The notes under the pieces are model-generated. The model made no database searches, was not told where the DNA came from, and saw only the letters and a list, made by a program, of their open reading frames with translations. Positions 1 to 64,000 of a stretch of 64,000 nucleotides of DNA are shown here, in pieces. The position numbers and the translations under genes were made by a program. The DNA lies in the NCBI GenBank assembly GCA_963663225.1, contig OY760142.1:195913-259912 (forward strand), in the 5' to 3' direction. The stretch's first letter is position 1, and the number at the start of each line of letters is the position of its first letter. The stretch is from Nitrospirota bacterium. Its GTDB lineage: Bacteria > Nitrospirota > UBA9217.

Positions 1-2
1 AC

Positions 3-1040
3 TTAAGTGCTGTTTTTATCGACCAACTCGTACAAATCAAGGATTTTCCGTGCATTCGATTTCCAGTTAAACTCGCGCTCTGCATACGCACGGGCTTTCT
101 CTCCCATGTCTTGTATATCCATGGAGAACAGTCGGTCAATTGCTTTTCTGAGTTCCTGAGTGTCCTTCGTCGGCACAAGGATGCCGGTATCGGAATTTAT
201 GATATCTTTTATTCCACCAATAGCGGTGCTGATCACGGGTTTTGAGAATGCATAAGCGAGCGGGATTACACCTGACGTGGTGATATCGGTATACGGAAGC
301 ACAACAATATCACAGGCATTGAAATAGTACTGTATTTCATCGTTGCCAATCCACTTGGCGAAAAGACGCAGCTGGGGCATGGTTTTCGCGTGCTCAGTAA
401 GCATTTTGCATACATTCGCATCTTGCAGTTTGCCAGCAACGATGACGATTGTGTTTTTTCTATCTTTTACGGCATCAAGCAGATATTCATATCCCCTGTT
501 TTCCCGTATAAAGCCAAAGCATAGTATCACGTTGATGTTCTCAGGTATCTTTAAGAAAGCACGGGCCTCTTGCTTCGTGACAGTATTTGGATATGACTCA
601 TTAAAATTGCCGTGAGGAATAACAATATGAGCTTTTTTTGTTTTTGTATCAAACGTATCTTCTGCGCGTTCGATATCATGTCGGCTGTGGAATATGATCG
701 CGTCAGACTTTTCATAAAACCATGCTGAAGATAATTTATCTCGTTCCGTATAACCATGCGGAAGAATATTATGCATTTCCCAGATGATTTTTATTCCGAG
801 GAGCTTGCAGAGATAATAAAAACCCTTCATGATGAAGCTGAATGGGAAAATATACAACCAATGGACATGGATGATTCTATAATCTTGCAGCCTGAAATAA
901 AGCATTTTAATAAGATTCGTGAAGGAGGAATAATGAAAGGGCTTTAAAACAACGACCTGCACACCTTCAGCTTCAAGATGATGCTTCAATTGGTTGATAT
1001 ATTCGTGATTTTTGGGAATGATAAAAATGTTTTTTTTCAT
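3..1040 (-). CDS. glycosyltransferase family 4 (GT-B fold)
   Basis: ORF 3..1163. Start placed at internal ATG (MKKNIFIIPKNHEY) 13 nt downstream of the preceding gene's stop; stop codon at 3-5. C-terminal GT4-like region (VLPYTDITTSGVIPLAYAFSKPVISTAIGGI). Confidence 0.8.
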   Translation of the reverse strand: MKKNIFIIPKNHEYINQLKHHLEAEGVQVVVLKPFHYSSFTNLIKMLYFRLQDYRIIHVHWLYIFPFSFIMKGFYYLCKLLGIKIIWEMHNILPHGYTERDKLSSAWFYEKSDAIIFHSRHDIERAEDTFDTKTKKAHIVIPHGNFNESYPNTVTKQEARAFLKIPENINVILCFGFIRENRGYEYLLDAVKDRKNTIVIVAGKLQDANVCKMLTEHAKTMPQLRLFAKWIGNDEIQYYFNACDIVVLPYTDITTSGVIPLAYAFSKPVISTAIGGIKDIINSDTGILVPTKDTQELRKAIDRLFSMDIQDMGEKARAYAEREFNWKSNARKILDLYELVDKNST

Positions 1041-1053
1041 TTGTTTTCCGGAA

Positions 1054-1848
1054 TCATGCTCTATATTTAAAAAACGCGGACCAGATGCGATAGTACAGTT
1101 TGCTTCCCAGTGCTTTTTTAGCAACTGCCTTCGCGCTATACACAAGTTTTTCCTTTGCAGCATAGGAGGAATCGGCGCCTACAATCTGCCGAAAGCAGCT
1201 TATCGGCATGGATCGTGTGATTACGAACCGGTTAAAAACGGTACTGCTTCCAGTACTTGTTGTTTTATTCAAACCAGGGCAGGATGTTGCCACTCCTTTA
1301 TAGCCGGCCTCCTGCGCCGCACGTAAAACGTTCCGGGAGCAAAACCCGCCTGGCAGAGAAATAAAATCAACAGGCAGAGAAAGTTCTTTTTGCAGCTGTT
1401 GCTTGGATTCCTGCAATTCATGCATCAAAGCTTTTTTGTCAAGGTCTGAAAGAAATACATGATTAAAGCTATGGGACTGAATCGACATGTTTTCTTTGGC
1501 CATTTCCCTGAGATGCGTCCAATCAACATAACCGGGGGAACCAACCCGACTTACCGTAATAAAGAAGGTTGCTTTCATACCATATCGTTTCAGAATTGGA
1601 AGGGCTGCTGCATAGTCGCTGTAATTGCCGTCATCAAAAGAAATGATGACGTACTTCCCATTTTGATCAAGCAACCGGCTATCCAGCAAGTTTCCTAAAT
1701 CAGCGCTGGAAAATCCATTCTTCGATAGATATTGAATATGCTGTTCAAAAATGTCAGTAGAAATAGCATAATTTTCCGTATTATCAGTTCCCTCAAACAG
1801 CGCATGATAAAGGAGTACAGGCACACGTAAAGTATTATTCGTCGGCAT
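1054..1848 (-). CDS. polysaccharide deacetylase (NodB-homology domain)
   Basis: 264 aa ORF with NodB motif VIISFDDGNYSDY and downstream His-containing motifs (SHSFNHVFL). Confidence 0.8.
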   Translation of the reverse strand: MPTNNTLRVPVLLYHALFEGTDNTENYAISTDIFEQHIQYLSKNGFSSADLGNLLDSRLLDQNGKYVIISFDDGNYSDYAAALPILKRYGMKATFFITVSRVGSPGYVDWTHLREMAKENMSIQSHSFNHVFLSDLDKKALMHELQESKQQLQKELSLPVDFISLPGGFCSRNVLRAAQEAGYKGVATSCPGLNKTTSTGSSTVFNRFVITRSMPISCFRQIVGADSSYAAKEKLVYSAKAVAKKALGSKLYYRIWSAFFKYRA

Positions 1849-1851
1849 GTT

Positions 1852-3003
1852 CTATACCATTACTTCCTTGTAAAGCGCAAGGTACCGGGCAGACATACGG
1901 TCAGACGAATAGTTTGCCCGGACTGTTTCATATCCACCTTCAGCATAACGTCTTCGCTTGCCGTCATCTGCAAGCAGTGAAGAAAGTGCATCTTCCAGCC
2001 CCTGAACATCTCCAGGAGCAACAAGAATGCCGTTTTCTTCCTGGATGATATTCGGAATAGCACCTACGCTCGTGGCTATGACCGGCTTCTGCGCCGCCAT
2101 GGCTTCCAGTAATACCATGGGAAGCCCTTCTTTAATTGAAGGAAGGACGAATATATCCATAATGGACAGGAGTTCCGGGATGTCCGTCCGGAAACCGGTG
2201 AAAATTACATTTTTATTCAAGCCGTACTGCTCAGTTTCCTGCTTCAAAAAATCGAGAAGAGGGCCTTCTCCCACGATAAGCATCTTGACAGCTCTGCCGG
2301 AGGCAAAAATATTTCTGGCGGCCTGCAAAAGATACGTATGTCCTTTTTCCACACCGAGATTCCCTATAGTGCCGACCACGAGCTCATTGAGCGAAATCCC
2401 CAGTTCACGTTTAAGTTTTTCCACCGGATGATGGTTCTGAAATCTTGTCAGATCAATCCCATTGTCTATAACACTGATCTTTTCCGCCGGTACGCCTGAA
2501 TTCAACATGTCACTTCTTACACCTTCCGATACGGCGACAATTTTATTAAAAAAACGAATCAGCAGACTGTCAATCCGTCGGTATATGCGTAGTTTCCAGT
2601 GAGACGTAAGCCAGTTATGGTTTGTCGCTACGAGCGGCATGCCTTTTTTTCTGGCCAGCAAGGCATAGAAATTTGACTTATATCCGTGGCAATGAATGAT
2701 ATCAATGTCTTTTTCGCGGACAAATGTCCGTATCGCTTCAACCGCTTTGCTGTCGAATTTTGCCTTGCATGAAAAAACAACCGCAGCAATAGAATTTTTT
2801 CCGGCTTCCTCCACGACTTCCTTGTGGGGATTATAGGTATTCATGATGACGCCGATAACAGGTTCGCACCGTTGCCGCTTCAGACTGCTGCATAGTTCGA
2901 TCGCAACCCGTTCTGCTCCATACAGTCCTCTGCTGCTGATCAAGTGCAAAACTTTCAGGGGTCGCGCAGTATTTGCTGGGTGAGAGGATGTCAACTCTTG
3001 CAC
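1852..3003 (-). CDS. glycosyltransferase family 4
   Basis: 383 aa ORF; C-terminal GT4 signature FVLPSIKEGLPMVLLEAMAAQKPVIATSVGAIP. Confidence 0.8.
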   Translation of the reverse strand: MQELTSSHPANTARPLKVLHLISSRGLYGAERVAIELCSSLKRQRCEPVIGVIMNTYNPHKEVVEEAGKNSIAAVVFSCKAKFDSKAVEAIRTFVREKDIDIIHCHGYKSNFYALLARKKGMPLVATNHNWLTSHWKLRIYRRIDSLLIRFFNKIVAVSEGVRSDMLNSGVPAEKISVIDNGIDLTRFQNHHPVEKLKRELGISLNELVVGTIGNLGVEKGHTYLLQAARNIFASGRAVKMLIVGEGPLLDFLKQETEQYGLNKNVIFTGFRTDIPELLSIMDIFVLPSIKEGLPMVLLEAMAAQKPVIATSVGAIPNIIQEENGILVAPGDVQGLEDALSSLLADDGKRRRYAEGGYETVRANYSSDRMSARYLALYKEVMV

Positions 3004-3648
3004 GTATCATCTCCGCACTTTTTGGCATTTGGCATAATGTCCTGTTTTTGCGCAGGGGCCAAAATCCGGTAGAAAGTCAGAAAAATTAGTTTCATATCAT
3101 AGAAAAATGAACGATGCAGTATGTATTCCTTTGCCATCCGCATTTTTTCCGGGAGAAGCACGGTCAGATAAAAATGTTCCGGGTTGTCCTGTCCTTTCAG
3201 AACGCTTTCTTCATCCCTGAATGTCAGAGATGAAATATCCGTAATGCCCGGGCGCACGCTCAGAATGGTTTCATATTCCTGTTTGTAATACTCGACGTAT
3301 TTCTTTACTTCCGGCCGTGGTCCCACTATGCTCATATCGCCTGTTACAACATTGATAAGCTGCGGCAGTTCATCAATTTTTGTTTTTCTCAATATCCGTC
3401 CAATCGCAGTAACACGTGCGTCGCCGCCCGCAGTAATCTGCAATCCGCTTTTCTGAGCATCACGCACCATGGTCCTGAATTTGTAAATAAAAAACGGTTT
3501 GAACCTCCGGCCCATCCGTTCCTGTTTGAAGAAAACAGGACCATCGCTGCCGAATCTGACTAGAAAAGCGACGACGATAAAGAGCGGCAATAGGACCAGA
3601 AGTCCGATCAAAGCACTGAAAAAATCAAAAAGGCGTTTTATCATCATA
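2991..3648 (-). CDS. polyprenyl-phosphate sugar-1-phosphate transferase (bacterial sugar transferase, short WbaP/PglC type); likely priming transferase
   Basis: N-terminal TM helix, then KIDELPQLINVVTGDMSIVGPRP and SVRPGITD motifs typical of bacterial sugar transferases. Start placed at the tandem ATG pair (MMIKRLFDFF). Confidence 0.75.
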
Positions 3649-3689
3649 GCATGTAAGCATAAATAGCGGTGCGGCGCGTGCACGCGTCG

Positions 3690-4913
3690 TTACTTCTTAT
3701 AGAGCGTGATAATTTCCGTGACAGTCCGAATCACCCGGTCGATATCACTCTCGGTCATTTTCGGATAGATTGGCAGGGAGATTATCCTCTTGTAGGTTTC
3801 GAATGCCACAGGATACTGTTCAGGTTTGTATCCGAAGGTATCCCGGTAATACGGATGGATATGCAACGGAATAAAGTGAACGGAGGTCCCGATTCCCCGC
3901 TGCCTCAGTTCCTCGATGAATCGGTTCCGGTCGATGTTTAGGGTCTCCAGATTCAGTTTGAGCACATACAGATGCCAGCCGTGCTTATATTGCTGGGCAC
4001 CACCCGTTAACTCCGAAGAATTGCTCCCGTCCATCTCCGGAAGTTCAACTGCCGAAAGCTTCGAAAATGCCTGGCTGTATCTTTCGGCGATATATTTTCT
4101 CCGCTTCCATAATTCATCGGCTTTTTTCAGCTGAACAATGCCCAGAGCAGCCGCTGTATCCGTGAGATTGTACTTATAACCCGGCGCTATAATTTCATAA
4201 TACCAGCTTCCTTCCGCCGTATATCTTTTCCAGGCATCCTTGCTGATTCCGTGCAGGCTCATAATCCTCATCCGATCGGCCCACTCGTCGTTGTTCGTTG
4301 TTATCATTCCGCCTTCACCGGTAGAAATATTTTTTGTTGCGTAAAAGCTAAAGCAGGTAATGTCGCCGATTGTTCCGATAATGTCCTTGCCATATACTGC
4401 AGGAAATGCATGCGCCGCATCCTCAATGACCATCAACCCGAATTTTCTGGCGATGGCCATGATCGCCTCCATGGCACAGGGACGACCGGCGTAATGAACG
4501 GGAATGATGGCTTTCGGCAGAGCAGAGCCGCGCTCAGCGCATGAAGACAGATACGCTTCTATGCCGGCGGGGGCAATGTTCATCGTCACCGGGTCAATAT
4601 CAACAAAAACCGGTACTGCTTTGAAGTAACGGATCACTTCGGCGGTGGCAGCAAACGTCATGGGGGTTGTAAGAACCGAATCGCCCTCCTTGATGCCGAT
4701 GGCCTCCAGCGCGAGGTGAAGGGCGGCTGTGCATGAGTTTACCGCGATAGCGTGCTTGCATCCGATGTATTTTGCGAAATCGCTTTCAAATTGTTTTGTA
4801 CGAGGACCGGTTGTTATCCACCCGCTTTTAAGGGTATCTACAACAGCCTGAATTTCCTCGTCTCCGATCAACGGAAGTGAGAAAGGAAGAAAATCATTTT
4901 TATTTGCACTCAT
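3690..4913 (-). CDS. DegT/DnrJ/EryC1/StrS-family PLP-dependent sugar aminotransferase
   Basis: Start at internal ATG (MSANKNDF) preceded by AAGGAG RBS. Family-typical N-terminal region LPLIGDEEIQAVVDTLKSGWITTGP and overall length about 407 aa. Confidence 0.85.
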   Translation of the reverse strand: MSANKNDFLPFSLPLIGDEEIQAVVDTLKSGWITTGPRTKQFESDFAKYIGCKHAIAVNSCTAALHLALEAIGIKEGDSVLTTPMTFAATAEVIRYFKAVPVFVDIDPVTMNIAPAGIEAYLSSCAERGSALPKAIIPVHYAGRPCAMEAIMAIARKFGLMVIEDAAHAFPAVYGKDIIGTIGDITCFSFYATKNISTGEGGMITTNNDEWADRMRIMSLHGISKDAWKRYTAEGSWYYEIIAPGYKYNLTDTAAALGIVQLKKADELWKRRKYIAERYSQAFSKLSAVELPEMDGSNSSELTGGAQQYKHGWHLYVLKLNLETLNIDRNRFIEELRQRGIGTSVHFIPLHIHPYYRDTFGYKPEQYPVAFETYKRIISLPIYPKMTESDIDRVIRTVTEIITLYKK

Positions 4914-4930
4914 CTGACGCTCCTTAACAG

Positions 4931-5710
4931 TTATCTGAATTTTCTGCCGCGGCTCAGGAAACGCTTCACATCTTCCCTGTCCGGCCAACCGTAGTAATTT
5001 CCCTTAGTCATATCGAGCGAACGGGTTGCAACATCGTTCCTGACAATTTTTTCTATGCCTTCAAGCACCATTTCCGCACCAATCTGTTTGGAATGCCGGA
5101 TAAAGGAATCCAGGGTGTCATGCTCACGGATTAGGAATTGCCTCTGGACCAGCACATCGCCCGCGTCGATTTTTTCGTTTACAAAAAACAGCGTGCTCCC
5201 CGCTTCCTTTTCGCCATTTGCAAGGACCCAAAACGACGGCATTACGCCCCGGTAATCAGGCAGCAGCGAACCGTGAAGGTTCAGGCAGCCTTTCGGTGCC
5301 AGCTGGATCAAGTCCTTTTTAAATATCTGCGGACATGATATGGATACGATAAGCTCCGTGTCCCAATCTTTTAAGAGTTGCCGGGTCTCCGGGCTGTTTA
5401 CATCAAGAGCCTGCACATAAGGAATACCGTACGCCGCCAGCACCGACTTAAGCGAATAATATTTTCCTGTTTTGCCGCCAAAACGATCCATCACCTTGTG
5501 TGACAGAACCTGAACGGAAAGCATCCCGGCTTCCCAGAAACCGAACGTTTTTGCATAGCGCAACGCAAGCCCCAGCGTTGTTGTTTTTTTGTAAAGCGGC
5601 GGAACAACGATAACTTTAACCTCATGCCGGCCTTTCAGATTTTCAAGAACAAACTGGTAGAATTCCGGCAAATACAGCGGTTCATCCGGCGTTAAAAAAA
5701 CAATGCGCAT
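4931..5710 (-). CDS. formyltransferase (Fmt/ArnA N-terminal-domain-like)
   Basis: 259 aa ORF with formyl-transferase core LNLHGSLLPDYRGVMPSFWVLANGEKEAGSTLFFVNEKIDAGDVL. Confidence 0.7.
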   Translation of the reverse strand: MRIVFLTPDEPLYLPEFYQFVLENLKGRHEVKVIVVPPLYKKTTTLGLALRYAKTFGFWEAGMLSVQVLSHKVMDRFGGKTGKYYSLKSVLAAYGIPYVQALDVNSPETRQLLKDWDTELIVSISCPQIFKKDLIQLAPKGCLNLHGSLLPDYRGVMPSFWVLANGEKEAGSTLFFVNEKIDAGDVLVQRQFLIREHDTLDSFIRHSKQIGAEMVLEGIEKIVRNDVATRSLDMTKGNYYGWPDREDVKRFLSRGRKFR

Positions 5711-5711
5711 G

Positions 5712-6572
5712 CTATATTCCTGCCTTTTCGCGGTGTTTTTGCAAAATGTCCGTTATTGTCCCGAACCTGCTCAACTGCAGAAGTCCGGCCACTTTTTCCT
5801 CAAATCCGGCACGTCCGATTCCCTGATGCAGTCTGCGAGTGACGGGAACATGCTTCATCATCTCTTGCCATTCCAGCGGGTTAAATTCATACGGATGGCA
5901 GTAAATAACAAAGGGCATATTTTCTTCTTCAATCCGTTTCAGACATCGCTTCAAAAACCAGGCCGGAAACAAACGAAAATATCCGCCTCCTCCTATCGGG
6001 ATACGAAGACCTGCGGGCCGCTTCAACTGGAGGACAGTGACCGGCAGTTCTTCCAGAGGTCCTTCCGGAGTCTCAATCCTGCTGTATCCCCGTGCAAAAC
6101 CTTCTATGCCGTAGCGAGGGGTTTTTAAAGGGAAAATGGACGAATCAAATTTAATACCGCACTCAACCATGACATCAAACGCCCAGAAGTTATCCTTGTC
6201 GATAGAAAAATCAGGAGCACGGAATCCGGTTACCGGTTTTCCGATAATGTCTTCAATCAGTTTGCCTGTCTCCGTTAATTCCTGTTTAAATGCTTTCGGC
6301 GTAAGACTGTAGACCGGTCGATGAGAATACCCGTGCGACTGGACTTCATGGCCGTTCGTACAAATCTCTTTGATCAACTCTGGATACTGTTTCGCAACCA
6401 TCCCCTGGACGAAAAATGTGCCCTTTACATTCAAACGTTCAAGAAAGCCAAGAACATGCCGTGTGTTCCGGACGCAAAGTTCACTGATGGGCGCGTCAAA
6501 GTTGTAAGAAGACTGGTACCAGTCTTCAACATCCACAGAAAAGGCGTGAATACTATTGTTTGCCATATTCAT
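5712..6572 (-). CDS. polysaccharide deacetylase-family protein (DVEDW-type, as in PEP-CTERM-locus deacetylases; possibly a deformylase)
   Basis: 286 aa ORF starting MNMANNSIHAFSVDVEDWYQS, with His-rich catalytic region (HEVQSHGYSHRP). Assignment to the PEP-CTERM-locus subfamily is from recalled motifs only. Confidence 0.7.
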   Translation of the reverse strand: MNMANNSIHAFSVDVEDWYQSSYNFDAPISELCVRNTRHVLGFLERLNVKGTFFVQGMVAKQYPELIKEICTNGHEVQSHGYSHRPVYSLTPKAFKQELTETGKLIEDIIGKPVTGFRAPDFSIDKDNFWAFDVMVECGIKFDSSIFPLKTPRYGIEGFARGYSRIETPEGPLEELPVTVLQLKRPAGLRIPIGGGGYFRLFPAWFLKRCLKRIEEENMPFVIYCHPYEFNPLEWQEMMKHVPVTRRLHQGIGRAGFEEKVAGLLQLSRFGTITDILQKHREKAGI

Positions 6573-7609
6573 TATCTGCTGAGTGATTCGAACCAGCTTG
6601 ATTTGAAATTGAGGAATCGGTTAGCCAACCCAAACAGAAAGCCTGTTCCGAAACCCGTATGAATGCAGAAGATGGAGGCGGCAATGCCGGACCAAAATTT
6701 CATCTCGTGTTTCAGGGCGATTCTCAGGGCTTCCGCTGCAAGTGCAACCAGATAACCGCCTGTGTACAGAAAAAAGCATGCGGCCGCATAGTTGCTGAAC
6801 AGTCCAACACACCCCAGTACGCCGAATCCGGCTACAAGCAGCGCTGGCATGTAATGGCGCCATGAGGCCTGCCGGGGATGCTTTTCCAACACAAATACTT
6901 TCCAATAACCGTATTGCAAAAACTGTTTGAACAGCTGTTTGAACGTTTTTCTAGGAAAATACTGGATCTTGATTCTGCCTGATTGAATGACTTTGCCTCC
7001 ATTCTTTCTCAAACGGAACGATAACTCATCATCCTGATTCCTGATCATGCGTTCGTCATACAAGCCGACTTCAATGAGGCGGCTTTTTTTGAAACAGCCG
7101 CCGTATACCGCATCGGTCTCGCCGATGAAATCTCCCCGATCACGCAAGGCGCCTCCCATGGCTATGGGACTTTTATATGCAAGCGCAATGCTTTGCTGCG
7201 TGTAGGTAACGCCTGCCGGCACCAGCACACCACCGGCATTATCGGCACCGGTCTGCTCCATGAGGCCAATCAGTTCCGTTAAATAGTTTTTCGGATGAAC
7301 GCACCGTACGTCTGCGCGCACAATATATTCCCCCCGAGCCTGCATGATTCCGAGATTCATGCCGTGTGGAACCGTTTTCTGCGGGTTGTCCAGAACGGTC
7401 AGCCCAGGGTATTTAGTCTGAAGCGTTGTATACATATCCCTGGTTCCATCCGTGCTCATGCCGTCAATGACAATAACTTCAAAACCGTCGGCTGGTGCGT
7501 CAAAACCATAAATGTTATCCAGACAGCTTTCAATATGTCCGGCTTCGTTCCTGCAGGGAATCAGGACTGAAGCTTTCAATTTTTGTCCGACGCTGTTTTT
7601 CATGTTCAT
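6572..7609 (-). CDS. glycosyltransferase family 2 with C-terminal transmembrane helices (polyisoprenyl-phosphate glycosyltransferase-like, ArnC/DPM1/GtrB type)
   Basis: 345 aa ORF; N-terminal GT2 region LIPCRNEAGHIE...VIVIDGMSTDGT and about two hydrophobic helices at the C-terminus. Confidence 0.75.
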   Translation of the reverse strand: MNMKNSVGQKLKASVLIPCRNEAGHIESCLDNIYGFDAPADGFEVIVIDGMSTDGTRDMYTTLQTKYPGLTVLDNPQKTVPHGMNLGIMQARGEYIVRADVRCVHPKNYLTELIGLMEQTGADNAGGVLVPAGVTYTQQSIALAYKSPIAMGGALRDRGDFIGETDAVYGGCFKKSRLIEVGLYDERMIRNQDDELSFRLRKNGGKVIQSGRIKIQYFPRKTFKQLFKQFLQYGYWKVFVLEKHPRQASWRHYMPALLVAGFGVLGCVGLFSNYAAACFFLYTGGYLVALAAEALRIALKHEMKFWSGIAASIFCIHTGFGTGFLFGLANRFLNFKSSWFESLSR

Positions 7610-7643
7610 AGCCTGTTCATTCGTCCGTGATACAGCTTGCCGC

Positions 7644-8945
7644 TTAATGGAACTCGTATGCTCCCATATCGAAACCAGTTCCTTGAGGCCGCTTCACGCC
7701 GTCTTTATCCGTCATAACATCCGGCAACGCTACACCTTTATTGATCGCTGCGGAATTCTGCTGAAGGTGGAAATTTTCCTGCCGCGGGTTTATAAACCGC
7801 GGATCGCCGGTCACCGGAGACGTATCCGTCAATTTCAGCAGTTTTACCGGCTTGGGCCAGTACAGGTTGTTCGCGATCCTGATAGTCGAATTTCCTTTTT
7901 CGTTTTTTACATGCTGCGTACTCGCTGTCGAGCCGTCAGCGTTCGACAAGTCGAATATATTATTCTGCACGACGACGTTGTTTATATCCCGTTCGGTTCC
8001 ATAAATCGACAGCGCCGCCCCTCCATTGCCGAAAATAGTATTATTGAAAATTTTTACGTTTGACACAACACCCGGAACATAGATGCCGCTGTGGGGATTG
8101 TTAAAAAGGATATTGTTTCTGATAATAACGTTTTCAATTCTTGCGTGATCATATGCCGCAAGGATGATTCCCGACCGCTGCAGAGAATTGGCGACAATAT
8201 TCCCTTCTATCACAACATCTTTTATCAGCCGCTCAAAACCCGGCTTGTCGCCACCGCGCCGCTGGTCAAAGACATGAATTCCATAGCCGCTCATTCCGCG
8301 AGCTGTGTTGTTTTTTATTTTAATGTTTGTACCGTGGCTGATATAGTAGCAATGACCCTGGGTTCCTACGCTGCTTGCTTTGATATCGCAGACATTCCCT
8401 TCAAGAAGAATATTATTGCCGCTCACACCGATCGCATCCCATGAATATCCGGCTCCTGAAAAATTATTATTTACCAGCTGTATCGTGGTACGGTTGATCC
8501 CGCCCGCACCGATTGACTTTCCGTTTTTAAAATGCAGCCCTTCAATACGGATATAGTCGCATTCGATGATAAAGGGCCTTTGACTGTTCACAAAAACAGG
8601 CGTCTCGTGCGGATACGCTTTTATCGTCACCAACTTTCCGGGTGCGCCGCAGTGGCCGTATTCCGCCCGAAGCCATACTTCACTTTCCTGATAGGTTCCG
8701 CCGCGAACAAGCACGGTGTCTCCCGGCCGCGCTTTTCGCGCCGCGTATTCCACGCTGCCCCAGGGACTGCTCTGAGACCCGCTGTTTCTGTCAGATCCGC
8801 TTGATGATACATAATAGGTGTCTCCCGCGCCGATTGCGGAGACAGGAATCATGGTCAGAATGAGTATAAAAAGAAAAAAACAATATAAGACGGGTTTATA
8901 CACGTTTCCTCCTTGGGATCTCAAGCATCGCTTTGCCGGTGACAA
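7644..8945 (-). CDS. right-handed parallel beta-helix repeat protein with N-terminal TM/signal segment; putative secreted glycanase or polysaccharide lyase
   Basis: 433 aa ORF with repeated PbH1-like turns (VVIEGNIVANS, VIIRNNILFNN, VKIFNNTIFGNGG, VVVQNNIFDLSN, IRIANNLYW). Start uncertain: the ORF overlaps the upstream gene by about 50 nt. Confidence 0.6.
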   Translation of the reverse strand: MSPAKRCLRSQGGNVYKPVLYCFFLFILILTMIPVSAIGAGDTYYVSSSGSDRNSGSQSSPWGSVEYAARKARPGDTVLVRGGTYQESEVWLRAEYGHCGAPGKLVTIKAYPHETPVFVNSQRPFIIECDYIRIEGLHFKNGKSIGAGGINRTTIQLVNNNFSGAGYSWDAIGVSGNNILLEGNVCDIKASSVGTQGHCYYISHGTNIKIKNNTARGMSGYGIHVFDQRRGGDKPGFERLIKDVVIEGNIVANSLQRSGIILAAYDHARIENVIIRNNILFNNPHSGIYVPGVVSNVKIFNNTIFGNGGAALSIYGTERDINNVVVQNNIFDLSNADGSTASTQHVKNEKGNSTIRIANNLYWPKPVKLLKLTDTSPVTGDPRFINPRQENFHLQQNSAAINKGVALPDVMTDKDGVKRPQGTGFDMGAYEFH

Positions 8946-10266
8946 CAGGAACTGAATTTTCGACCTGAGTGGCTTGCTGTTTCGCAGATTTCATTAACAG
9001 AATTCCTCTGTCGGTCAGTCCCCAAAAAACCCAAAAATACGTCCCCATTTCATAATAGGAAAAGCGATCGCCAAAAACATTTGTAATAGCATGCGCTATA
9101 GCGCACCCGATAAAACCGAGCCCGAGACCGCGTTGAAATTGGCTTGTGCCGCCTCTGAACAACTTCCAGCCGCTTCTGAGCGCACCCAAGAAAATGAGCA
9201 GCAATAAGAACGTGCCGATAAGGCCTTGCTCGCACAGAGTCTTTAAATAGAAGTTATGCGTGTCGGACCAGTGTTCGCTGATATGCGCCACGGTAAAGCC
9301 TTTGAACCCGCTCCCGAAAATCGGATATTCATGGAACATGTCCATTGCTGAGTTCCAGAGCATCAGACGTGCCGCTGCGGAAGACTCCAGCTCACCGGTT
9401 CCGCTTTCGGTCATCTGTATACGTTCAACGACTGAAGTCGGCAACACGACCTGCCACAGCAGAACAAGAATCACTACCGCGACTAAGAGACGCCTGTCCT
9501 TCAGAAGGCCATAAACCGCCAACACGCTAAAAGCAGCAAGGTATGCTCCTCGGGAAAACGTAAAAAAGAGCGGATGGAGTGAAAAAATCAATGCCGCCAG
9601 ATACAGCCATTTTCTTTTCCGATCCTTGTCCAGAAGGAAAAGGCCCAGAATAAATGAAAAACAATAGGCGATAAACGCGCCGTAGTGGTTCGAGCCGAGC
9701 CCGGCTACCCAGAAAGGACCCGCGTCCCTGCTTTCATCGACAAAAGACGCGCCTGCAGTAAAATTCCTGAAGCTTTTTACAGCGACGTACAAGACCACCA
9801 GGGTCATGATGACAACCAGTTGTTTCTGTTGTTTTTCGTCCTTGATTGCGCTCACGGTCAGAAAGTAGGTGAAGATCATTACGCAATAACTTTTCCAGAT
9901 CACGAGAACCTGGCTTTCCCGCGTTATGGGTGTGGGAAGGCCGAAATTCAGGCTGACATTCCATACCGAAATATAGCTGACGATAAGGAAAATCAGCACG
10001 ATAACGGAATTATCGGATTTTGAAAAACCTTTTTTATTCACGAAAATGCCGATAAATACTGCAATGATCAGCATGTCGATGAAATCCTTGCCGTACGGAA
10101 AGCTATACAGCTTGTGGTACACGTTCGGCTGCGGTATCAGGGCGACTGCCAGATACAGCGCCCATTCCGCTTTTTTTGCGATGCTGATAATCGCGGTGAT
10201 AATTCCGCCGAAATAAAGCGTGTTGACTAATATCCAACTGATGATTGGTCGTAAAAAAGCTATCAT
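8896..10266 (-). CDS. O-antigen ligase/polymerase-family membrane protein (Wzy_C-like); possibly the exosortase-associated O-glycosylation ligase type
   Basis: 456 aa polytopic membrane ORF with Wzy_C-like motif LHPLFFTFSRGAYLAAF and a large loop containing EHWSDTHNFYLKTLCEQG. Confidence 0.7.
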   Translation of the reverse strand: MIAFLRPIISWILVNTLYFGGIITAIISIAKKAEWALYLAVALIPQPNVYHKLYSFPYGKDFIDMLIIAVFIGIFVNKKGFSKSDNSVIVLIFLIVSYISVWNVSLNFGLPTPITRESQVLVIWKSYCVMIFTYFLTVSAIKDEKQQKQLVVIMTLVVLYVAVKSFRNFTAGASFVDESRDAGPFWVAGLGSNHYGAFIAYCFSFILGLFLLDKDRKRKWLYLAALIFSLHPLFFTFSRGAYLAAFSVLAVYGLLKDRRLLVAVVILVLLWQVVLPTSVVERIQMTESGTGELESSAAARLMLWNSAMDMFHEYPIFGSGFKGFTVAHISEHWSDTHNFYLKTLCEQGLIGTFLLLLIFLGALRSGWKLFRGGTSQFQRGLGLGFIGCAIAHAITNVFGDRFSYYEMGTYFWVFWGLTDRGILLMKSAKQQATQVENSVPVVTGKAMLEIPRRKRV

Positions 10267-10324
10267 ATATTATGCCTGTTGTTTGCCTTGAGCATATAGC
10301 ACCGGTAAATACCGATTGCCGGAA

Positions 10325-11785
10325 TCAAGCCCAGTTTAAACTTCTTTTCAATTTTTCTCTTAGTTCATTTTCTTTATACAACGTTCCGATGCAAATAATG
10401 ATGACTCCTGCAAGGACCTTGACGATAAGGCTTATCCAGACAGTTGCGATGTGGATTTGCAGAACGATAAGGAACATGACGCTTGACAGAGCGAGGTAAT
10501 AAATTAATTTATTAAACTCCAGATTGATGCGCAGATATTTCCTCGACTGAAATGCTCCGAGGAATGTCGCGAGCGAACATGCCGTCAAATTTGCAATAGC
10601 GGCGCCGGTGGTACCGTAGGAGGGAAGCAGCAGTATATTCATGGTAATATTGACGGCAACGGCAAACAGCATAATGCCGAGCATGGTCATTGTTCGTTTT
10701 GCCAAATAGAGGCCGGCGTTGAACAGGCTCCCCATCGCAAATATCATGTAGCCGACAAGGATAACCGGTGAAAAGAAAGCCGCAGCTGCGTATTTTTCAG
10801 AAGCCAGCGTGATAAACAGGTCTTTGGAAACCGCAATATATCCGAAGCAAATGGGTATAAAAGCTATCAGAAGATAATGCATGCTCTTCTGTAAAAAAAC
10901 CTCTGTCTTTTCCTTGCCCTCCTTATTGTAAACCTCCAGATAAATCGGGACAATCGCATAGGATATGGAAAACGTAATAATGTTTGCTATATACATGGCA
11001 AGATTATATCCAACGGCATACAGGCCGAGCATGGCCTCTCCGTGATAAGCAACAATAAGATAACGGTCGGCATAGGACAATGCCAGAAAAGCGCATTCGC
11101 TGAAGAGCAGCGGAAGTCCGAATTTTATCAATCTTTTTGCGAGGTCGCCGGATACCCTTCCCAACTGTACGGGAAACGTTCTAAAAAACCAGGTGAATAA
11201 GACAACGCCGGCCACAAACTCAGAGATTACCACACCGATGAAATATCCGTATAATTCATGAACGACGAACAACAAGAGAAAAAGCGAGAGACCTATGGAC
11301 AGCGCTTTTTCGCATACATTAAGCGCGTTCATGAAAATTGTCTTGCCTTTAACTCGCATGAAATTCATCGCTATAATGTTTAGCGGGCGGATAAACAGAT
11401 AAGCAGCCATAACGCCAAAACAGGTAAGATATGTGGTGTCAATATTGATAAAATGTCTAAGAACGGGAAGAGTCAGCAGATACAGCACGACTGTGACGAC
11501 TGCGAACACAAGGCCTCTGATAAGGACCGTCGTGGAGAATACCGTTAAAGTCTCGGTATCTGAGCTGTTTTCTCCATACAATCTGATAATCCCGTCTGAC
11601 AAGCCGGCTTTGCTGACGGCCACGGCAATAAGCATCGTTGTGGTCACCAATCCCAGAATCCCGTACTGTTCTTTCGTAAGCACCCTTGTTAATATAGGAA
11701 ACGAGATGAAACTGAGCAGCTGTGCCATGCCCATACCGGTAATAAAGTGACTGAATTGTGTAAAAAATTTTCTGACAGCTGACAT
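10325..11785 (-). CDS. oligosaccharide flippase (Wzx/MOP superfamily polysaccharide biosynthesis protein)
   Basis: 486 aa ORF, hydrophobic throughout with about 12-14 predicted helices; N-terminus typical of Wzx flippases. Confidence 0.75.
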   Translation of the reverse strand: MSAVRKFFTQFSHFITGMGMAQLLSFISFPILTRVLTKEQYGILGLVTTTMLIAVAVSKAGLSDGIIRLYGENSSDTETLTVFSTTVLIRGLVFAVVTVVLYLLTLPVLRHFINIDTTYLTCFGVMAAYLFIRPLNIIAMNFMRVKGKTIFMNALNVCEKALSIGLSLFLLLFVVHELYGYFIGVVISEFVAGVVLFTWFFRTFPVQLGRVSGDLAKRLIKFGLPLLFSECAFLALSYADRYLIVAYHGEAMLGLYAVGYNLAMYIANIITFSISYAIVPIYLEVYNKEGKEKTEVFLQKSMHYLLIAFIPICFGYIAVSKDLFITLASEKYAAAAFFSPVILVGYMIFAMGSLFNAGLYLAKRTMTMLGIMLFAVAVNITMNILLLPSYGTTGAAIANLTACSLATFLGAFQSRKYLRINLEFNKLIYYLALSSVMFLIVLQIHIATVWISLIVKVLAGVIIICIGTLYKENELREKLKRSLNWA

Positions 11786-11840
11786 AATAAAATAATGTTT
11801 TGCAGAGCCAATCAGGCAATTCTGCGTCGGAAGCCTGTAT

Positions 11841-12878
11841 TTAAAAACCGGTCAACTTTAGTGCAAAGTACCCTTTTGAGAATCCTCCATGAAGAGACAA
11901 GCTCGAGGCTTCCCACATATTAATCCTTTTTAATGAAAAAGTATCCGAAAGATCATTGACACCTATTTCCGTTGTAACGGCGTATTCATATCCTGCTTCC
12001 TGAACCGCCTTCTTGAGCGCAGAATCGATATTTCCGCATGGATACGAAAAGCTGTTTACCTGCTGCCGGGTGTTCTCTTCTATAATCTGTTTTGAATCAT
12101 ACAGTTCATGTTTCAACTGTATTTTGTCTATCATGGTCGGGTTGTCATGACTGCAGGTGTGAGAGCCGAATTGACCATGATCATGCATCGACGCGATCTG
12201 ATTCCAGCTCATTATAGGATTGCTACTTTTTAATTTTTCGTGGTCTGTCTGCAACTTTTCGTGGAGTATTTTGAGAAGTGAATCTACTTTTTTTGAATCC
12301 CACTCATTAACTCTGGCAAAGAAACCAGACGGGTTTTTCTCAAATTCCTCGAACAACATTGCTACTTCAGAGTTTGTCCGCTGTATAAGTGTCTCTTTGC
12401 TGCCCCATTGCTGCATCTGAATAAGGTAATAATACAATTGATCCCACCAGAACGGATTCTCATCTTTGCTACCGATTTTATCGGCAGTGAGAAAGAATGT
12501 CGCGGTCAAATCCAGTTTTTTAAGCACTGGGTAGGCATTCCGATAGTTATCTTCATAACCGTCGTCAAAGGTAATAATCAGCGAGTTGGAAGGTAACTTA
12601 TTGCCGGGATAATTTTTTTTTAAATCCTGGAACGAAAGAACAGTATACCATTTCTTAATAAAGCGTAGTTGATTCTCAAAACTCTCTACTGTTGTAAACA
12701 GATATGGCAGCGACGCGTCAAGTTTACTGAGCGATTGGCCAGTCACCCTGTGATAGGTTATGATGGTAAGCCGATTACCGGCAATATTGTTCAGAAAACG
12801 GACAAAATGAAATAATCCGGTGTATAGATATAGCAAACCAACGGCTCTTCGAACAGTTTGTTTTATTTTAGTAACCAC
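11841..12878 (-). CDS. membrane-anchored polysaccharide deacetylase (NodB domain)
   Basis: 345 aa ORF; N-terminal TM helix, NodB motif LIITFDDGYEDNY and His motifs (HTCSHDNP). Confidence 0.7.
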   Translation of the reverse strand: MVTKIKQTVRRAVGLLYLYTGLFHFVRFLNNIAGNRLTIITYHRVTGQSLSKLDASLPYLFTTVESFENQLRFIKKWYTVLSFQDLKKNYPGNKLPSNSLIITFDDGYEDNYRNAYPVLKKLDLTATFFLTADKIGSKDENPFWWDQLYYYLIQMQQWGSKETLIQRTNSEVAMLFEEFEKNPSGFFARVNEWDSKKVDSLLKILHEKLQTDHEKLKSSNPIMSWNQIASMHDHGQFGSHTCSHDNPTMIDKIQLKHELYDSKQIIEENTRQQVNSFSYPCGNIDSALKKAVQEAGYEYAVTTEIGVNDLSDTFSLKRINMWEASSLSLHGGFSKGYFALKLTGF

Positions 12879-12919
12879 GAATGCTTCCTTTTCCGTGATA
12901 AAACTGAGCGTATGACTAC

Positions 12920-13996
12920 TTAATGATTTCCCCAGGATAACAACATTCTTTTTAATGAGACAAGCATTTTTATCGCATTAAAAGGAAACACTGAGCACAA
13001 GCGGTAAAACCAGAAGGTGTTATCACAGTACGGATTGTTTATCGATTTAATCACCTTCCAGATTGCTTCCGCTTCATACCGCATGCCTTTTTTTAGATAC
13101 TCTTTGTATAAAAGCACAAGCAACCTTTTGTATTCTCTTTCAATCTCTTCTATTGCGGGTCTGTTCGGACTTTGCGATGGGAAATATATTTTTTTACAAA
13201 TATCGATATGATACCGCAATTTTGTAAGATATTCGACCTGCGTAAGACGATTACCGGCATGACTTCTGTTGCCCGCTGTGGCAATATCCATAAAAATAAG
13301 ATCACAATCCTGCGTCAAATGGGCCATAAGCCAGTAATCTTCCCATGTCAAATAACCTTCCGAAAATCGAATCTTCTTCTCAAAACATTCTCTTTTTGCC
13401 AGAAGTGTCCAAGCACTAATATAGTTATTTTTTAATTCTGCAGAAAATAGATTTCCTGCATATATGTCAAAAGAATCGTTATTATAGGTTATCCCAAAAT
13501 CCCTAGAGCTGTATTGTTTCGAATATACATCTGACCAAGTGCGAATACTTCCTTTTTCCCCCATACCCACCCAGGTATGCAAACCATTATTCGAAATAAT
13601 CCCCGTCTTATCAAATATGTAAAAATCTGAATGCACCGCTTTATAGGTAGGAAAAGCCCGCAACACGTTAAATTGCAATGACAGCTTAAATGGCATCCAT
13701 ATATCGTCAGAATCTAAAAAGGCGAGCCATTCGTTCTGCGCCTCCTGGATTCCACGGTTTCTTGCTGCGCCTGCACCGGCATTTTGCTGGCAAATATATT
13801 TTATTTTACTGCCGAAGCCCAGCACAACTTCCCGCGTATTGTCTGTTGATCCATCATCAACAACAATAATTTCAATATCGCAATTGTGGATATCCTGATC
13901 GAGCACGCTTCGGATTGACTCGGCGATTAAACCAGCACGATTAAAAGTAGGAATTATTACAGATACAGACGGGAACTCAGTCATATTATTAACCAT
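12920..13996 (-). CDS. glycosyltransferase family 2
   Basis: 358 aa ORF; GT2 N-terminus VSVIIPTFNRAGLIAESIRSVLDQ...IEIIVVDDGSTDNT. Confidence 0.75.
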   Translation of the reverse strand: MVNNMTEFPSVSVIIPTFNRAGLIAESIRSVLDQDIHNCDIEIIVVDDGSTDNTREVVLGFGSKIKYICQQNAGAGAARNRGIQEAQNEWLAFLDSDDIWMPFKLSLQFNVLRAFPTYKAVHSDFYIFDKTGIISNNGLHTWVGMGEKGSIRTWSDVYSKQYSSRDFGITYNNDSFDIYAGNLFSAELKNNYISAWTLLAKRECFEKKIRFSEGYLTWEDYWLMAHLTQDCDLIFMDIATAGNRSHAGNRLTQVEYLTKLRYHIDICKKIYFPSQSPNRPAIEEIEREYKRLLVLLYKEYLKKGMRYEAEAIWKVIKSINNPYCDNTFWFYRLCSVFPFNAIKMLVSLKRMLLSWGNH

Positions 13997-15116
13997 GGGT
14001 GGTCAACTTAAACAATTTTTTCGCGAAATCTTTTATACTGAAAATAGACTGTAATAATTGTCCTTTATAACTTTTATTAAATGCACATACTATGACATGT
14101 TTTCTCTCGTTTTCCTTCGCCCATATTCGCTTCCATGTCATGGAGGGTCCGAGAAAATCAAATTCAGTTATGTTACGCTTGAAGACGGCATCAAATTGCA
14201 TCCATTTAAGCGTGTTGCCTACTCCGAATTCATGGTATGTTTCGTCAAATTCAGTTTTTAAATCATACAAGGTGTTTTCATACAGCAGACAAAAGTCAAA
14301 AACAACGGGTGTATTTCCGGCATAAAGAATATAAAGCTCCAACCATGCTTCCCGTGCAGCGGTATACGCCAAGTCACGGTAAAAAGATTTTAGTAATGGT
14401 GTCGAAGAAAGAGCCGTGCCCTCCCTGGCTTTCCAGCTTTTTGCAGCAATTGTGAATACATCATCAAGTGCTTTATCCAACTCAGATGAGTCCTTATAGG
14501 AGATAAGTTTTACAGGACCGTTTTCCTCTAGTTTTTTAAACCTGCTGTTCAAACCTCTCTTAAATCGTGGCTGAAGGTTCTTAATATAGTCATCCCAGCA
14601 GTTCGTTATGGGTATATACGGCGTCGACATTTGAAAATACTGTTTGCAGGAAATGTCTTTTTTCTTCAAAGACGCTAAAAAGTGCTTTTTAGCAGGTGAA
14701 TCGTCGTAAAAATACTCAAGATTCAGTAAATCCCATGTTTCGCCATATTCATTCAGCAAGCATGAGACTATAACATCGCATGCTTGTTCTGGCTTATCAC
14801 TTAATATTAGATCTGCTCTGTTTGAATGAACATTTGCTATAAATTCAATTTTGTTTGCGTTCAGTGTTGTGTTTGTTTTGCCAATGACAGTATATGGTCC
14901 TTGGTTGAACATAAAAGGAGCTATCGCAATAAGTTCGTTTTTATCATATACAAGTATGATAAAGAGCTTATTTTCGGACCGGAAGGCTCTCCACCATGCA
15001 TCCATCCATTCGTGAGTTAGAAAAACAAAGGGGTGAAGACTTCGTTTTAGCAAGTTGTTCCAAGCATTCTTAATCTCCAAAAAATCTTCATATGTATTTA
15101 TGACGTGAACCTTCAT
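13989..15116 (-). CDS. FemAB-like / GNAT-fold acyltransferase (CelD/BioF2-like), paralog 1 of 3
   Basis: 375 aa ORF. Shares N-terminal W-rich motif (THEWMDAWWRAF) and C-terminal EFDFLGPS-type motif with the next two genes. Confidence 0.6.
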   Translation of the reverse strand: MKVHVINTYEDFLEIKNAWNNLLKRSLHPFVFLTHEWMDAWWRAFRSENKLFIILVYDKNELIAIAPFMFNQGPYTVIGKTNTTLNANKIEFIANVHSNRADLILSDKPEQACDVIVSCLLNEYGETWDLLNLEYFYDDSPAKKHFLASLKKKDISCKQYFQMSTPYIPITNCWDDYIKNLQPRFKRGLNSRFKKLEENGPVKLISYKDSSELDKALDDVFTIAAKSWKAREGTALSSTPLLKSFYRDLAYTAAREAWLELYILYAGNTPVVFDFCLLYENTLYDLKTEFDETYHEFGVGNTLKWMQFDAVFKRNITEFDFLGPSMTWKRIWAKENERKHVIVCAFNKSYKGQLLQSIFSIKDFAKKLFKLTTHG

Positions 15117-15127
15117 TTCATGGTATT

Positions 15128-16273
15128 TCAGGATTTTTTGGCGATATATGCAGTCTGGCTGGGCAAACCGGCACTTCTAAATAGTTTTTTTGCTGAGCAT
15201 TTTATACGATATAAAATATTCGAGAGCGTACCATTTATTGTTTTGTTATAAAGAGTAACCGTAAACAAAGGACGGCCATCTTTGGTCCAGCCGCTTTTAT
15301 ATTCCTCGCTTCCCTGTAAGAAGTTATACTCTGTATTGCCGTTTTGAAAGGCTTCTTTGATTGCCTCAAATACAATAGCTTTGCCCGGTCCAAACCGCTC
15401 CCATTTTACGTCCATTCCCTTCTGATAGGAAAATATGCGTCCTTGATAGTTAAAATTATAAGAAGCGGCAATGACGTCTTTTTTGTTTCGCAAAAACCTC
15501 ATGGAAATCCAACCGGAGTTGTTTATGCGTTTTGACAAAGCCTTGTGGAATTCGAGAATCGCGGCATCATTAAAGGTGCTGCGGATTTTTTTTCTACTGG
15601 ATCTGCTCGCATGAATAGCAAACAAGGTATCAAATGCTTCAGGTTCGGCCAGCGGGTCACACGATTCATATGAGAAGCCCTGCGCTTCCAGTTTCTTTTT
15701 TCTGCTTTTCAGGTTGTATCTTTGTTTGGAATCAAGGGTATTTACAAAATCTTCAAAGCTGCCGTGCAACGGAATAAAGTAAGCGTAGGAATCCTGCCGG
15801 ATATTGTAACAGAGGCCGTTCCTGTAATCAGCGCGGTCCTGTTTAGTCCATGAAATAAAGTTGCTGCCCTCAGCAAACAGTCGCAAATCAAGAACGTCCC
15901 ATTCTCTATATTCAGAATACAGGAAATTACAGAGTGCTTCGATGCATGCTTTCGCGTTTTCTTTTGATGCAATAACATCAAGATGGTCAGGATACAGCTC
16001 CCTGCAGCCGCAATAGGTTAATACACGGCCGACAGTACATTCTCTGTTCAAACAAATATTATACGAAGCAAGCGGGAGTATGCCTTTAAGTTCGGAATCC
16101 TCATACACAAATAAAATGAGAGGCATATAGCTTTCACCAAACTGTTCCCACCAGGTATATATCCATTCCCAGGTGCAGAAGATTGATGGAATCGGCATCG
16201 AAGCCGCCAAACAGTTCCAGGCGTCCCTGCTGTTTTCGAATTCCTTCTCAGTTGCGATCTTTACTGTATACAT
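15128..16273 (-). CDS. FemAB-like / GNAT-fold acyltransferase, paralog 2 of 3
   Basis: 381 aa ORF; CTWEWIYTWWEQF N-terminal motif and EYNFLQGSEEYKSGW C-terminal motif, collinear with paralogs 1 and 3. Confidence 0.6.
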   Translation of the reverse strand: MYTVKIATEKEFENSRDAWNCLAASMPIPSIFCTWEWIYTWWEQFGESYMPLILFVYEDSELKGILPLASYNICLNRECTVGRVLTYCGCRELYPDHLDVIASKENAKACIEALCNFLYSEYREWDVLDLRLFAEGSNFISWTKQDRADYRNGLCYNIRQDSYAYFIPLHGSFEDFVNTLDSKQRYNLKSRKKKLEAQGFSYESCDPLAEPEAFDTLFAIHASRSSRKKIRSTFNDAAILEFHKALSKRINNSGWISMRFLRNKKDVIAASYNFNYQGRIFSYQKGMDVKWERFGPGKAIVFEAIKEAFQNGNTEYNFLQGSEEYKSGWTKDGRPLFTVTLYNKTINGTLSNILYRIKCSAKKLFRSAGLPSQTAYIAKKS

Positions 16274-17414
16274 TTTTTATCAGTTTCTTGCCCGGTTTAA
16301 TGACCCGTTGTGACAGGTAATGTACCGCCCTATTGGAGACGTTATTTTTCTTAATAAAAAGCGAGAAATTAAACCGAGTATTGTTTGCCCAGAAGTATTT
16401 ATATTTTTCATCGCCCCGGAGAAAATCAAACTCAGAACATCTCTCGGAAAAAGCTTTTTCGATCATCAGGGATAACAGAACCGTGCCCGCACTTTTTTCT
16501 TCCCCGTGCGCGGACAGTCCTGTTTGGTAATAGTAGTATTTGTTGTTGTACTTTATACAATAATAAAAAGCCTGATAAACCGACTCCTTCAGGAGAAAGG
16601 CAATAATTATTTTGTTTTCATTCAGTAAGTAGCCAACCAAGGATTCGTGGAAACTATAGACCTTGTCTCCTCTGAAGGCAGTCGGATAATTTTTTCTTTT
16701 TGCACGTTCCGCATGAAGCAAGAATAAAGTCTTCAGGTAGTGCTGCAGATTACCGGATTGGCTGTCCAGAATGCGGCATTTCCAGTTTTCCTTTTCCAGC
16801 AGATTTTTTTTCTTGCGCAGAAGTGTATTGCGTGTTTTTCCTGAAAAAGAACCGAGAAAGTCCTCAAAAGTTTTATCGATAGTCAGATAGGGGCAACGAG
16901 AGTCCGCGTTGCATTCAATGAGTAATTTTAGGAGCCCGTTTCGATGATCCGAAAGATACTTTTTTATGCAGGAGTTTTCATGCACGCCTTCCAGTGTTAT
17001 TTCATCCCATTCCATCTCATGCGTCTGTAGATAATCAAATACCAGCTTCGGGAAAAGGTGTTCAACTCTTCTATCGCAAAGAATGTCGAGATGATCGGGA
17101 GCAGTCTCGGAAGAGGAGCAGAATTTGACTGTATTGCGTCGGACACCGAAATATCTTTTTTTCTCGATATAAAACGGCGCAATCCCGACTAGTTGCCCTT
17201 GTGTGTCATAACCACAGACAATAAGTAGTTCTTTCTTTTCGTTTTTAAACGTATTCCACCAGGAAAACATCCACTCCCAAGACAAAAAGAATTCATTCGT
17301 AACGCTTCTGTTCAGGAGTTCGTTCCATTGTTCCCGCAGAAAAGTAAAATCTTTTTCCGAGAGCCGTTTTATAAAAAGAGATTTCACTTCTATGTCTGAC
17401 TTCGTTGTTATCAT
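16248..17414 (-). CDS. FemAB-like / GNAT-fold acyltransferase, paralog 3 of 3
   Basis: 388 aa ORF; LSWEWMFSWWNTF and EFDFLRGDEKYKYFW motifs. Overlaps paralog 2 by 26 nt. Confidence 0.6.
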   Translation of the reverse strand: MITTKSDIEVKSLFIKRLSEKDFTFLREQWNELLNRSVTNEFFLSWEWMFSWWNTFKNEKKELLIVCGYDTQGQLVGIAPFYIEKKRYFGVRRNTVKFCSSSETAPDHLDILCDRRVEHLFPKLVFDYLQTHEMEWDEITLEGVHENSCIKKYLSDHRNGLLKLLIECNADSRCPYLTIDKTFEDFLGSFSGKTRNTLLRKKKNLLEKENWKCRILDSQSGNLQHYLKTLFLLHAERAKRKNYPTAFRGDKVYSFHESLVGYLLNENKIIIAFLLKESVYQAFYYCIKYNNKYYYYQTGLSAHGEEKSAGTVLLSLMIEKAFSERCSEFDFLRGDEKYKYFWANNTRFNFSLFIKKNNVSNRAVHYLSQRVIKPGKKLIKNVYSKDRN

Positions 17415-17454
17415 GAGAATATCGCTATCGCCGCCTCTTTTGCGCTGTTGACGG

Positions 17455-18609
17455 TCAGTTTTCTCTGGTGAGAATTACCTGTTTAAAGATTGTCTCATAA
17501 TTTTCTATCATATGTTCCAGGCTGAATTTTTCTTCCACCCTTTTTTTTGCGGCCGTGCTGAACTGTTGCGCCGTTATCGGATCATCCAAGATGGACCAGA
17601 TGGCTTCCGCCAGCGCGTGGGAATCTCCGGGCGGGACCAAAAAACCCGTCTCACCCTGGACAACTGCTTCGGCATTGCCGCCGACCGTTGTTGCCACTAC
17701 CGGCTTGGAAGAAGCCATGTATTCCAAAATCGTGTTTGAAAAACCTTCACTTAATGAAGCCACAACGGCAACATCGAATATGGAAATTATTTCCGGAACA
17801 TCTCTGCGCCTTCCCAGAAAATGCACATTCCGGGAAACACCAAGTTTTTCGGCCATTGTCTGCATACTGCTGATTGAATAACCCATGTCAGTTGTATCAC
17901 TGCCGGCGATGAGAAACTCAACATCGGATCTTCTTTTGCAAATACGCGAAGCGGCCTCAATGAGATACGTAATGCCTTTTATGCGGCGAAGATTTGCGAC
18001 GAGTCCCACTACCGGATGAGCAGGGTCAATACCGATTTCTTTTTTAATATCTGAGCACGTTCTGCGGCACGTATTGTATTCCCGCAAATCAACTCCATTG
18101 TAAATCGAAACTATCCGTTTTTCAGGAAACCAGCCTTGTTTAACTATCTCCTGTTTGACTGCATCGCATACGGTTATCTCCCGATCAAAAAAACCACCGA
18201 TAAGTTTGTACGCCATCTTATGATGCGAGCGCGTTTTGAAGCCCATGTCTCTTCTGCTTGAAATAACCGGAATATTGCATGCTTTAGCAAGGATTAAGCC
18301 GTAAAAATCTGAAGTTTCGTGATACGTTACGATGAGCGAAATATTCTTATTTTTAATCAACCTGCGCAGAAAAAAGATATTTTTTATCCCATTGACAGTA
18401 TAGATCCCACCCCGCAAAAGGTCAAAGACTGAGTGGCCTTCTTCGCGCATTTCCTGAGCAAGCTGGCCGGAATAGATGCAAGCCATGTAAAGATTAAATT
18501 TCTCTTTATCAATACCTTTTAGCAGCTGTGTAATATTGCGTTCAGATCCCGCCATTCCCATGAACGTGTCAGTCAGGATCAGCACATTATATTTATTTGT
18601 CATTTCCAT
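17455..18609 (-). CDS. glycosyltransferase family 4
   Basis: 384 aa ORF; VVASLSEGFSNTILEYMASSKPVVATTVGGNAEAV GT4 signature. Confidence 0.8.
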   Translation of the reverse strand: MEMTNKYNVLILTDTFMGMAGSERNITQLLKGIDKEKFNLYMACIYSGQLAQEMREEGHSVFDLLRGGIYTVNGIKNIFFLRRLIKNKNISLIVTYHETSDFYGLILAKACNIPVISSRRDMGFKTRSHHKMAYKLIGGFFDREITVCDAVKQEIVKQGWFPEKRIVSIYNGVDLREYNTCRRTCSDIKKEIGIDPAHPVVGLVANLRRIKGITYLIEAASRICKRRSDVEFLIAGSDTTDMGYSISSMQTMAEKLGVSRNVHFLGRRRDVPEIISIFDVAVVASLSEGFSNTILEYMASSKPVVATTVGGNAEAVVQGETGFLVPPGDSHALAEAIWSILDDPITAQQFSTAAKKRVEEKFSLEHMIENYETIFKQVILTREN

Positions 18610-18633
18610 AATTTCAACACATTTTTAGCAAAA

Positions 18634-19332
18634 TTACTTTTCTTCTTGTTTTTTGTCTATGGTGTCTGGTTTTGTGCCAGATGATTCTTGGTTCGGTTTC
18701 GAGAAATCGACGGAAAGCAAATGACATTTTAAATCTTTTCTGAATGTTTTCGAGGCCATGATATCCTGCACTTCGAATTTATTCTTACCTTTAAATAAAT
18801 AGTCAAACTTCGTCAGGCCCTGTCGCTCCCATTCCATGAGGCATTTTTGCTTATATTTTTCTACTGTTGAAACACGTATTGCGGGATTTCCTATCATGAT
18901 ACTGCCCGGTTTTACATCGTTGATAACCGTAGCATAGGGGCCGATGATTGAATTTTTTCCAATTCTAACTCCGGCGGATATAGTAGCATGAGCTCCTATA
19001 AAGCAATTATCTTCTATGATGACTTTTCCAAAAAAACGTAAATGCGGGAGCTCGTCTCTGAAAATTACGCTCGCGCCGTCATGCGTCATGAGATCCACGC
19101 CATACGCTATGGAAACACTATCGCCGATTTCAACCAGATAAGGTTCTGAACTCAAGCTTCTAATTTGAAGAAAACAATTTTTCCCGACTATTGCGCCCTG
19201 TTTTCTGAATTTTTCTGCAATCGTAACGTCATTGTAGCGGAATCGTTCGTAAATTCTGTGAAGAATGTAAGCAACCATGTACAAGGGTGCGAGCAAAATT
19301 CTTAGCTTTTTACAGTACATAGACACCTGCAA
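18634..19332 (-). CDS. hexapeptide-repeat (left-handed beta-helix) acyl/acetyltransferase, paralog A
   Basis: 232 aa ORF; N-terminal hydrophobic helix; conserved block AEKFRKQGAIVGKNC...EPYLVEIGDSV...MTHDGASVIF...GKVIIEDNCFIGAHATI shared with 25990..26589 and 28749..29378. Confidence 0.7.
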   Translation of the reverse strand: MQVSMYCKKLRILLAPLYMVAYILHRIYERFRYNDVTIAEKFRKQGAIVGKNCFLQIRSLSSEPYLVEIGDSVSIAYGVDLMTHDGASVIFRDELPHLRFFGKVIIEDNCFIGAHATISAGVRIGKNSIIGPYATVINDVKPGSIMIGNPAIRVSTVEKYKQKCLMEWERQGLTKFDYLFKGKNKFEVQDIMASKTFRKDLKCHLLSVDFSKPNQESSGTKPDTIDKKQEEK

Positions 19333-19361
19333 TATCCATTAAATTTTTTACCGCAAACGCA

Positions 19362-20459
19362 CTATTTAACGTCGCAACGGAAATTTCCCGAATAATCCAC
19401 GCTACCATTTTTGGCGAGTACCACGAGGTTCATTTTTCTAAAACTCGGCACTAAACCCAGCGGTGCATAATCTTCAAAATTCAGATATGTTGCATTTTCA
19501 AATACTACTCCCTTCGCGTTCATCTCTTCCGCACGTTTTACGGCTTCATACAGGAGTGCTGCTATATGCGGCATGCTGCATTCTTTAAAAGGATTTACAA
19601 TCAGGAAGTCGACAACAATAAAAAATTGTGTTTTGCTTTCCTTGATCGTTTCTAACGGATAAAAATTTATAAAAGCGTTTATTTCACCATCGCGTTCTAC
19701 TACAAAAGTTCTGTGCGTGGGATGGCCAAAACAGTAGTGTTTGAGCTGATCTTCCGCCATGGTCAGCATAAAATGCGGTGCATCGGGAATTTTATTAAAC
19801 AATTGCGTCAACTGTCCGGCATCAGCTTCTTCTGCAATTCTTATTCTGGCAGAACCGGGCAACGGAGAATTGTCTTGCAGGTATTTTTTCAAACGTGCGG
19901 GCATGACTACACACTGGTTGAATGTTGAATAAGTTTTTCGCTTCACCTGAAAATATTTTGCCGACAGTTTATCACCTATGCTTTTTAATGGCTTTCCTTC
20001 TTCAATATAGGCAAATGTCGCGCTGCAGTCGGGCTCATAGAAATCTGCATCAGGGTGAAATAAATGAGTATGTTCGGCCAACTGCATTACACAATCCATC
20101 CTGTGGCGTAAATCAAGCCGGGGAGAAACTGCAAGGTGGGTGTTTAAATATGAATTCATTACATTCCCATTACAGATCATTTTTCTAGGGAGAAAACTCT
20201 GAAAGGCCACTAATTCATCATCAAGGAACGCTCCAAGAAGTATGTTTTTGTCAGTATTGGGTCCTCCATACAACCACAGTAAATAGTCCTGGGGAAATAC
20301 CGGGCTTCCTGTTTTGCCGTACAATTGGCTCCAGATAGAATTCAAAAATGTGCCTATTTTCTGCATTTCTTGCAATGAAAGACGCGAAAATTTCAGCAAT
20401 CGTTCATGCCGCAGCAATTTTATAAAAGAAGTAAGTGGTTGTCCGTTTTTAATTTGCAT
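19362..20459 (-). CDS. hypothetical protein (possible GNAT-like acyltransferase fold; function unknown)
   Basis: 365 aa ORF in operon context with no overlap conflicts. I recognise no diagnostic motif; the segment LLGAFLDDELVAFQSF is only weakly GNAT-like. Confidence 0.45.
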   Translation of the reverse strand: MQIKNGQPLTSFIKLLRHERLLKFSRLSLQEMQKIGTFLNSIWSQLYGKTGSPVFPQDYLLWLYGGPNTDKNILLGAFLDDELVAFQSFLPRKMICNGNVMNSYLNTHLAVSPRLDLRHRMDCVMQLAEHTHLFHPDADFYEPDCSATFAYIEEGKPLKSIGDKLSAKYFQVKRKTYSTFNQCVVMPARLKKYLQDNSPLPGSARIRIAEEADAGQLTQLFNKIPDAPHFMLTMAEDQLKHYCFGHPTHRTFVVERDGEINAFINFYPLETIKESKTQFFIVVDFLIVNPFKECSMPHIAALLYEAVKRAEEMNAKGVVFENATYLNFEDYAPLGLVPSFRKMNLVVLAKNGSVDYSGNFRCDVK

Positions 20460-20509
20460 GTATTATGTCCAAGATGTCGCCATGGTCGCTCAAGGTGAAT
20501 TATTTCGGT

Positions 20510-22138
20510 CTATTTGTCCGACGTTCCGTAAACGCTGCTGAGCAGCGCTCTGTCTATTTTCTTGCTTTTATTTTTGGGAAGCTGTTCGAGTCTGACAAGA
20601 TGCTGCGGGATCATATATCGGGGCAGGCTCTTTTTCAGGTTGTGGTGAATCTCTTCATGGCAGTCCGCGGCCGCCTCGTAAACAAGTTTGAGTGACTTAA
20701 TTTCACCGTTTTCCCGGACCGGGATGACAACATTACCCGTCACTGAATCAACTTTTGAAACAACTCTCTCGATTTCCTGCAAATTGATTCGATATCCGAA
20801 AAATTTGATCTGACTGTCCTTGCGGCCATGGATGCAGTAGCCGACCCCGGGAATAAAAGACGCGACATCCCCGGTCCTGTAAAACGGCACCCCGTGCTCA
20901 TCCCTTCCAAAAACCTTGTTCGTTTTGTCAGGATCATTCCAATATCCGATAGACAAATGAGGAGAATGGACGATGAGCTCTCCTCGCTCTTCATTTTCCG
21001 GGAAGTCGGTTTTGTCAAGCGTGAAACGGATTCCCATGATCGGGAAACCGATGGGAACGGCGCCTCCGTCCTCGCCCTTGTAATCGTTCAGCGAGAAAAC
21101 AGCCATCAGTGACGATTCAGTAGATCCATAGCCGTTGATAAACTTTGCGTTGGGCAGCATGGCCATCACAGTTGCCAAAATATTCCGGTTGGCGGGTTCT
21201 CCGCCGAGCAAAACAGTTTTTAGCCCCTGAAGATGCTCCGGCTTGATCAGACCGCTGTTTACGAGAGCGTTCAGCGTCGAGGTGACCAGCAGCGTTCTGG
21301 TGACTTTGTACGTATATGTAAGGTCCAGAATGTCCTTCGGAAAAATTACTTCTTCTGGGTAAACAGCAAGTGTTCCACCTGAACACAGCGGTGGAAATAT
21401 GTCAGCGGTTGAGGCGGAGAATGCGGTTGCATTCAGCCCACTGGTCACGTCATCCACGTTATAACCCAGGGTATCGATCACCCACTGGACATTCTTGAAA
21501 ATATTGCCGTGGGGAATCATGACGCCTTTCGGCTCGCCGGTGGAGCCTGACGTGAAATAAATCATCGCCAGATCATTCGGCAAAAGGTCTACTTTTTGTG
21601 GATCATCCCGCCGCGCGCTTCCGAACGGCAATTTGACGAAATCGCGTTCTTCGCCATCGTCAAGCAGAACGGCCTGAAAACGCCCTGGAGATAGTTCCGC
21701 ACATTTTCTGAACAGGTCAGCTGAAAAGCGGTCGGCAAAAACGCGAAGCGGCGATATTTCAATCAATAAATCAGTCAGTCTGGCCGGCGGTGTTTTGGTG
21801 TCCAGAGGAACAACGACTCCTCCCGCTCTTATGATGCCGATCATGGCGGCATACAGATAGATTGACCTGTTCATCATGAGTGCGACACGATCGCCTTTTT
21901 TCAGACCACTCTCCTGCAGATACTGTGAAACATCGAGAGTCAGTTCGCGCAGTTCATGATAGGTCCATGCTTTGTCATACAGCCGTATCGCGGCTTTTGA
22001 TGCGTGCAAAGCAAACATCTTATCGAGCAGATCCATGATGGTAGAAACGGCTGATTGATTTTCTGCTTGTTTCTGGTTTATCGCGGTGTTTTTTTCCATG
22101 GGATTCTTTTTGACAATTGCATTGTCCTGAAGTTCCAT
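20510..22138 (-). CDS. adenylate-forming enzyme (AMP-dependent synthetase/ligase, acyl- or aminoacyl-activating), ligase 1
   Basis: Start placed at internal ATG (MELQDNAIV) 2 nt after the upstream stop. AMP-binding motifs YFTSGSTGEPKGV, GYGSTE and YRTGD are present. Confidence 0.8.
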   Translation of the reverse strand: MELQDNAIVKKNPMEKNTAINQKQAENQSAVSTIMDLLDKMFALHASKAAIRLYDKAWTYHELRELTLDVSQYLQESGLKKGDRVALMMNRSIYLYAAMIGIIRAGGVVVPLDTKTPPARLTDLLIEISPLRVFADRFSADLFRKCAELSPGRFQAVLLDDGEERDFVKLPFGSARRDDPQKVDLLPNDLAMIYFTSGSTGEPKGVMIPHGNIFKNVQWVIDTLGYNVDDVTSGLNATAFSASTADIFPPLCSGGTLAVYPEEVIFPKDILDLTYTYKVTRTLLVTSTLNALVNSGLIKPEHLQGLKTVLLGGEPANRNILATVMAMLPNAKFINGYGSTESSLMAVFSLNDYKGEDGGAVPIGFPIMGIRFTLDKTDFPENEERGELIVHSPHLSIGYWNDPDKTNKVFGRDEHGVPFYRTGDVASFIPGVGYCIHGRKDSQIKFFGYRINLQEIERVVSKVDSVTGNVVIPVRENGEIKSLKLVYEAAADCHEEIHHNLKKSLPRYMIPQHLVRLEQLPKNKSKKIDRALLSSVYGTSDK

Positions 22139-22142
22139 CGCT

Positions 22143-23354
22143 TTACACGACAATTTCAGCAGGCAGCGCGTGACTGAGAAAATGAAGCGGGCTTGCTGAA
22201 AAACCATATGCTCCTGAATTAAAGAAGAGGAGAACGTCGCCTTCCTCGATGTCGGCAGCCAGTTCAATATCAGTTGCCAATACATCGTCGGGAATGCAAA
22301 GGCTGCCGGTTATTGTGTACCTGATTTCAGCACCGGATTTTTCCTCTCCTGACAGTGTATCAATCTCGTAGTTACGCCGTATTACCTGTCCAATACCGCC
22401 GGCCGCCGCATAGTGTTGATGCATACCGCCGTCAACGACAAGAAATTCACGAGCGTAGCCCTTCTTGCGATACAACACGTGAACCGCGTAAAGCCCGCAT
22501 TCCGCCACCAGAAAGCGGCCTGGCTCGATGATGAACGTGGTGTTTCTGAGCGGAGCCGTAAGCTCTTCATCGGCAAAAAGTCTGGAGAGACCTTCCCTAA
22601 GCGCCGCAAGATCGAGCGGGGGTTTTTTCCCGAACATATCTATCCCCCAGCCGCCGCCAAAGTTTATTTTTTCGATGACAATTCCGTATTTGTTCGCAAT
22701 TTCGACGCTTTTTTCGAGAATAAAGCGATAATTGCTCAAAATCTTGTCTGATTCCTGATATTGTGAACCAAGATGCAGGTGCAGGCCCCGGAAGCGGAGC
22801 ATCTCCGGGTGGGATTTGATTACGGCAATGGCTTCCTCCAACTGGTCTTCAGGAATGCCGAACTGGGTATCTCCTCCCATCTTCATGGCTGAGGCCGCAG
22901 GACGCGTTTTGGGGTTTACCCTGATGCCCACGTTTCCGGCTTTCTTTTTTGCGCGGCAAAGTTTCGCTATCGTGTGTATTTCTGAAACGCTTTCAGCATT
23001 TATGCAGGAAACACCGGCATCGATCGCCTGCGATAATTCATCAAGGGTTTTTCCGGGACCGGTGAATTCTATGCTATCTGACGAAAATCCGGCAATCAGT
23101 GCCGCCGCGAGTTCCCCCCCCGAGGCCACGTCGGCACCCATGCCAAGTGCGTTCATTGTTCTTAAGATGTCATTATTGGGATTGGCCTTGAACGCATAAT
23201 GGATTTTGAAATGCTCTGGCAGACAATCTGACAGGTCACGATACTTTTTTTCAATGACCTTTTTAAAATAACAAAAAACCGGAAGCTTTCTCCCATCAAG
23301 AAAAGCGAGAAGTTCCGATTTTGGTATCAGCTTGTAAAATTCTTGCTTGTTCAT
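22143..23354 (-). CDS. PLP-dependent decarboxylase, Orn/DAP/Arg decarboxylase fold (diaminopimelate-decarboxylase-like)
   Basis: 403 aa ORF; HYAFKANPNNDILRTMNALGMGADVASGGEL and GLHLHLGSQ motifs. Confidence 0.8.
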   Translation of the reverse strand: MNKQEFYKLIPKSELLAFLDGRKLPVFCYFKKVIEKKYRDLSDCLPEHFKIHYAFKANPNNDILRTMNALGMGADVASGGELAAALIAGFSSDSIEFTGPGKTLDELSQAIDAGVSCINAESVSEIHTIAKLCRAKKKAGNVGIRVNPKTRPAASAMKMGGDTQFGIPEDQLEEAIAVIKSHPEMLRFRGLHLHLGSQYQESDKILSNYRFILEKSVEIANKYGIVIEKINFGGGWGIDMFGKKPPLDLAALREGLSRLFADEELTAPLRNTTFIIEPGRFLVAECGLYAVHVLYRKKGYAREFLVVDGGMHQHYAAAGGIGQVIRRNYEIDTLSGEEKSGAEIRYTITGSLCIPDDVLATDIELAADIEEGDVLLFFNSGAYGFSASPLHFLSHALPAEIVV

Positions 23355-24951
23355 ATTTGTTTTTTATTTCCGCGTATCGAACTTTGCCGTTTTCAGCCAG
23401 GGGCAGACTTTTCACAATGTTGATGTTGTCAGGCACCATATACGACGGCAGGCGTTCCTTCATATGTTTGATAAGGTCTTCTTTTTTTAGACCGTCACAG
23501 GAAATGATTTCCGCTATTATGTTGTGGCCTTTCCGATCATCCGGAATTCCCACTACCGCGCAGTGTGTCACTCCAGGATGTTCCAGAATGCAGCTTTCCA
23601 CTTCTTTGGGATAAATTCTGAATCCTGAGCTCTTGATCATTCCATCTTCACGTCCCAAAACATACAGAAAACCATCGCGGTCGATTTTTCCACGGTCACC
23701 GGTAAAAACCACCTTGCCCGCAGAGATCGTTGGCTTTAAACACGCGGGTATCTCTGCAAGTTTTTTCTGCGAACCAGCAACTTCATTGATATACCCAAGC
23801 ATGGTGCCAGCACCGTAATGAATTATTTCTCCTTCTTCGTCCGGGGATGCGATTTGGGTATTGTCTTTCAAAATAAAAATGCGAGTCCCCTTAACCGGAC
23901 GGCCTACCGATGTCATTTTACCATCATAGTCGTTCGCTTTTAATATGCCGCTTCTGAACGTTTCACTCTGCCCGTATGTTTTTATTATTTTCGTCCTCGG
24001 GAAATAATGCTTCAACTGTTCCAAATATTTTCGTGCGAGGTCTCCTCCGGAAACAGTGATGTATCGCAATGTTTTCGTATCTTCCGGGAAGCCGTCTTCT
24101 CGGGGAACAGAAAGCATATCGGCCCAGATGGTAGGCACTGCGGAAATCCCTGAGATATTAAATCGTTTGATTGCCGTTGCAATATCCCGTGGAAACCAGG
24201 AATTCAAAATAATAAGATGGGCGCCCGATAAAATGCTCGAAAAGAGCTGATTCAGTCCGACATCAAACGAAAAAGGCAGCAGGCTGAGCAAACAATCTTC
24301 CCTGTTAATTTCAAAATCTTCAATTTCTGTGGTGACTCTGACGTACAGATCGTCGCGATCGATTAACACACCCTTTTGCTCACCTGTCGATCCTGAAGTA
24401 AATAAGCAGTATCCGCGTTTTTTCTGGGAATTTGAGAATGGAGCATGTATCCGGGGATCGCCCATGCCGTCAATTGCTGCAGAAGCGCCGGATTGTTGAG
24501 ATTCCTGGACCCTGCGAGCCGGGATAAAATTCAAAAACTCGATTCCATCGCTACAAAGAGCAAACCGCATATTCGATGTAATAGCATCTTCAGACGACAT
24601 AATCTGCTTTACCGTGCTTCTGTTGAGAATGATAAATTTAGGTTTGGCAACTCTCGCCAATCTTATTACGTGAGGTGGCTTCAGCCTCGAATTCAATGAA
24701 CAGGCGGCGCCGCCGGCCAAAATGGCACCAAGAATGGTTACTGCTGCATCGATGGACTTGTTCATGTAACTAGCAACCAGATCATTCGGCTGCATCCCCT
24801 CTCTGGTAAAGAAGTCTGCAACTTCTTTTACTTTTCGAGCCAGCATGCCATAGGTCAGGGTTTGGAGTGTTCCCCCGGGCAAACAGTGGGAAATCGCAGC
24901 TTTGTCATTGTGTCGCGCAAATGCCTGCTCTATGCGTCGGGAAAGAATCAA
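23296..24951 (-). CDS. adenylate-forming enzyme (AMP-dependent synthetase/ligase), ligase 2
   Basis: 551 aa ORF; LFTSGSTGEQKGV, YGQSE and FTGDRG motifs. The first codon appears to be TTG, overlapping the stop of the upstream carrier-protein gene. Confidence 0.75.
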   Translation of the reverse strand: MILSRRIEQAFARHNDKAAISHCLPGGTLQTLTYGMLARKVKEVADFFTREGMQPNDLVASYMNKSIDAAVTILGAILAGGAACSLNSRLKPPHVIRLARVAKPKFIILNRSTVKQIMSSEDAITSNMRFALCSDGIEFLNFIPARRVQESQQSGASAAIDGMGDPRIHAPFSNSQKKRGYCLFTSGSTGEQKGVLIDRDDLYVRVTTEIEDFEINREDCLLSLLPFSFDVGLNQLFSSILSGAHLIILNSWFPRDIATAIKRFNISGISAVPTIWADMLSVPREDGFPEDTKTLRYITVSGGDLARKYLEQLKHYFPRTKIIKTYGQSETFRSGILKANDYDGKMTSVGRPVKGTRIFILKDNTQIASPDEEGEIIHYGAGTMLGYINEVAGSQKKLAEIPACLKPTISAGKVVFTGDRGKIDRDGFLYVLGREDGMIKSSGFRIYPKEVESCILEHPGVTHCAVVGIPDDRKGHNIIAEIISCDGLKKEDLIKHMKERLPSYMVPDNINIVKSLPLAENGKVRYAEIKNKYEQARILQADTKIGTSRFS

Positions 24952-25220
24952 GCTTCATCTCCCGCCAATTTCTTTTCAATAAAATACGATATTTTGCTTA
25001 TGGAGTCGAAATTGTCCAAAGAAAGTTCCGCCGGATAAAAAATAACGTCAAATTTCTCTGAAAAAGCCTCAATAATCTGGATTGCTCCGAGAGAGTCGAT
25101 TAGCCCGCTGTCGATCAGCGAATCCTCTTCACCAATACTAGTACCACTCCCATTGCCATCCTTTGCGGCAATCTCTGTTATTATTTGTTTAACCGCTCCT
25201 TTTATTTCTGCTAACTCCAT
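24948..25220 (-). CDS. acyl/peptidyl carrier protein (phosphopantetheine-binding)
   Basis: 90 aa ORF; carrier-protein serine motif GLIDSLGAIQIIE; GGGGGG RBS-like run 8-13 nt upstream of the ATG. Confidence 0.75.
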   Translation of the reverse strand: MELAEIKGAVKQIITEIAAKDGNGSGTSIGEEDSLIDSGLIDSLGAIQIIEAFSEKFDVIFYPAELSLDNFDSISKISYFIEKKLAGDEA

Positions 25221-25282
25221 GCTGAATGCCCCCCATTCAACGATTATTTTTATAATGATGCAGCAATGTATATTTTTTTGAC

Positions 25283-25993
25283 TTACCTTTGCAGGAGATC
25301 CCGCAAGAGGTTATCCAGTATCTCATACGCTTTTTGGTTTAAGTGTGTTCCGTCTCCACTGTTTAACTCATCACGAAGAGAACGCTCGCGGTCGCTTTTC
25401 CGTAATGCAGCCTCGAGGTCAATCAGCGTGATTTTCTCTTTTTTGGCGTAATCCCGAATCCAGTCATTGTAGGCCAAAATGCCTTCTATTTTGCCTTGCA
25501 CAGCCTCCGCGCGTGCGCGTGTAACAGGGACAACGGTCGCCAATATCACCTCTACGCGCGCGTCACGAATCCGCTTGACCCATTTTTGCACCAGTTCCTG
25601 CTGAAGGGCGATGTCGCCTGGAAAATAGGACGAACATTCTTTAATAACAATAATGTTCGGCAACACGGGTGACGGCCGGAAAAAACCCTTTATGTATGAC
25701 AGCGTAAAGTGAAACTTTCTTTTCGGACGCATCAGGATTTCATCGATTGCTTCCGTTTTATCAAACTGATACACCGCTATAAATTCGACGCTATGAGCGC
25801 GGTCACCCGTCCGCTGGGAATACTCTGCAAGTTTCCATGCCTTCCCGATGGAAGCCCCGACAAACATCACGTTTTTTTTGGAGGCATCCGCTTTACCCTG
25901 ATCCTGGATTTGCGTACAACCGGTCAGCACAAGCAAGCCTGCCGCTACAACGAAGAATATTTTTTTTACGGCCTTAATCATAGAGAACCTCAC
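25283..25993 (-). CDS. lipoprotein, putative SGNH/GDSL-type hydrolase
   Basis: 236 aa ORF; signal peptide with lipobox (LVLTGCTQ); C-terminal SGDGTHLNQKAYEIL resembles the SGNH block V (DGxH). Block I is not canonical. Confidence 0.5.
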   Translation of the reverse strand: MRFSMIKAVKKIFFVVAAGLLVLTGCTQIQDQGKADASKKNVMFVGASIGKAWKLAEYSQRTGDRAHSVEFIAVYQFDKTEAIDEILMRPKRKFHFTLSYIKGFFRPSPVLPNIIVIKECSSYFPGDIALQQELVQKWVKRIRDARVEVILATVVPVTRARAEAVQGKIEGILAYNDWIRDYAKKEKITLIDLEAALRKSDRERSLRDELNSGDGTHLNQKAYEILDNLLRDLLQR

Positions 25994-26589
25994 GCAAGGT
26001 CATCCTTGAACAATTTCAGCAAATGTTGTTTTAAATGTTGGCTATTTTGGCGTGCATATTTTGTGGACCACCAATTTTCGTCATTTTCCAGCTGTATGTC
26101 GGGTGGCTTTTGCATCTTCCATCGCTCAAGACATTTTTCCTTGTATTTCAATACAGAACCGAACGGCCGCGCAGGCACTCCCATAACAATAGTATCAGGG
26201 GGAACATCCGCGATCACAACTGAACCGGCACCGACAATCGAATTTTTTCCGATTCTGATACCCGGAAACAGGATGGCGTTCTGACCGATGATGCAATTAT
26301 CTTCTATTACGATGGGACCGAATATCTGAAGGTCCGGCACCTCATGCCTGAAAACCCAGGCGCCTCCATCGTGAGTCATGAATTTCACTCCCTGAGCAAT
26401 ACCGACGTGATTTCCGATTTTAATGAGATACGGTTCAGTGCCGAGCTGGGTTGGAATTATTCTGCAATGCTCTCCTATCTGGACCCCTTGTTTTCTGAAA
26501 TATTCCGCGATAGTATCCGCATTATACTTTCGAAGTTCATACGCTTGCAGCAACCGGGCTACAACTTTTTTAAGCACCTTAAAAATCAT
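25990..26589 (-). CDS. hexapeptide-repeat acyl/acetyltransferase, paralog B
   Basis: 199 aa ORF; [15 protein letters not shown]...EPYLIKIGNHV...MTHDGGAWVF...GPIVIEDNCIIGQNAIL, collinear with paralogs A and C. Confidence 0.7.
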   Translation of the reverse strand: MIFKVLKKVVARLLQAYELRKYNADTIAEYFRKQGVQIGEHCRIIPTQLGTEPYLIKIGNHVGIAQGVKFMTHDGGAWVFRHEVPDLQIFGPIVIEDNCIIGQNAILFPGIRIGKNSIVGAGSVVIADVPPDTIVMGVPARPFGSVLKYKEKCLERWKMQKPPDIQLENDENWWSTKYARQNSQHLKQHLLKLFKDDLA

Positions 26590-26615
26590 TGACCTGACTC
26601 CTTTTGTATTCCCGC

Positions 26616-28700
26616 CTAGTTTACAGCGTGTGCGTGAGCACGGTCGCTTTCGTCTGCCGTTAAAATGAGATCAACCAGCTCTTTTCTGGTTTCCTCAAAA
26701 AAATCTGGAGTCCATTCCGATTCTCCATCCTGACGACAGACTGGTTCTCCGGATTTGCCTCGGATTCTTGAGAAAAAGTCTTCATAACGGGAAGTGTCTA
26801 TTCCTTTCCGCTTCAATACAGAAACCCGCTTTACAAGCTGATACAGCAGCTTATGGTCATTAATCCCCTCGCGGATTGCTTCCCATTTGAGCGTCGGCAC
26901 CGGACCGGACGGAGCTGGATAGGCCAGATACAGATCGTGCCCCGGTGTATCCGCCTTTTCCGGGAGGCCGCTTGCATTCTGCGTATTCTGAAATGTCCAG
27001 GATGACATTCCGTCAATGTTCTTCATCCACGTGTAATATCCGTACACATACCGTGCATAGGCGGGATTATCACATTGAGTAGTTATATTATTATTGTATA
27101 TCCAGTAACGTGAACCATTTTGATGGGCGGCCTGCATCTCGTGTTCATTCATTTCCGCAGAGCACAGATAATCAACCGGCGAGAACTGATCGTATCGAAG
27201 AGACGTAAGCATTGTTTTTCCACCCGACTCTTTTACGGCCTTAAGCAGCACGGGCGTTACAGCATATCGTTTCTTCTGTAAATCCTGCTGTGAATCATCC
27301 GGTTCATCGATAGGTAAAAATATGACCGGTGGGCAGTGATTTTCTTTTGCAAATTCCGTAACTGTTCTGACAAGATGACGTAGACGCTCCTCGTGTACTT
27401 TTTGATCAAAACCTTTTATGTTTCCCGGATGCTTCGGTTTGGCAGTTTGGATAAGATGTCCCATATACCAGATGACAGGCTTTGTAAATCCGGTGTCTCG
27501 TGCCGCGAGAAGAGCGGCGAAAACATCGTCCAGAACCAGGGTGCCGTCATCCCGGGTAAGAGCGACGAAGGGAGAATGGATTGAAAGCGTAGTCATGCCA
27601 TGCTCTCTATAGTTTTTCAAAACTGCTCGCGCCGAGCGCCGGAGTTCGTTCTTCTCTTTCTCATTCCATGGAAAGACAAGCTCCGTAAATTCGTACGTCA
27701 TGAGCATGAAATAGTCTTTATCCGGGATATCTTCTGTAATAATGGGGAGAACCATAATCTGGAGCGGTATTGTTTTACTCTTCCCATATTGCGGCAAAAC
27801 CGTTATTGTTCCCGTGTACTTGCCCGGCAGAACGGATTGATCAATTTTTGCTGTTAGCCAGAAACGGCAATGACCTCCTTTTTTAACGGAAGTCTTGCTC
27901 TTAGATCTGATCAGGGCAGGGAGCCGCCTGAATTCTCCTGGCGGGAGGCCTGTCGAATCCTCTACTGATTCGACAACCCCGATTTTAATTTTTTCTTTTG
28001 CGATGGTCCCCTGCGGGCCGTTCAAATCTTCAATTGCTAATTTTACCGTTCCGAGGTTCCTGCTAGAAAATAAGGAAATACTGATTGGAAGATATATATT
28101 TCGTGCCGTCCGTATTGATATTTCGCGAATGCTTTCCGCCGCTTCCGGCACCGTCCCCGGATATTCATAGAGTAGCGGAGACCGCAAAAAAACAACATAG
28201 CCGTCGGGGAAATCGACATCATTCGTTTTTATCTTCGCGGATTCATTCCGTAACGGCATCTCACGGTAGGCGATGGGAGTATGTATCCGTTCGGAATCGT
28301 TATAGTTCCTCAGCTCGGATTGCAATACAGACTGGGTAATAAAAACCGTGAAGATCCGTTGATCGTCTGCGGCCTCCAGCTGAATGTCGTATTTCCCTTC
28401 AGACAACGGGGATGGAAGATCGAAAAGAAGATTGCCGTTTTTCTCCCGTACCAGTATGGTCTGTGCCTGTGCAATAATATTGCCGTCCCGACAAAGAGTT
28501 CCTTTGACCTTCAGCCGGTCAATATGCTCCGCACCGCCAGAAACAGTAAACGCAGCATAAAGCGCTTTCTTCAGCTGAACTTGGTCAAGCACCGCTACTC
28601 TATCCCGAAGAATTAGAGAATCTATATGGATTGATTTTGTTTTGCAGGCTGGGCAAAGAACAGCAACGACAAGAGCAAATATCCCAAGAAGTCTTTTCAC
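26616..28700 (-). CDS. large secreted lipoprotein, function unknown (possibly a glycan-active enzyme)
   Basis: 694 aa ORF with signal peptide and lipobox (ALVVAVLCPACK); aromatic-rich; no motif I can assign. Confidence 0.55.
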   Translation of the reverse strand: MKRLLGIFALVVAVLCPACKTKSIHIDSLILRDRVAVLDQVQLKKALYAAFTVSGGAEHIDRLKVKGTLCRDGNIIAQAQTILVREKNGNLLFDLPSPLSEGKYDIQLEAADDQRIFTVFITQSVLQSELRNYNDSERIHTPIAYREMPLRNESAKIKTNDVDFPDGYVVFLRSPLLYEYPGTVPEAAESIREISIRTARNIYLPISISLFSSRNLGTVKLAIEDLNGPQGTIAKEKIKIGVVESVEDSTGLPPGEFRRLPALIRSKSKTSVKKGGHCRFWLTAKIDQSVLPGKYTGTITVLPQYGKSKTIPLQIMVLPIITEDIPDKDYFMLMTYEFTELVFPWNEKEKNELRRSARAVLKNYREHGMTTLSIHSPFVALTRDDGTLVLDDVFAALLAARDTGFTKPVIWYMGHLIQTAKPKHPGNIKGFDQKVHEERLRHLVRTVTEFAKENHCPPVIFLPIDEPDDSQQDLQKKRYAVTPVLLKAVKESGGKTMLTSLRYDQFSPVDYLCSAEMNEHEMQAAHQNGSRYWIYNNNITTQCDNPAYARYVYGYYTWMKNIDGMSSWTFQNTQNASGLPEKADTPGHDLYLAYPAPSGPVPTLKWEAIREGINDHKLLYQLVKRVSVLKRKGIDTSRYEDFFSRIRGKSGEPVCRQDGESEWTPDFFEETRKELVDLILTADESDRAHAHAVN

Positions 28701-28748
28701 AATCGTTCAGTCATCTATGATAAAGAGATGCAGAGGGTGAAATAAAGA

Positions 28749-29378
28749 TCACTTTTTATCCCGGTAGAGGCTGATAAGATGCTCCTGCAGTAACCTGCAA
28801 TCACGGTTTTTCAGCTGCTGAATCCGTTCCGGCGACCGGGATTCGCTCTGCTGAATGCCTGCAAAATATGCCGAGGGACACTGTTTTTTCCATAATGCCA
28901 ATACTTTCTCTTTATATTTGTCGGTCGTTGAAACAATTCTTGCAGGATTTCCGGCCACGATTGCTCCTTCAGGGACATCCTTGGTCACAACTGCACCCGC
29001 CCCTACAATTGCATTCGGTCCGATTTTAACATTTCCCAGAATGATTGCGTTAAGGCCGATAAAACAATTATCGGCTATCTCAATGGGGCCGAACCGTTGC
29101 ACGCTGGGGTGTTCGTCGGTAAAGATCCAAGGCGACCCGTCATGGCTCAGAAAAATCACGTTCGGTGCTATCGTGCAATGGCTGCCGATTCTGATTAAAT
29201 ACGGCTCCTGTCCTAGCGAGCTTACGTATATTCTGTTGCGGTCGCCGATGATCGCTCCCTGCTTCCTAAAATATTCCGCAATGGTGAATTCGTTGTACCG
29301 GTTCAGTTCAATACTATGCTGAATGCGCCGTTTTACGCTTTGTACAATTTTAATCAGTGCGTTTACCATCACAACCAC
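28749..29378 (-). CDS. hexapeptide-repeat acyl/acetyltransferase, paralog C
   Basis: 209 aa ORF; [15 protein letters not shown]...[11 protein letters not shown]...[10 protein letters not shown]...[17 protein letters not shown]. Confidence 0.7.
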
Positions 29379-29423
29379 CGAACCTCACTTGCTTTTCTTG
29401 CGATAAGAACATCACCAACAGAT

Positions 29424-30443
29424 CTATAATCCCAGTTTCTTTTTTGCGTTATTTATAAACGCCAACTCCGGATCGGAGTATATTTTTTGATACCCGTCTT
29501 CCCTTGTCATTACTCCGTCCCGGACCATGTTGGCGATTTCCCACACGTACGGGTGAAAACCATGGCGTTTCAGATGGACATCATTCCCGAAGGCATTGAG
29601 AAGACAGTTCGTGGAATTGCTGTCCGTGTCCTGAGGCGCCGTCCACCCGAATTCTCCGATCTGTTCAACCAGTGTTCCTTCGTGGTAAAACTCCCAGGCC
29701 ATGGGGTGAACGTTATAGGGGAACCGTTCCTGCATGGCGAAATGCTTCTCATTCAGAAAATATGATTCGATATCGGTTCCAGCCACTTCGCGCAGCGGAT
29801 TCAGGACCGCTTCCTGCGACATTTTGACGAGTGACGGATTCGTTCTCATAATCGAGGACTGCACCGGCGCCTGTCCAGGCGACCACCCGTATCCGATCAT
29901 GGGTATTTCCTGTTCAATGGCTGTTTTCAAACAGTATGACTTCACAATAGCCATACACGAGGTACAGATGGTACTTGCTCGTTCAAGCGTTTTTTTCGAA
30001 TATAGATCGCGGTCTGCTGCAACTGCAAAAATTTTTTTCAAAATGTCCCAGCGCGGTTTGAAAAAAATATGGTCCACATTCAACCGATCAGTCACCCGCC
30101 GAATGTTCGCCACGGCCGTCTCGGACACGAACCCGTTGTCCAGACTGACTGCCAGCACCCGCAGTCGGTATTTGTTTTTGAGCAGACTCATGGTGTAGGT
30201 CGAGTCTTTCCCGCCGCTATATGCCATCAAAATATCATAGGATCGGCGCCGGGCTGCCGGTCCTCCTGTCTGCTCCAGTAAATCCAGGAACTTCCGTTCA
30301 TATCTTTTTTTGTCTTCGGCGTGTTTTTTTTCCTTTCCGGCGGCCTGCTGGCAGTGCACGCAAACACCGGCTTCATCAAAACTGATGCCGGGAAAGGTTC
30401 CCGGCAATATGCAGCGCGTACAAACGGTTATATTAGATGACAT
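29424..30443 (-). CDS. N-acetyl sugar amidotransferase-like PP-loop ATPase (WbuX/PseA-like)
   Basis: Start at internal ATG (MSSNITVCTRC). N-terminal zinc-ribbon cysteines CTRC...CVHC followed by PP-loop motif YSGGKDS. Confidence 0.65.
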   Translation of the reverse strand: MSSNITVCTRCILPGTFPGISFDEAGVCVHCQQAAGKEKKHAEDKKRYERKFLDLLEQTGGPAARRRSYDILMAYSGGKDSTYTMSLLKNKYRLRVLAVSLDNGFVSETAVANIRRVTDRLNVDHIFFKPRWDILKKIFAVAADRDLYSKKTLERASTICTSCMAIVKSYCLKTAIEQEIPMIGYGWSPGQAPVQSSIMRTNPSLVKMSQEAVLNPLREVAGTDIESYFLNEKHFAMQERFPYNVHPMAWEFYHEGTLVEQIGEFGWTAPQDTDSNSTNCLLNAFGNDVHLKRHGFHPYVWEIANMVRDGVMTREDGYQKIYSDPELAFINNAKKKLGL

Positions 30444-31305
30444 GGTTTGCAGTCCTTTTCTTCGTGGCCCGTATTGCTCGTATTTTGTCTCCATCTTTGA
30501 AATACTCGATATTCTGATAACCGCCGCTTTTTTCGATTACTCGGGTGACCAGGGTCTCCTGCCGTTCACCGATTTCAAAGAGCAGGACTCCGTCCGGCTT
30601 CAGCAACGGCTGCGCATCTGTGATCAGCCGGCGGTAGATGTTAATCCCGTATGGCCCGCCGTCAAGCGCGACGAGCGGCTCATGGTCAATAATTTCGGCA
30701 GACAGTTTGCTGAGTGAGCTTGTCGGTATATAAGGCGGATTACATACGATGCAGTCTATATTTTCTTCGTATTCCACTCCTGCATAAGGCGCGAACAGGT
30801 CTCCGACCGCGAGAGAAATCCTGTCCTCGAGCTTGAACTTTGCCACGTTCCGGCGGGCTATCTCCACCGCGGCAGAACTGATGTCACTGGCCAGAACCGA
30901 TACCTGTTGTGCCTGCAGGGCAATGGATACTGCGATGTTTCCGCAGCCGGTTCCTACTTCGATCAGCGTGAGGGTCTTGCCGGCAGATTCTTTTTTACAC
31001 AGCGATTCAAGAACTGCGTTCACTAATACTCTGGTTTCATCGGTCGGAATCAGCGTATCCGGAGTGCAGAAAAACATGCGTCCCATAAAATGCGCTTTAC
31101 CGAGAATATACTCCCAGGGCATTCCTTTTTTCCTTTTTTGAATCGCAAGTTCAAGATTGATCTGTTCCCCCTCCGCATGCGTTAAGGTCGCTCCCCGCAG
31201 CGCGCCGCTCGACAGCAGGTCAAAAAGGCGCAAAGTCTCGTAAAGAGAGTTTTCCGTGCCGGCTTGTTCAATCAAAGTATAACTGCGTAAAAAATCATGG
31301 AACAT
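30433..31305 (-). CDS. HemK/PrmC-family SAM-dependent methyltransferase (NPPY-type)
   Basis: 290 aa ORF; SAM-binding LIEVGTGCGNIAV and catalytic CNPPYIP motif. Confidence 0.7.
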   Translation of the reverse strand: MFHDFLRSYTLIEQAGTENSLYETLRLFDLLSSGALRGATLTHAEGEQINLELAIQKRKKGMPWEYILGKAHFMGRMFFCTPDTLIPTDETRVLVNAVLESLCKKESAGKTLTLIEVGTGCGNIAVSIALQAQQVSVLASDISSAAVEIARRNVAKFKLEDRISLAVGDLFAPYAGVEYEENIDCIVCNPPYIPTSSLSKLSAEIIDHEPLVALDGGPYGINIYRRLITDAQPLLKPDGVLLFEIGERQETLVTRVIEKSGGYQNIEYFKDGDKIRAIRATKKRTANHVI

Positions 31306-31319
31306 GAATAATAACCTCG

Positions 31320-32870
31320 TTATTCGTTTACGGCCATCAAGAGTGTTTTGCTGATTTTACCCGTTGTAGTCTTTGGAAGAGTTTCCAGAATTTCTACATA
31401 CTTGGGAACCATAAAGTTTTCGAGATGGTCCGCGCAATATTTCAAAATATCCTTTTCCGTCAGGCGCGCACCGTTCTCCAGCGCGACATACGCTTTAATT
31501 GCCTGGCCGAAAATTTCATCCGGAACACCAACGACTGCCGCCTCCACAATGCCGTCGAGCGCATACAGTACATTTTCCACTTCCTTCGGACTGACTTTTT
31601 CACCCTTGCATTTTATGATATCGTCTTTTCTTGCAACAAAATAAAAATATCCGTCCTCGTCCGTTCTGAAAAGATCACCGGTGTATAAGAGCCGCTCTCC
31701 TGGATACGTGCCCGGCTTCAGACGTTTTGCCGTTTCTTCGGGCAGATCCCAATATCCAAGCATTACATTGGAACCTCTCACCACCAATTCTCCCACCTCT
31801 CCGGGTGGCATCCGTCGGCCTTTTTCATCGACGATGAAAATTTCTTCATTCGGCATGCCTTTTCCCACGGAAGTGGGTTTTTTCTCAAGATCTGCCGGAG
31901 GCAGATAGGAAACCCGTTTGCATTCCGTCAAGCCGTACATCGAGTAGAGCTTTGCCTGGGGGAAAAGCTCACGCAATCTTTTTATATGGCTGACCGGCAG
32001 TGCCGCAGCGGTATTGGTAATGTACCGCAGAGTACTGAAGTCATATTTCTGAATATCTTTCATTTGCAGCAGAAGAGAAAAAATCGTCGGAACGCCGGGA
32101 AAACCCGTAACCTTTTCTTCAGTCATTACTTTAAGGACTTGAGCAGGGTAGGCAAAGGATTTTTCCAGCACGACGGTAGCGCCGACTCTGAATCCCATAA
32201 GAATCTGGTAAAGGCCGTAATCGAAGGTGAGCGGCAGCACATTGATAATGATATCCTGATCGGTATTGTCAAGATATGTCGTTATTGAATGCGCAGCCGA
32301 AACCATGTTCAGGTGAGAGAGCATGACCCCTTTCGGATTTCCCGTTGATCCAGAAGTATAAACGATGGAAGCCAGATCGAGATCAATGCATGTTTTTTTT
32401 ATGGAGCCGTTTATCGCATTGTTGCACGTAATTTTCTCAAAGGACAGAGGGGAGGACGCCAGACCGCTCCATATAACCGTTTGGAGATGGGGGGAAGTCG
32501 TGGACGCCACGACGTCCTTCCGGGCGTTCTGGGTAATCATTACCTTTGCCCTGCTGTTGTTCAGAATATACTCAAGTTTTCCGGACTTGGTCGTGTGATT
32601 GATCATCATGAATGCCGCGTTTGCCTTGAGTATTCCGAAAAGCGCAATGACTGCTTCGACCGAGTTGTCCATGAATACGGCGACCCGGTCGCCGCGCTCA
32701 ACTCCGGACGCCGCAAGAGCATGGGCAAGACGTTCTGAACGGGAATCTATATCAGCATACGTAAAACGCTTTCCCTGATAAATCAGCGCTGTTTTTTCCG
32801 GAAATTTTTGTGCGCTGGTTTCGAGAAAATGATTGACAAGTGTATGTCTGAACATGGCGGTGTCCATCAT
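31320..32870 (-). CDS. adenylate-forming enzyme (AMP-dependent synthetase/ligase), ligase 3
   Basis: 516 aa ORF; YTSGSTGNPKGV, YGLTE and YTGDL motifs. Confidence 0.8.
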   Translation of the reverse strand: MMDTAMFRHTLVNHFLETSAQKFPEKTALIYQGKRFTYADIDSRSERLAHALAASGVERGDRVAVFMDNSVEAVIALFGILKANAAFMMINHTTKSGKLEYILNNSRAKVMITQNARKDVVASTTSPHLQTVIWSGLASSPLSFEKITCNNAINGSIKKTCIDLDLASIVYTSGSTGNPKGVMLSHLNMVSAAHSITTYLDNTDQDIIINVLPLTFDYGLYQILMGFRVGATVVLEKSFAYPAQVLKVMTEEKVTGFPGVPTIFSLLLQMKDIQKYDFSTLRYITNTAAALPVSHIKRLRELFPQAKLYSMYGLTECKRVSYLPPADLEKKPTSVGKGMPNEEIFIVDEKGRRMPPGEVGELVVRGSNVMLGYWDLPEETAKRLKPGTYPGERLLYTGDLFRTDEDGYFYFVARKDDIIKCKGEKVSPKEVENVLYALDGIVEAAVVGVPDEIFGQAIKAYVALENGARLTEKDILKYCADHLENFMVPKYVEILETLPKTTTGKISKTLLMAVNE

Positions 32871-33142
32871 CAGGCGTTTTGGACCGCAACCGGTCCCGTA
32901 CTTGCTTTTTTGGCGACAAAATCGGCGAGCTTGCCGATGGAATCAAAGTTATCGGGTATTATTTCATCATCGGTTACGGCGAACCCGAATTTCTCTTCGA
33001 CAAAGGACACTAGTTCGAGCACGCCGGTTGAGTCGATAATGCCTTTTTCCAGAAAAGAGACCTCGTCGGTCAGTGTATGGTCATCCTGACCATATAAAAA
33101 GTTTTCTATGACAAAGGCTCTGATTACATCTTTCTGTTGCAT
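32870..33142 (-). CDS. acyl/peptidyl carrier protein (phosphopantetheine-binding), second copy
   Basis: Start at internal ATG (MQQKDVIRAF) with GGGGGAG RBS 7 nt upstream; carrier serine motif GIIDSTGVLELVSF. The longer ORF-track start at 33232 lacks this support. Confidence 0.7.
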   Translation of the reverse strand: MQQKDVIRAFVIENFLYGQDDHTLTDEVSFLEKGIIDSTGVLELVSFVEEKFGFAVTDDEIIPDNFDSIGKLADFVAKKASTGPVAVQNA

Positions 33143-33251
33143 AGTGGTGCTCCCCCTTTTGCTGGTTAATCGTATCTCTGTACACGTATATGTATATGTT
33201 AAAATGCCCGATAGAGCTGAGTTGATATGCATCCAGACGATCGCGGGATAA

Positions 33252-35192
33252 TCAACGAATGCTCCGTTTTTTTACCTGAAATTGTTTTATAAACTGGTCA
33301 TACAGCAGCATCGTAGAAACAATACCGACAATGGCCATATTGTCCTTGAATCCCAAAACAGGGCTTTGTCTGCATTTTTTTACCAGGGTGGACACTGACC
33401 TGGGGTTGAAAAAACCGACTTCCTGCAGTTGCTTTTCTGAAAGGATTTCCTCAATATAGTCGGGTGACTCCTTTGCAAAAAAGCTTTTCGCGTCAGGGGC
33501 CATATAGGGCTGCTTAGTTCTCTTCACCACCGCCGGAGGCAGTAAGTTCCTCATGCTTTTCTTGAGAATATACTTTTCCGTAAGGGCGCACATTCTGATT
33601 GTGGGGGGCAGTTTGCAGGAAAACTCCACAAGCCGGTGATCAAGAAACGGGAACCTTCCTTCTATCGAATGCGCCATGGCAACCCGGTCACCCTGCGATG
33701 AGAGCAGATAGCCAGAAAGCAAAGTCTTGATTTCCATGTACTGCGCCTGTGAAATGTCGTCAAATGCACTGAAATCATCCGACAATAAATCCGTCAAATC
33801 ATACAGATTGTTATACCCGCGCAGCGTGTCTTTCAGTGCATCGGAAAAGAATGATTTTATTTTCGCAGTCGTGTTCCAGCGCGGAACATGAGAAAAGTAT
33901 TGGGGAGGATATTTGTCCGCATCCGTGTTAAAGAATGCTTCCGCGTATTTGACTGACCGCACCGGAGAATGCGCGAGATATGGATACAGACGTTTTAGAA
34001 TCAGCTGCCTGAAACGGGAATCAGGATTTTTTTCCAAAAATCTTCGTACTTTGGTTTCCTTAAAAATATCATAACCGGCTAATATTTCATCCGATCCTTC
34101 CCCCGTCAAAACAACCTTATATCCGCTTTCCCTGACCAGTTTTGACAAAAGAAAAAGTGGCGCCGGTGCAGTGCGCACAATGGGCTTCTCCGTATGCCAG
34201 ACAACGTCCGGGAACACATTTCCGATATCGGCATAGGAACACTTGATATCGCTGTGGTCGGTCCCCAGATAGTCGATCATCTGCTTCTGATAGGAGCTTT
34301 CATCATAAACTTCATCGGCAAAGGTGACTGAAAATGTCCTTAAGGGCGTATCAGTGTATTTTTTTATAAGCGTCGTAATGACTGAAGAGTCTATTCCTCC
34401 GCTGAGGTATGCGCCCACCGGGACGTCAGCCCTCAGTTGGAGCCTTGTAGAGTCGATCAAAAGACTGCGCAATTCTTCGGCATACTGAGTTTCCGTTTTT
34501 GAACATGCATCGGGAGTAAAATCAGGATCCCAATACCGTTTCTGGACCAGTACACCGCGGGTAATGGTAATAGAATGTCCGGCGGGAAGTTCGAAAATAT
34601 CTTTGAAGGCAGTCCTTGGCGGAATGGTCATCCAGAAGGTGAATATCTGGTCCAGAGCGCACGGATCTATTTCCCTCTTTACGCGGGAATCGGCAAACAG
34701 GGATTTTATCTCCGATGCAAACAGCAGCGAATCTTCGATCCGGGTATAGAAAAGCGGACGAATACCCAGCCGGTCTCGCGCTATGAAGAAGACATCACCG
34801 GTTTTGTCCCAGATGGCAAATGCAAACTGGCCGTTCAGATAACCAAGGCATTCCGTACCGTATTCTTCATAAAGATGTACAATTACCTCGGTATCGGATT
34901 TTGTATAAAAAACGTGGCCTTTCTTCTGGAGAAATTCCCGCAGTTCGATGTAATTGAATATTTCACCGTTGAAAATGATTGCAATGGTTCTGTCTTCATT
35001 GTAAATCGGCTGGTTTCCACCCGCAAGGTCGATAATACTCAACCTGGCGTGCGCCAGTCCCGCCCGCAGATCACGATGGAATCCGTATCCATCCGGACCG
35101 CGATGCTGCACCATCTCAATCATGTCCTTCAGGACATCCAGGGATATTTCCCTGTCGCGATGGAGGTTAAAAATGCCTGCTATGCCGCACAT
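33252..35192 (-). CDS. asparagine synthase (glutamine-hydrolysing)-family amidotransferase
   Basis: 646 aa ORF; N-terminal nucleophile MCGIAGIF; synthetase-domain PP-loop SGGIDSS. Confidence 0.85.
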   Translation of the reverse strand: MCGIAGIFNLHRDREISLDVLKDMIEMVQHRGPDGYGFHRDLRAGLAHARLSIIDLAGGNQPIYNEDRTIAIIFNGEIFNYIELREFLQKKGHVFYTKSDTEVIVHLYEEYGTECLGYLNGQFAFAIWDKTGDVFFIARDRLGIRPLFYTRIEDSLLFASEIKSLFADSRVKREIDPCALDQIFTFWMTIPPRTAFKDIFELPAGHSITITRGVLVQKRYWDPDFTPDACSKTETQYAEELRSLLIDSTRLQLRADVPVGAYLSGGIDSSVITTLIKKYTDTPLRTFSVTFADEVYDESSYQKQMIDYLGTDHSDIKCSYADIGNVFPDVVWHTEKPIVRTAPAPLFLLSKLVRESGYKVVLTGEGSDEILAGYDIFKETKVRRFLEKNPDSRFRQLILKRLYPYLAHSPVRSVKYAEAFFNTDADKYPPQYFSHVPRWNTTAKIKSFFSDALKDTLRGYNNLYDLTDLLSDDFSAFDDISQAQYMEIKTLLSGYLLSSQGDRVAMAHSIEGRFPFLDHRLVEFSCKLPPTIRMCALTEKYILKKSMRNLLPPAVVKRTKQPYMAPDAKSFFAKESPDYIEEILSEKQLQEVGFFNPRSVSTLVKKCRQSPVLGFKDNMAIVGIVSTMLLYDQFIKQFQVKKRSIR

Positions 35193-36145
35193 CGCTTCCC
35201 TGAATGGTCGCGGTACCAGTTGATTGTTTCAACAAGACCGCGGTTGATGGGATATTGGGGGTTATATGCAAGTTGTTTGCGCGCGAGATCCACATCAGCG
35301 AGGGAATCCCTTACATCACCGGAACGTTTCGGACGGTAGATGATTTCCGAGCTTGACGATGTCTCCTTCTGAATCAATTGAGCAAGATCAAGGACGGTTA
35401 TCCGCTGACCATATGCGATGTTAAAAACTCTGCCCGGTATCTGGTCAATGGTCAAAGCGTTCAAATTTGCGGAAACGACATCATCGATATAGCTGAAGTC
35501 CCGCGTTTGCAGGCCGTCGCCTTCTATCGGAAGAGGTTCGTTCTGGAGCGCTTTTGTAATAAATTTCGGGATAACCGCCGCATAGTCTGAGGCAGGGTTT
35601 TGTCTGCGGCCATACACGTTAAAATATCTCAGGCCGATAATCTGCATGCCGTAAAGATTGGAAAAAACCGAGGCGAGCATCTCCTTCGAAGCTTTAGAAA
35701 CAGCATACGGCGACTTCGGGTTGAGCGGCATGCTCTCACGCTTCGGTAATTCCGGCGTATCACCGTAGACGGAGGAAGAACTGGCGAACACTATCCGTTT
35801 GCAGCCGTACTCCGCAGCGATATGAAACAGATTTGTCGTACCGGTGATATTTACATCAATGGTCTTTATCGGATCTTTGACGCTTTTGGAGACGCTCGGT
35901 ACCGCCGCCTGATGGGATATCAGCGAAATATTTTCGGACTTTATTATGGATCTCAACAGTCCGCCGTCAAGAATGCTTCCATGAATAAATTTCATATTGT
36001 CGCTTTCCTGTATATCGAGGACATTCTCCATTTTCCCCGTGCTCAAATCATCCAGGACAACGACACGGTATCCGCGCAACAGCAATGCCTCGGCTATGTT
36101 GCTCCCGATAAATCCTGCTCCGCCCGTTACTAATACTGACTCCAT
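35180..36145 (-). CDS. NAD-dependent epimerase/dehydratase (extended SDR; UDP-sugar 4-epimerase-like, WbpP/TviC type)
   Basis: 321 aa ORF; Rossmann motif VTGGAGFIGSNI and catalytic YxxxK (PYAVSKASK). Confidence 0.8.
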   Translation of the reverse strand: MESVLVTGGAGFIGSNIAEALLLRGYRVVVLDDLSTGKMENVLDIQESDNMKFIHGSILDGGLLRSIIKSENISLISHQAAVPSVSKSVKDPIKTIDVNITGTTNLFHIAAEYGCKRIVFASSSSVYGDTPELPKRESMPLNPKSPYAVSKASKEMLASVFSNLYGMQIIGLRYFNVYGRRQNPASDYAAVIPKFITKALQNEPLPIEGDGLQTRDFSYIDDVVSANLNALTIDQIPGRVFNIAYGQRITVLDLAQLIQKETSSSSEIIYRPKRSGDVRDSLADVDLARKQLAYNPQYPINRGLVETINWYRDHSGKRCAA

Positions 36146-36174
36146 AATTCCTCCTTGGAATAAAACAATGCTTC

Positions 36175-37485
36175 TTAAAATATCTGTCTGAATTCGAGAA
36201 TGAACCGATTGTTCGAGTAATTGTTCGCCATAATGTCATACGAATGGCTGTTTGCAAACCGATATTCAAAAGACAGGGTCGCCTTCTCAGATAATTGTTG
36301 GTCAAGTCGAAGTGTTGAAAGAACGATTTTCGTTACGCCGCCGGTAGCGGTTGTATCGTTTACATCCTGATAGCCGGCCCCCAGTGTACCGGTTGTAAGT
36401 GTAGCAAAACGGTATAGTGCCGACCCCTGTACTTGCTGGGTTCTGGACAACCGCTGATTCGACAGAGCGTCACGATATTCATTCCATCCTCCTGAAAGGG
36501 TGACAACGGCCCTCGGCCAGGTATTTGAAATGCTGGCAGTATACTGGTCATCCAGCGTAACAAGACGCACCGGATCCTGAACAACATACCTGCGCGCACC
36601 CAAAGCGAATGTCAGGGTTGATATCCGATGGTTCAGACCTCCGTCCCAGAACCAGTAATCCTTTCTTGGATGATTTTGGTTGGGGTCCGCTTTCGGCTCA
36701 AAATCGAACCAGGTTTTGCCGCCCCGGGCGAAAATATAGGCATTTTCTGCGTACGCATACTGTGGTCCGGCGTATACGTCAACCTGGGTATAATTTGAAA
36801 TGTGGTTGAAATCATGCGTATATCGCGCTCCTGCGGTAAATGTCATGCGTGAAGAAAGATTGATCCCCAGGTCGCCGTATGCAATATGTTCCAGGTGGTT
36901 GACGGTTTCAGCCTGGCTTGCGACGCTGCCGTTGAGGTAGCGAACATCCTGGAAAATGTATCCGAATACAGTCCGCGAGTTCGTAGAGGGTCGGAGAATG
37001 AGATACGGATTAACCGCAAATATGTTTTGATCAACCTGGTTGGCGGTGGGACTCTGCTGCGTGTAATCGATGCTGACGTTTTGAGATACCCTGCTGTAGT
37101 CGTCCCGCACTTCAACATACAGATAGTCCTGAATAAGTTCAGTCCGGTTTCTCAGAAAAAGCAGATGAGAATAGTCGTTCTGGATACGGTGCCGGGTATA
37201 ATAGTAATAGCTGTACGTATAGTTCAGGTCCCAGTCCCAGAAGGAAGTTGTATATTTTAATCGAATTGACGGGGATAGTCTGGTGATAAAGGACTCGATT
37301 TTATTTTCATCGCGTTGCAGAAAAACGTTGTCATTATACTCTTCACTCACCATAATAGAAGGCTCAATCCTGAACACGGCGCCTTCTGTTTCCAGCGCAA
37401 AGCAGGTAAGCATAAAAACAATGGCCGCAGCAACAAGTCCTGATATTCGCAAGGAAGCCCCCCTTCGGGAAAGTATATGGATCAT
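36175..37485 (-). CDS. outer-membrane beta-barrel protein (PEP-CTERM/EPS-locus-associated type)
   Basis: 436 aa ORF; N-terminal signal peptide; alternating-hydrophobic, Tyr/Asn-rich body; C-terminal residues FRQIF ending in Phe, as in OM beta-barrels. Confidence 0.65.
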   Translation of the reverse strand: MIHILSRRGASLRISGLVAAAIVFMLTCFALETEGAVFRIEPSIMVSEEYNDNVFLQRDENKIESFITRLSPSIRLKYTTSFWDWDLNYTYSYYYYTRHRIQNDYSHLLFLRNRTELIQDYLYVEVRDDYSRVSQNVSIDYTQQSPTANQVDQNIFAVNPYLILRPSTNSRTVFGYIFQDVRYLNGSVASQAETVNHLEHIAYGDLGINLSSRMTFTAGARYTHDFNHISNYTQVDVYAGPQYAYAENAYIFARGGKTWFDFEPKADPNQNHPRKDYWFWDGGLNHRISTLTFALGARRYVVQDPVRLVTLDDQYTASISNTWPRAVVTLSGGWNEYRDALSNQRLSRTQQVQGSALYRFATLTTGTLGAGYQDVNDTTATGGVTKIVLSTLRLDQQLSEKATLSFEYRFANSHSYDIMANNYSNNRFILEFRQIF

Positions 37486-38432
37486 TTTTTTCCTGTCCTA
37501 TTCAAAATAGTATCCAGCCAGGTCTTAATCTTTTGAATTGCCGTATTAATCGTTTTTTCCGTCTGATCCATCAGTTTAGCAGCTTTGAGCGCTCCGGCCT
37601 GTTCCACTGCCGAAGAGCGGTCATAGTACGGCATCCCCTGCGATGAAAGATAGTGTGGAACATTATTGAAGACTGTCCCGAATACATGGGTGTCATTCAG
37701 GAGTGCCAGCGCCTGCCCTGCTGATTTCACCGGCGTCCGGCCGGCTTGAACCACGAAAATAGCTCCATCTATGTACTCCTTTAAATACAGGGCTTCAGCG
37801 GTGGTCAGAAGCGGAGAAGAGTCAAAGATAATATACCGGTCACGGTATCGGTATTTCATTTCCCGCACAAGGTCTTTCATTTTTTCGGATGCGAGAAGCT
37901 CGGACGGATTGCTCGGCGGATTGCCGGCAGGCAGCAATACCAGTTTGCCGATTCCCGTTTTGATAAGGATATCGGAAAGCTGCACCTTTGCCTGCAGATA
38001 ATCGCTCAGACCGTACTGCGGGGTTATGCCGAGATAGGTATGAATCGACGGCTGGCGAAGGTCCGTATCGATCAGGAGGACGGTATGATCGATTTCCTGC
38101 GCCATCGTAATAGCCAGATTGATCGCGGTGACTGTTTTCCCTTCTCCCGCAAGTGCGCTGGTAACAAGGAGACTGTTCAGAAAATCTTTTTCCGTGCTTT
38201 TAAAAATTCTTGCCCGCAGCTTTTTGTATTCCTCCGCGGAAGGGGCGGTCGGATCGGTTATGCAAACGATATGTTTATTAACGGCAGTGGGGTCGATTAT
38301 GGATTCTCCCACCTCGAAAACCGGCGTCGAGCTCTGCCGCTCTCGTGCCACACTTATCGTCGATGATGATTCTCTTCCGCCCTGCCTCAACTGCGCAGCT
38401 TTTTCCAATGCTTTCTCTATTCTGCTCATCAC
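37482..38432 (-). CDS. BY-kinase catalytic protein (Wzc C-terminal-domain-like tyrosine autokinase, CpsD type)
   Basis: 316 aa ORF; Walker A SALAGEGKTV, Walker A' VLLIDTDLRQP, Walker B YIIFDSSP; Tyr pair near the C-terminus (PYYDRSS). Confidence 0.8.
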   Translation of the reverse strand: MMSRIEKALEKAAQLRQGGRESSSTISVARERQSSTPVFEVGESIIDPTAVNKHIVCITDPTAPSAEEYKKLRARIFKSTEKDFLNSLLVTSALAGEGKTVTAINLAITMAQEIDHTVLLIDTDLRQPSIHTYLGITPQYGLSDYLQAKVQLSDILIKTGIGKLVLLPAGNPPSNPSELLASEKMKDLVREMKYRYRDRYIIFDSSPLLTTAEALYLKEYIDGAIFVVQAGRTPVKSAGQALALLNDTHVFGTVFNNVPHYLSSQGMPYYDRSSAVEQAGALKAAKLMDQTEKTINTAIQKIKTWLDTILNRTGKK

Positions 38433-38449
38433 AGGTCTCCCGTGTATGG

Positions 38450-40012
38450 TTATAGGATCCGTACTCCTAAGATCTGACTAATAACTTCCTCAAGCAAAAC
38501 CAAACCGACAATGCCGAGATAGATGGCAGCGGCTTTATAATATTTTCTGTCGAGCAGCCGCGATGCCGCCCGGTCCTCTTCCGTTTCAATTTGCGGCACA
38601 GTCGCCAAAAGGGGAAGCTTGAGGCCGTTTTCAAGCAAATCTTCATTTTTAAAGGTTGGATCTAAATAATCGAGCGCAACCACCGAAGCAATACCCGCGA
38701 TTATTCCCAAAAACAGTCCAACCAGGATCATTTTTACCCTATTCGGGAAAATTGGTAGATGCGGTTCGACAGGCGGATCCATAATCTTGAAGGTAGAATT
38801 TTGCCCCAGTTCCAGATCTCTTGATACCCTCGCGCTTTCCAACTTGATCAAAAGATCGTCATAAATTCTCTGATAAACAGCTCGATTGCGTTGCAGTTTC
38901 GTCCATTCCTCCTGCTCTTTCGGCATCTTTCTGAGAAGTGACTGCCCCTCCTGCTGCTGTTTCGTCAGTTCTCCCTGGCGCGCGCGCAGTGTCTCAATTT
39001 CCGTCTCGGTCCTGGCCAACTCTTCCCGCAACTGCTGGTAAACCGGATTGACAGCCGCAGTCTCTGTTCCGGCACCTTCATGTCGCTGTGTAGAAGCCAT
39101 TGCAATCTGTTTTTTCAACTCCTCAATTTCATTCTTAACTTTTATTACTTCCGGATAATCCTCGGTATATTTCGTCGTCAAGAGGATGAGTTGATTGTTC
39201 AACTGGCTTAACCGTGCCTGCGGTGATCCTTCTCGGGTAACAAAGGCAACGGTCAGCTCTTTTTCACCCGAAAGCTGTTTTTTGAGGCTTTCCCGTTTCT
39301 TTTCCAGTTCACGAAGTTTGATTTCCGCATCGATTTTTCCGGATTGGAAGGTTTCGATTCTGCTGACTACCGTATTTTCGCTCTGCGGCACCAGCGTCGG
39401 ATGCTGCTCCCTGAACTCCCGTATAAGCTTATCGGAGGCATCAAGTTTCTCCCGGTATTCATTCAATTCTTTTTCGATAAAACTGAATGCTCCGTAAACA
39501 TCCTGCGTCCGGGAGCTTTCGTTTATCGCTATGCATTCGCTGATGTGGGTATTCACCAGGCTGGTCACTTTTTTCGGATCACCGCCGCGATACGCAATTG
39601 AAAAATAGAGGTCAGATGCTGTAGCTCCACCGCTCCGGACGGTAACCGTAAGGCTTTTTCGCATTCCTTCAATCAGGCTTTCGTATTGAGTCGGATTGCT
39701 GATTTTGTCGTCGAGATTGAGCTTTTTAATGACGCGTTCAATAAGGCTTCTGCTGGTTAAAATATTTCTCAGGTTTCTCAGCCGCTCTTCCAGGCTTACC
39801 GTGACACCCACGCCCTGCATCAGGGGGTTGATCAGAGATGTGCCCTGGATGTACACCGTGGCGTTTGCTTCGTATGTCTTGGGCATAAGGAAACCGCCCC
39901 AGGTAAAGACGGATATCACGATAAGCGCCACAGCAATCGCCAGATATCTTCTTTTGTACAGGATGCCGAGATAATACTTAAAATCAATTTTAAAGGCGCC
40001 GTTTTCTTCCAT
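38450..40012 (-). CDS. polysaccharide co-polymerase / chain-length determinant protein (Wzz/GumC-like)
   Basis: 520 aa ORF; TM helix near the N-terminus, long charged coiled-coil periplasmic region, C-terminal TM helix. Confidence 0.75.
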   Translation of the reverse strand: MEENGAFKIDFKYYLGILYKRRYLAIAVALIVISVFTWGGFLMPKTYEANATVYIQGTSLINPLMQGVGVTVSLEERLRNLRNILTSRSLIERVIKKLNLDDKISNPTQYESLIEGMRKSLTVTVRSGGATASDLYFSIAYRGGDPKKVTSLVNTHISECIAINESSRTQDVYGAFSFIEKELNEYREKLDASDKLIREFREQHPTLVPQSENTVVSRIETFQSGKIDAEIKLRELEKKRESLKKQLSGEKELTVAFVTREGSPQARLSQLNNQLILLTTKYTEDYPEVIKVKNEIEELKKQIAMASTQRHEGAGTETAAVNPVYQQLREELARTETEIETLRARQGELTKQQQEGQSLLRKMPKEQEEWTKLQRNRAVYQRIYDDLLIKLESARVSRDLELGQNSTFKIMDPPVEPHLPIFPNRVKMILVGLFLGIIAGIASVVALDYLDPTFKNEDLLENGLKLPLLATVPQIETEEDRAASRLLDRKYYKAAAIYLGIVGLVLLEEVISQILGVRIL

Positions 40013-40021
40013 GCAACCCTC

Positions 40022-40918
40022 CTAAAACCAGCTTGTCTTGACCGTAACCACATCACCAGGCCGTAAGGTGAAATTTTTGCCTATGTCTCCGTTCATGACA
40101 TCTTTTATTTTTACTTTATGATTCTGAACCGCATCGCCTTCCTTTCGGGAGACAAGAACGTTGTTTTTGCTTGCGAACTCGGTAAAACCTCCCGCAGCCA
40201 GTATAGCGTCAAGAGCCGTCATGCCTTCGCTATAAGGGATAATGCCCGGCGTCCTGACCGCACCGGTCACTCGAATGCGGTTGCTGAACCCTCCTGGGAG
40301 ATAAATGATATCATTCGGTTCAAGCTTTACATCCTGGGAGTAATCGCCTTTTCCCACCAGTTGCTCAAAACTGACGGCAACTTTTTTCCCGGCTCTCAGC
40401 AAATAGGCATTGGGTAAATCAATGTTGCTGACTGATCCCAACTGTGCAAGAAGCTGCAGCAGCGTTGTATTTCTTCTGAGTGTAATCTGTCCGGAAGCTG
40501 CTCCACCGGCTCCGGCAGCGGCGCTGGCTGTTTGTCCGGCTGTGTCTGACAGCAACGCATTTGATCGGGAGACGCCGTCTCCGAAAACATACACTTTAAA
40601 ACTATTAATTGCCGTCACCGTGATGCTGACGACCGGCGCTTTTACATACCGCAGGAGCTCTTTTTCAATGACTTTTTTCAATTCAAGGGGGGTTTTGCCT
40701 TCCGCCTTGATGTCGCCGACAAGAGGCATTGAGACCATTCCATCCGGTCTTACCGGAACATGAACACTCAATTCATTGTTTCCCCATACTGATATCTGCA
40801 GCATGTCTTCCGCACCGATGACGTATCCTTCCGCATGAGCTGTTTTCATGTTCAGAGACAGCAGCGTCATTAAAAAAACCGATAAAACGGCCAAGACCAT
40901 CTTGTACGTTGATCTCAT
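40022..40918 (-). CDS. polysaccharide export protein (Wza-like)
   Basis: Start at internal ATG (MRSTYKMVLAVL) preceded by GGGGGG RBS; signal peptide; Poly_export-like region PVRPDGMVSMPLVGDIKAEGKTPLEL. Confidence 0.75.
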   Translation of the reverse strand: MRSTYKMVLAVLSVFLMTLLSLNMKTAHAEGYVIGAEDMLQISVWGNNELSVHVPVRPDGMVSMPLVGDIKAEGKTPLELKKVIEKELLRYVKAPVVSITVTAINSFKVYVFGDGVSRSNALLSDTAGQTASAAAGAGGAASGQITLRRNTTLLQLLAQLGSVSNIDLPNAYLLRAGKKVAVSFEQLVGKGDYSQDVKLEPNDIIYLPGGFSNRIRVTGAVRTPGIIPYSEGMTALDAILAAGGFTEFASKNNVLVSRKEGDAVQNHKVKIKDVMNGDIGKNFTLRPGDVVTVKTSWF

Positions 40919-41113
40919 AATTTCCCCCCGCAATTTTTTCGCAGAATAGCACCGCATTTTTGCAATGCTCCGCCCTCTCAGTCACAGACACGTGCCGGAG
41001 GGATAAAAAACCATTGTTTACATCCACTTCTTGCACAGCATCAGCTCCAAAAAACATTGTTCCGTGTTTGGTCGCTGATTTTTACGATCGAACGGCGAGC
41101 ATTCAATTGTTTG

Positions 41114-41767
41114 TCAACACAATGATTCTACTTCCTGGGCTGCCACTCGTATGGAAACGCTTCTGCCGAGCAGTTCTACAGTAACCTGGAACAGATATTC
41201 GTTTTCTTTCCGGATCAGAATGCCTTCTGCATTTTTGAGCGGGCCGTTTTTAATCCGGATCCGGGTCCCCTGTTTCAAGTGCGGATAGACATCCAGCTCT
41301 TTGCCGCTCTCGACGAGAAGCCGTAAGGAATCTATCTCTTCGGGAGCAACCGGTGTCGGCTTGCCGGGTTCCAGCGAGATGAAAGTCACAACCCCTCGTG
41401 TCCTCAGCACGTCTAGGAACGCCTCAGGTCCGGGACTAATTTTCACGAAAAGGTATCCTGGAAACAGTGGATATTTGACGATCTTTTTTCTGTCTTTCCA
41501 CTGGCTGACCCGCTTTGCAGCAGGCAGAAATGCTTCCAGATTTTTTTCAGTCAGTTCATCCAGAACAACGAATTCATGCCGCGATTTTACATGAACGGCA
41601 TACCAGCATACCGTCTGCTCTGCCGGCGATTGTCGACTAAAATGAGATTCCGAAAACACTATAGACCGTGCCAGTTCACATTGATTCATGAGTTCCACGT
41701 TTCCTTTTATTTCCGTATTCCCGATTTTCCAGTCCATGCAGGCGACAGGAAAGGACTTACCGATCAC
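41114..41767 (-). CDS. NusG-paralog transcription antiterminator (UpxY/LoaP/RfaH-like)
   Basis: NGN-domain motif CWYAVHVKSRHEFVV...YPLFPGYLFVK and C-terminal KOW-like GTRIRIKNGPLKNAEGIL. True start uncertain; candidate Met codons at 41767, 41737 and 41689. Confidence 0.7.
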   Translation of the reverse strand: MIGKSFPVACMDWKIGNTEIKGNVELMNQCELARSIVFSESHFSRQSPAEQTVCWYAVHVKSRHEFVVLDELTEKNLEAFLPAAKRVSQWKDRKKIVKYPLFPGYLFVKISPGPEAFLDVLRTRGVVTFISLEPGKPTPVAPEEIDSLRLLVESGKELDVYPHLKQGTRIRIKNGPLKNAEGILIRKENEYLFQVTVELLGRSVSIRVAAQEVESLC

Positions 41768-41791
41768 CGTTTAGGCAAAACATGCATAATT

Positions 41792-42688
41792 TTATTCCGG
41801 ATCCTGTATCCCCAGAGCATGAAGAAGAGCGGAATAATCGATACTTTTTCTCACACCCTGATCATGAGAACCCCAATAGAGCGTTTCAAAGTCGAGGTCC
41901 TTTACGATATCCCGGACCATAGCGGGGTCAACCTCTTTCGTTTCTTCAATAAAAGCGGTCAACAGCAGGAAGTCACACATGATGTTTACCAGCCGTGGGA
42001 CTCCCTTTGTGTACTGGTAAATAAGATCAATGCTCCCATCGGAAAACGTTACGGCGTCTCTGTTGCCAGCCACTTCATGACGGTGCAGAATATACTCTAG
42101 CGTCTCTTCTTTTGTCAGCGGGCTGATCCGGCAATTGATGCTGATGCGCTGACGAAGTTGACGCAGCTGCGGTAGGGCAAGAACATCCCTCAGTTCAGGC
42201 TGGCCGACGAGAACAATTTGCAGCAGTTTCGAGGTGCTGGTCTCCAGATTTGACAGCATCCTGATTTCTTCCAGCAGATCAGGCTTTAGGTTCTGCGCCT
42301 CATCAATAATAAGAACCGGATTAAAGCGCCTCGCATGCTGTTCTATCAGAAAATCATTCAGGTCTTTGAACAGCGTGACTTTGTCCTTTCCTTGCACTGC
42401 AAGCCCGAAATCATCATTGATCATAGCGATCAACTGTTCGGAAGTAACTTTTGTGTTAAAAATCTTAGCGAGAGTGACATTGCCTGCCAGTCTTTTAATA
42501 AGATCGCTGATAAGCGTCGTTTTACCTGAGCCGACTTCTCCCGTCAGGAGTATAAAGCCCGCCTTTTCCCGTATTCCATATTGCAGATAGTGAATCGCCC
42601 GTTTATGGGTTCTGCTCATGTACAGGAAATCAGGGTTCGGTATAAGCTCAAACGGTTTTGTTTTAAAATTAAAAAATGCTTCATACAT
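41792..42688 (-). CDS. ExeA-like AAA ATPase (secretion-ATPase type found in PEP-CTERM/EPS loci)
   Basis: 298 aa ORF; Walker A LLTGEVGSGKTTL and Walker B LIIDEAQNL. Confidence 0.75.
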   Translation of the reverse strand: MYEAFFNFKTKPFELIPNPDFLYMSRTHKRAIHYLQYGIREKAGFILLTGEVGSGKTTLISDLIKRLAGNVTLAKIFNTKVTSEQLIAMINDDFGLAVQGKDKVTLFKDLNDFLIEQHARRFNPVLIIDEAQNLKPDLLEEIRMLSNLETSTSKLLQIVLVGQPELRDVLALPQLRQLRQRISINCRISPLTKEETLEYILHRHEVAGNRDAVTFSDGSIDLIYQYTKGVPRLVNIMCDFLLLTAFIEETKEVDPAMVRDIVKDLDFETLYWGSHDQGVRKSIDYSALLHALGIQDPE

Positions 42689-42777
42689 AGAATTGCTGTC
42701 CTTCCTGCACAGGTTTCTAGGGAACCGCTGCCGTAGTGCCTCCTGCCGGTAGCGCTCTAACTAACCTGTTGCCTGCT

Positions 42778-43200
42778 TCATATTTCTACTCTTATTTCCG
42801 GCTTCGCTGCATTGCTGACCAGAGCTGATTCAGCACCGCTTTTACAGTTTTCCATGATTTGATTTACGAGATCCCGGAATTTCGTATAATCAAGCGGCTT
42901 TATCATACAATGCAGCAGTGATTTGTCCACGTTATCGAGCATGATTGCCAAATCTCGGTTCAGCCGGTCAGAAAGGATGATGACCGGAAGTTTTGTTTTA
43001 ACAAGCTCTGCCAGTACGACTGCCCCATATGGATAGCTTGTTATGACGAGACCGAAATCTTCGCAGTTCAGTATTGATGTGATGCTTTGAAGATCGCTGG
43101 TAACAATAGTGGAATACTTTTCTTTTTCCAGTATTGCCGAGCAGATACGTGCAAATCTTGCTTCATCAATTATTAATATCTTCTTTGTTTGGATTTCCAT
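42778..43200 (-). CDS. stand-alone receiver-like domain protein lacking the canonical phospho-acceptor Asp (atypical or pseudo-receiver)
   Basis: 140 aa ORF; beta1 KILIIDEA, conserved Ser/Thr (PVIILSD) and Lys (IKPLD) positions present, but the expected Asp after beta3 is Thr/Ser (GLVITSYP). Confidence 0.55.
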   Translation of the reverse strand: MEIQTKKILIIDEARFARICSAILEKEKYSTIVTSDLQSITSILNCEDFGLVITSYPYGAVVLAELVKTKLPVIILSDRLNRDLAIMLDNVDKSLLHCMIKPLDYTKFRDLVNQIMENCKSGAESALVSNAAKPEIRVEI

Positions 43201-43333
43201 GGCAATAATACTAATAGCAAATTCAATGCCTGAGATAAAAGTCCAATTATTAAGGCAGTTTCAATTTAAAAAATCAGCTTTCCAGAAATTTGTTTCTCAA
43301 GTATACACATTTCAAAAAAAGTCGTTGTTTTCG

Positions 43334-43352
43334 GTTGTATCCAATGGATACA
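43334..43352. promoter_or_regulatory. perfect 19-bp palindrome in the divergent EPS/glmS promoter region; candidate dimeric regulator binding site
   Basis: TTGTATCCA-A-TGGATACAA read directly from the sequence, within the 498-bp AT-rich intergenic region 43201-43698. Confidence 0.35.
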
Positions 43353-43698
43353 AAATTGACAACGTATTGGAAACTAACAATTTATATTTTATAACTGTTT
43401 CTTTTAGAAACACATTTTGGTGTGCGGTTATCTCGTTTTCCTATTATTTTATTGCCGACAGCATTTTTTTTGGGCATTTTTTTACACAGGTGGCTATGAA
43501 AACATCCTTTTTTTCACGGTCCTTCAGCAGAACCATTCTTGCAATCCTTTATAAAACAATGAATTTCTCCATCCATTTTCGTTAAGAAAGAAACTGATTT
43601 TTTGAGCATGTTTTTTGCTAGTTACTATTCTCAAAAAGTACGCATTTCTGCAGGGCAAAGACTCAAAGCAAGTTTTTATCAAGAGGAGGCTTTGGTTT

Positions 43699-45528
43699 AT
43701 GTGTGGTATTGTCGGATACGTTGGTAAAACTGGTTCTCTCCAGGTGCTCGTTGACGGACTTAAGCGACTTGAATACCGGGGATATGATTCAGCAGGCATA
43801 GCTTTTGTCAACGGGAATGGCCTTGAAGTGTGCAAAACCAAGGGGAAACTCAAGGATCTTCAGCGTATGCTCCCCGATCCTGCTCCTGCAGTACGAATGG
43901 GGCTTGGCCATACACGCTGGGCCACCCACGGTGGTCCTTCATCGGTCAATGCACATCCACACCGTGTTGAAGGCATTGCCGTAGTGCATAATGGAATTAT
44001 AGAAAACTACAGGGAATTGAAGACAACTTTGGAAAGCGAAGGGCATACTTTTCTCTCTGAAACAGACACTGAGGTTGTGCCGCAACTGATTGCAAAATAT
44101 ATGAACAAAGGCCTTCCGATCAGGGAAGCAATTCGGTCAGCCGTTGCTCAGCTGCACGGTTCTTATGCGCTTGGTATCATCAGCGAGCAGCATCCCAATA
44201 CCCTTTTTGCAGTAAGAAAAGGAAGCCCGCTCGTTCTTGGAATCGGCACGGATGATTTTTACTTCGCTTCCGACATTCCGGCAATCCTTCCTTACACCCG
44301 CAAATTCATATTCATGGAAGACGGACAGCTGTGCACCCTCACCGGGGAAGGAATGGATATTCGACTTGTTGAATCCGATGCCGTTGTCTCCAATTTAGGC
44401 AAGGTAATAGAGATCGACTGGACGTCCGATATGGCCGAAAAAGACGGCTATGATCACTTCATGCACAAGGAAATATACGAGCAACCCCGTGCAATCACTG
44501 CGACAATCAGCGAACGCCTACAAAGTCCTCTTAACTTTCTTTCCGAGCTTGGAATCTACGTCCAAAGAAAATCGGATGTAAAAAAGCTGCACATCGTTTC
44601 CTGCGGCACGTCGTATCACGCGGCGCTCGTCGGGAAATATATGATTGAAAATATTGTTCGCATTCCGGTAAGCGTTGATATCGCCTCGGAATATCGCTAT
44701 CGGCAGCCCATCATTGAGAAGGGTACGCTTTTTGTTGCAATCACTCAATCGGGGGAAACAGCTGATACGCTTGCGGCTCAGCGCGAAGCGAAACGTCTTG
44801 GAGCATTGACGCTCACCATCTGCAATGTCGTGGGAAGCACATCAACACGCGAAGCTGATTCGGTTCTTTACACCCGATCAGGGCCGGAAATCGGTGTCGC
44901 ATCTACGAAAACATTTACTTCGCAGATGGCGGCATTATGTGTTTTGGCTCTTGCCATGGGGTTCAAAAAATCCACGATTTCTCAGGCAGAATATGACGCG
45001 CTGAAGTCTCATCTTATTGAAATTCCCGCGCTCATAGAGAAGACATTGCAATCGGATGCAAAAATCAAGGAGCTTGCAAAAACCCTCGCGCAGGCAAAGG
45101 ATTTTTTGTATCTCGCGCGGGGAATAAACTATCCACTTGCTCTCGAAGGGGCCTTAAAATTAAAGGAAATTTCTTATATACACGCCGAGGGGTATCCGGC
45201 AGGCGAAATGAAACATGGTCCCATAGCTCTCATCGACCAGAATCTGCCGGTTGTTGTGGTCGCCTCCTCAAATGATCTTTTTGAAAAGATATTCTCCAAC
45301 ATAGAAGAAGTGAAAGCCCGGGGAGGACGGGTTGTTGCAATAACTGATATCCCCGAGGCGATGAAGGGAAAGGCTGATGATGTCATAACCGTACCATCAA
45401 CCCATCCGCTGCTTACTCCCTTTGTTAACGTAATCCCTCTCCAGCTCCTTGCATACCATATCGGCGTGCTGAGAAACTGCGATGTGGATCAGCCACGAAA
45501 CCTTGCGAAAAGCGTGACGGTTGAATAA
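43699..45528 (+). CDS. glmS: glutamine--fructose-6-phosphate aminotransferase (isomerising)
   Basis: Start ATG at 43699 preceded by AGAGGAGG RBS; N-terminal MCGIVGYVG nucleophile; two SIS domains; characteristic C-terminus AKSVTVE. Confidence 0.95.
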   Translation: MCGIVGYVGKTGSLQVLVDGLKRLEYRGYDSAGIAFVNGNGLEVCKTKGKLKDLQRMLPDPAPAVRMGLGHTRWATHGGPSSVNAHPHRVEGIAVVHNGIIENYRELKTTLESEGHTFLSETDTEVVPQLIAKYMNKGLPIREAIRSAVAQLHGSYALGIISEQHPNTLFAVRKGSPLVLGIGTDDFYFASDIPAILPYTRKFIFMEDGQLCTLTGEGMDIRLVESDAVVSNLGKVIEIDWTSDMAEKDGYDHFMHKEIYEQPRAITATISERLQSPLNFLSELGIYVQRKSDVKKLHIVSCGTSYHAALVGKYMIENIVRIPVSVDIASEYRYRQPIIEKGTLFVAITQSGETADTLAAQREAKRLGALTLTICNVVGSTSTREADSVLYTRSGPEIGVASTKTFTSQMAALCVLALAMGFKKSTISQAEYDALKSHLIEIPALIEKTLQSDAKIKELAKTLAQAKDFLYLARGINYPLALEGALKLKEISYIHAEGYPAGEMKHGPIALIDQNLPVVVVASSNDLFEKIFSNIEEVKARGGRVVAITDIPEAMKGKADDVITVPSTHPLLTPFVNVIPLQLLAYHIGVLRNCDVDQPRNLAKSVTVE

Positions 45529-45633
45529 ACAGGGTTTTCTCGGCGCAGCACGAAGAGGTCGGAGGACCTTATCCGCCCGGATGGAATGGGACACTCCGCA
45601 TGCTTCAACAAACAGCTGTGGCCGTCCGGTCCT

Positions 45634-45669
45634 AAAAAAAGGCGTTGCAGGATTAGTCCTGCAACGCCT
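45634..45669 (-). terminator. intrinsic terminator between convergent glmS and the iron-sulfur flavoprotein operon (strongest in the minus direction)
   Basis: Perfect 13-bp stem AGGCGTTGCAGGA / TCCTGCAACGCCT with 4-nt loop. The A7 run on the plus strand gives a U-run after the hairpin for the minus-strand transcript. Confidence 0.7.
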
Positions 45670-45697
45670 CTCTCAACACACAATCTTTATCTAGGAA

Positions 45698-48600
45698 TCA
45701 ATAATCATATTTTGGTTTTTTGCAGAAAAGCCCCTTGTCTCTTGCTGCATTGATAAGGGAAAATGACTCGACAGCATTGTCGGCAATCCCTTTATAGTGC
45801 GGCATCTTTTCAGCAATCAATCCTCTGACATGATCCATGCTATACGATTTCCCCGTTGCCTCCTGCAGTATCATGTTCAGGACCTCGAAGTTTGATACGC
45901 CCTGAAGCGGATCGAAAGCCTTTTTGAATTTCACGACTTTTCCATCAAAGGAAACAATCGATCCTTCCGATTCGATATTCGGAGCATACGGAAGAACAAC
46001 CTCGGCGCTGGCGGTTATATCATTCTCGAAAGACGAGAGCGCAGCAACAAAGTCGACCCCTTTCGGAGAAAGATCAGAGATACTTATATTTTCATTCAGC
46101 GAAAGTATCGCCTTGATTTTCCCTTTCTGCAAGGATTCCTTAATCGCTTTGAGTTTGTCAGCCGAGGAGAACCCGGTCGAGCCGTCGAACACGATATCCC
46201 GGTACCCCTGGCTGTTGCTGTTTTTGTGGATAACGGCGATGCCGTTATTCGCCTTGTTCATGCGGCCCGTGCTGAGCAACAGGTTAACGGCTGCCTTGAT
46301 ATCCTTGAGGTTTGCGCCATCAACCGTATCATTATAAAGAACAATGGCGTTCTTTGCGCCGTCAAGCAGGGCTGCCGCGACAGTCTCAACTTTATCCAGG
46401 TTTTTGGGATACGTTTCCTTGAGGACTCCCGACTTGAATTTTTCAAATCCCTCAATGGCAGCTGCCGCTTTGGCGTCGAATGCCTTGTTGCTGATCACAC
46501 TCTTGAGAATGGCATTGATTATCTGCCCTTCCTCACCGGTCTTGCAATCAATATGGACGGACACGTATTTCTCAAGTTCAGAATTGAGCGGTCCTATCTG
46601 GACAAGCTGTGCGCCCTTTGCAACTGCCCTTTTTACCTGGAAACCGAACACAGGGCTGTTCAGCGTCAGTCCGGAGCCGATATTGATAATCACGTTTGCC
46701 TTTGCCACATCTTCGCGCGTGGCGGAAGAAATATTCATACCCGTCATCTCGCTGATATCGGGTATCTCCGCACGCACGATATCTTCTGCAGAGGCTATAT
46801 TGGAAGAACCGTAATGCTTTGCTATCGACGAAAGAAGGAATACTTCCTCATTCGTCGCGGACGGAGAAACAAGGAACAGCAGGGAGTCGCCGCCCTGTTT
46901 GCTTTTGATATCATTGAGCCGCGCCGTTAATTTAGCGATCGCCGTCCGGATGGGAACGGCCCCCTTCCCATTCTCATAGCTTTCAGCAATTCTGCCGTCC
47001 TGCTTCAAATAGGTGCTCTCGAATCTGCCTTTCTTGCACAGTTCTCCTTCAACATATTTTTCATAGGGTTTCGCGGTCAGATAGAAAATATCCCGGTCGT
47101 ATGCGTTGATGTCGATTTCGCAAGCAACGCTGCAGTCGGAACAAACCGACCGTTTCGCCGTGGTTTTAAACGGCGCCTGTCTCTTGAAGGGGTAGTTGAA
47201 CTCGATTGCCCCTGTGGGACAGACTTCGATGCAGTTGCCGCAGGAAATGCATGAGGTTTCCGCAAGCGGTCTATCCATTGACGGCTTCACCACGGTTGAG
47301 TAGCCGCGGTTTATAAACCCGAGGGCATGAATGCCGATCAGGTCTCCGCAATACCGTACGCACCTTCCACAGAGCACGCATTTGTTCGGATCGAGTGAAA
47401 TATAGGGGTGCTGATCGTCAACCTTGGATTTTTTAAATTTGCCAGTATATGCCTTCTGCACCGCACCGACTGCGGTGGAGTAATCCTTGAGGTCGCAGTC
47501 ATAAATGGTGACGCAACCGCAGGCAAGGCACCGGTTTGCTTCGTGGGAAACGATTTCAGGAGTGACCCCGAGATCAACTTCATCGAACGTCTTGATTCTT
47601 TCCGCGGGATCCAGCTTTTTGCTATGGCTGCGTTCGACCTGTTCGATATGCGCAAAGGACGCCTTGTCGAGTTTTTCAAGCGCCGCCTTGTCGCTGACGA
47701 ATTCATCGTGAATCGGAACGATTTTGCCAGTCGAAATATATTTGTCGATGACCGTCGCGGCCTTTCTTCCCATGCCGATGGCATCAATGGCCGCCATGGG
47801 CCCGCTCGCAACGTCGCCGCCGGCAAAAATCCCCGAAATATTCGTAGCTGTCGACTTCGGATCGAAATCAATTGTTTTCCATTTGGTTGTTTTTATTTCA
47901 CCAAACGTCTTGTTTGCCAGCGAGGAGAGATCGGCTTCCTGGCCAATCGCGGAAACGATCATATCGCACTTGAATACAAACTCGGAATTTTCCTTCTGGA
48001 TCGGCTTTCTTCTGCCGCTCGCATCCGGCTCTCCCAGATACATCTCAAAGCACTCGAGACCGATCAGTTTTCCATTCTCGGCAACCACTCTCTTGGGAGC
48101 CGTAAGCATCTTAAACTCGATGCCCTCTTCGACCGAATCATGGATCTCTTCCTTATCGGCAGGCATTTCATCCAGCGTACGGCGGTACAAGAGCGCCACT
48201 TTGTCTGCTCCGCACCGGACTGCCGTTCTCGCCACGTCGATCGCCGTGTTGCCGCCGCCGACAACCGCCACGGTTCCGCTCAAGCGCGGCAGAACAGCCG
48301 CCTTTTTGACATCTTCAAGGAATTTGATGCCGGTCTGAACAAAGGGAGAATTTTCTCCATCAATGCCCATGGGTTTTCCGACCCAGGAACCGATGGCAAG
48401 ATAAACGGCGCTGTATCCCTTTGCCTTTAATTCATCAAGAGTGATGTCTTTTCCGAGCTTCACTCCTGTCTCGACATTTATGCCGTGGGAAATAATGAAG
48501 TTGACTTCCTTATCGAGCACTTTTGCAGGCAAGCGATATTCGGGGATTCCGTAGCGCACCATACCGCCGAGCTTCGGCTGAGCTTCGAAAATGGTGACTT

Positions 48601-49249
48601 CATATCCCTTCTTGGCAAGAAAATACGCGCAGGTCAGACCCGAAGGGCCACCGCCGACAACCGCGACTTTTTTGCCGTTCTTCGGAGCAAGGACGGGTTT
48701 CTCAAGCCTGTCATATTCAAGGTCGGCCACATAGCGTTTTACGAAGTTCAAAGCGGCCGGAGTATCCGTATAGTTTCTTCTGCAATTCCCCTCGCAATAC
48801 TTCACGCAAACCCTGCCGCACATGAGAGGCATCGGGTTGGTCTCCCTGATCAGTTCGAGAGCCTCTTTATATTTGCCTGCGCCTGCAAGAGCAAGATATC
48901 CCTGGATATCCACTGAAGCCGGGCATCTTGTGTTGCACGGCCCCCTGCAGTCGGCATAGTGGGTTGAAAGAATAAGCTCAAGAGCCGATTTTCTCGACGC
49001 CACCGCTGCGGGGCTGTCCGTCTCTATCTCCATACCGTCTGCAGCAGGCACGGCACAGGAGACGAGTATTTTTTTCGATTTCATTTCCTCGACTGAACAT
49101 ACAAGGCAGGAACGATGGGGCTCAAGCCGCGGCTCATAACACATGGCCGGGATATCGAAACCATTGTCCCTTGCCACCTGCAGTATGGTCTTGCCAGGTT
49201 CGGTAACTATGCTTTTTCCGTTGATTTTTATTGTAATGGTATTTGCCAT
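45698..49249 (-). CDS. multidomain iron-sulfur flavoprotein: NuoG/HydA-like N-terminus fused to GltD/NfnB-like FAD/NAD(P)H domain, with a NuoG-like C-terminal region (Stn/Nfn-type large subunit candidate)
   Basis: 1183 aa ORF; N-terminal 2Fe-2S ferredoxin cysteines (MCYEPRLEPHRSCLVCSVEE); dinucleotide motifs VAVVGGGPSGLTCAYFL and VAVVGGGNTAIDVA; several CxxCxxCxxxCP ferredoxin motifs. I could not find [FeFe]-hydrogenase H-cluster motifs. Confidence 0.7.
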   Translation of the reverse strand: MANTITIKINGKSIVTEPGKTILQVARDNGFDIPAMCYEPRLEPHRSCLVCSVEEMKSKKILVSCAVPAADGMEIETDSPAAVASRKSALELILSTHYADCRGPCNTRCPASVDIQGYLALAGAGKYKEALELIRETNPMPLMCGRVCVKYCEGNCRRNYTDTPAALNFVKRYVADLEYDRLEKPVLAPKNGKKVAVVGGGPSGLTCAYFLAKKGYEVTIFEAQPKLGGMVRYGIPEYRLPAKVLDKEVNFIISHGINVETGVKLGKDITLDELKAKGYSAVYLAIGSWVGKPMGIDGENSPFVQTGIKFLEDVKKAAVLPRLSGTVAVVGGGNTAIDVARTAVRCGADKVALLYRRTLDEMPADKEEIHDSVEEGIEFKMLTAPKRVVAENGKLIGLECFEMYLGEPDASGRRKPIQKENSEFVFKCDMIVSAIGQEADLSSLANKTFGEIKTTKWKTIDFDPKSTATNISGIFAGGDVASGPMAAIDAIGMGRKAATVIDKYISTGKIVPIHDEFVSDKAALEKLDKASFAHIEQVERSHSKKLDPAERIKTFDEVDLGVTPEIVSHEANRCLACGCVTIYDCDLKDYSTAVGAVQKAYTGKFKKSKVDDQHPYISLDPNKCVLCGRCVRYCGDLIGIHALGFINRGYSTVVKPSMDRPLAETSCISCGNCIEVCPTGAIEFNYPFKRQAPFKTTAKRSVCSDCSVACEIDINAYDRDIFYLTAKPYEKYVEGELCKKGRFESTYLKQDGRIAESYENGKGAVPIRTAIAKLTARLNDIKSKQGGDSLLFLVSPSATNEEVFLLSSIAKHYGSSNIASAEDIVRAEIPDISEMTGMNISSATREDVAKANVIINIGSGLTLNSPVFGFQVKRAVAKGAQLVQIGPLNSELEKYVSVHIDCKTGEEGQIINAILKSVISNKAFDAKAAAAIEGFEKFKSGVLKETYPKNLDKVETVAAALLDGAKNAIVLYNDTVDGANLKDIKAAVNLLLSTGRMNKANNGIAVIHKNSNSQGYRDIVFDGSTGFSSADKLKAIKESLQKGKIKAILSLNENISISDLSPKGVDFVAALSSFENDITASAEVVLPYAPNIESEGSIVSFDGKVVKFKKAFDPLQGVSNFEVLNMILQEATGKSYSMDHVRGLIAEKMPHYKGIADNAVESFSLINAARDKGLFCKKPKYDY

Positions 49250-49260
49250 GGTTTTCAGCC

Positions 49261-51030
49261 CTAATCCTTATAGATAGCGTTGAAATTGCACACCGTAAAG
49301 CATTTGCCGCACTTAACGCACTGTTCCTGGTTGACGGTATGAGGTTTCTTCCGTTCTCCCGTGATCGCCTTTGTGGGGCAATCGCGCGCGCAGAGAGTAC
49401 ACCCTGTGCACTTCTCCGGCTTAATGACGAACTTCACCAGTGCCGCGCAGGAATGCGCCGGACAAACATGGTCTCTGATATGCGCAAGATATTCATCCTT
49501 GAAGTATTTGAGCGTCGTGAGCACGGGGTTCGGCGCGGTGACTCCCAGGCCGCAGGAGGAAGACTTCCCGATATAATCAGCAAGTTCCTGAAGCTTCGCA
49601 ATGTCCTCTTCCTTGCCCTTCCCGGCAACAATGCGTTCGAGAATCTCCAGCATGCGGAGCGTTCCGATCCTGCAGGACGTGCATTTGCCGCAAGATTCGT
49701 TCTGGGTAAACTCAAGGAAGAACCGGGCCAGCTCAACCATGCAGGTATCTTCGTCCACGACGATCATGCCGCCGGAACCCATAATGGCGCCGAGCTTGGT
49801 TATTTCCTCGTAATCGATTTTCGTATTCGCGAGAGATGCCGGGATGCAGCCTCCGGAAGGGCCGCCCATCTGAACGCCCTTGAACTTTTTGCCGTTCCTG
49901 ATCCCGCCGCACACTTCATTCACAATTTCGTTAATGGTGATGCCCATCGGAACTTCAACAAGTCCGGCTTTGCTTGCCTTGCCGGCTATCGCAAACACCT
50001 TGGTGCCTTTGCTTTTCTCCGTCCCATACGCTGCATATTTTGCCGCACCGTTCAGAACAATCCACGGCACGTTGGCAAACGTCTCCACGTTGTTGATATT
50101 GGTGGGTTTGCCCCACAAACCTTTTGCCGCAGGATAGGGAGGCCGAACTTTCGGCGTGCCCCGTTTTCCCTCAATGGATGACATCAGGGCAGTCTCTTCA
50201 CCGCAGACAAAAGCACCGGCCCCTTCTTTCACCTTCAGCTTGAAGGAGAACTTGCTGCCGAAAATATTGCTGCCGAGCATGCCTTTCTTTTCGAGGATCG
50301 CAATGGACCGCTGAAGACGCCGCACTGCCATGGGATACTCTGCTCTGCAGTAGATATATCCCTCGGAAGCGCCGATGGCATATCCGCAGATCATCATGCC
50401 TTCGAGAACAGAGTGGGGATCGCCCTCCAACACGCTTCTGTCCATAAAAGCCCCGGGGTCGCCCTCGTCAGCATTGCAAATAACGTATTTTTTATCGTTC
50501 TTGGACTGGCTTGCGAATTTCCATTTCATTCCGGTGGAGAATCCTCCGCCGCCCCTTCCCCGCAGTCCCGACGCGATCATCATTTCAATAACCTGATCCG
50601 GTGTCATTTCCGTCAGGACCTTTTTAATTGCCTTGTATCCGTCCTTGCCAAAATACTCATCCAGGGAATCAGGATCAATGGTACCGCAATTGCGGAGAAC
50701 AATTTTCACCTGTTTCTTCAGGTAGTCATACTCCTGGCCTTCTTTCTTGTCCCGTATGATCACCCATTCCTCGACCGGTTTCTGGTCGGTAACGTGGCTA
50801 TCAAATATCTTTTTTGCCTTTTCCTCGGTGACGTCACCGTAAAGAAATGTCTGAGCCCCCGTACTTACTTCGACCAAAGGCTCCCGATAGCACATGCCGA
50901 CGCAGCCGGTTGCAGAGACCGCAACTGATGATTTAGGAGCATTCCCCGACAAATTCGTTAAAGCATCAAAAACCTTTTGCGCTCCTGCCGAGACGCCGCA
51001 GGTAGCCATTCCAACAGTAATATTTATCAC
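49261..51030 (-). CDS. NuoF/HndC/HydB-like NADH-binding FMN iron-sulfur subunit
   Basis: 589 aa ORF; N-terminal thioredoxin-like 2Fe-2S region; GLRGRGGGGFSTGMKW (NADH/FMN site); ESCGKCTSCR (4Fe-4S); C-terminal two ferredoxin motifs (CTGCTLCARDCP, CVKCGKCFTVC). Confidence 0.85.
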   Translation of the reverse strand: MINITVGMATCGVSAGAQKVFDALTNLSGNAPKSSVAVSATGCVGMCYREPLVEVSTGAQTFLYGDVTEEKAKKIFDSHVTDQKPVEEWVIIRDKKEGQEYDYLKKQVKIVLRNCGTIDPDSLDEYFGKDGYKAIKKVLTEMTPDQVIEMMIASGLRGRGGGGFSTGMKWKFASQSKNDKKYVICNADEGDPGAFMDRSVLEGDPHSVLEGMMICGYAIGASEGYIYCRAEYPMAVRRLQRSIAILEKKGMLGSNIFGSKFSFKLKVKEGAGAFVCGEETALMSSIEGKRGTPKVRPPYPAAKGLWGKPTNINNVETFANVPWIVLNGAAKYAAYGTEKSKGTKVFAIAGKASKAGLVEVPMGITINEIVNEVCGGIRNGKKFKGVQMGGPSGGCIPASLANTKIDYEEITKLGAIMGSGGMIVVDEDTCMVELARFFLEFTQNESCGKCTSCRIGTLRMLEILERIVAGKGKEEDIAKLQELADYIGKSSSCGLGVTAPNPVLTTLKYFKDEYLAHIRDHVCPAHSCAALVKFVIKPEKCTGCTLCARDCPTKAITGERKKPHTVNQEQCVKCGKCFTVCNFNAIYKD

Positions 51031-51043
51031 GGTTAACCTCGCC

Positions 51044-51601
51044 TCAATTCCGCGCTTTGCGCTGATATTCCTTCAACAGCTTCCGTACACTCTGGGCTGT
51101 CAGCTTTCCATGCACATCCTCGTTGATGAAAATAACCGGCCCGATACTGCAGCAACCGAGACATGCGACCGTCTCAACGGTAAACAAACCGTCATTTGAC
51201 GTATCAGAGGAGTCGTCCAGCTTGAGTTCTTCTTTAATAACATTAAGAAGCATGGTCGAATCGTTAACATGACAGGCCGTTCCATCACAAACCTTGAGAA
51301 GATTTTTTCCCGGCGGCTTCAGCCGGAACTGCTTATAAAATGTCACGACGCTGTAAATGTCGCTTTCAGCAGCGCCAGTCAACTGGCTGATTTCATGGAT
51401 AGATTCTTCAGGAACGTATCCGTTCTCCACCTGCACCTTCTGCAGAAGTGGAATAACGTCACTTTTGCTTGCCCCTTTTGCAGCAACTTCAGGGGGGAAA
51501 AACTTAAACGTCGCGTTCTTGAGCACCCTCTGCCTCCTTAAACTCTGCGATTTCGTACCCGAACGATCACGATAGTGCATTTCGTGACGTTGCAAACTCA
51601 T
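51044..51601 (-). CDS. NuoE/HndA/HydC-like thioredoxin-fold [2Fe-2S] subunit
   Basis: 185 aa ORF; cluster-binding cysteines in CDGTACHV and CLGCCSIGPV. Start may be later than the ORF-track start. Confidence 0.8.
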   Translation of the reverse strand: MSLQRHEMHYRDRSGTKSQSLRRQRVLKNATFKFFPPEVAAKGASKSDVIPLLQKVQVENGYVPEESIHEISQLTGAAESDIYSVVTFYKQFRLKPPGKNLLKVCDGTACHVNDSTMLLNVIKEELKLDDSSDTSNDGLFTVETVACLGCCSIGPVIFINEDVHGKLTAQSVRKLLKEYQRKARN

Positions 51602-51776
51602 TATTTTAACCTTTTTATACCCTTTTTACAAGAAAACTTTTCGGATAAGAGCAAACGGAAAATGCACCGATAAGAATTATATAATGAAAAACCCTGCTGC
51701 AGTGCTGTCTTCCTGGTAAAAACACTTATGCAATTTCCGCTGTTGCTTACAACAAGCAAAATGCAGAAAACAATTC

Positions 51777-51823
51777 AAAAAAAAGGAGCGCCCCCCGGCT
51801 AAATTCCGCAGGGGTAGCGCTCC
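51777..51823 (-). terminator. putative intrinsic terminator downstream of the malic enzyme gene
   Basis: Imperfect GC-rich hairpin (GGAGCGCCCC ... GGGGTAGCGCTCC). An A8 run on the plus strand gives a U-run after the hairpin on the minus strand, about 100 nt past the stop at 51922. Confidence 0.5.
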
Positions 51824-51921
51824 CGGTCTATAGTCGCTACTCACAACAGTGCATGTTTGTTAACCAGCTGTAAAGAACATATCCACGCAATCGCGAATAG
51901 ATCGGATGTGGCGCAGGTTCC

Positions 51922-53241
51922 TTAGAGCTGATGTTTGTAGGATTTCACGAACGCACTCATACGATCGCGAGCGTCGAATACGCGTTTGCGCAGGTCTTTT
52001 GCATACTGATCCAAGTCAAGTTTAACCGTGGCAACGCCTTCATCCATGGCTGCCTTGGCAACCGCAACCGGCTCGAGGTCGATCAGACGGGTATCAAGCG
52101 CCTTCGGGATGATGTAGTCCAGACCATAGGTCAGCGACTTCACATTATACGCATCACAAACTTCCTGCGGTACCGGCTTTTTGGCCAGGTCAGCGATAGC
52201 TTGCGCTGCAGCTTTCTTCATATTTTCGGTGATTGCAGTTGCGCCGCAGTCCAGAGCTCCGCGGAAGATATAGGGGAACCCGGAAACGTTGTTCACCTGG
52301 TTCGGGAAGTCAGAACGGCCCGTTCCCATGATCAGGTCCGGACGAGCTGCCTTTGCATCGGGATACGGAATTTCCGGATCAGGGTTCGCCATGGCGAACA
52401 TGATCGGATTTTTGGCCATGCTCTTAACCATTGCAGGAGATACAAGGTTCGCCTGCGAAAGGCCGAGGAACATGTCTGCGCCCTTGAATGCTTCTTCAAG
52501 CGATGAGAAAGCCTTTTTCTGGGCAAACAGCTTTTTGTACTCGTTGAGGTCGGTACGACCCGCATGAATATGGCCTTTGGTGTCGAACAGGGAGATGTTT
52601 TCCTGAGGAACACCGAGCAAAACATAGAATTTGCAGCAGGCAATACCGGCAGCACCGGCGCCCGAGCAGACCACTCTCATGTCAGAGGCTTTCTTGCCTG
52701 AAATATCGATGGCATTGATCAAGCCTGCACCGGAGATGATCGCCGTACCATGCTGGTCATCATGGAATACCGGTATTTTCATGATCTTTTTCAGTTTTTC
52801 TTCAATATAGAAGCAATCGGGTGCGCCGATGTCTTCGAGATTGATGCCGCCAAAAGTCGGCTCTAATGCCTTCACAATTTCAATGATTTTATCCGGATCC
52901 TTGACATCAAGATTGATATCATAGGAATCAATGTCCGAGAAAATCTTGAACAAGATTCCCTTGCCTTCCATGACCGGCTTTGCAGCTGCTGGGCCGAGGT
53001 TTCCAAGTCCCAGGATGGCGGTACCGTTGGTGACAATTGCCACCAGGTTGCCCTTACCTGTGTACTTGTAAACATCTGCGGGATTTGCCGCAATTGCGCG
53101 GCAAGCGTCAGCAACACCTGGCGAGTAGGCCGTTGCCAGATCCTTCTGGGTAAAGTAGGGCTTTGTCGGAATGACTGTGCATTTCCCCGGAGGAAACACA
53201 TTATGATACTTCAATGCTTCTTCTTTCGTTACCAGTGCCAT
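51922..53241 (-). CDS. malic enzyme (NAD(P)-dependent malate dehydrogenase, decarboxylating; short type without PTA domain)
   Basis: 439 aa ORF; AAGGAGG RBS; malic-enzyme N-terminus [13 protein letters not shown] and dinucleotide-binding [12 protein letters not shown]. Confidence 0.9.
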
Positions 53242-53364
53242 TTTACTACCTCCTTTTGTCTATAAAGTTATTTCCCGGCATTTTTACTTCAAATTCTATC
53301 ACGGCATATTGTTTTTAGGGATACAACTGGATCCTGCAACTGTACAAATACTCATGCTGCAAAA

Positions 53365-53380
53365 AGCAAGGAACATGCCA
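53365..53380 (-). promoter_or_regulatory. sigma-54 (-24/-12) promoter upstream of the malic enzyme gene
   Basis: Minus-strand reading TGGCATG-TTCC-TTGCT versus consensus TGGCACG-N4-TTGCW (11 of 12 positions, correct GG-N10-GC spacing), about 124 nt upstream of the ATG and adjacent to a sigma-54 activator gene. Confidence 0.5.
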
Positions 53381-53673
53381 ATTATTATAATGGTATATAG
53401 GACTTATTTTACAGAGGATTAGCTGTTTTTAGAATAACTTCACGCTTGTTTCTGAATATAACGAAACTCATGGATGTGATTCGAAAAAAACTATAATTTT
53501 ATTATTTACAGCAAGATATGAACTATAATAAAAATTATAGGCCATAACTTTTTATACTGATTATTTATTATATATTTTTTACCTGCCCCACAGGGATGTG
53601 TTTCACCTTTATAAAGCGGCCTATCATAGCACAAATCACTTTTTTAGCAATAAAAAAAGCAGAGAGCCTGACA

Positions 53674-55098
53674 TTATTCTTCGCTCGAAGTTTCCTGCTG
53701 CTGTTTAAGGCGCTTGCTCAGCGCTGGCTGCGATATGCCCAAAAATCGGCTTGCCACAGACTGATTCCCTCTCGCACGCTTCATGGCTTCCGCAATGAGA
53801 AGCCCCACGGTCTGCTGAATGGAAGGCAGAGTTTCCACACTTTCGAAGATATTCGCGGAATCAGCATGAAAACGCGAAGGGGTCCGGTCATGTGAAGCAC
53901 TTATCTTTTTAAATTGTTTGGTTGAAACAGTGCCCGAGGCGGACTGAGCAACGGCGTCGAACACCATCGAACGCAGTTCCCGGATATTGCCCGGGAAATT
54001 ATACTGTTCAAGAAGCGGGACCAGATCAAAGGCATAATTCAGCTTGTCCTTTCCGAGAGAACGGGCCGCTTCCTCCAGAAAATAATCGAGCAGCAGCGGG
54101 ATGTCTTCCTTTCGATCGCGAAGCGGAGGCAGGTGTATATGGTGCGTGTGCAAACGGAAAAAAAGGTCCTTTCGCAATTCTCCCCGCGCCTGTTTTTCAG
54201 TAAGGTTCTGGTTCGTGGAAGCGATAACGCGCGCATTCAACCGTTTCGGCCTGTCGCTGCCTAAGGGAAAGTAATCTCCCTCCTGAAGAAGACGCAGAAG
54301 CTTCACCTGCGATGCATTGTTCAGGTCGCCTATTTCGTCCAAAAAAAGAGTCCCCAGGGCCGCCTGTTCCACCATGCCGCTTCTCGGCTGGTCCGCGCCG
54401 GTAAAGGCGCCTTTTACGTGTCCAAACAAGGTATCGGTAAACATGGCATCATCAAGTCCTCCCACATTCACCGATACCAGCGAACCCTTGCAGCCGCTTA
54501 AGGTATGGACTGCATTGACGATGAGCCCTTTTCCCACGCCGCTTTCACCCGTAACCAGCAGCGGCTGGCTGCTTTTGGCTACCGCTTCCACGTATTGGAA
54601 AATCGTTTTCATCGTTTTATTCAGCGTAATGATGCCTTCAAACGCGTGGGGATCCCGGAGTGAATCCGACAGAAAACTCCTGGTCATCTCGCGGTTCTCC
54701 GAACGCATTTCTATGATTTTTATCGCATGCTGGATTGCGGTAATAATCCGGCATTCTTCGGCAGTCTTGACCATATAATCGAAAGCGCCGTGTTTCATGC
54801 AGGTGACCGCGGTCTCGAGCTGGCTTATGCCGCTGCAGACAATCACTATTATCTCGGGGAACTGTTCGTTTATCAGTTTCAGAAGTTCTTCTCCCGAGAG
54901 GTTGGGCATCGTGAGATCCAGCAGCACAATGCCGATCTCCTGCTGGGCCAGTATCTCTAAAACATCACGGCTGTCCTGGCAGGACATCACATTGGTGATG
55001 CCTGCATGCCTCTCAAGGGACATGCGCATGGATCGGATCCATGCCTGCTCATCATCCACGATCAGGATGCGAAATGACGGATACCCTGCTGCACTCAT
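53674..55098 (-). CDS. sigma-54-dependent response regulator (NtrC family: receiver + AAA+ sigma-54 activation domain + HTH)
   Basis: Start placed at ATG forming an ATGA overlap with the kinase stop; receiver ILIVDDE...LLDLTMP; Walker A GESGVGKG; GAFTGA motif; C-terminal HTH (RARGNQSVASRFLGISQPALSKRLK). Confidence 0.85.
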   Translation of the reverse strand: MSAAGYPSFRILIVDDEQAWIRSMRMSLERHAGITNVMSCQDSRDVLEILAQQEIGIVLLDLTMPNLSGEELLKLINEQFPEIIVIVCSGISQLETAVTCMKHGAFDYMVKTAEECRIITAIQHAIKIIEMRSENREMTRSFLSDSLRDPHAFEGIITLNKTMKTIFQYVEAVAKSSQPLLVTGESGVGKGLIVNAVHTLSGCKGSLVSVNVGGLDDAMFTDTLFGHVKGAFTGADQPRSGMVEQAALGTLFLDEIGDLNNASQVKLLRLLQEGDYFPLGSDRPKRLNARVIASTNQNLTEKQARGELRKDLFFRLHTHHIHLPPLRDRKEDIPLLLDYFLEEAARSLGKDKLNYAFDLVPLLEQYNFPGNIRELRSMVFDAVAQSASGTVSTKQFKKISASHDRTPSRFHADSANIFESVETLPSIQQTVGLLIAEAMKRARGNQSVASRFLGISQPALSKRLKQQQETSSEE

Positions 55099-56906
55099 GC
55101 CTGAACCTCCCATTCTGCCACAGGCAGTTTGATAATTACGGTTGCTCCCTCGCCGGGCTTGGAATTAAAACTGAGCGTTCCCCCATGCTCCTTCACAATT
55201 CCCGCGGAGATCGCAAGCCCGAGACCCGTTCCGCCGCTGTCCCTCTTGGTGGTAAAAAAGGGATCGGTCACGCGGTTCAGATGTTCCGGCGGAATGCCGA
55301 TTCCATCGTCGTGCACCCTGATGATAATCGTCCCGACTTCACGCTCATATGAGGTCATGACAAATATCCCTTTGTCGACAAACGGCAAGCCGGGAAACGA
55401 GCTCATAATATCTACCGAAGGCTGTGGCGTGCGCTCCGGCTTCTGCCGGTTGGCGCTCTCAACGGCCTGCGCCGCATTCAACACAAGGTTTACAATCACC
55501 TGTTCGAGCCGGTGCGGATTGCCCTTGATCAAAGGAAGCGGTTCCGTGCAATAAACAGCGCAGTGGATGGCCGAGCTTTTCAACGAGTGTTCCAGCAGCC
55601 GGACGGAAGTCCGCACCACATTGTTCACGTCGAACAGCTCCTTGGAATTGGAATCGTTTTTCCGCGAAAAGTGCTTGAGATCGTCGACAATGCGCTTGAT
55701 GCGCTTTACCGCAACCTGCATCTCGTCAAGAAGCTGGGGAAGTTCCTTGCGCATCCGTGAATACGGCAGACCACCCATTAAAAATTCCCCGTGTTCACGG
55801 TAATAAGCATCAAGAATCGGGTCGGCATCTTTGATGACCTCGCTGACCAGCGGCAAATTAAAAAGAAGCAGACCGTTCGGATTGTTGATTTCATGGGCCA
55901 CGCTCGAGACAAGAACACCCAGGGCAGCCATCTTATCGGCCTGGATCAACCGCTGGTGCTGAAGCCTCAGCTCTTCATCCATGCGTTTGCGTTCTTCCAC
56001 CTCGCGGTTCAGGGCAGCGGTCCTGGCGGCAACCCGCATCTTCAGCAGTCTGGACCAAATAATGGACGCAAGAAGGCCGAAAATAAGCGCGGAAACAATG
56101 TACATGTTGTATTTTTTCAGCCATTTCCAGGAAGCATACTCTGTATCCACATTTCCCAGCCATTTTTCCTGCAGTTCCTGATACCGGCCCGTCTCTTTGA
56201 GAAATGCCAGCCCTTCATTGAATTTTTCCAATGTAGCCAGGTTCCCTTTTCTGAAGGCAAAGCAGTACTTGCTGGTATCGATATTCTTGGCAACCAGTTC
56301 TACGTTTGTGATCTTTAAATCGGTAATCAGATATGTTGCCTGAAGCGTTTCCAGCACGGCATAGTCATGTTTAGCCGAGGCAAGCATCTTCACTGCCTCC
56401 GCAATGGACGAAACAGTGACTATCTGAATTTGGCTCCATGCCGCCCGGGAGTAATCGTGTTTTCCATCCAGGCTCACAAGAACGACTTTCTTTCCGCGGA
56501 GATCATCAAGGGATGAAACCGGAGATGCGTCTGTTCTGGCGAAGATGGAATGAGAAATTGCGGAATGCGGCGAAGAAAGGTCCAGGATATGCGCCCGTTC
56601 TTCCGAAAAGGGAAGGCCTTCGATAACATCAATACGGCCGGTTTCCACATCCCTGAATATCGTGGACCATGATTTTTCCAGCTTAAACGTGACTTCAACG
56701 TCCATGGTCTCGGCTATGGCTTTTGTCAACTCCACAATGAAACCGGCGGGCTTGCCATCTCTGTCAATGAACTCATACGGTGGATGGGCGCTGTTGCCGC
56801 CTACAACGATCATGTGTTTGGAGTTATCGGTGTTCTCCGCGGCCAGAGTCTGAGCATGGAGAGCTGGTAATAACAGCAGCAGACAGATGAAGGCTCTCAC
56901 CATCAT
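55095..56906 (-). CDS. sensor histidine kinase with N-terminal periplasmic solute-binding (SBP type 3-like) domain
   Basis: 603 aa ORF; signal peptide; periplasmic domain about 230 aa; one TM helix; HisKA H-box (LVSSVAHEINNP); HATPase motifs (HDDGIGIP, GGTGLGLAI). Confidence 0.8.
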   Translation of the reverse strand: MMVRAFICLLLLLPALHAQTLAAENTDNSKHMIVVGGNSAHPPYEFIDRDGKPAGFIVELTKAIAETMDVEVTFKLEKSWSTIFRDVETGRIDVIEGLPFSEERAHILDLSSPHSAISHSIFARTDASPVSSLDDLRGKKVVLVSLDGKHDYSRAAWSQIQIVTVSSIAEAVKMLASAKHDYAVLETLQATYLITDLKITNVELVAKNIDTSKYCFAFRKGNLATLEKFNEGLAFLKETGRYQELQEKWLGNVDTEYASWKWLKKYNMYIVSALIFGLLASIIWSRLLKMRVAARTAALNREVEERKRMDEELRLQHQRLIQADKMAALGVLVSSVAHEINNPNGLLLFNLPLVSEVIKDADPILDAYYREHGEFLMGGLPYSRMRKELPQLLDEMQVAVKRIKRIVDDLKHFSRKNDSNSKELFDVNNVVRTSVRLLEHSLKSSAIHCAVYCTEPLPLIKGNPHRLEQVIVNLVLNAAQAVESANRQKPERTPQPSVDIMSSFPGLPFVDKGIFVMTSYEREVGTIIIRVHDDGIGIPPEHLNRVTDPFFTTKRDSGGTGLGLAISAGIVKEHGGTLSFNSKPGEGATVIIKLPVAEWEVQA

Positions 56907-57394
56907 AGTGATTTAGCTTGCCTCTGGGATTGGTGGGGTTTTACGAATAACATAATTTGTGTAACTTACTGCATTATAAGGAGAAAGTCAAGCAACATAT
57001 GAGTTTTTGCCTGTTAAGAACAAAAAAACCGCTGCCTTCATCTTTGTATTGACAAACCCGGCCCGTTGAGAGCAAATTCTTCATACGATTTGACATAATA
57101 CAGGTGTGCAATTGTAAAAAAAGGGCTGCCGTAACCAGCAGGGTAACCATCCCTAAAGGGCTCCACGCTCGCCTCATCAAAGACGCCACACAACTGCGTT
57201 TCTCCTAAAAAAGCTATTCCATACATTGCATATTAGCCGTAGCATGACGACTATTCCGAATTTTGAATATTAGTCATTTAAATATGCTTTTAAATTCAGT
57301 CGGATACAGCAAATTCTTTCTTAAATTCATTGGCCATCATTTCAATTATATGCTATATTTCCCGAAGAACTAATATCTGGTTAGTCTAACTGAA

Positions 57395-58072
57395 ATGGCG
57401 AAAAACGATTTATACATATCCCCTTTTGAAGGCAAAACACCCGAAGAACGTTTTGTAGCCTATATTGATATTCTTGGCTTTGGTAAAGAAGTAAACGATA
57501 ACTTAGAAGCTGCCATAGACGTTTATGAAGATTTGATTGGTCATTGTCATTTATTAGGTCGCCTAGTAAATCTGTCAATCTATTCCGATTCAATTATTCT
57601 GCAATCTGCAAAATTGATTGACGTCGCATATGTAGCGACAATGGTTCAATTTATTGCTCTTACACGAAATTATCTGGTACGAGGAGGCATCGCGGTCGGG
57701 AAGCATCTTGAATCGAGGCAAAATGGAAATTTATTCGTGGTCAGCAAAGCATTAGTAAAAGCTGTAAAACAGGAGAAGCTAAATCAAACCCAAGAGACAC
57801 CGTGTATTACCCTTCATCATGAAATAAATCCAGTTCCGTCGGTCGTATTAAATGATCCTGCACGCATTGTTGTTGAATACAAGGGACAAAACATTGTTAA
57901 TCCTTTCAATCCCCACATGGAATCAAGCCAAAGAGATGGAATACATTCTCAACTAATTGAACTACGTGACAGATGTCCCGAGAAGGACCAACCGAAATAC
58001 ACTTGGTATATAGAATTGATGGATTTCATTCTAAGAACATATGGGGAAAGTGGACGACAGCGGCCAAATTAG
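57395..58072 (+). CDS. hypothetical protein with minimal nucleotide-cyclase-like palm domain (class III cyclase / GGDEF / Cas10-palm superfamily-like)
   Basis: 225 aa ORF in a low-GC stretch. FVAYIDILGFGK resembles the cyclase metal-binding motif FADIVGFT, with a second Asp about 40 residues later (SIYSDSIIL) and RGGIAVGKH resembling RIGIHTG. Assignment rests on motif resemblance only. Confidence 0.45.
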   Translation: MAKNDLYISPFEGKTPEERFVAYIDILGFGKEVNDNLEAAIDVYEDLIGHCHLLGRLVNLSIYSDSIILQSAKLIDVAYVATMVQFIALTRNYLVRGGIAVGKHLESRQNGNLFVVSKALVKAVKQEKLNQTQETPCITLHHEINPVPSVVLNDPARIVVEYKGQNIVNPFNPHMESSQRDGIHSQLIELRDRCPEKDQPKYTWYIELMDFILRTYGESGRQRPN

Positions 58073-58156
58073 ATATACCAACAACACCGGCGAGAGGGAC
58101 AGAGAATCACGCCCTCCTCATGGCGGCGTTAGCGGAATATTCTGGTAATCAATCGC

Positions 58157-58975
58157 ATGACTATACCATACATAAAACAATATGAAACCCAATTACATTC
58201 GCGACATTATATTCGAAATGCGACTGCTGCAAATTATTGGTATGATTTTTCTGCAAATCGTGTATCCACTTATGTTAATAATTACCATGACGATTTCTGC
58301 ATGGTTATCAATGGCTCAGAAACTGAGAACGACGCCTATGTCTTGCCATATAAAGTCTTTAAAGGTTTTTTTACTGAAGATTACCTTGATCACCGAAACC
58401 GTTGGAATGGTACCATCAAAGACAATATCATCAAACTCACATTGACAGCGAATAACAAGCCAAACAAATATCTATCCGTTGGTGCTTTTTATAATGCCTT
58501 TTCATTTCTCGTCTCAAACCTGCCCGATGAGAATGAAATTCATGTAGTAACGACAGATAGCTTAGAAATCAATCTTTCAAATCTGCAGAAACTGATTCAG
58601 GAGTTTAACGAGCATTACTCAAGTATTGCTCCGGAAAAGCGGATTACCGTATCGGAACGAATCGCGAGACCCAATGCAATCACAGATTATATTAAGAAAA
58701 TTCAAAAATTTACTTGCCAGATATGCAAGCTTCCCGGCTTTCAACAAAAAAACGGTTCCAAATATATCGAAGCCCATCACATCATAGAACTGCATGACTT
58801 AATTCCAGGATCATACTGCTCTGACAACATCATTACAGCCTGCCCAACTTGTCATAGGAAGCTACATTACGCATCTGTATTGTACCAGACTCAAAACGAG
58901 CAAATAGTATCTGTCATTATTAATGGCCAAGCTTATTCTTTTCAAAGAAATGTTATTTCTGAAAAAGTAAAGTAG
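58157..58975 (+). CDS. HNH-endonuclease-domain protein with N-terminal domain of unknown function
   Basis: 272 aa ORF; C-terminal HNH/zinc-finger motif CQICKLPGF...YIEAHHIIELHDL...CPTCHRKLHY; the N-terminal 190 aa have no motif I can assign. Confidence 0.6.
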   Translation: MTIPYIKQYETQLHSRHYIRNATAANYWYDFSANRVSTYVNNYHDDFCMVINGSETENDAYVLPYKVFKGFFTEDYLDHRNRWNGTIKDNIIKLTLTANNKPNKYLSVGAFYNAFSFLVSNLPDENEIHVVTTDSLEINLSNLQKLIQEFNEHYSSIAPEKRITVSERIARPNAITDYIKKIQKFTCQICKLPGFQQKNGSKYIEAHHIIELHDLIPGSYCSDNIITACPTCHRKLHYASVLYQTQNEQIVSVIINGQAYSFQRNVISEKVK

Positions 58976-58992
58976 GGCCTAACGTGTCGTTC

Positions 58993-59159
58993 GAGTCCCG
59001 CGCTCAAGCAGCGCGGGGCTCAACTCGTCGTTCTCCCCTCGCTTCGCAAACGAGGGGAGAATCCCGGGGCTGAGCCTAAGCCCCATCCCCTTGCAAAAAC
59101 GCTCGGGGAGAACCAGGGGCTCGAAACCTACCGCTAACGCGGAGGCTCAGCCCCGGGAT
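58993..59159. repeat. GC-rich cluster of nested hairpins / inverted repeats downstream of the HNH gene
   Basis: Hairpin 58993-59021 (GAGTCCCGCGC/GCGCGGGGCTC, one mismatch); perfect 10-bp hairpin 59032-59060 (TCTCCCCTCG/CGAGGGGAGA); 16-bp inverted repeat pair ATCCCGGGGCTGAGCC (59061-59076) and GGCTCAGCCCCGGGAT (59144-59159). Confidence 0.6.
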
Positions 59160-59205
59160 TAGTCCATGACAGAAGCTATTCACACCCGTAAGGAGACTTT
59201 TCACA

Positions 59206-59952
59206 GTGGACATCCCACGGATATTCAACATTACTGAAAGTGCTCACCGCATCCACAACCCGTTCACAGCCGAAAAGCTCGCCACTCTCGGCGCGGCGCT
59301 GCGTCTGGAATCGGGAGCCCGAGTGCTCGACCTCGGCAGCGGTTCTGGAGAGATGCTGTGTACCTGGGCACGCGATCACGGCGTCATCGGCACCGGCATC
59401 GACATGAGCAAGTTATTCACCGAGCAAGCGAAACTCCGTGCTGAAGAACTCGGCGTCGCCCATCAAGTCAAGTTCATCCATGGCGATGCTGCCGGCTATG
59501 TCTCTGACGAGAAGGTCGATGTGGCAGCCTGTCTCGGTGCCACTTGGATCGCCGGGGGATTCACGGGCACTATCGAACTTCTGGCGCGGAGCCTGCGCAC
59601 CGGAGGGATCATCCTCATCGGCGAGCCCTACTGGCGGCAGTTACCGCCGACGGAAGATGTTGCCAAGGGGTGTCTTGCCAACTCAATCTCCGACTTTCTC
59701 ATGCTTCCAGAACTTCTCGCGTCTTTCGGCCACCTTGGCTACGATGTCGTTGAAATGGTTCTGGCTGACCAAGACGGCTGGGACAGATACGAGGCGGCCA
59801 AATGGCTCACCATGCGCCGATGGCTTGAAGCCAATCCCGACGACGAGTTAGCGAAAGATGTTCGAGCCAAACTGACCTCGGAACCCGAGCGCTACGCCGC
59901 TTACACGCGTGAATACCTGGGCTGGGGTGTGTTCGCGCTGATGCCGCGGTGA
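59206..59952 (+). CDS. class I SAM-dependent methyltransferase
   Basis: 248 aa ORF with GTG start preceded by AAGGAGA RBS; motif I VLDLGSGSGEM. GC-rich coding sequence (by eye). Confidence 0.75.
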   Translation: MDIPRIFNITESAHRIHNPFTAEKLATLGAALRLESGARVLDLGSGSGEMLCTWARDHGVIGTGIDMSKLFTEQAKLRAEELGVAHQVKFIHGDAAGYVSDEKVDVAACLGATWIAGGFTGTIELLARSLRTGGIILIGEPYWRQLPPTEDVAKGCLANSISDFLMLPELLASFGHLGYDVVEMVLADQDGWDRYEAAKWLTMRRWLEANPDDELAKDVRAKLTSEPERYAAYTREYLGWGVFALMPR

Positions 59953-60077
59953 TGCGGGGATTACCGGGCGACTCAAAAAGTGGAGAAAATCCAATCATGC
60001 CTACCAAGTCATTTAAGCCTATACCGCTGCGCGGAGAGGTTTAATTCAGGCATTAAATATCGAGGTGTATTGAAATT

Positions 60078-61292
60078 ATGGCTCATATCTCGCTGCAAGA
60101 ACTCCAATCCCGCTGGGACCGCTGTCGAAAGCTGCTGAAGGAGCATGTCCCTGCTGCAGAAGGTCTGTTCGTCTTTTCCCGACTGAACATCTATTACTTC
60201 ACCGGCACCTTCGGGAATGGCGTGTTCTATCTTCCGCTCCAGGGCGAACCTGTGCTGCTCTGCAGGCGCGGCTATGATCGCGCATCCATCGAATCGCCCG
60301 TGAAAAGGATCGTTCCGTTTTACAGTTACAAGGACGTGGAAGGTGTGCTCCGGGATGCGGGAGCGCCGATGGGCAAAACCGTTGCCGTGGAGATGAATGG
60401 GCTTTCATGGATGCTGGGAAACAGCTTCTCCAAGTATCTGCCTGGCAGCTCGTTCCTGTCCGATGACAAGGTGATCTCGATGACGCGGAGCCGGAAGTCC
60501 GCGTGGGAATTGGAGCGGATTCGGACCGCAGGGGCAAAGCATAAGACCTGCCTGGTTGACCTGCTTCCGCGGCTCCTGCAGAAAGGCATGTCCGAACTCG
60601 AGATGGCGCATACCATTTCTCACCTTTTCTTCTCCCAAGGCCATCAGGGCATCCTGCGCACGGAGAATTACGGGGAAGAGGTCTACCTCGGCTATATCTC
60701 CATCGGCGAGAGTGGGAATTATCCCAGTGTGTTCAACGGACCCCTCGGCCTGCGCGGTGTCCATCCGGCGATACCTCACATGGGTTCCCAGCAGGTGCTC
60801 TGGGAAGAAGGAATGCCGTTGACCATCGATAACGGATTCATGCATGAAGGCTATCAGACGGACAAGACCCAGGTCTACTGGCTTGGAGAGAGGAACACGA
60901 TCCCCTCTCAGGTCCAGGCAGCGTTCGACTGCTGCGTCGAGATCCAGGCGCGGACCGCGGAGCAACTGAAACCCGGCGTCCGGCCGTCGGACCTTTGGGA
61001 GCAGAGCCTGCAATATGCGGAGAAAAAGGGCTTCGAAGACGGGTTCATGGGCCTGGACCGGAACAAGGTGCCCTTTTTGGGCCACGGCATCGGTCTCGCC
61101 ATTGATGAGTATCCGGCAATTGCGAAAGAGTTTGATCTACCTCTTGAAGAGAGCTGTGTGCTGGCCATCGAGCCGAAGATAGGAATTCCCTGCGTGGGCA
61201 TGGTCGGCGTGGAGAACACCTTCGAAGTCACGGCCAAGGGCGGGAGGTGCCTCACCGGAGAGAAACACGAGATCATTTGCGTGGCATCGTAG
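60078..61292 (+). CDS. M24-family metallopeptidase (Xaa-Pro aminopeptidase/creatinase-like)
   Basis: 404 aa ORF; N-terminal creatinase-like domain; M24 metal-binding region FLGHGIGLAIDEYP and C-terminal LAIEPKIG...GVENTF. Confidence 0.8.
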   Translation: MAHISLQELQSRWDRCRKLLKEHVPAAEGLFVFSRLNIYYFTGTFGNGVFYLPLQGEPVLLCRRGYDRASIESPVKRIVPFYSYKDVEGVLRDAGAPMGKTVAVEMNGLSWMLGNSFSKYLPGSSFLSDDKVISMTRSRKSAWELERIRTAGAKHKTCLVDLLPRLLQKGMSELEMAHTISHLFFSQGHQGILRTENYGEEVYLGYISIGESGNYPSVFNGPLGLRGVHPAIPHMGSQQVLWEEGMPLTIDNGFMHEGYQTDKTQVYWLGERNTIPSQVQAAFDCCVEIQARTAEQLKPGVRPSDLWEQSLQYAEKKGFEDGFMGLDRNKVPFLGHGIGLAIDEYPAIAKEFDLPLEESCVLAIEPKIGIPCVGMVGVENTFEVTAKGGRCLTGEKHEIICVAS

Positions 61293-61535
61293 AATCTGAA
61301 CAGACATCGAGGGACACGACAGATTATCGATGGCGACTATTTCTATCACATGAAATCTCCGACTCCTCCATTATCCTTCCCCTTCTAAACCCGCGTAAAC
61401 CGTGCACTAAAATTTGCTAAAAACATTCTCAGTACAGAAATTCTGCTCATACAATATGTAAGAACATCCAGCTTAATTTCGTTTGCATTACCTCCTGCTC
61501 AATGAGATAATGCAGTTAAATTTTCTGGAGATTTT

Positions 61536-62363
61536 ATGTCATTTATTCCCGGCCTTGTGCCAGTAAAAAACTCCACCAAAGACGACTGGTGGTTTATCAT
61601 CTGTGGTTCCAGCCTTCTGGTTACCCTGTCAGAAACCGACGCAGCTGTTCCCCGCTCACCCCAAATAGCGTTTCTGAAAGAAAAGCTCTCGAAAATATCA
61701 TATCTGGGAAGGTTGGACGACGCAGGATGTTTTGTTGCCGAACTGCAGGAACGCGGAGAAGAACTTCAAGGGATGCGCTTGCAGGAATTACGTCCTCTTC
61801 TCGGGTTGCTGAGCGATGAAATGTTTTCCATTGCCGGCCGCGCTTTTCAGCTCCTGCACTGGGACCAAACGCACCAGTTCTGCAGCAGATGCGGGTCGCG
61901 CACAGGACCAAAGAAGGATGAACGGGCAAAATTGTGCCCTCAGTGCGGCCTGGTCGATTACCCGGCCATCTCTCCGGCAATCATCGTGGCTGTCGTTAAA
62001 GACCGTGAAATACTTCTGGCACAGGCCCGGCGGTTCGTCACCCGGTTCTACAGCGTGCTCGCCGGTTTTGTTGAGCCCGGAGAAACCTTTGAGGAATGTG
62101 TACAACGAGAAGTCAAGGAGGAAGTGGGCCTCGACGTGGACCGCATCGAATATTTCGGCAGCCAGCCATGGCCCTTCCCCAATTCCCTGATGGTCGCCTT
62201 TACGGCGGTACATGCAGGCGGTGAAATCAAGATCGACGGGACAGAAATCGTCGACGCGCAATGGTTTGCAGCGAACGCCCTTCCCGAAATACCCAAAAAA
62301 GGAGCAATTGCCCGGCGATTGATCGACTGGTTTGTGGAGAATCAAAAAAGCACTACTGCCTGA
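61536..62363 (+). CDS. nudC: NAD+ diphosphatase (NADH pyrophosphatase, Nudix family)
   Basis: 275 aa ORF; zinc ribbon CSRCGSRT...CPQCG; Nudix box GFVEPGETFEECVQREVKEEVGL; NudC-specific SQPWPFPNS. Confidence 0.9.
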   Translation: MSFIPGLVPVKNSTKDDWWFIICGSSLLVTLSETDAAVPRSPQIAFLKEKLSKISYLGRLDDAGCFVAELQERGEELQGMRLQELRPLLGLLSDEMFSIAGRAFQLLHWDQTHQFCSRCGSRTGPKKDERAKLCPQCGLVDYPAISPAIIVAVVKDREILLAQARRFVTRFYSVLAGFVEPGETFEECVQREVKEEVGLDVDRIEYFGSQPWPFPNSLMVAFTAVHAGGEIKIDGTEIVDAQWFAANALPEIPKKGAIARRLIDWFVENQKSTTA

Positions 62364-62504
62364 CGGGCGACGGGCAGATGCCGGAAAAACGCTGCGGGAA
62401 CCAAAAACATGTGCCTCCGCTCTATAAAACAAAAGGCAGAGTGCTCTGCATACTGCACTTCGCACCCTGCCTCATAACGAGTTTCAAATATATTGCAATA
62501 GTAT

Positions 62505-63077
62505 TTATTTTCTCGATGTATCGATGATGTATCCTGCTATGAGACCGCCTACTTGCAAAGGTAACATTTTATCCGTAGCACCGGCAGAATACGCTCCTGC
62601 AAATGGGTTTGTATCCTCTCTGATATCTCGTTCACTCACAAGGTTTCCCGAAGCAGCATCGATCAGCTTCACATGAACAGTCATCTCTGATCTTCCTGCC
62701 ATGTCACCGAGCCAGATTCGTGCCCCAGTACCCACAATCCTCATTTGAGTCAATTCCCCTTGCACGATCAGCGTCGAATCCGACCGCTCTGCAGTCGAAA
62801 CATATTTTACATTTTCAAACAAATTTGATTTCATCAACTCTGCGGCACAACTTGATTGAGCATCCGCTAACACTCCCTTCGGATTATCAGTTTCCTGGAC
62901 GCCCCTCGGAGTTATGAAAAAATTTACCAGTTGGACATTTTTATATTTCATATCAGCTTTAGATAGTCTTTCATACGGATTTGTTTTGACTTCTTCGTTA
63001 CGATGACACGCTGATACAACCAACAGCACGCTTAAGATACCTACCACAACCATTGATAACCTTGCAGAATTCCTCAT
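62505..63077 (-). CDS. lipoprotein, function unknown
   Basis: 190 aa ORF with signal peptide and lipobox (LLVVSACH). Confidence 0.6.
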   Translation of the reverse strand: MRNSARLSMVVVGILSVLLVVSACHRNEEVKTNPYERLSKADMKYKNVQLVNFFITPRGVQETDNPKGVLADAQSSCAAELMKSNLFENVKYVSTAERSDSTLIVQGELTQMRIVGTGARIWLGDMAGRSEMTVHVKLIDAASGNLVSERDIREDTNPFAGAYSAGATDKMLPLQVGGLIAGYIIDTSRK

Positions 63078-63249
63078 TATCTTCCTCTCCTTTTGCGAAC
63101 TGCCTCTAAAATAAATTTTATTTGCCTATTATTTTATGTAATTTAGTGCAATTTTATGCAATTCTACGCTTTTCTTTGCATTAAATCAAATTTATTTCCT
63201 ATCTCACCAGAGACGTTTGACTATTTATATAAAACCAATTTATTTGTTG

Positions 63250-63278
63250 TTGACATATTTAAATTGTTATTGTATGTT
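63250..63278 (+). promoter_or_regulatory. putative sigma-70-type promoter for the downstream response-regulator gene
   Basis: TTGACA, 17-nt spacer, TATGTT, about 90 nt upstream of the ATG at 63369, in an AT-rich intergenic region. Confidence 0.3.
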
Positions 63279-63368
63279 TTATTTTACGCATATTTATATT
63301 TATTTCGGATTCTAACTATTTTCCGTTTGGATCAATGAAGGCAGGTCGTTTGAGGAGCATTTATTTTG

Positions 63369-64000
63369 ATGACAGAGCAGTCTTTAAATAGGAACCACGT
63401 AATACTAGTTGTTGATGATGATCATCCGGTACTTGAAGCAATAAGCGCGCAGCTTGACGCATGTGGATATACCGTAGTAACGTGCCTCAATGCACAGGAA
63501 GCCATTGACAAGTATCAATCCACCGACATTGATGTTATTCTTACGGACATCAAGATGCCCGGGCTTTCCGGCATCGAGCTTGCTGAAAGAATCCACGCAT
63601 TAAACGCCGATGTTCCGATTATTCTCATCACTGCATACGCAGATATAAAAACCGCTGTTGACGCGATCCATGGGGGCGCTTTTGATTTTATAACCAAACC
63701 GTATAAATTCGATTATCTGAAGGAATCAGTGAAAAAGGCAATACGATTTACTGAAATGGTTCGGCATGAGAAGGACTATAAGCGCATCCTTGAAGAAGAG
63801 GTCAGACAAAAGACCAAATCTCTTTCTGATATGAGCAGGGAGTTTATCGTACGTTTGACAACGGTTGCGGAATTCAGGGACGAAGATACAGGCGCGCATA
63901 TTTCGAGGATAGGATTGTATGCGAAGGAGATCTCCGAAACTCTCGGCATGCCTTTCGATTTTATCGACCGAATAAGTCTTGCAGGCTCACTCCACGATAT
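63369..64000 (+). CDS. response regulator with receiver domain and HD-GYP-type phosphodiesterase domain (RpfG-like); 3' end truncated by the window edge
   Basis: ATG at 63369 preceded by GAGGAG RBS; receiver LVVDDDHP...ILTDIKMPGLSG...KP; start of HD-GYP domain EFRDEDTGAHISRIGLYA...LAGSLHDI. Not in the ORF track because no stop lies within the window. Confidence 0.75.
   Translation, partial: MTEQSLNRNHVILVVDDDHPVLEAISAQLDACGYTVVTCLNAQEAIDKYQSTDIDVILTDIKMPGLSGIELAERIHALNADVPIILITAYADIKTAVDAIHGGAFDFITKPYKFDYLKESVKKAIRFTEMVRHEKDYKRILEEEVRQKTKSLSDMSREFIVRLTTVAEFRDEDTGAHISRIGLYAKEISETLGMPFDFIDRISLAGSLHD

Follow-up and report, generated by a model that had tools for sequence, protein, structure and literature searches.

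A BtrK-like decarboxylase and stand-alone carrier proteins in a Nitrospirota exopolysaccharide operon: a putative pathway to decarboxylated aminoacyl substituents

Our analysis of the window, the 64-kb stretch of Nitrospirota DNA studied here, revealed a cassette that on balance probably encodes a small carrier-protein pathway working without condensation domains and making an activated, decarboxylated aminoacyl substituent for exopolysaccharide (EPS). This reading rests on homology and on analogy with characterised systems. If it is true, a polysaccharide would be decorated with a decarboxylated amino acid made on a carrier protein, a chemistry for which the characterised precedents that we found are secondary-metabolite pathways. 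Four genes form the core on the minus strand, in the order ACP1 (24948-25220), ligase 2 (23296-24951), a PLP decarboxylase (22143-23354) and ligase 1 (20510-22138). All are above Pfam gathering thresholds, and the four-gene cassette of the preliminary description is real and lies where it was placed. The module reaches beyond these genes to a tandem-GNAT acyltransferase, a hexapeptide acyltransferase and a GT4 glycosyltransferase (17455-20459).

Results

The cassette is embedded in a co-directional EPS operon of about 40 genes, in which its own genes overlap or abut their neighbours. The operon encodes five EPS export and assembly proteins of the XrtA/PEP-CTERM type scoring above curated cutoffs, together with a flippase, glycosyltransferases, an aminotransferase, deacetylases, and AsnB-like and WbuX amidotransferases. 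In agreement with the preliminary description, condensation domains are lacking: a scan of the approximately 40 operon genes turned up neither these nor any other NRPS module. Neither a phosphopantetheinyl transferase, nor a VinK-type or BtrH-type transferase, nor a deprotecting peptidase was recognised in the operon.

ACP1 is a 90-aa stand-alone carrier protein (Pfam PP-binding, 26.6 bits for a cutoff of 20.8) with its phosphopantetheine serine in GLIDSLGAIQII, and its nearest curated or solved relatives, all weakly similar (E values of 2e-6 to 2e-4), are DltC and peptidyl carrier proteins. The ACP1 and ligase 2 genes share 4 nt at their stop and start codons (GCTTGA) and are translationally coupled. 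Ligase 2, a 551-aa adenylate-forming enzyme with AMP-binding (193 bits) and AMP-binding_C domains, is the candidate for charging ACP1 with an acidic amino acid. Its best NCBIfam family is TIGR03098 ligase_PEP_1 (345 bits, below the cutoff of 592), it scores 247 bits against PRK06187 ('long-chain-fatty-acid-CoA ligase'), and its best stand-alone solved relative is 3wvn (130 bits), which we take to be VinN. HMMER alignment to LgrA indicates that ligase 2 retains the equivalents of Asp235 and Lys517, the former being present in 18 of 19 orthologues of its type. Ligases beside the decarboxylase, both of the ligase 2 type and of the ligase 3 type described below, carry this pair, which belongs to amino-acid-activating adenylation domains.

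The decarboxylase gene, which overlaps that of ligase 2 by 59 nt, encodes a 403-aa fold-type III PLP enzyme (Orn_Arg_deC_N, 151 bits, and Orn_DAP_Arg_deC) whose candidate substrate is aminoacyl-S-ACP1. All 15 aligned homologues share the PLP lysine K56 and the remaining catalytic residues. Its closest solved relative is BtrK (7ru7, 2j66), matched over the full length with 270 bits and about 38% identity; this is nearly twice the score obtained against any DAP, Orn or Lys decarboxylase, genuine DAP decarboxylases reaching at most 150 bits. BtrK, which decarboxylates L-glutamyl-[carrier protein] in butirosin synthesis, acts only on carrier-tethered glutamate. Both enzymes have TIGR03099 ('exosortase A-associated') as their best curated family (353 bits for the window enzyme and 379 bits for BtrK; cutoff 478), and BtrK nests within the family in a neighbour-joining tree that is midpoint-rooted and without support values. 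A lysine-pathway identity was rejected on the basis of these scores and of a lysA match below cutoff (248 versus 298 bits). The enzyme had been described as diaminopimelate-decarboxylase-like: it is a PLP decarboxylase, but one that stands nearer to BtrK.

Ligase 1 is a 542-aa NRPS-type stand-alone adenylation enzyme (AMP-binding, 228 bits). Its gene was correctly recognised before, but the 591-aa ORF that begins at 22285 is too long; the true start is the ATG at 22138, 4 nt past the decarboxylase stop, and exactly this 542-aa protein has been deposited as a called gene. Matches to AA-adenyl-dom (275 bits) and DltA (216 bits, cutoff 476) are both below cutoff, and NRPS A domains and DltA are its top solved relatives. 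Ligase 1 proteins make up a discrete orthologue group with 46-52% identity, falling sharply to 31% outside it, and in the surveyed loci they occur only with the carrier-ligase-decarboxylase triad, and there only at decarboxylase identities of 60% or more. The position of Asp235 is occupied by serine in the window and in its 94% twin, and by aspartate in 39 of 41 orthologues.

A second carrier-ligase pair, previously placed at 31320-33142, was also confirmed on the minus strand, with overlapping stop and start codons that couple it translationally as in the ACP1-ligase 2 pair. ACP2 (32870-33142) comprises 90 aa from the ATG at 33142, a start picked from a GGGGGAG Shine-Dalgarno sequence, and has its serine in GIIDSTGVLELV; like ACP1, it is a weak PP-binding hit (21.3 bits), and its best family is an ornithine-lipid ACP (57 bits, below cutoff). 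ACP2-type carriers sit before ligase_PEP_1-type ligases in many loci. Ligase 3 (31320-32870), a 516-aa adenylate-forming enzyme, is the best TIGR03098 match of the window (492 bits, cutoff 592) and scores 417 bits against PRK06187 (cutoff 476). It has no adjacent decarboxylase and retains the Asp235 and Lys517 equivalents, which are kept in 33 of 33 relatives of its type.

Downstream of ligase 1 on the same strand, a 365-aa protein (19362-20459) has a confident structural model as a tandem GNAT, with N-myristoyltransferase as the nearest fold; it is a candidate N-acyltransferase that would move a carrier-bound group to an amine acceptor. It is followed by the left-handed beta-helix hexapeptide acyltransferase (18634-19332; Pfam Hexapep, with a weak NeuD/PglB/VioB family match) and by the GT4 glycosyltransferase (17455-18609), whose best family is the PEP-CTERM/XrtA glycosyltransferase TIGR03088 (172 bits, below cutoff). 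The hexapeptide acyltransferase is the best-conserved partner of the module, with 62-68% identity at the same position in L001, L005, L017 and L030, and the GT4 is syntenic in the same four loci (51-58% identity). The tandem GNAT is absent from L005 and L017 and is therefore not the universal transferase of the module.

Homologues of the decarboxylase were surveyed in 54 evaluable loci from many phyla, each extending 3 kb or more to either side of the gene, and neighbours were counted within 6 kb. An AMP-ligase lies near the decarboxylase in 39 of these loci and a BLAST-detectable carrier protein in at least 33, and most of the 54 hold the whole carrier-ligase-decarboxylase triad. The phosphopantetheine serine is kept in every one of the 40 carrier proteins recovered beside decarboxylase homologues. 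Thermodesulfobacteriota, Nitrospirota and deltaproteobacterial MAGs share the gene order ACP-ligase-decarboxylase-ligase-(tandem GNAT)-hexapeptide transferase-GT4, with protein identities of 43-68%, and the arrangement is thus not due to chance. Across phyla, the cassette is surrounded by genes for flippases, Wzy-like proteins, glycosyltransferases and chain-length regulators. Loci of the clade around BtrK have an ATP-grasp enzyme in place of the ANL-type (AMP-forming) ligase, as in butirosin synthesis (L058), which leaves the carrier and the decarboxylase as the constant features. In sister clades, a DltB-like MBOAT flanks the triad (L006-L013, L022, L023, L040, L046 and L081; TIGR04091, 175-189 bits; Pfam MBOAT, 76-86 bits) and points to delivery to an envelope polymer, whereas the clade of the window has ligase 1, the tandem GNAT, the hexapeptide acyltransferase and the GT4.

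Discussion

Sequence comparison relates the cassette, as a diverged form, to the ligase and decarboxylase families TIGR03098 (ligase_PEP_1) and TIGR03099 (dCO2ase_PEP1), hypothetical equivalogs of NCBIfam that are catalogued as 'exosortase A system-associated' and uncharacterised. They are the best curated families of ligases 2 and 3 and of the decarboxylase, and the locus type, with its five XrtA/PEP-CTERM EPS proteins, is alike. Upstream of a bona fide TIGR03098/TIGR03099 pair (L025, with a decarboxylase scoring 532 bits), a carrier protein is likewise encoded. However, the window proteins fall below the trusted cutoffs, the better TIGR03098 match (ligase 3) has no adjoining decarboxylase, the genes from ligase 1 to the GT4 are specific to the clade of the window, and neither an exosortase nor a PEP-CTERM protein is encoded within the 64 kb.

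Functional precedents come from pathways in which glutamate or aspartate is loaded on an ACP through its side-chain carboxyl and alpha-decarboxylated there (BtrJ/I/K, CtaD/E/F and FlvN/L/O; PMC11350588). In vicenistatin synthesis, VinN loads, VinO decarboxylates the carrier-bound form only, and VinM, a second adenylation enzyme, aminoacylates the freed amine (PMC11284099). The four-part inventory of one ACP, an adenylating loader, a carrier-acting PLP decarboxylase and a second adenylation enzyme is identical in VinN/VinL/VinO/VinM and FlvN/L/O/M, with CtaD/E/F of closthioamide alongside, VinO, VinM and FlvO being compared by description (PMC11284099, PMC11350588). Unlike these clusters, the window has no PKS, VinK-type transacylase or VinJ-type peptidase, its transferases are the tandem GNAT and the hexapeptide acyltransferase, and its ligase 1 has serine at Asp235. 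The butirosin AHBA side-chain pathway (BtrI/BtrJ/BtrK) similarly places a stand-alone carrier and an ATP-dependent loader next to the homologous decarboxylase, and its product is an omega-aminoacyl group finally N-linked to an amino sugar-like scaffold (PMC11350588). It differs by its ATP-grasp loader (BtrJ), in contrast to an ANL-type enzyme here, by the BtrO/V hydroxylase, BtrH transferase and BtrG deprotecting enzyme that the window lacks, and by its setting in an aminoglycoside cluster rather than in an EPS operon of an anaerobe-like genome.

From these likenesses, a four-step pathway can be proposed. Ligase 2 would adenylate an acidic alpha-amino acid at its side-chain carboxyl and transfer it as a thioester to holo-ACP1; aspartate or glutamate is the most likely substrate. 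The adenylation enzymes are too distant from the trained specificity predictors for these to be applied. The BtrK-like decarboxylase would then strip the alpha-carboxyl on the carrier to give beta-alanyl- or gamma-aminobutyryl-S-ACP1, and we infer this on-carrier decarboxylation as the best-supported step of the pathway. More tentatively, we propose by analogy with VinM and BtrJ that ligase 1 would activate a second acid and acylate the freed omega-amine, or else load a second unit. Most ligase 1 orthologues would use an alpha-amino acid for this purpose. In this genome, serine in place of Asp235 suggests that the acid lacks an alpha-amino group, and either the VinM analogy is imperfect here or the enzyme has switched substrate. 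Finally, fold and synteny suggest that the tandem GNAT and/or the hexapeptide acyltransferase may move the group from ACP1 to the amino group of a nucleotide- or lipid-linked amino sugar, which the companion GT4 would put into the repeat unit. A capped beta-alanyl or GABA-type group on an EPS amino sugar is the outcome that we infer. As a second loader of the same family, ACP2-ligase 3 may provide an acyl or aminoacyl group that is not decarboxylated, or else feed the single decarboxylase with a second substrate. Homology and synteny thus lend support to the thioester delivery of an aminoacyl group, perhaps decarboxylated, to the polysaccharide that was suggested initially.

The loose likeness to Dlt D-alanylation suggested at the same time fares less well. 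In DltA/DltC/DltB/DltD, as proposed for the cassette, an aminoacyl group is charged onto a small carrier by a stand-alone adenylating enzyme and then modifies an envelope glycopolymer, a logic shared by AlmEFG, which adds glycine to lipid A. The MBOATs of sister loci speak for this likeness, but Dlt has neither decarboxylation nor a second ligase, the window has neither an MBOAT nor DltD and scores far below the models (DltA, 216 versus 476; DltC, 27.6 versus 68), and the carrier-bound decarboxylation of the Btr, Vin, Flv and Cta systems is closer. An extracytoplasmic O-aminoacylation, in which a membrane acyltransferase esterifies the carrier-bound (decarboxylated) aminoacyl group onto the finished polymer, is likely for the sister clades and less likely for the window locus, where we regard it as improbable overall. 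DltC is among the nearest named relatives of ACP1, and an SGNH/GDSL-type hydrolase encoded beside it (25283-25993, minus strand; Lipase_GDSL_2, 37 bits), which bears the lipoprotein signal LLVLTGC and has its GxSxG and DxxH motifs intact (GASIG and DGTH, read from the sequence), could play a DltD/PatB-like role. Its membership in the module is nevertheless doubtful: the hydrolase is conserved no further than L004 and L019, which are very close relatives, and the L001 protein at that position is unrelated. Moreover, the scanned operon genes include no MBOAT or AT3 protein, and the transferases of the window's clade are of cytoplasmic type, so that transfer is here probably cytoplasmic.

We also consider unlikely an ordinary CoA chemistry in which the ligases would produce acyl-CoAs or amidate uronic acids directly, the PLP enzyme would turn free DAP, Orn or Lys into an amine that becomes amide-linked to the polymer, and the carriers would serve an unrelated acylation. 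TIGR03098 is indeed named 'acyl-CoA ligase', ligases 3 and 2 score 417 and 247 bits against PRK06187, the decarboxylase still reaches 248 bits on lysA, and the two amidotransferases show amide/amidine chemistry in the operon. Against these stand the preference of the decarboxylase for BtrK, the carrier that adjoins it across phyla with an invariant serine and in translational coupling to the ligase, the replacement of the ligase by an ATP-grasp enzyme while carrier and decarboxylase remain, and the documented need of VinO for the thioester form (PMC11284099). Still less probable is a cassette merely sited in the EPS operon and making a small molecule of its own, for instance a lipo-amino acid, N-acyl amine or siderophore-like compound. 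The precedents found (Btr, Vin, Flv and Cta) all belong to secondary metabolism (PMC11350588, PMC11284099), the best family of ACP2 is an ornithine-lipid ACP, and L001 has HMG-CoA synthase and MaoC dehydratase genes downstream. However, the cassette belongs to one co-directional operon, its tightest co-conserved partners are a GT4 and a sugar-type hexapeptide acyltransferase, its neighbours across phyla serve polysaccharide assembly and export, and PKS, NRPS and efflux genes are absent around it.

On the other flank, immediately 5' of the cassette in L005 and L017, lies a gene whose product is 61-62% identical to a 694-aa GH123-N-like protein of the window (26616-28700, minus strand), which has weak GH123_N Pfam matches and an N-terminal hydrophobic, signal-like segment. 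Its L001 counterpart carries both GH123_N and GH123_cat; in that locus, the HMG-CoA synthase and MaoC dehydratase genes lie a few genes downstream.

Gene organization of the cassette and its operon

The four cassette genes are real and lie on the minus strand where the preliminary description had placed them: the carrier protein ACP1 (24948-25220), ligase 2 (23296-24951), the PLP decarboxylase (22143-23354) and ligase 1 (20510-22138). For ligase 1, the gene itself was retained and its proposed start at 22285 was not; the true start is an ATG at 22138, 4 nt past the decarboxylase stop, and the 542-aa product from this start is an entry on record in the protein collection. The second carrier–ligase pair reported at 31320-33142 was also recovered, as ACP2 (32870-33142, with a strong Shine-Dalgarno sequence ahead of its start at 33142) and ligase 3 (31320-32870). 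The ACP1 stop codon runs into the TTG at which ligase 2 starts, and that of ACP2 likewise overlaps the ligase 3 ATG; the two pairs are therefore translationally coupled.

The minus strand carries every gene from ~43200 down to coordinate 3 of the window, and the co-directional neighbours abut or overlap, so that they make up a single long operon. At its head stands an XrtA/PEP-CTERM-type EPS assembly set with five proteins above curated NCBIfam cutoffs: an ATPase (TIGR03015; 400 bits, cutoff 324), an export protein (TIGR03027), a chain-length determinant (TIGR03007), a tyrosine autokinase (TIGR03018) and an outer-membrane protein (TIGR03016). An UpxY-family (NusG-like) antiterminator (41114-41767, minus strand; 128 bits, cutoff 100) precedes this set and heads the operon, and just upstream of it lies the gene for a 140-aa protein (42778-43200, minus strand) whose response-regulator receiver domain is degenerate. 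Downstream of the assembly set lie genes for an epimerase, an AsnB-like amidotransferase, the ACP2–ligase 3 pair, a PrmC/HemK-like methyltransferase, a WbuX amidotransferase and hexapeptide acyltransferases. Next are those for a GH123-N-like protein and an SGNH lipoprotein, followed by the cassette, a 365-aa protein (19362-20459), a further hexapeptide acyltransferase (18634-19332), a GT4 glycosyltransferase (17455-18609) and three tandem Acetyltransf_6 genes. Further downstream, the operon encodes glycosyltransferases, a flippase, deacetylases, a protein resembling Wzy/O-antigen ligases, a formyltransferase, a PseC/ArnB-type aminotransferase and a priming sugar-phosphate transferase. It is rich in N-modifying enzymes (aminotransferase, formyltransferase, three deacetylases, three hexapeptide transferases, WbuX and the AsnB-like enzyme), in keeping with an amino-sugar polymer that is heavily N-derivatised. 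Family scans of the 64-kb window found no exosortase, PEP-CTERM protein, MBOAT (DltB-like membrane acyltransferase), condensation domain or PPTase, and no thioesterase or AT3 gene was found among the operon genes scanned. A two-component pair at 53674-56906 was rejected as PrsK/PrsR, its scores falling below the PEP-CTERM regulator cutoff.

Some operon genes deserve mention in their own right. The HemK/PrmC-type N5-glutamine methyltransferase gene (30433-31305, minus strand; 208 bits for a PrmC equivalog cutoff of 199) directly follows ligase 3, an odd location for a release-factor methyltransferase, and its position is kept in two loci with decarboxylase homologues (L004 and L019; L numbers denote such loci throughout). 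The GH123-N-like protein (694 aa, 26616-28700, minus strand) has weak matches to the GH123 N-terminal domain and a signal-like N-terminus. In L005 and L017, homologues with 61-62% identity immediately precede the cassette, and L001 also has one, there with the catalytic domain of GH123; a role as a glycosidase in EPS processing is possible. Finally, the three tandem paralogous Acetyltransf_6 (FemAB-like GNAT) genes (375-388 aa, 13989-17414, minus strand), just downstream of the module, reach no NCBIfam family except for a weak BspF match and have one homologue in L001. They could serve in the extension of a peptide-like side chain.

Relationship of the decarboxylase to BtrK

A PDB search with the decarboxylase returned BtrK (7ru7, 2j66), the L-glutamyl-[carrier protein] decarboxylase of butirosin, as top match by a wide margin (270 bits over residues 12-402, full length); the best true diaminopimelate decarboxylases gave ~150 bits or less and Orn/Lys decarboxylases at most 69 bits. 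A true LysA (TIGR01048) was ruled out, as the enzyme scores 248.1 bits for a cutoff of 297.9 and is far nearer to BtrK than to diaminopimelate decarboxylases. Its best NCBIfam family is TIGR03099, the exosortase A-associated decarboxylases, at 353.4 bits and thus below the cutoff of 478.45; on the same scale, the decarboxylase of L025 reaches 531.7 bits. In the reciprocal scan of NCBIfam, BtrK, whose sequence was rebuilt from the printed alignment, likewise hit TIGR03099 on top (379 bits; lysA, 265). A neighbour-joining tree of 78 family members, which are 33-49% identical to the window decarboxylase, nested BtrK within the family radiation at 29-41% identity to members. The reciprocal scan and the nesting together indicate that the XrtA-associated decarboxylases, BtrK and the window enzyme form one family.

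An alignment of 15 homologues shows no variation at the PLP lysine K56 or at the other catalytic positions. Ligase 2, whose best family is TIGR03098, lies directly upstream of the decarboxylase with a 59-nt overlap, in agreement with the TIGR03099 description, which presumably places a TIGR03098-type ligase next to the decarboxylase. Judged by its sequence, the enzyme would be of the BtrK/VinO/FlvO/CtaF type, that is, a fold-type III PLP enzyme nearer to BtrK than to free-substrate decarboxylases; a stand-alone carrier with its phosphopantetheine serine and an ATP-dependent loader are encoded alongside, as in the context of that type.

Conservation of the triad

GTDB species representatives were scanned with the decarboxylase alignment, which returned 80 loci whose ORFs were labelled by BLAST against the window proteins. 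Features were counted within 6 kb of the decarboxylase in the 54 loci whose flanks extend for at least 3 kb to either side of it. An AMP-ligase was present in 39/54 and a BLAST-detectable carrier protein in at least 33 of the 54, a lower bound; the corresponding numbers were ten for MBOATs, six for small GNATs, three for ligase 1 orthologues and two for the 365-aa tandem GNAT. The serine of the (L/I)DS motif is kept in all 40 of the carrier proteins recovered.

The loci fall into three layers plus a clade around BtrK. Layer 1 (decarboxylase at least 60% identical; L001, L004, L005, L017) comprises Nitrospirota, Thermodesulfobacteriota and 'delta' MAGs and shows the order ACP1, ligase 2, decarboxylase, ligase 1, (365-aa protein), hexapeptide transferase and GT4, usually with a GH123-like protein ahead. 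The nearest named relative, an uncultured Nitrospiraceae MAG (L004, 86-98% identity), is in this layer. In layer 2 (40-49% identical; Syntrophaceae, Acidobacteriota, Methylophilaceae, Gemmatimonadales, KSB1 and others), the decarboxylase is accompanied by an ACP and a ligase 2-type enzyme and ligase 1 is absent; a DltB-like MBOAT is found instead (TIGR04091, 175-189 bits; Pfam MBOAT, 76-86 bits), often with a small GNAT. Layer 3 (33-42% identical; Desulfobacula, Scalindua, Sphingomonas, Margulisiibacteriota and others) combines the decarboxylase with an ACP2-like carrier and a ligase 3-type enzyme, often near AsnB-like amidotransferases, and includes a bona fide TIGR03099 member in L025 (decarboxylase 532 bits, its ligase 582 bits). 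In the BtrK clade the AMP-ligase is absent, and the Paenibacillus locus L058 has an ATP-grasp enzyme directly upstream of the decarboxylase, like BtrJ. Overall, the triad of carrier, AMP-ligase and decarboxylase is distributed over Nitrospirota, Thermodesulfobacteriota, Acidobacteriota, Methylophilaceae, Scalindua, Sphingomonas, KSB1, Omnitrophota and others. Across these loci, carrier and decarboxylase form the invariant core and the loader is interchangeable, a pattern expected if the decarboxylase acts on a carrier-tethered substrate.

Among the module partners, the hexapeptide acyltransferase and GT4 are the more constant (51-68% identity), while the 365-aa protein follows ligase 1 in L001 and L004 and is missing from L005 and L017. 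As modelled, the latter is a two-lobed GNAT N-acyltransferase, and the enzymes nearest to it in structure carry acyl groups that exceed acetyl in size. In the Thermodesulfobacteriota locus L001, an HMG-CoA synthase and a MaoC/FAS1-type dehydratase (16084-17875) are encoded just downstream of the module's GT4; carrier-bound substrates are common for HMG-CoA synthase homologues.

Substrate signatures of the ligases

All three ligases score below the TIGR03098 cutoff of 592.35 bits (ligase 3, 492.4; ligase 2, 345.2; ligase 1, 173.6). Ligase 2 keeps the equivalents of Asp235 and Lys517, within FSFDVG and ENGK, in a HMMER alignment to LgrA adenylation domains, and its best stand-alone solved relative is 3wvn (130 bits), which we take to be VinN. 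In a MAFFT alignment of the ligases found beside decarboxylase homologues, the Asp235 equivalent is present in 18/19 ligase 2-type and 33/33 ligase 3-type enzymes, and the lysine in all. Since Asp235 of adenylation domains reportedly binds the amino group of the substrate, this conservation makes these 'acyl-CoA ligase-like' enzymes look like amino-acid activators. The ACP2–ligase 3 pair belongs to the same family as the canonical triad but has no adjoining decarboxylase.

Ligase 1 is an NRPS-type stand-alone adenylation domain with all core motifs (AA-adenyl-dom, 275 bits), and NRPS adenylation domains and DltA are its top solved matches. Its orthologue group is discrete, with 46-52% identity followed by an abrupt fall to 31%, and in the surveyed loci it occurs only alongside the layer 1 triad. 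At the Asp235 position the window copy and its 94% identical twin alone have a serine (motif A4 reads AFSAST, versus FDGS/FDIS in LgrA); Asp is found in 39/41 orthologues and in all 80 more distant adenylating enzymes. The idea that the family activates non-amino acids was consequently rejected as a generalisation. The family probably activates an alpha-amino acid, and the window lineage may have switched to an acid lacking the alpha-amino group; in the Vin/Flv systems, the substrate of the second adenylation enzyme is an alpha-amino acid. Between the window and L004, the tandem GNAT beside ligase 1 has diverged to an unusual extent (70% identity, versus ~93% for its neighbours). Taken with Ser235, this may reflect a recent change of substituent.

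A candidate route and its alternatives

The window proteins fall below the cutoffs of TIGR03098, TIGR03099, DltA, DltC and LysA and are thus not filed as members of any of these families; by analogy, their mode of action appears closest to that of the Vin, Flv and Btr cassettes. The pathways to butirosin, closthioamide and fluvirucin activate Glu or Asp and attach it to an ACP through its side-chain carboxyl; alpha-decarboxylation on the carrier then yields GABA or beta-alanine (PMC11350588). For vicenistatin, VinN loads 3-methylaspartate on VinL, VinO decarboxylates the thioester form only, the second adenylation enzyme VinM aminoacylates the freed amine, and the dipeptidyl group is then moved by VinK (PMC11284099). 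The Vin/Flv 'protecting-group' beta-amino-acid starter cassette is defined by two adenylation enzymes, one ACP and one PLP decarboxylase (PMC11284099), and the window cassette matches this inventory. It differs in what surrounds it: Pfam and NCBIfam scans found no VinK-type dipeptidyl transacylase, VinJ-type aminopeptidase or downstream PKS among the operon proteins.

As one ACP, its loader, a BtrK-like decarboxylase and a second adenylating enzyme reproduce the four-part Vin logic exactly, we propose a route in four steps. Ligase 2 would load Asp or Glu via its side chain onto ACP1, and the decarboxylase would act on the carrier-bound residue; homology, motifs and synteny make a moderately strong case for these two steps. 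From there we infer that ligase 1 would N-cap the freed amine and that the tandem GNAT and/or the hexapeptide acyltransferase would transfer the group to an amino sugar, which GT4 would incorporate.

Three other explanations were weighed against this route. The ligases could perform plain acyl-CoA chemistry beside a decarboxylase of free substrates, or the genes could belong to an unrelated small-molecule pathway. Both fit less well with the relationship to BtrK, the invariance of the carrier, the coupled translation of the pairs and the partner enzymes of sugar metabolism. Modular NRPSs have a condensation domain and, as the preliminary description had stated, none was found in any operon protein scanned. 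A Dlt-type extracytoplasmic route (Dlt being the D-alanylation of teichoic acids) fits these four features less well too. Dlt systems have the MBOAT DltB and DltD beside the ligase and carrier, and a Dlt-type route is not supported at the window locus because no MBOAT is present there. The proteins also fall short of the Dlt families: ligase 1 scores 216 and 209 bits against DltA cutoffs of 476 and 560, and ACP1 27.6 bits against a DltC equivalog cutoff of 68. The SGNH lipoprotein (25283-25993) was rejected as a DltD-like core member, since the L001 protein at the same position is unrelated. The situation is different in the sister clades bearing MBOATs, where a Dlt-type extracytoplasmic route is likely. 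These loci (L006-L013, L022, L023, L040, L046, L081), often with a small GNAT beside the MBOAT and in L007 also a Wzy_C protein, resemble a Gram-negative system of the Dlt kind to which a decarboxylation step has been added.

Implications for a predicted exopolysaccharide decoration

To our knowledge, on-carrier decarboxylation of Asp or Glu has so far been documented in antibiotic pathways only (butirosin, vicenistatin, fluvirucin, closthioamide). The TIGR03098/TIGR03099 pair is catalogued only as hypothetical equivalogs, and we found in the literature no published function for this exosortase A-associated ligase–decarboxylase pair, nor any work tying the triad to polysaccharides/EPS, exosortase systems or MBOATs, nor a description of the MBOAT–triad arrangement; Haft 2006 makes no mention of these genes. 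What is known is thus the chemistry, from antibiotics, and the gene pair, as families catalogued without function, and joining them provides a concrete chemistry for that pair. The prediction is a new type of exopolysaccharide substituent, an omega-amino-acyl group that is possibly N-capped. In many environmental phyla, such a group would either bring positive charge to the polymers of the biofilm matrix or mask it. The sister loci with an MBOAT would then be Gram-negative counterparts of Dlt that include a decarboxylation step.

A bolder reading, which we consider improbable, holds that the triad defines a large, phylum-spanning class of glycopolymer aminoacylation systems for omega-amino-acyl side groups (beta-alanyl/GABA-type) and that in XrtA/PEP-CTERM loci its amine is the acceptor nucleophile used by exosortase for PEP-CTERM proteins. 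The amine could be extended via ligase 1 and the three FemAB-like GNATs (13989-17414), by analogy with the Fem-built cross-bridge used by sortase. Such a role would bear on where PEP-CTERM proteins become attached. Membership in TIGR03098/TIGR03099 goes with a genome that encodes exosortase A (XrtA) and PEP-CTERM proteins; the 64-kb window has the five XrtA-system EPS proteins and neither an exosortase nor PEP-CTERM tails.

Other features of the window

Upstream of the EPS operon, a 1183-aa fusion protein (2Fe-2S, pyridine-nucleotide-disulphide oxidoreductase and molybdopterin oxidoreductase domains) is followed by NuoF-like and NuoE-like subunits (45698-51601, minus strand), which together resemble an NAD(P)H-linked complex of the formate dehydrogenase or hydrogenase type, as is typical of anaerobes. 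Besides, two ORFs of 225 and 272 aa without family matches are located at 57395-58975 (plus strand). The second one ends in an HNH-like CxxC...H motif (CPTCHRKLH), and the two might form a small defence or restriction-type island.

Follow-up and report, generated by a model that had tools for sequence, protein, structure and literature searches.

We lean towards reading two overlapping genes of a Nitrospirota bacterium, one for a PP-loop protein and one for a HemK-type methyltransferase, as exopolysaccharide (EPS) tailoring enzymes. By analogy with characterized systems, the cassette to which the PP-loop gene belongs would add a nitrogen-rich group and the methyltransferase would N-methylate it. 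Across many uncultured bacteria, both are accompanied by the same carrier-protein genes, and this recurrence points to an undescribed EPS decoration.

Gene boundaries and operon setting

The two open reading frames lie on the minus strand of the window, as we call the whole 64-kb stretch of DNA analyzed. They span 29424..30494 (356 aa, the longest ORF) and 30433..31305 (290 aa). That the genes are genuine is shown by public data, which contain exact copies of the 290-aa methyltransferase and of a 339-aa PP-loop protein, along with 903 and 3250 homologues, respectively, at E ≤ 0.001. The start of the PP-loop gene is most likely ATG 30443, which gives a protein of 339 aa (29424..30443). This version is present in the protein collection and the 356-aa version is absent, and the start lies at a position common to 24 of 24 aligned homologues. 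An AAGGA Shine–Dalgarno-like sequence is also found about 9 nt 5′ of ATG 30443, with none before ATG 30494. The stop codon of the methyltransferase gene is at 30433..30435. Because the PP-loop gene starts at 30443, the two genes overlap by 11 nt (ATGTCATCTAA) and not by 62 nt; the overlap given in the preliminary description is real.

The pair belongs to a run of about 40 co-directional genes that extends from 42688 to beyond the left end of the window. Its placement inside an EPS operon, as first described, is borne out and can be sharpened to an XrtA/PEP-CTERM-type locus, in which five markers exceed their NCBIfam cutoffs. These are the XrtA-associated ATPase (TIGR03015, 399.9 bits against a cutoff of 324.5), the chain-length determinant (TIGR03007, 398.5 against 278.9), the tyrosine kinase (TIGR03018, 234.2 against 230.7), the exporter (TIGR03027, 212.5 against 180) and the outer-membrane protein (TIGR03016, 141.7 against 90.9). 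Downstream, the operon continues with genes for glycosyltransferases, Wzx, Wzy, deacetylases and FemAB-like proteins.

The PP-loop gene is part of a four-gene cassette

Three further minus-strand genes accompany the pair. The first, at 31320..32870, encodes an AMP-forming acyl/aminoacyl ligase (Pfam AMP-binding, 329 bits), and the second, at 32870..33232, encodes an acyl carrier protein (ACP) recognized by Pfam PP-binding and the NCBIfam ACP models. Since the ACP homologues are about 85 aa long (82–87 aa), the true start of the ACP is probably internal to this ORF. The third, at 33252..35192, encodes an AsnB-type glutamine-dependent amidotransferase (Pfam Asn_synthase and GATase_7). Haft et al. 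in 2006 reportedly defined a PEP-CTERM/exosortase A gene set consisting of the TIGR03098 ligase, an ACP, the TIGR03108 amidotransferase and the TIGR03099 decarboxylase. The locus studied here is of the same kind, with AsnB-like, ACP and AMP-ligase genes beside XrtA-system markers. However, its ligase reaches 492.4 bits on TIGR03098 (cutoff 592.4) and its AsnB reaches 484.0 bits on TIGR03108 (cutoff 816.9); since both score under the cutoffs, they represent distinct subfamilies. To our knowledge, neither a PP-loop gene like those of the N-acetyl sugar amidotransferases (NASATs) nor a HemK paralogue is part of the described exosortase A-associated set.

Gene content was compared across 54 related loci, each with 3 kb or more of sequence upstream of the PP-loop gene. 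An ACP gene and a ligase gene each accompany it in 52 of the 54 loci, and an AsnB gene in 45. The PP-loop gene thus takes a constant fourth place in an uncurated cassette (AsnB-like, ACP, AMP-ligase, PP-loop), which occurs in XrtA/PEP-CTERM EPS operons not only of Nitrospirota but also of Desulfobulbia and further phyla. The HemK-type gene is found in only five of the 54 loci and is absent from the sister Nitrospirota cassettes; its presence in 5/54 fits an optional decoration. In the literature on exosortase/PEP-CTERM systems with HemK, PP-loop or accessory genes, we found no functional study of the cassette.

The PP-loop protein has the NASAT fold with additional invariant residues

The published description of NASATs defines them by two motifs, a SGGXDS PP-loop and a zinc-binding tetracysteine, CXXCXn[GN]XCXXC (PMC10607449), and the PP-loop protein matches both. 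In its translation, the ATP-binding motif reads SGGKDS (30201..30218, minus strand) and is invariant in an alignment of 25 sequences. The N-terminal zinc-ribbon motif is CxxC-x16-CxxC (CTRC-x14-GVCVHC; 30351..30422, minus strand), and C8, C11, C28 and C31 together with G26 are invariant in the same alignment. The AF2 model of the protein (pLDDT 84.5) has the Legionella NASAT 8WEX as its best PDB match, over the full length with a TMq of 0.71 for 349–364 columns, whereas other PP-loop folds reach at most 0.45. As for the known members (WbuX, WbpG, PtmG/Cj1324 and LpNASAT; TIGR03573), the gene sits in a surface-polysaccharide locus.

The preliminary description had noted a resemblance to enzymes that convert acetamido to acetamidino groups. 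Fold and motifs bear this out, but membership in the canonical WbuX type is rejected. The protein is 19–20% identical to 8WEX, and on TIGR03573 (WbuX) it scores 151.2 bits, under the NCBIfam cutoff of 203.2. A canonical NASAT with HisH/HisF-like partners has been described (PMC11340318). In contrast, a BLASTP search with E. coli HisH and HisF (E ≤ 1e-3) retrieved no such partners (WbuY/WbuZ) from the window and 170 related loci (1.8 Mb), and the PP-loop protein is instead tied to AsnB, ACP and AMP-ligase. With these constant neighbours, the substrate may therefore not be a plain N-acetyl sugar.

Another difference from known NASATs is a set of additional invariant residues. The alignment of 25 sequences reveals a subfamily-specific CxxC (TICTSC; C160 and C163) at 29955..29966 on the minus strand, the position being derived from the 30443 start, as well as invariant C171 and C280 and an invariant GWSPGQAP loop. 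The CxxC adjoins the sole low-confidence loop of the AF2 model (residues 152–157). This CxxC may be a second metal site. The N-terminal tetracysteine is the sole cysteine motif mentioned in the published NASAT description (PMC10607449). The extra cysteines and the GWSPGQAP loop go beyond that description, and the chemistry of the PP-loop protein may therefore differ.

These four cysteines outside the zinc ribbon raise another reading, in which the protein would catalyse a different adenylation-dependent reaction, either a TtuA/LarE-like thio-substitution with a cysteine-bound metal or Fe–S cluster or a QueC-like amide-to-nitrile dehydration. The [4Fe-4S] enzymes TtuA, NcsA and LarE are indeed the next structural neighbours of the model after NASAT, and the score below the WbuX cutoff and the missing HisH/HisF-like ammonia supplier in the window and related loci also agree with it. 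Nevertheless, the fold matches NASAT far better, which leaves a TtuA-like Fe–S sulfurtransferase as a minor rival only. The AsnB-type glutaminase co-encoded in 45 of the 54 loci is a possible source of ammonia, and neither a sulfur-carrier nor a cysteine desulfurase gene was found among the annotated ORFs of the operon. We therefore consider such a reaction rather improbable and retain the amidine- or amide-forming assignment.

The PP-loop protein is labelled 'hypothetical protein' at NCBI, and 107 of the 120 homologues listed are without a precomputed Pfam domain. We found no specific NCBIfam model for the subfamily. The family comprises more than 3000 clusters, is carried by 539 species-representative genomes and retains 60–80% identity across phyla. 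A large and well conserved family is thus still 'hypothetical', although its gene almost always occurs with the AsnB/ACP/ligase genes long known as companions of exosortases.

The methyltransferase is probably a PrmC paralogue apart from the release-factor enzymes

The 290-aa protein (30433..31305, minus strand) had been called HemK/PrmC-like, and this call is confirmed by 203 bits on NCBIfam hemK_fam, the catalytic motif and the fold. The NPPY motif, CNPPYIPT in the family form, is encoded at 30730..30741 (minus strand); N189, P190 and P191 are invariant in the alignment and Y192 is nearly so. SAM-binding motif I reads GTGCGN (30937..30954, minus strand; position derived from the 31305 start). 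This is a signature of the clade, whereas canonical PrmC reads GTGSGA. The AF2 model (pLDDT 87.6) was superposed by Foldseek on E. coli PrmC (2B3T_A and 1T43) over the full length, with a TMq of 0.71 for 287–291 columns. The model thus keeps the two-domain fold of PrmC, also represented by T. maritima 1NV8, with an N-terminal helical domain and a Rossmann methyltransferase domain. Sequence identity to E. coli PrmC is 30% over the catalytic domain.

The simplest role for such a protein would be that of the housekeeping PrmC for RF1/RF2, merely encoded in an EPS operon. It passes the cutoff of the PrmC equivalog TIGR03534, though narrowly (208.0 against 199.1 bits) and over model positions 29–246 only, NCBI names its homologues PrmC, and neither a PrfA homologue nor another prmC occurs within the 64-kb window. 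However, several lines of evidence oppose this role. First, the IPRP(D/E)TE motif, which contacts RF1 at the methylation site and is the strongest discriminator of true PrmC (PMC3098086), is lost. Its diverged counterpart in the window copy is IPTDETR (31030..31050, minus strand), with TDETR in place of the RPDTE of E. coli PrmC, and the clade varies at this site (TEETS, REETE, RPETG and others). Two prfA-linked controls read RPETE (L168) and IPRQDTE (L171). Second, Pfam PrmC_N (PF17827) does not match the protein at E ≤ 0.01 and is recorded for none of the 120 homologues listed, whereas E. coli PrmC, used as a control, reaches 78 bits; the hhalign alignment to PrmC likewise begins only at about residue 47. 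Third, prfA is beside none of the 77 relatives listed at 44% identity or more, a group for which at least 77 loci were retrieved. It is adjacent in two of the 13 loci of lower identity, which are the two controls at 35–38% identity. Fourth, members of the clade share 50–65% identity across phyla, against 35–38% to these controls. Finally, a neighbour-joining tree separates all cassette-linked methyltransferases from the prfA-linked copies. All six of the six database homologues sampled, from several phyla, lie inside AsnB/ACP/ligase modules of EPS loci with shuffled gene order, and the gene is missing from the sister Nitrospirota cassettes. The housekeeping role is rejected as very unlikely, and the evidence that the protein is a non-housekeeping PrmC paralogue with a new role is strong but indirect. 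The earlier remark that such an enzyme is unusual in a polysaccharide operon needs qualification, as the clade recurs in operons of this kind.

The evidence says that most PrmC-like proteins in polysaccharide loci are not release-factor methyltransferases and that databases mislabel them: the clade passes the curated cutoff and is named 'peptide chain release factor N(5)-glutamine methyltransferase'. On this evidence, curators should revisit the TIGR03534 equivalog cutoff or consider an exception model.

Because the methyltransferase passes the PrmC equivalog cutoff and keeps the PrmC docking domain, a protein substrate is conceivable. It could act as a protein glutamine methyltransferase for the EPS/exosortase machinery or for PEP-CTERM cargo, with the N-terminal domain docking the protein. 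The predicted N-terminal helical bundle carries conserved residues of the clade's own (E23, L25, R26 and G34), and protein glutamine methylation is the activity of the characterized bacterial HemK members, PrmC and PrmB (PMC3098086). The neighbouring PP-loop family offers a candidate site in its invariant G–Q loop (GWSPGQAP), but this loop is equally invariant in the approximately 90% of cassettes without the methyltransferase, which is also found in modules without a PP-loop protein. Moreover, we searched the AsnB, ACP, ligase and PP-loop alignments for columns in which a residue is present in at least 75% of cassettes with the HemK-type gene and at most 15% of those without it, and no column separates the two groups. 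A protein substrate therefore appears doubtful, and we prefer an amide or amidine nitrogen supplied by the cassette.

Proposed function of the pair

The substrates and products named in the following scheme are assigned by analogy. The predicted steps of the cassette are acyl loading, amidation, amidine formation and N-methylation. The PP-loop enzyme, an ATP pyrophosphatase, would adenylate a sugar-linked acyl group at the carbonyl oxygen of its amide (or carboxylate), and a nitrogen nucleophile would then displace AMP to give an amidine or amide. The four genes together would equip an amino sugar or uronic acid of the polymer with an unusual nitrogen-rich substituent, acyl or aminoacyl in nature. 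Directly upstream of the AsnB-type gene, at 35180..36145 on the minus strand, lies a gene for a TviC-like SDR of the UDP-GlcNAcA 4-epimerase family. It scores 239 bits on NCBIfam NF011728, under the cutoff of that model, and the evidence is therefore at the family level only; as far as this sequence match goes, it points to uronic acids as available amidation substrates.

For the methyltransferase, the preliminary description had put forward a machinery protein or an amide/amidino nitrogen as possible targets. With SAM as methyl donor, the HemK-type enzyme most likely acts through its NPPY site on an amide or amidine nitrogen installed by the cassette, which it would N-methylate. Strict NPPY sites are chiefly associated with planar amide-type or amidine nitrogens, as in PrmC and the N6-adenine methyltransferases. 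Our first choice of target would be the carboxamide formed by the AsnB-like enzyme, with chemistry as in glutamine N5-methylation. The alternative would be the amidine formed by the PP-loop enzyme, for which there is a parallel. PtmG (a NASAT) and PtmH of Campylobacter (Cj1324 and Cj1325), and likewise ORF28 and ORF8 of Legionella pneumophila, lead to 5-(N-methylacetimidoyl) legionaminic acid, which carries the methyl group on the amidine nitrogen (PMC3766260, PMC13306086). These pairs share with ours a NASAT-type PP-loop enzyme and an N-methyltransferase in one surface-glycan locus. However, nonulosonic-acid genes are absent from the locus studied here, and the HemK-type gene more often adjoins AsnB than the PP-loop gene. 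The methyltransferase family of PtmH/Cj1325 and Legionella ORF8 is not stated in the literature that we found.

N-methylation of small nitrogen groups is also known among HemK-like enzymes, which are able to act on sugar amines and carbamoyl (amide) nitrogens. AprI N-methylates an aminosugar, and AprI and GenN of the aminoglycoside pathways have NSPT at the site where PrmC has NPPY (PMC9338882). The carbamoyl N-methyltransferase Asc-Orf2 (PDB 9L4Q) is among the structural neighbours of the window methyltransferase (TMq 0.54), and phmmer matches the latter to an apramycin biosynthesis N-methyltransferase chain (PDB 23lq) at an E value of about 5e-6. These enzymes are nevertheless distant, and their structural alignments (approximately 210 columns) include no PrmC-type N-terminal domain.

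The amine methylation by AprI (PMC9338882) also agrees with a different target, another nitrogen on a carrier-bound intermediate (an amine, heteroaromatic or enamine nitrogen), to which AsnB and the PP-loop protein would be unrelated. Among the 15 HemK-type loci that extend for 4 kb or more to either side, ACP and AMP-ligase are the most general companions (12 of 15 each), although AsnB follows with 11 of 15 and these counts are too small to separate them. Four loci (L102, L138, L157 and L095) combine the HemK-type gene with ACP, acyl-CoA dehydrogenase and ligase only. L102, L138 and L157 have neither AsnB nor the NASAT-like protein, so an amide or amidine from those enzymes cannot be the target there. 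In cassettes of the window type, in contrast, AsnB is the commonest gene immediately upstream of the HemK-type gene (21 loci among those listed), and the strict NPPY site favours a planar nitrogen. We regard this other target as possible but unlikely, and an amide or amidine nitrogen as the preferred substrate. One further copy of the methyltransferase (L170) stands apart, with no partner gene closer than 10 kb.

For the question of exosortase accessory genes and attachment, which has stood since 2006, the cassette provides a concrete set of four or five enzymes together with expected mass signatures. In a joint reading that we offer as speculative and give only a slim chance, the AsnB, ACP, ligase and NASAT-like cassette, with its optional PrmC-derived methyltransferase, would make the exosortase acceptor itself, a sugar modified with an amino acid or amidine. 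XrtA would then attach PEP-CTERM proteins to this sugar, much as the type IX secretion system uses an aminoacyl 'linking sugar', and the methyltransferase would cap or tune the acceptor nucleophile. If true, this would add a third substrate class to the PrmC family, a glycan-borne amide or amidine. No exosortase (EpsH/XrtA) gene is present among the annotated ORFs of the window, past the left end of which the operon continues, and homologous cassettes elsewhere adjoin Exosortase_EpsH genes. In addition to the cassette, the window contains another ACP gene and another ligase gene, in a set with a PLP-decarboxylase gene.

Gene models and operon context

Both genes named in the preliminary description are reproduced by a listing of open reading frames on the minus strand, at 29424..30494 (356 aa, the PP-loop gene) and 30433..31305 (290 aa, the methyltransferase gene). 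The motifs attributed to them were also read in the translations, with SGGKDS at 30201..30218, the zinc ribbon as CxxC...CxxC at 30351..30422 and NPPY at 30730..30741. Both frames are clearly real genes, since identical proteins exist in public collections and homologues are numerous (3250 for the PP-loop protein and 903 for the methyltransferase, E ≤ 0.001). The protein on record for the PP-loop gene is 339 aa long and starts at ATG 30443; this form has an entry in a collection of 15 billion proteins, where the 356-aa form has none. The equivalent start is used by 24 of 24 aligned homologues, and AAGGA lies about 9 nt 5′ of the ATG. The genes do overlap as described, but with the start moved to ATG 30443 the PP-loop gene shares only 11 nt with the methyltransferase gene up to its stop codon. 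An 11-nt overlap is a common layout for translational coupling.

The two genes belong to one series of some 40 genes, all in the same direction, which extends from 42688 to beyond position 1 of the window; the closest genome match is an uncultured Nitrospiraceae MAG (97% identity). At the operon head, five XrtA/PEP-CTERM markers (ATPase, exporter, chain-length determinant, tyrosine kinase and outer-membrane protein) score over their NCBIfam cutoffs. No exosortase gene is found among the annotated ORFs of the window, and the operon runs past its left end. The head is followed by genes for a TviC-like UDP-GlcNAcA epimerase-family protein, an AsnB-type amidotransferase, an ACP, an AMP-ligase, the HemK-type methyltransferase, the PP-loop protein, acetyltransferases and a GH123-like protein. 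Farther downstream are a second ACP/ligase/PLP-decarboxylase set, three FemAB-like genes, glycosyltransferases, deacetylases, Wzx, Wzy, a formyltransferase, DegT and a priming transferase. The second carrier module [20510..25310 (-)] encodes a small ACP [24951..25310 (-)], a TIGR03098-like ligase [23296..24951 (-)], a PLP-dependent Orn/DAP-type decarboxylase [22143..23354 (-)] and a third AMP-binding enzyme [20510..22285 (-)]. Its make-up resembles that of the ligase/ACP/decarboxylase trio known from exosortase A systems, and the operon therefore holds two distinct acyl-loading systems.

The PP-loop protein and its cassette

Pfam returns only weak PP-loop superfamily matches for the PP-loop protein, and its best NCBIfam model, WbuX (TIGR03573), scores 151 bits, under the 203-bit cutoff. 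With a profile of 25 homologues, the best solved relative is the Legionella N-acetyl sugar amidotransferase (NASAT) 8WEX. Superposed on 8WEX along its entire length, the AlphaFold model (pLDDT 84.5) reaches a TMq of 0.71, compared with at most 0.45 for TtuA, NcsA, LarE and other folds. The motifs that define NASATs in the structural paper, SGGXDS and CXXCXn[GN]XCXXC (PMC10607449), are both present and invariant in the PP-loop alignment. Because of this superposition and both motifs, the predicted structure is assigned to the NASAT fold, but as a non-canonical member for three reasons. First, the identity to 8WEX is only 19–20%. Second, four cysteines (C160, C163, C171 and C280) and a GWSPGQAP loop (residues 186–193) are invariant additions of the subfamily, neither of which is named in the NASAT description of PMC10607449. 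These additions may serve as a second metal site or as a loop for the substrate. Third, a BLASTP search of the window and of related loci totaling 1.8 Mb finds no HisH/HisF-like ammonia-delivery partner, whereas the canonical WbuX locus carries such partners (PMC11340318). The proposed likeness to enzymes that convert acetamido to acetamidino groups is thus upheld by the fold and the motifs, but not by the WbuX cutoff or the HisH/HisF-like partners. A non-amidine-forming reaction of the PP-loop protein, for example thio-substitution or nitrile formation, is rather improbable.

Homologues of the PP-loop protein share 60–80% identity across Nitrospirota, Thermodesulfobacteriota, Omnitrophota, Zixibacteria and others. 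NCBI labels the family 'hypothetical protein', and most members among the homologues listed have no Pfam domain. The comparison of gene neighborhoods covered 54 loci from species-representative genomes, each with 3 kb or more upstream of the PP-loop gene. ACP and AMP-ligase genes are each present in 52 of these and an AsnB-like gene in 45; the prevailing order is AsnB, ACP, ligase, PP-loop, a synteny unlike that of WbuX. The subfamily is a large, unnamed NASAT-fold group tied to exosortase-associated AsnB/ACP/ligase genes, and is new in this respect. Work on the type IX 'linking sugar' had speculated that PEP-CTERM FemAB-like, deacetylase and AsnB genes make an amino-acid-modified sugar; the defined cassette newly opens this old question of PEP-CTERM accessory genes to experiment. 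At two loci (L133:6914-7960 and L085:11539-12510), the place of the NASAT-like protein in the cassette is taken by a PP-loop enzyme of the NadE-like type (NAD_synthase family), an arrangement that looks like a functional swap of two ATP-dependent amidating enzymes.

Separation of the methyltransferase from PrmC

The methyltransferase scores 203 bits on hemK_fam (NCBIfam). The whole length of its model (pLDDT 87.6) aligns with E. coli PrmC at a TMq of 0.71, which means that the N-terminal helical domain has been kept. It belongs unambiguously to the HemK family, as first described. A housekeeping PrmC would agree with the narrow pass on the PrmC equivalog TIGR03534 (208 bits against a cutoff of 199.1, over model positions 29–246 only); however, five independent lines of evidence, strong though indirect, speak against a release-factor enzyme, and the housekeeping role is highly improbable. 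First, in context, each of the six database homologues checked belongs to an AsnB/ACP/ligase module, and in five cases the PP-loop gene is there too; they include copies named from Nitrospiraceae, Omnitrophica and Elusimicrobiota, with shuffled gene order. No prfA adjoins any of these six, none is nearby at any of the 77 metagenomic and genomic loci fetched at 44% identity or more, and BLASTP finds none in the 64-kb window. Two matches at 35–38% identity do adjoin prfA and serve as internal controls. Second, a neighbor-joining tree places all cassette-linked copies on one side and the E. coli and prfA-linked copies on the other. Third, IPRPDTE, the strongest discriminator of true PrmC in a SIMBAL study, which contacts RF1 where it is methylated (PMC3098086), is replaced by IPTDETR in the window, and the clade is variable at these positions. 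Fourth, Pfam PrmC_N matches neither the methyltransferase nor any of the 120 homologues listed, whereas the E. coli PrmC control scores 78 bits, and the profile alignment to E. coli PrmC begins only at residue 47. Lastly, the distribution is patchy: of the 54 informative PP-loop cassettes, only 5 have the gene (9 if all 80 fetched are counted), and those of sister Nitrospirota do without it; it therefore acts as an optional accessory.

This appears to be a PrmC-derived clade that has moved from translation to polysaccharide tailoring, which is new. Five listed homologues (P0041, P0056, P0070, P0076 and P0102) carry the NCBI name 'peptide chain release factor N(5)-glutamine methyltransferase'; the context of P0041 and P0056 was checked, and both lie in EPS cassettes. 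Such over-annotation as PrmC is probably systematic, since the clade scores barely over the TIGR03534 cutoff, and a polysaccharide clade would thereby be misnamed throughout.

Likely substrate of the methyltransferase

Directly upstream of the methyltransferase gene, AsnB is commonest (21 loci) and the ligase comes second (12); the downstream gene is most often a DUF3473-type deacetylase (12 loci) or the PP-loop gene (7). For 15 loci, the sequence extends 4 kb or more to each side; ACP and the ligase each occur in 12 of them, AsnB in 11 and the PP-loop gene in 9. Relatives also occur together with the NadE-like enzyme at L133 and L085. Four further modules combine an ACP, an acyl-CoA-dehydrogenase-family protein, a different AMP-ligase and a methyltransferase relative (40–58% identity) without AsnB or a NASAT-like protein (L102:9383-13928, L138:6077-10122, L157:6724-10777 and L095:9953-15346); the clade therefore follows carrier-protein modules generally. 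Methylation of a different nitrogen on an ACP-bound intermediate is plausible but unlikely.

The NPPY site of the HemK/PrmC family methylates planar amide-type nitrogens. The cassette would supply these from two sources, a carboxamide from AsnB and an amidine from the NASAT-like enzyme. With moderate confidence, we favor a class of reaction in which the PP-loop protein would be an adenylating amidotransferase-type enzyme acting on an acyl or amide substituent from AsnB, ACP and ligase, and the HemK paralogue an optional N-methyltransferase of the resulting amide or amidine nitrogen. The carboxamide is slightly preferred over the amidine as its target. Amidine N-methylation occurs alongside NASAT in PtmG/PtmH and Legionella ORF28/ORF8 (PMC3766260, PMC13306086), and HemK-superfamily AprI carries out sugar N-methylation (PMC9338882). 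A carbamoyl N-methyltransferase of related fold is among the structural neighbors of the methyltransferase. A new protein-glutamine substrate seems quite unlikely: comparing cassettes with and without the methyltransferase, we found no partner-protein residues that track its presence, which argues weakly against a co-encoded protein. The likelihoods given for the rival readings address two separate questions, one for each protein, and are not meant to add up to one. Since both proteins belong to known superfamilies with known kinds of chemistry, the findings are not new in category.

Other features of the region

A UpxY-family NusG-like antiterminator [41114..41767 (-)] lies near the operon head, directly after the XrtA-associated ATPase gene; UpxY-type antiterminators are known chiefly from Bacteroides capsule loci. 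Three tandem FemAB-like (Acetyltransf_6) paralogues [13989..17414 (-)] suggest, by analogy with VimA-type enzymes discussed for the type IX secretion linking sugar, stepwise aminoacyl or peptide attachment to the glycan. A formyltransferase-domain protein adjoining a DegT-type aminotransferase [3690..5710 (-)] suggests an N-formylated amino sugar in the polymer. Amid the biosynthetic genes, a 694-aa protein [26616..28700 (-)] is weakly similar to the GH123 N-terminal domain and is matched only in the two closest relatives (L005 and L045); a glycoside-hydrolase-like gene is odd within an EPS synthesis operon. Finally, a 1183-aa fusion of GltD-like, NuoG-like and formate-dehydrogenase-like regions is followed by NuoF-like and NuoE-like genes [45698..51601 (-)]; these have no relation to the EPS operon and may encode an electron-bifurcating or NAD(P)H-linked oxidoreductase complex.

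Follow-up and report, generated by a model that had tools for sequence, protein, structure and literature searches.

The 64-kb stretch of Nitrospirota DNA that we analysed (the window) carries an XrtA/PEP-CTERM exopolysaccharide cluster (~43 kb) that, in a map of open reading frames (ORFs), runs co-directionally from position 43200 to the window edge on the minus strand and has a NusG paralog as its third gene. The cluster lies behind a sigma54-type promoter (AGGCATTGAATTTGCT, GG-N10-GC; 43216..43231, minus strand) whose end lies 15 nt upstream of the ATG that opens the first gene and which is kept in L080 and L082, two close relatives. Motifs of the same type and position precede a receiver-like gene, the first gene here, in 23 scanned loci (21 related loci plus these two relatives), and other loci have a sigma54-type motif tens of nucleotides ahead of the NusG paralog itself. 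The first gene (42778..43200, minus strand) codes for a receiver-like protein of 140 aa with a weak Pfam Response_reg match (19 bits, below the cut-off), no NCBIfam match and a Ser where the phospho-acceptor Asp is expected; it is syntenic in many related loci. The second gene (41792..42688, minus strand) encodes the XrtA/PEP-CTERM system-associated ATPase (TIGR03015, 399.9 bits versus a cut-off of 324.5).

Downstream of the paralog are at least 37 co-directional genes (41 kb). The first encodes a Wza-like XrtA/PEP-CTERM exopolysaccharide export protein (40022..40918, minus strand; TIGR03027, 212.5 bits versus a cut-off of 180) with Pfam Poly_export and SLBB domains. Behind it, the ORF map and NCBIfam matches place ~36 further co-directional genes (3..40012, minus strand), the presumed target of the paralog, with intergenic gaps mostly below 60 nt and one of 331 nt. 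These include genes for a chain-length determinant (TIGR03007), a tyrosine autokinase (TIGR03018), a TIGR03016 outer-membrane protein and an epimerase, as well as amidotransferases, an ACP, acyl-CoA ligases and glycosyltransferases. All five XrtA/PEP-CTERM markers (TIGR03015, TIGR03027, TIGR03007, TIGR03018 and TIGR03016) score above their NCBIfam cut-offs. No exosortase XrtA turned up in the scanned ORFs, a set without the seven ORFs between 3 and 6572. A terminator scan of the cluster returned numbers close to chance level (32 versus 22 ± 5 and 23 versus 20 ± 5). This gene order agrees with an earlier reading made from the sequence alone (the sequence-only reading), which had placed the paralog inside an operon just upstream of export genes.

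The maximal ORF of the paralog (41114-41767, minus strand; 217 aa, GTG start) contains the peptides WYAVHV and YPLFPGYLFVK by which the sequence-only reading had recognized the NGN domain of a NusG paralog, alongside a KOW-like segment. Public gene callers start the protein at ATG 41737 (207 aa, P0001). The likely start is ATG 41689, from which homologues of 190–194 aa align and which is preceded, ~12 nt upstream, by AAGGAA. Thus, the product of the gene (41114..41689, minus strand) is likely 191 aa long, with a disordered N-terminal tail of ~27 aa followed by the NGN domain and then a putative KOW domain. Pfam assigns the NusG NGN domain (PF02357) to residues 54–149 of the 217-aa frame (E 7e-22, 78 bits versus a cut-off of 22). 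The NCBIfam model of the UpxY family (NF033644) covers residues 55–210 of the 217-aa frame and is passed (127.6 bits versus a cut-off of 100, E 4e-37), and several close homologues carry the public name 'UpxY family transcription antiterminator'. The models for RfaH (TIGR01955, 80.5 versus 144.5 bits; NF006534, 51.1 versus 124 bits), LoaP (NF033641, 69.8 versus 125 bits) and NusG all scored below their cut-offs.

The protein is a specialised NusG paralog, and structural comparisons show its NGN fold. AlphaFold (AF2) modelled the NGN domain with pLDDT values of 84–95 over residues ~28–125, and Foldseek superposed the model on RfaH (8pen_P) with a TM score of 0.86 (rmsd 1.9 Å, 99 columns) and on many NusG chains (E down to 2e-12), confirming the fold that had been predicted. 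The sequence can also be aligned over its full length, through the KOW region, with NusG and RfaH chains of known structure; residues 29–188 of the query align with NusG from B. subtilis, T. maritima and E. coli. The Pfam search reported no KOW match, and AF2 places beta strands in the KOW region at low confidence (pLDDT 43–56). The closest relatives are Nitrospirota metagenome-assembled genomes (57–62% identity) and one assembly at 77%. We found no paper in the literature that joins a NusG paralog with PEP-CTERM or exosortase.

Between the paralog and the Wza-like gene lies an untranslated gap of 195 nt (40919-41113) if the export gene starts at ATG 40918, or of 156 nt if it starts at 40957, in agreement with the ~150–200 nt first estimated. 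ATG 40918 is preceded by GGGGGGAAATT and opens a normal signal peptide. Some gene callers extend the Wza-like ORF far upstream, through the element described below. The gap holds no gene, and the only ORFs in it run over the element and show no conservation at the coding level; in relatives with a longer interval between the paralog and export genes, the inserted gene encodes a 451-aa sugar transferase. Scans of the minus strand of the gap found no intrinsic terminator and no sigma70-type promoter. A promoter inside the gap, 5' of the element, is possible. By eye, the gap of L080 has a plausible sigma70-like pair. At gathering thresholds, Rfam families matched nowhere in the window, and at E values up to 10 the gap gave chance-level snoRNA and riboswitch matches alone. 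Two leader regions had been proposed for a motif search: 43201-43330 yielded the sigma54-type promoter and not a recruitment site, whereas 40919-41113 yielded a conserved element.

This element of ~60 nt (full covariance-model match at 40953..41024, minus strand) consists of an RNA hairpin followed by the ops-like 12-mer GGCGGAGCATTG. The 5' arm of the hairpin, AUCCCUCCGGCAC (40992..41004, minus strand), is supported by folding, family pairing and an alignment-free duplex test, and the 3' arm, GUGACUGAGAGGG (40973..40985, minus strand), by column frequencies and pair counts. The sequence-only reading had suggested the gap as the carrier of a recruitment element, a guess that this conserved element bears out, and had seen no ops-like sequence in it. 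One is present, at 40974-40963 on the minus strand, and differs from GGCGGTAG by one missing T. Against the E. coli ops sequence GGCGGTAGCGTG, 8 of the 12 positions are identical in the same register. Furthermore, the 12-mer (40963..40974) contains the GCGNAGC core of the Bacteroides class-1 opsX sites as GCGGAGC (40973-40967), a candidate mini-hairpin of the non-template strand, and agrees with the elemental pause consensus (G-10, T-1, G+1). The conserved T-1/G+1 dinucleotide puts the putative pause at T 40964, with G 40963 as the next base. In the window, the covariance model (R1) scores the element at 52.3 bits (E 1.8e-16), the sole strong match in 64 kb, and its core pattern occurs nowhere else there (0.01 chance matches expected). 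No second, re-loading copy was found in the 43-kb cluster, where the next model match reaches 9 bits (E ~1). That 9-bit match falls within an epimerase gene, at its Rossmann motif.

Across the family, GCG-R-AGC is invariant or nearly so at positions -10 to -4 relative to the T-1/G+1 dinucleotide, an apparent conservation that is inflated in columns -23 to -4 by the fuzzy pattern with which the instances were first collected. The T at -1 (65 of 68 sequences) and the G at +1 (56 of 68) lie outside that pattern. The family helix has 13 bp and its 3' base lies at -10/-11 from the putative pause, as supported by pair counts, G-U pairs and covariation. In a sequence-only alignment, 84% of the cells pair, compared to 43–50% when the partner column is slid. 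The 5' arm changes by transitions opposite an invariant 3' arm. Pair 31-67 is AU in 26 sequences, GC in 17 and GU in 16. About 17% of the cells are G-U, which makes the pairing strand-specific and points to RNA. Independently of any alignment, the duplex energy is -14.6 versus -7.1 ± 2.7 kcal/mol in controls, and 54 of the 68 sequences beat 95% of their controls. RNAalifold recovers the hairpin with RIBOSUM scoring and predicts no consensus structure with default scoring, an outcome that depends on the scoring scheme. The hairpin of the window is itself imperfect (11 pairs, two bulges, -14.6 kcal/mol, z ~ -1.5), and loop length and content vary freely in the family, from 4 to ~30 nt. Because the sequence of the 3' arm is conserved, this arm may double as an upstream-duplex DNA contact, by analogy with the way UpxY reads upstream DNA (PMC11685472). 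We rejected the hairpin as an intrinsic terminator, as no U-tract follows it and the scan of the gap found no terminator on the minus strand.

The element is tied to the paralog family in both search directions, in a strand- and position-specific manner. A scan with the fuzzy pattern gave 69 matches in ~64 loci, all on the strand of the gene and all but four starting 38–280 nt past the stop codon of the paralog. The covariance model matched 70 of the 81 related loci, five of which had not been used in building it; among the 11 loci without a detectable element, three are on contigs cut short and eight have enough downstream sequence. The reverse scan sampled 97 element-bearing metagenome contigs with enough upstream DNA. 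A paralog ends 49–272 nt upstream of the element in 62 of them (at 525 nt in one), stands just downstream in three and is not adjacent in 32, so that one third of the elements stand alone. All but one of these 32 copies are full-length model matches (29–59 bits), and the exception (L092) is a partial match of 16.8 bits. Recognizable polysaccharide or PEP-CTERM genes follow 15 of the 21 stand-alone copies examined. In L033 and L064 the site lies just upstream of the paralog gene. The next start codon follows the element at variable distances, from 7 to 396 nt, on which ground we rejected a role in ribosome recruitment through a fixed spacing.

The computed protein family, element, hairpin and match to ops and opsX lead us to infer promoter use, pausing, binding and antitermination as parts of one module. 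With a probability of roughly 70%, the module would operate by UpxY/RfaH-type pause-and-load processive antitermination, from a loading site placed after the factor gene. Because sigma54-type promoters precede the unit or, in many loci, the paralog directly, transcription would cross the paralog gene before reaching the element. In the window, it would start at 43231-43216 and proceed through the receiver-like, PEP-CTERM ATPase and paralog genes. About 150 nt past the paralog stop codon, the polymerase would make the hairpin (41004-40992 / 40985-40973) and reach GGCGGAGCAUU|G, where an elemental pause at U 40964 (G-10, U-1, G+1) would be stabilised by the hairpin with its base at -10/-11. The non-template strand of the open bubble would then expose GCGGAGC as a GCG-N-AGC mini-hairpin for the NGN domain of the paralog to read, probably together with the conserved upstream duplex TGTGACTGAGA. 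Once in the NusG site of the polymerase, the paralog may enable the enzyme to withstand Rho-dependent and other termination over ~41 kb of exopolysaccharide genes.

The closest precedent is the UpxY system of B. fragilis with class-1 opsX sites (Saba et al., 2024; PMC11685472), whose factors belong to the same NCBIfam family. Bacteroides UpxY proteins are recruited at leader pauses made of two hairpins, a pause hairpin that reaches -12 to -9 and one in the non-template strand, YGCGNAGCR; it is the NGN domain that recognizes the site, upstream duplex DNA included (PMC11685472). As in B. fragilis, the factor described here is encoded inside the polysaccharide operon that it presumably controls, and the site is multipartite (~40–60 nt), with a nascent-RNA hairpin whose base lies ~10–12 nt from the pause (inferred here), a GCGNAGC core in the non-template strand and conserved sequence in the would-be upstream duplex. 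The systems differ in layout. Here, the site comes 128 nt after the stop codon of a paralog that is third after the promoter, whereas in B. fragilis it lies in the 5' leader, ~41 nt before the start of the factor, and UpxY opens the polysaccharide operon. The promoter is of the sigma54 type rather than invertible and sigma70-type, and the core is flanked by G...A instead of Y...R. The layout of the gap leaves no UpxZ-like gene, whereas the adjacent upxZ of Bacteroides inhibits non-cognate UpxY. Each Bacteroides locus has its own version of opsX; the site here, in contrast, is near-identical across Nitrospirota, Smithella, Geobacteraceae and the paralogous loci of one genome (L013 and L023), and also occurs as stand-alone copies.

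The module also shares features with RfaH and the ops (JUMPstart) element of E. coli: a 12-nt signal with GGCGG in its 5' half, a T-1/G+1 pause dinucleotide, a GCG...AGC mini-hairpin, long envelope-polysaccharide operons as targets and stand-alone sites that imply action in trans. The sites differ in that GGCGGAGCATTG lacks the T6 of GGCGGTAGnnTG, which shortens the loop of the mini-hairpin by one base (GCG-G-AGC versus GCG-GT-AGC; the E. coli ops hairpin is GCGGTAGC; PMC11685472), and a large upstream RNA hairpin belongs to the element here and not to ops. RfaH is a lone gene, whereas this factor is usually encoded beside its site, and the alpha-helical autoinhibited KOW state of RfaH is absent from the model of the paralog, a low-confidence model in this region. 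Another relative in layout is TaA of Myxococcus xanthus, a NusG paralog of a deltaproteobacterium-like lineage within the ~40-kb operon that it is thought to activate. Its operon, unlike the exopolysaccharide cluster, makes an antibiotic (myxovirescin; PMC7819879).

LoaP of Bacillus raises the alternative that the paralog binds a nascent RNA stem-loop via its KOW domain or basic surfaces. The hairpin would then be the ligand more than a pause hairpin, and GGCGGAGC would belong to the RNA site instead of acting as a non-template DNA signal. Both factors are operon-associated NusG paralogs with a small conserved hairpin in a transcribed cis site (the dfn/mln leader hairpin of LoaP), and the use of an RNA hairpin has been proposed for LoaP (quoted in PMC11685472). 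The conservation of our hairpin with G-U pairs and compensatory changes, and of its 3' arm in sequence besides pairing, would fit RNA recognition. So would the likeness of the AlphaFold model to a solved 'NusG-RNA complex' (8f5g; Foldseek TM 0.59–0.64), which is also the second-best sequence match among solved chains. We nevertheless consider this reading unlikely. The protein passes the UpxY model and falls well short of the LoaP one, and the free variation of the loop argues against a bound stem-loop. Compared base by base, the single-stranded tail agrees with the pause consensus and with the DNA signals ops and opsX. Furthermore, the sole UpxY system tested used DNA and the NGN domain rather than hairpin RNA (PMC11685472). 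LoaP also differs in its targets, which are polyketide antibiotic operons of Firmicutes, and no ops-like single-stranded DNA core has been described for it.

There is a small chance that the paralog has another role (in pausing, coupling to translation or secretion, or as an aid to termination) and that the element is some other cis-RNA, such as a signal for the processing or stability of the long mRNA, with a coincidental likeness to ops. Some UpxY proteins do enhance rather than suppress pausing (PMC11685472), and both the loose spacing to the start codon and the lack of an Rfam family would suit an RNA of a different kind. However, coincidence fits poorly with the linkage of gene and element in both search directions and with three independent features of a loading site (the hairpin distance, the GCGNAGC core and T-1/G+1). 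Very long polysaccharide operons are, moreover, the typical setting of antiterminating NusG paralogs (PMC7819879).

The chance is slimmer still that the element is a DNA site, either a sigma54 promoter of the export operon or an inverted-repeat operator bound by a dimeric transcription factor, and that the paralog is unrelated to it. PEP-CTERM loci are sigma54-regulated, true sigma54 promoters lie nearby, and GGGCGGAGCATTGCA in the window allows a reading as GG-N10-GC with TTGCA directly behind it. We rejected the promoter on family evidence: GGGCGG keeps the N10 spacing in 37 of the 68 sequences, but AGGCGG leaves GG-N9-GC in 30, and only 29 of the 68 have the C of the -12 'GC'. The hairpin arms do form an inverted repeat in DNA, yet their spacing varies from 4 to ~30 nt, they are unequally conserved, their G-U pairs would be A-C mismatches in duplex symmetry, and every full-length match is on the strand of the gene. 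We also rejected, as having a negligible likelihood, a small leader peptide (...VTERAEHC...) encoded by the conserved nucleotides, for although one frame is open across the core and two variable positions fall on third codon positions, an in-frame ATG, GTG or TTG (few of them ATG) precedes the upstream stop in only 38 of 69 instances, the peptide ends vary, and in 68 sequences, drawn from several phyla, the four-fold degenerate last base of the GCG (Ala) codon never changes whereas codon positions 1 and 2 do.

Under the preferred reading of pause-and-load antitermination, the stand-alone copies of the element before further operons for polysaccharides suggest that the factor works in trans, too. 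More tentatively, and with less than even odds, the position of the gene between the promoter and its own site could make the module self-priming. A pause ~150 nt past the stop codon would let the coupled ribosome release fresh factor beside the polymerase, which would favor loading in cis and thereby turn the 41-kb operon into an all-or-none, feed-forward switch. If so, the near-invariant stand-alone sites would define an 'EPS ops regulon' that spans phyla (Nitrospirota and Desulfobacterota) and that the covariance model could trace directly in genome sequences.

Experiments have defined loading sites only for RfaH, for Bacteroides UpxY (since 2024) and, in outline, for LoaP. The element described here is a candidate third, sequence-defined site that combines features of ops and opsX, and the 195-nt 'gap' that holds it should be treated in annotation as a regulatory element. 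The conservation of this site extends over two or more phyla of anaerobes, most of them uncultured, and the site is linked to a widespread system for biofilm polysaccharides, XrtA/PEP-CTERM. It offers a single-base prediction of where the polymerase would pause and of what the factor would read, and its covariance model can map the regulon of the factor in genomes and metagenomes. As a natural variant with the site after the gene, it also bears on whether such factors load in cis.

The 217-aa frame that opens with a GTG at 41114–41767 (minus strand in the ORF map), read from the sequence alone as a NusG paralog with an NGN domain and a KOW-like segment, does encode such a protein. Residues 54–149 of the frame matched the Pfam NusG NGN domain (E 7e-22) and, from the WYAV motif onward, the protein aligned with the full-length solved chains of NusG and RfaH, KOW region included. 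The UpxY-family model was the only NCBIfam model passed (127.6 bits, cut-off 100); scores fell below the curated cut-offs for RfaH (80.5 vs 144.5 bits), LoaP (69.8 vs 125) and NusG (53.5 vs 135.7). By HMM, this NusG-family member thus classes with UpxY proteins and as neither RfaH nor LoaP. The NGN fold is present, with high confidence (pLDDT 84–95), in an AlphaFold2 model built on 109 homologues, and Foldseek matched the model to NusG and RfaH structures (e.g., RfaH 8pen_P, TM 0.86, rmsd 1.9 Å). The first 22 residues of the model are disordered, and the C-terminal domain is β-stranded at low confidence (pLDDT 43–56). The open frame itself is real, but its 5′ end was over-extended: translation likely starts at ATG 41689 to give a 191-aa product, because the closest homologues (190–194 aa) align from there and AAGGAA lies upstream of this ATG. 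Ahead of the NGN domain is a tail of approximately 27 residues (residues 1–27, 41609–41689, minus strand) for which disorder is predicted (pLDDT about 41). Its length, though barely its sequence, is kept in about half of the homologues (190-aa forms), and homologues of 164–170 aa lack it. The protein itself is already correctly annotated in public databases.

The paralog is the third gene of a co-directional exopolysaccharide cluster of at least 43 kb, in agreement with its proposed placement in a long polysaccharide unit. From 43200 to the window edge, every substantial ORF is on the minus strand, and the junctions are very short or overlapping except for one 331-nt gap. Two minus-strand genes precede the paralog, one for a 140-aa receiver-like protein (42778–43200) and one for an XrtA/PEP-CTERM ATPase (41792–42688; TIGR03015, 400 bits), and about 37 genes (41 kb) follow. 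The latter start, on the same strand, with a PEP-CTERM export protein (40022–40918; TIGR03027) and a chain-length determinant (38450–40012; TIGR03007), followed by an XrtA-associated tyrosine autokinase and a TIGR03016 outer-membrane protein and then by an epimerase, AsnB-type amidotransferases, an acyl carrier protein (ACP) and exosortase-A-associated acyl-CoA ligases. The cluster also encodes a PLP decarboxylase, acetyltransferases and glycosyltransferases.

Several features of the cluster deserve mention in their own right. The receiver-like protein has no output domain, matches Pfam Response_reg below the cut-off (19 bits) and no NCBIfam model, and by eye has its phospho-acceptor Asp replaced (VITS where CheY has VISD); it looks like a pseudo-receiver, and many Nitrospirota loci keep its gene in synteny with the NusG paralog and the PEP-CTERM ATPase. 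The minus-strand regions 20510–24951 and 31320–33232 encode three adenylating acyl-CoA-ligase-like enzymes (two matching the exosortase-A-associated ligase model TIGR03098 below its cut-off), an ACP-like protein, several hexapeptide acyltransferases and a TIGR03099-like PLP-dependent decarboxylase, which taken together suggest a polysaccharide decorated with acyl groups or amino acids. Within the cluster, the best terminator-like hairpin of the coding strand (30386–30406, minus strand; 9-bp stem, 6 G-C pairs, tail TCAGTTTTGA) sits inside the overlap of two genes and could be an internal termination signal that an antiterminator might override; terminator-like sites overall occur across the cluster at chance frequency.

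A protein search returned 536 homologues of the paralog, those named at source being labelled NusG or ‘UpxY family transcription antiterminator’, and scanning one genome per species yielded 79 loci, mostly in Nitrospirota/Thermodesulfovibrionales and also in Smithella, Geobacteraceae and unclassified deltaproteobacteria; three (L013, L023 and L057) are paralogous loci of one MAG. The gene is again found among the same PEP-CTERM genes, always co-directional, in a varying gene order. Full synteny with the window is seen in two closer relatives, L080 (77% identity) and L082 (68%).

The sequence-only reading had suggested that the untranslated gap behind the paralog could carry a recruitment element, and the 195-nt gap (40919–41113) indeed holds one strongly conserved block, CTGTGACTGAGRGGGCGGAGC, in an alignment of the window with L080 and L082. 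When all loci were searched with a fuzzy form of this block, 69 matches came up in about 64 loci, all 69 on the strand of the paralog gene and all but four starting 38–280 nt past its stop codon, whichever gene comes next. A sequence-only MAFFT alignment of 68 distinct instances resolved an upstream arm (CCUUCUCRGUUAC), a conserved downstream arm that pairs with it (GUAACYGAGARGG) and a tail with an invariant or nearly invariant GCG.AGC. Outside the bases of the collection pattern, the tail has T at −1 in 65 of the 68 instances and G at +1 in 56. The covariance model built from this alignment has a single strong match in the window (40953–41024, minus strand; 52.3 bits, E 2e-16; second best, 9 bits), where 0.01 chance matches to the core pattern are expected. 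It matches 70 of 81 related loci, five of them outside the seed; three of the 11 misses are contigs that end just past the paralog gene. Rfam has no family for the element.

The covariance model finds no copy in the sole long intergenic gap of the cluster (24952–25282, 331 nt), which could hold an internal promoter or processing site. Some loci have two copies, flanking the paralog gene or 5 kb deeper in the cluster, and others follow the Bacteroides arrangement, with the element immediately before the paralog (L064, 851 and 1466; L033, 5971; L009, 11595; L169, two matches; L089, L155 and L174). Gene-then-site and site-then-gene orders are therefore both found within the clade. The maximal ORF of the Wza-like export gene starts at ATG 40957, only 7 nt past the putative pause, where GGAG within the element resembles a Shine-Dalgarno for it, and the public call of this gene in L080 (6702) begins within the hairpin. 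The start at 40918 has a strong ribosome-binding site and a normal signal peptide, and the longer calls probably over-extend through the regulatory element.

In the alignment, 84% of the cells of the 13-pair helix are standard pairs, compared with 43–50% when the 3′ partner is slid by 1–3 columns. Pairs vary compatibly (31–67: A-U 26, G-C 17, G-U 16; 34–64: U-A 38, C-G 8, U-G 7), and G-U pairs make up about 17% of all helix cells. The 5′ arm varies by transitions opposite an unchanging 3′ arm which, together with the strand-specific G-U pairs, fits an RNA rather than a duplex-DNA palindrome. Pairing was also recovered without an alignment: the 3′ arm against the 46 nt upstream gave a mean of −14.6 kcal/mol (−7.1 ± 2.7 for random 46-nt segments from the same loci), and the real partner outperformed 95% of controls in 54 of 68 instances. 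RNAalifold returned no structure with default scoring and a 12-bp helix (−20.5 kcal/mol) with RIBOSUM scoring. The loop spans 4 to about 30 nt, with a nested hairpin in some copies. The hairpin of the window is among the weaker copies (11 pairs, two bulges, −14.6 kcal/mol, z about −1.5). A stem conserved in sequence could also be read directly as RNA, in the manner of LoaP, and the predicted structure of the paralog resembles a solved NusG-RNA complex; we consider such recognition unlikely, albeit the strongest of the alternatives.

Numbered from the putative pause at T 40964 (−1) and G 40963 (+1), the tail reads G−11 G−10 C G G A G C A T T−1 / G+1. The E. coli ops 12-mer, the loading site of RfaH, is GGCGGTAGCGT|G; it has the length and register of the tail and is identical to it at 8 of 12 bases, among them GGCGG and the pause dinucleotide T|G. 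The consensus elemental pause is G−10, Y−1 and G+1, and GNA-loop mini-hairpins such as GCGAAGC are very stable. The ops hairpin has been quoted as GCGGTAGC in a study that also refers to the consensus elemental pause (PMC11685472). Recruitment of Bacteroides UpxY proteins takes place at leader pauses with two components, a NusA-stimulated pause hairpin that extends to −12 to −9 and a mini-hairpin of the non-template strand, YGCGNAGCR (Saba et al., 2024; PMC11685472). Their NGN domain also reads upstream duplex DNA, for a site of about 40 bp, and the hairpin RNA itself is not the recognition determinant (PMC11685472). The element shares the three parts and the geometry of this opsX site: its hairpin base is at −10/−11, GCG-R-AGC occupies −10 to −4, and the sequence-conserved 3′ arm coincides with the expected place of the upstream duplex. 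The module would work analogously to UpxY with class-1 opsX and to RfaH with ops. Unlike the Bacteroides system, the paralog is not the first gene of its operon, the site follows the gene rather than lying in a 5′ leader, and no gene for a UpxZ partner lies between the paralog and the export gene. The sigma54-type promoter, XrtA/PEP-CTERM context and stand-alone copies also set the module apart from the known systems. Furthermore, the site is almost invariant across phyla and among the paralogous loci of one genome, whereas each Bacteroides locus has its own version.

The linkage between gene and element also holds in the reverse direction. An exact-pattern scan of metagenome contigs with TGTRACYGAGARGGCGRAGCA matched at least 120 contigs, and, of those listed, 97 extend 250 nt or more to the upstream side of the element. 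Among these listed matches, a paralog ORF ends 49–272 nt upstream on the same strand in 62 (one at 525 nt), lies immediately downstream, in Bacteroides-like order, in 3, and no NusG-like ORF is nearby in 32. All but one of these 32 stand-alone copies are full-length matches to the structure model (29–59 bits); the other, on contig L092, is partial (16.8 bits). Recognizable polysaccharide or PEP-CTERM genes follow 15 of the 21 stand-alone copies examined, with products named from reading the sequences rather than from HMM scans: Wza-like exporters, priming sugar transferases, UDP-GlcNAc 2-epimerases, a nucleotidyltransferase, a TPR lipoprotein, a deacetylase and a PEP-CTERM ATPase. Copies placed in this way are to be expected if the factor can also use its ops-type site in trans. 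The rest comprise four copies before YdcF-like proteins, one with no ORF in range and one with no recognizable product. The four YdcF-like genes (L118, L166, L173 and L180) begin within 44–110 nt after the element and encode membrane-anchored proteins of roughly 200–250 aa, by eye of the DUF218/YdcF family (motif SSPYHMKRI); they may constitute a separate target that recurs. An unrelated cis-RNA next to a paralog of another function is hard to square with a linkage that runs both ways, and we give this explanation little weight.

The leader at 43201–43330, also singled out by the sequence-only reading, contains a good match to the sigma54 −24/−12 promoter (AGGCATTGAATTTGCT, 43231–43216, minus strand), kept in L080 and L082, 15 nt before the ATG (43200) of the receiver-like gene. 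In 23 of the loci scanned (L080, L082 and 21 related loci), this gene is preceded by a motif of matching type and position, at a promoter-to-ATG spacing of 5–24 nt extrapolated from tblastn. Loci without the receiver-like and ATPase genes before the paralog usually have a sigma54-type motif tens of nt upstream of the paralog. No Shine-Dalgarno lies between AGGCATTGAATTTGCT and ATG 43200, and the mRNA would be leaderless or nearly so (5′ UTR of about 5 nt). Two palindromes conserved in L080 and L082, TGTATCCATTGGATACA (TGTATCC-N3-GGATACA, 43352–43336) and TGTTTCTAAAAGAAACA (TGTTTC-N5-GAAACA, 43412–43396), lie 105–180 nt upstream of the −24 element, a distance typical of activator sites. Together with another block conserved in both relatives (GTGTATACTTGAGAAACA, 43291–43308), they are candidate enhancer-binding-protein sites, in a region shared with the divergent glmS gene. 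A sigma54-dependent response regulator and an overlapping histidine kinase are encoded 10 kb upstream (53674–56906, minus strand) and could drive this promoter; the regulator stays below the cut-off of the PEP-CTERM-box regulator model TIGR02915 (276 vs 503 bits), and the kinase carries a periplasmic solute-binding-type domain.

Because the sigma54-type motifs lie upstream of the unit or of the paralog, the paralog gene is most likely transcribed before the polymerase reaches the element. The minus strand of the gap yielded neither a sigma70-like promoter nor a terminator; a promoter there is possible. That the element is itself a promoter or operator is improbable, given its variable arm spacing, the strand-specific G-U pairs, a GG-N9-GC spacing in 30 of 68 instances and a −12 C that is not conserved. 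A leader peptide can be dismissed almost entirely, as 31 of 69 instances have no start codon and a four-fold degenerate site is invariant.

The best supported reading, to which we assign a probability of about 0.7, is one of pausing and loading. Transcription would start at about 43205 in a sigma54-dependent manner and proceed through the receiver-like, ATPase and paralog genes to a hairpin-stabilized elemental pause at 40964, where GCGGAGC would be exposed on the non-template strand as a putative DNA mini-hairpin. Capture of this site by the NGN domain would then render elongation resistant to termination through the 41-kb cluster. In the literature searched we found no paper that joins NusG paralogs with PEP-CTERM or exosortase systems, and the reviews consulted do not mention Nitrospirota or such a loading site. 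The conserved loading site appears to be undescribed, and it yields sharp, testable predictions.
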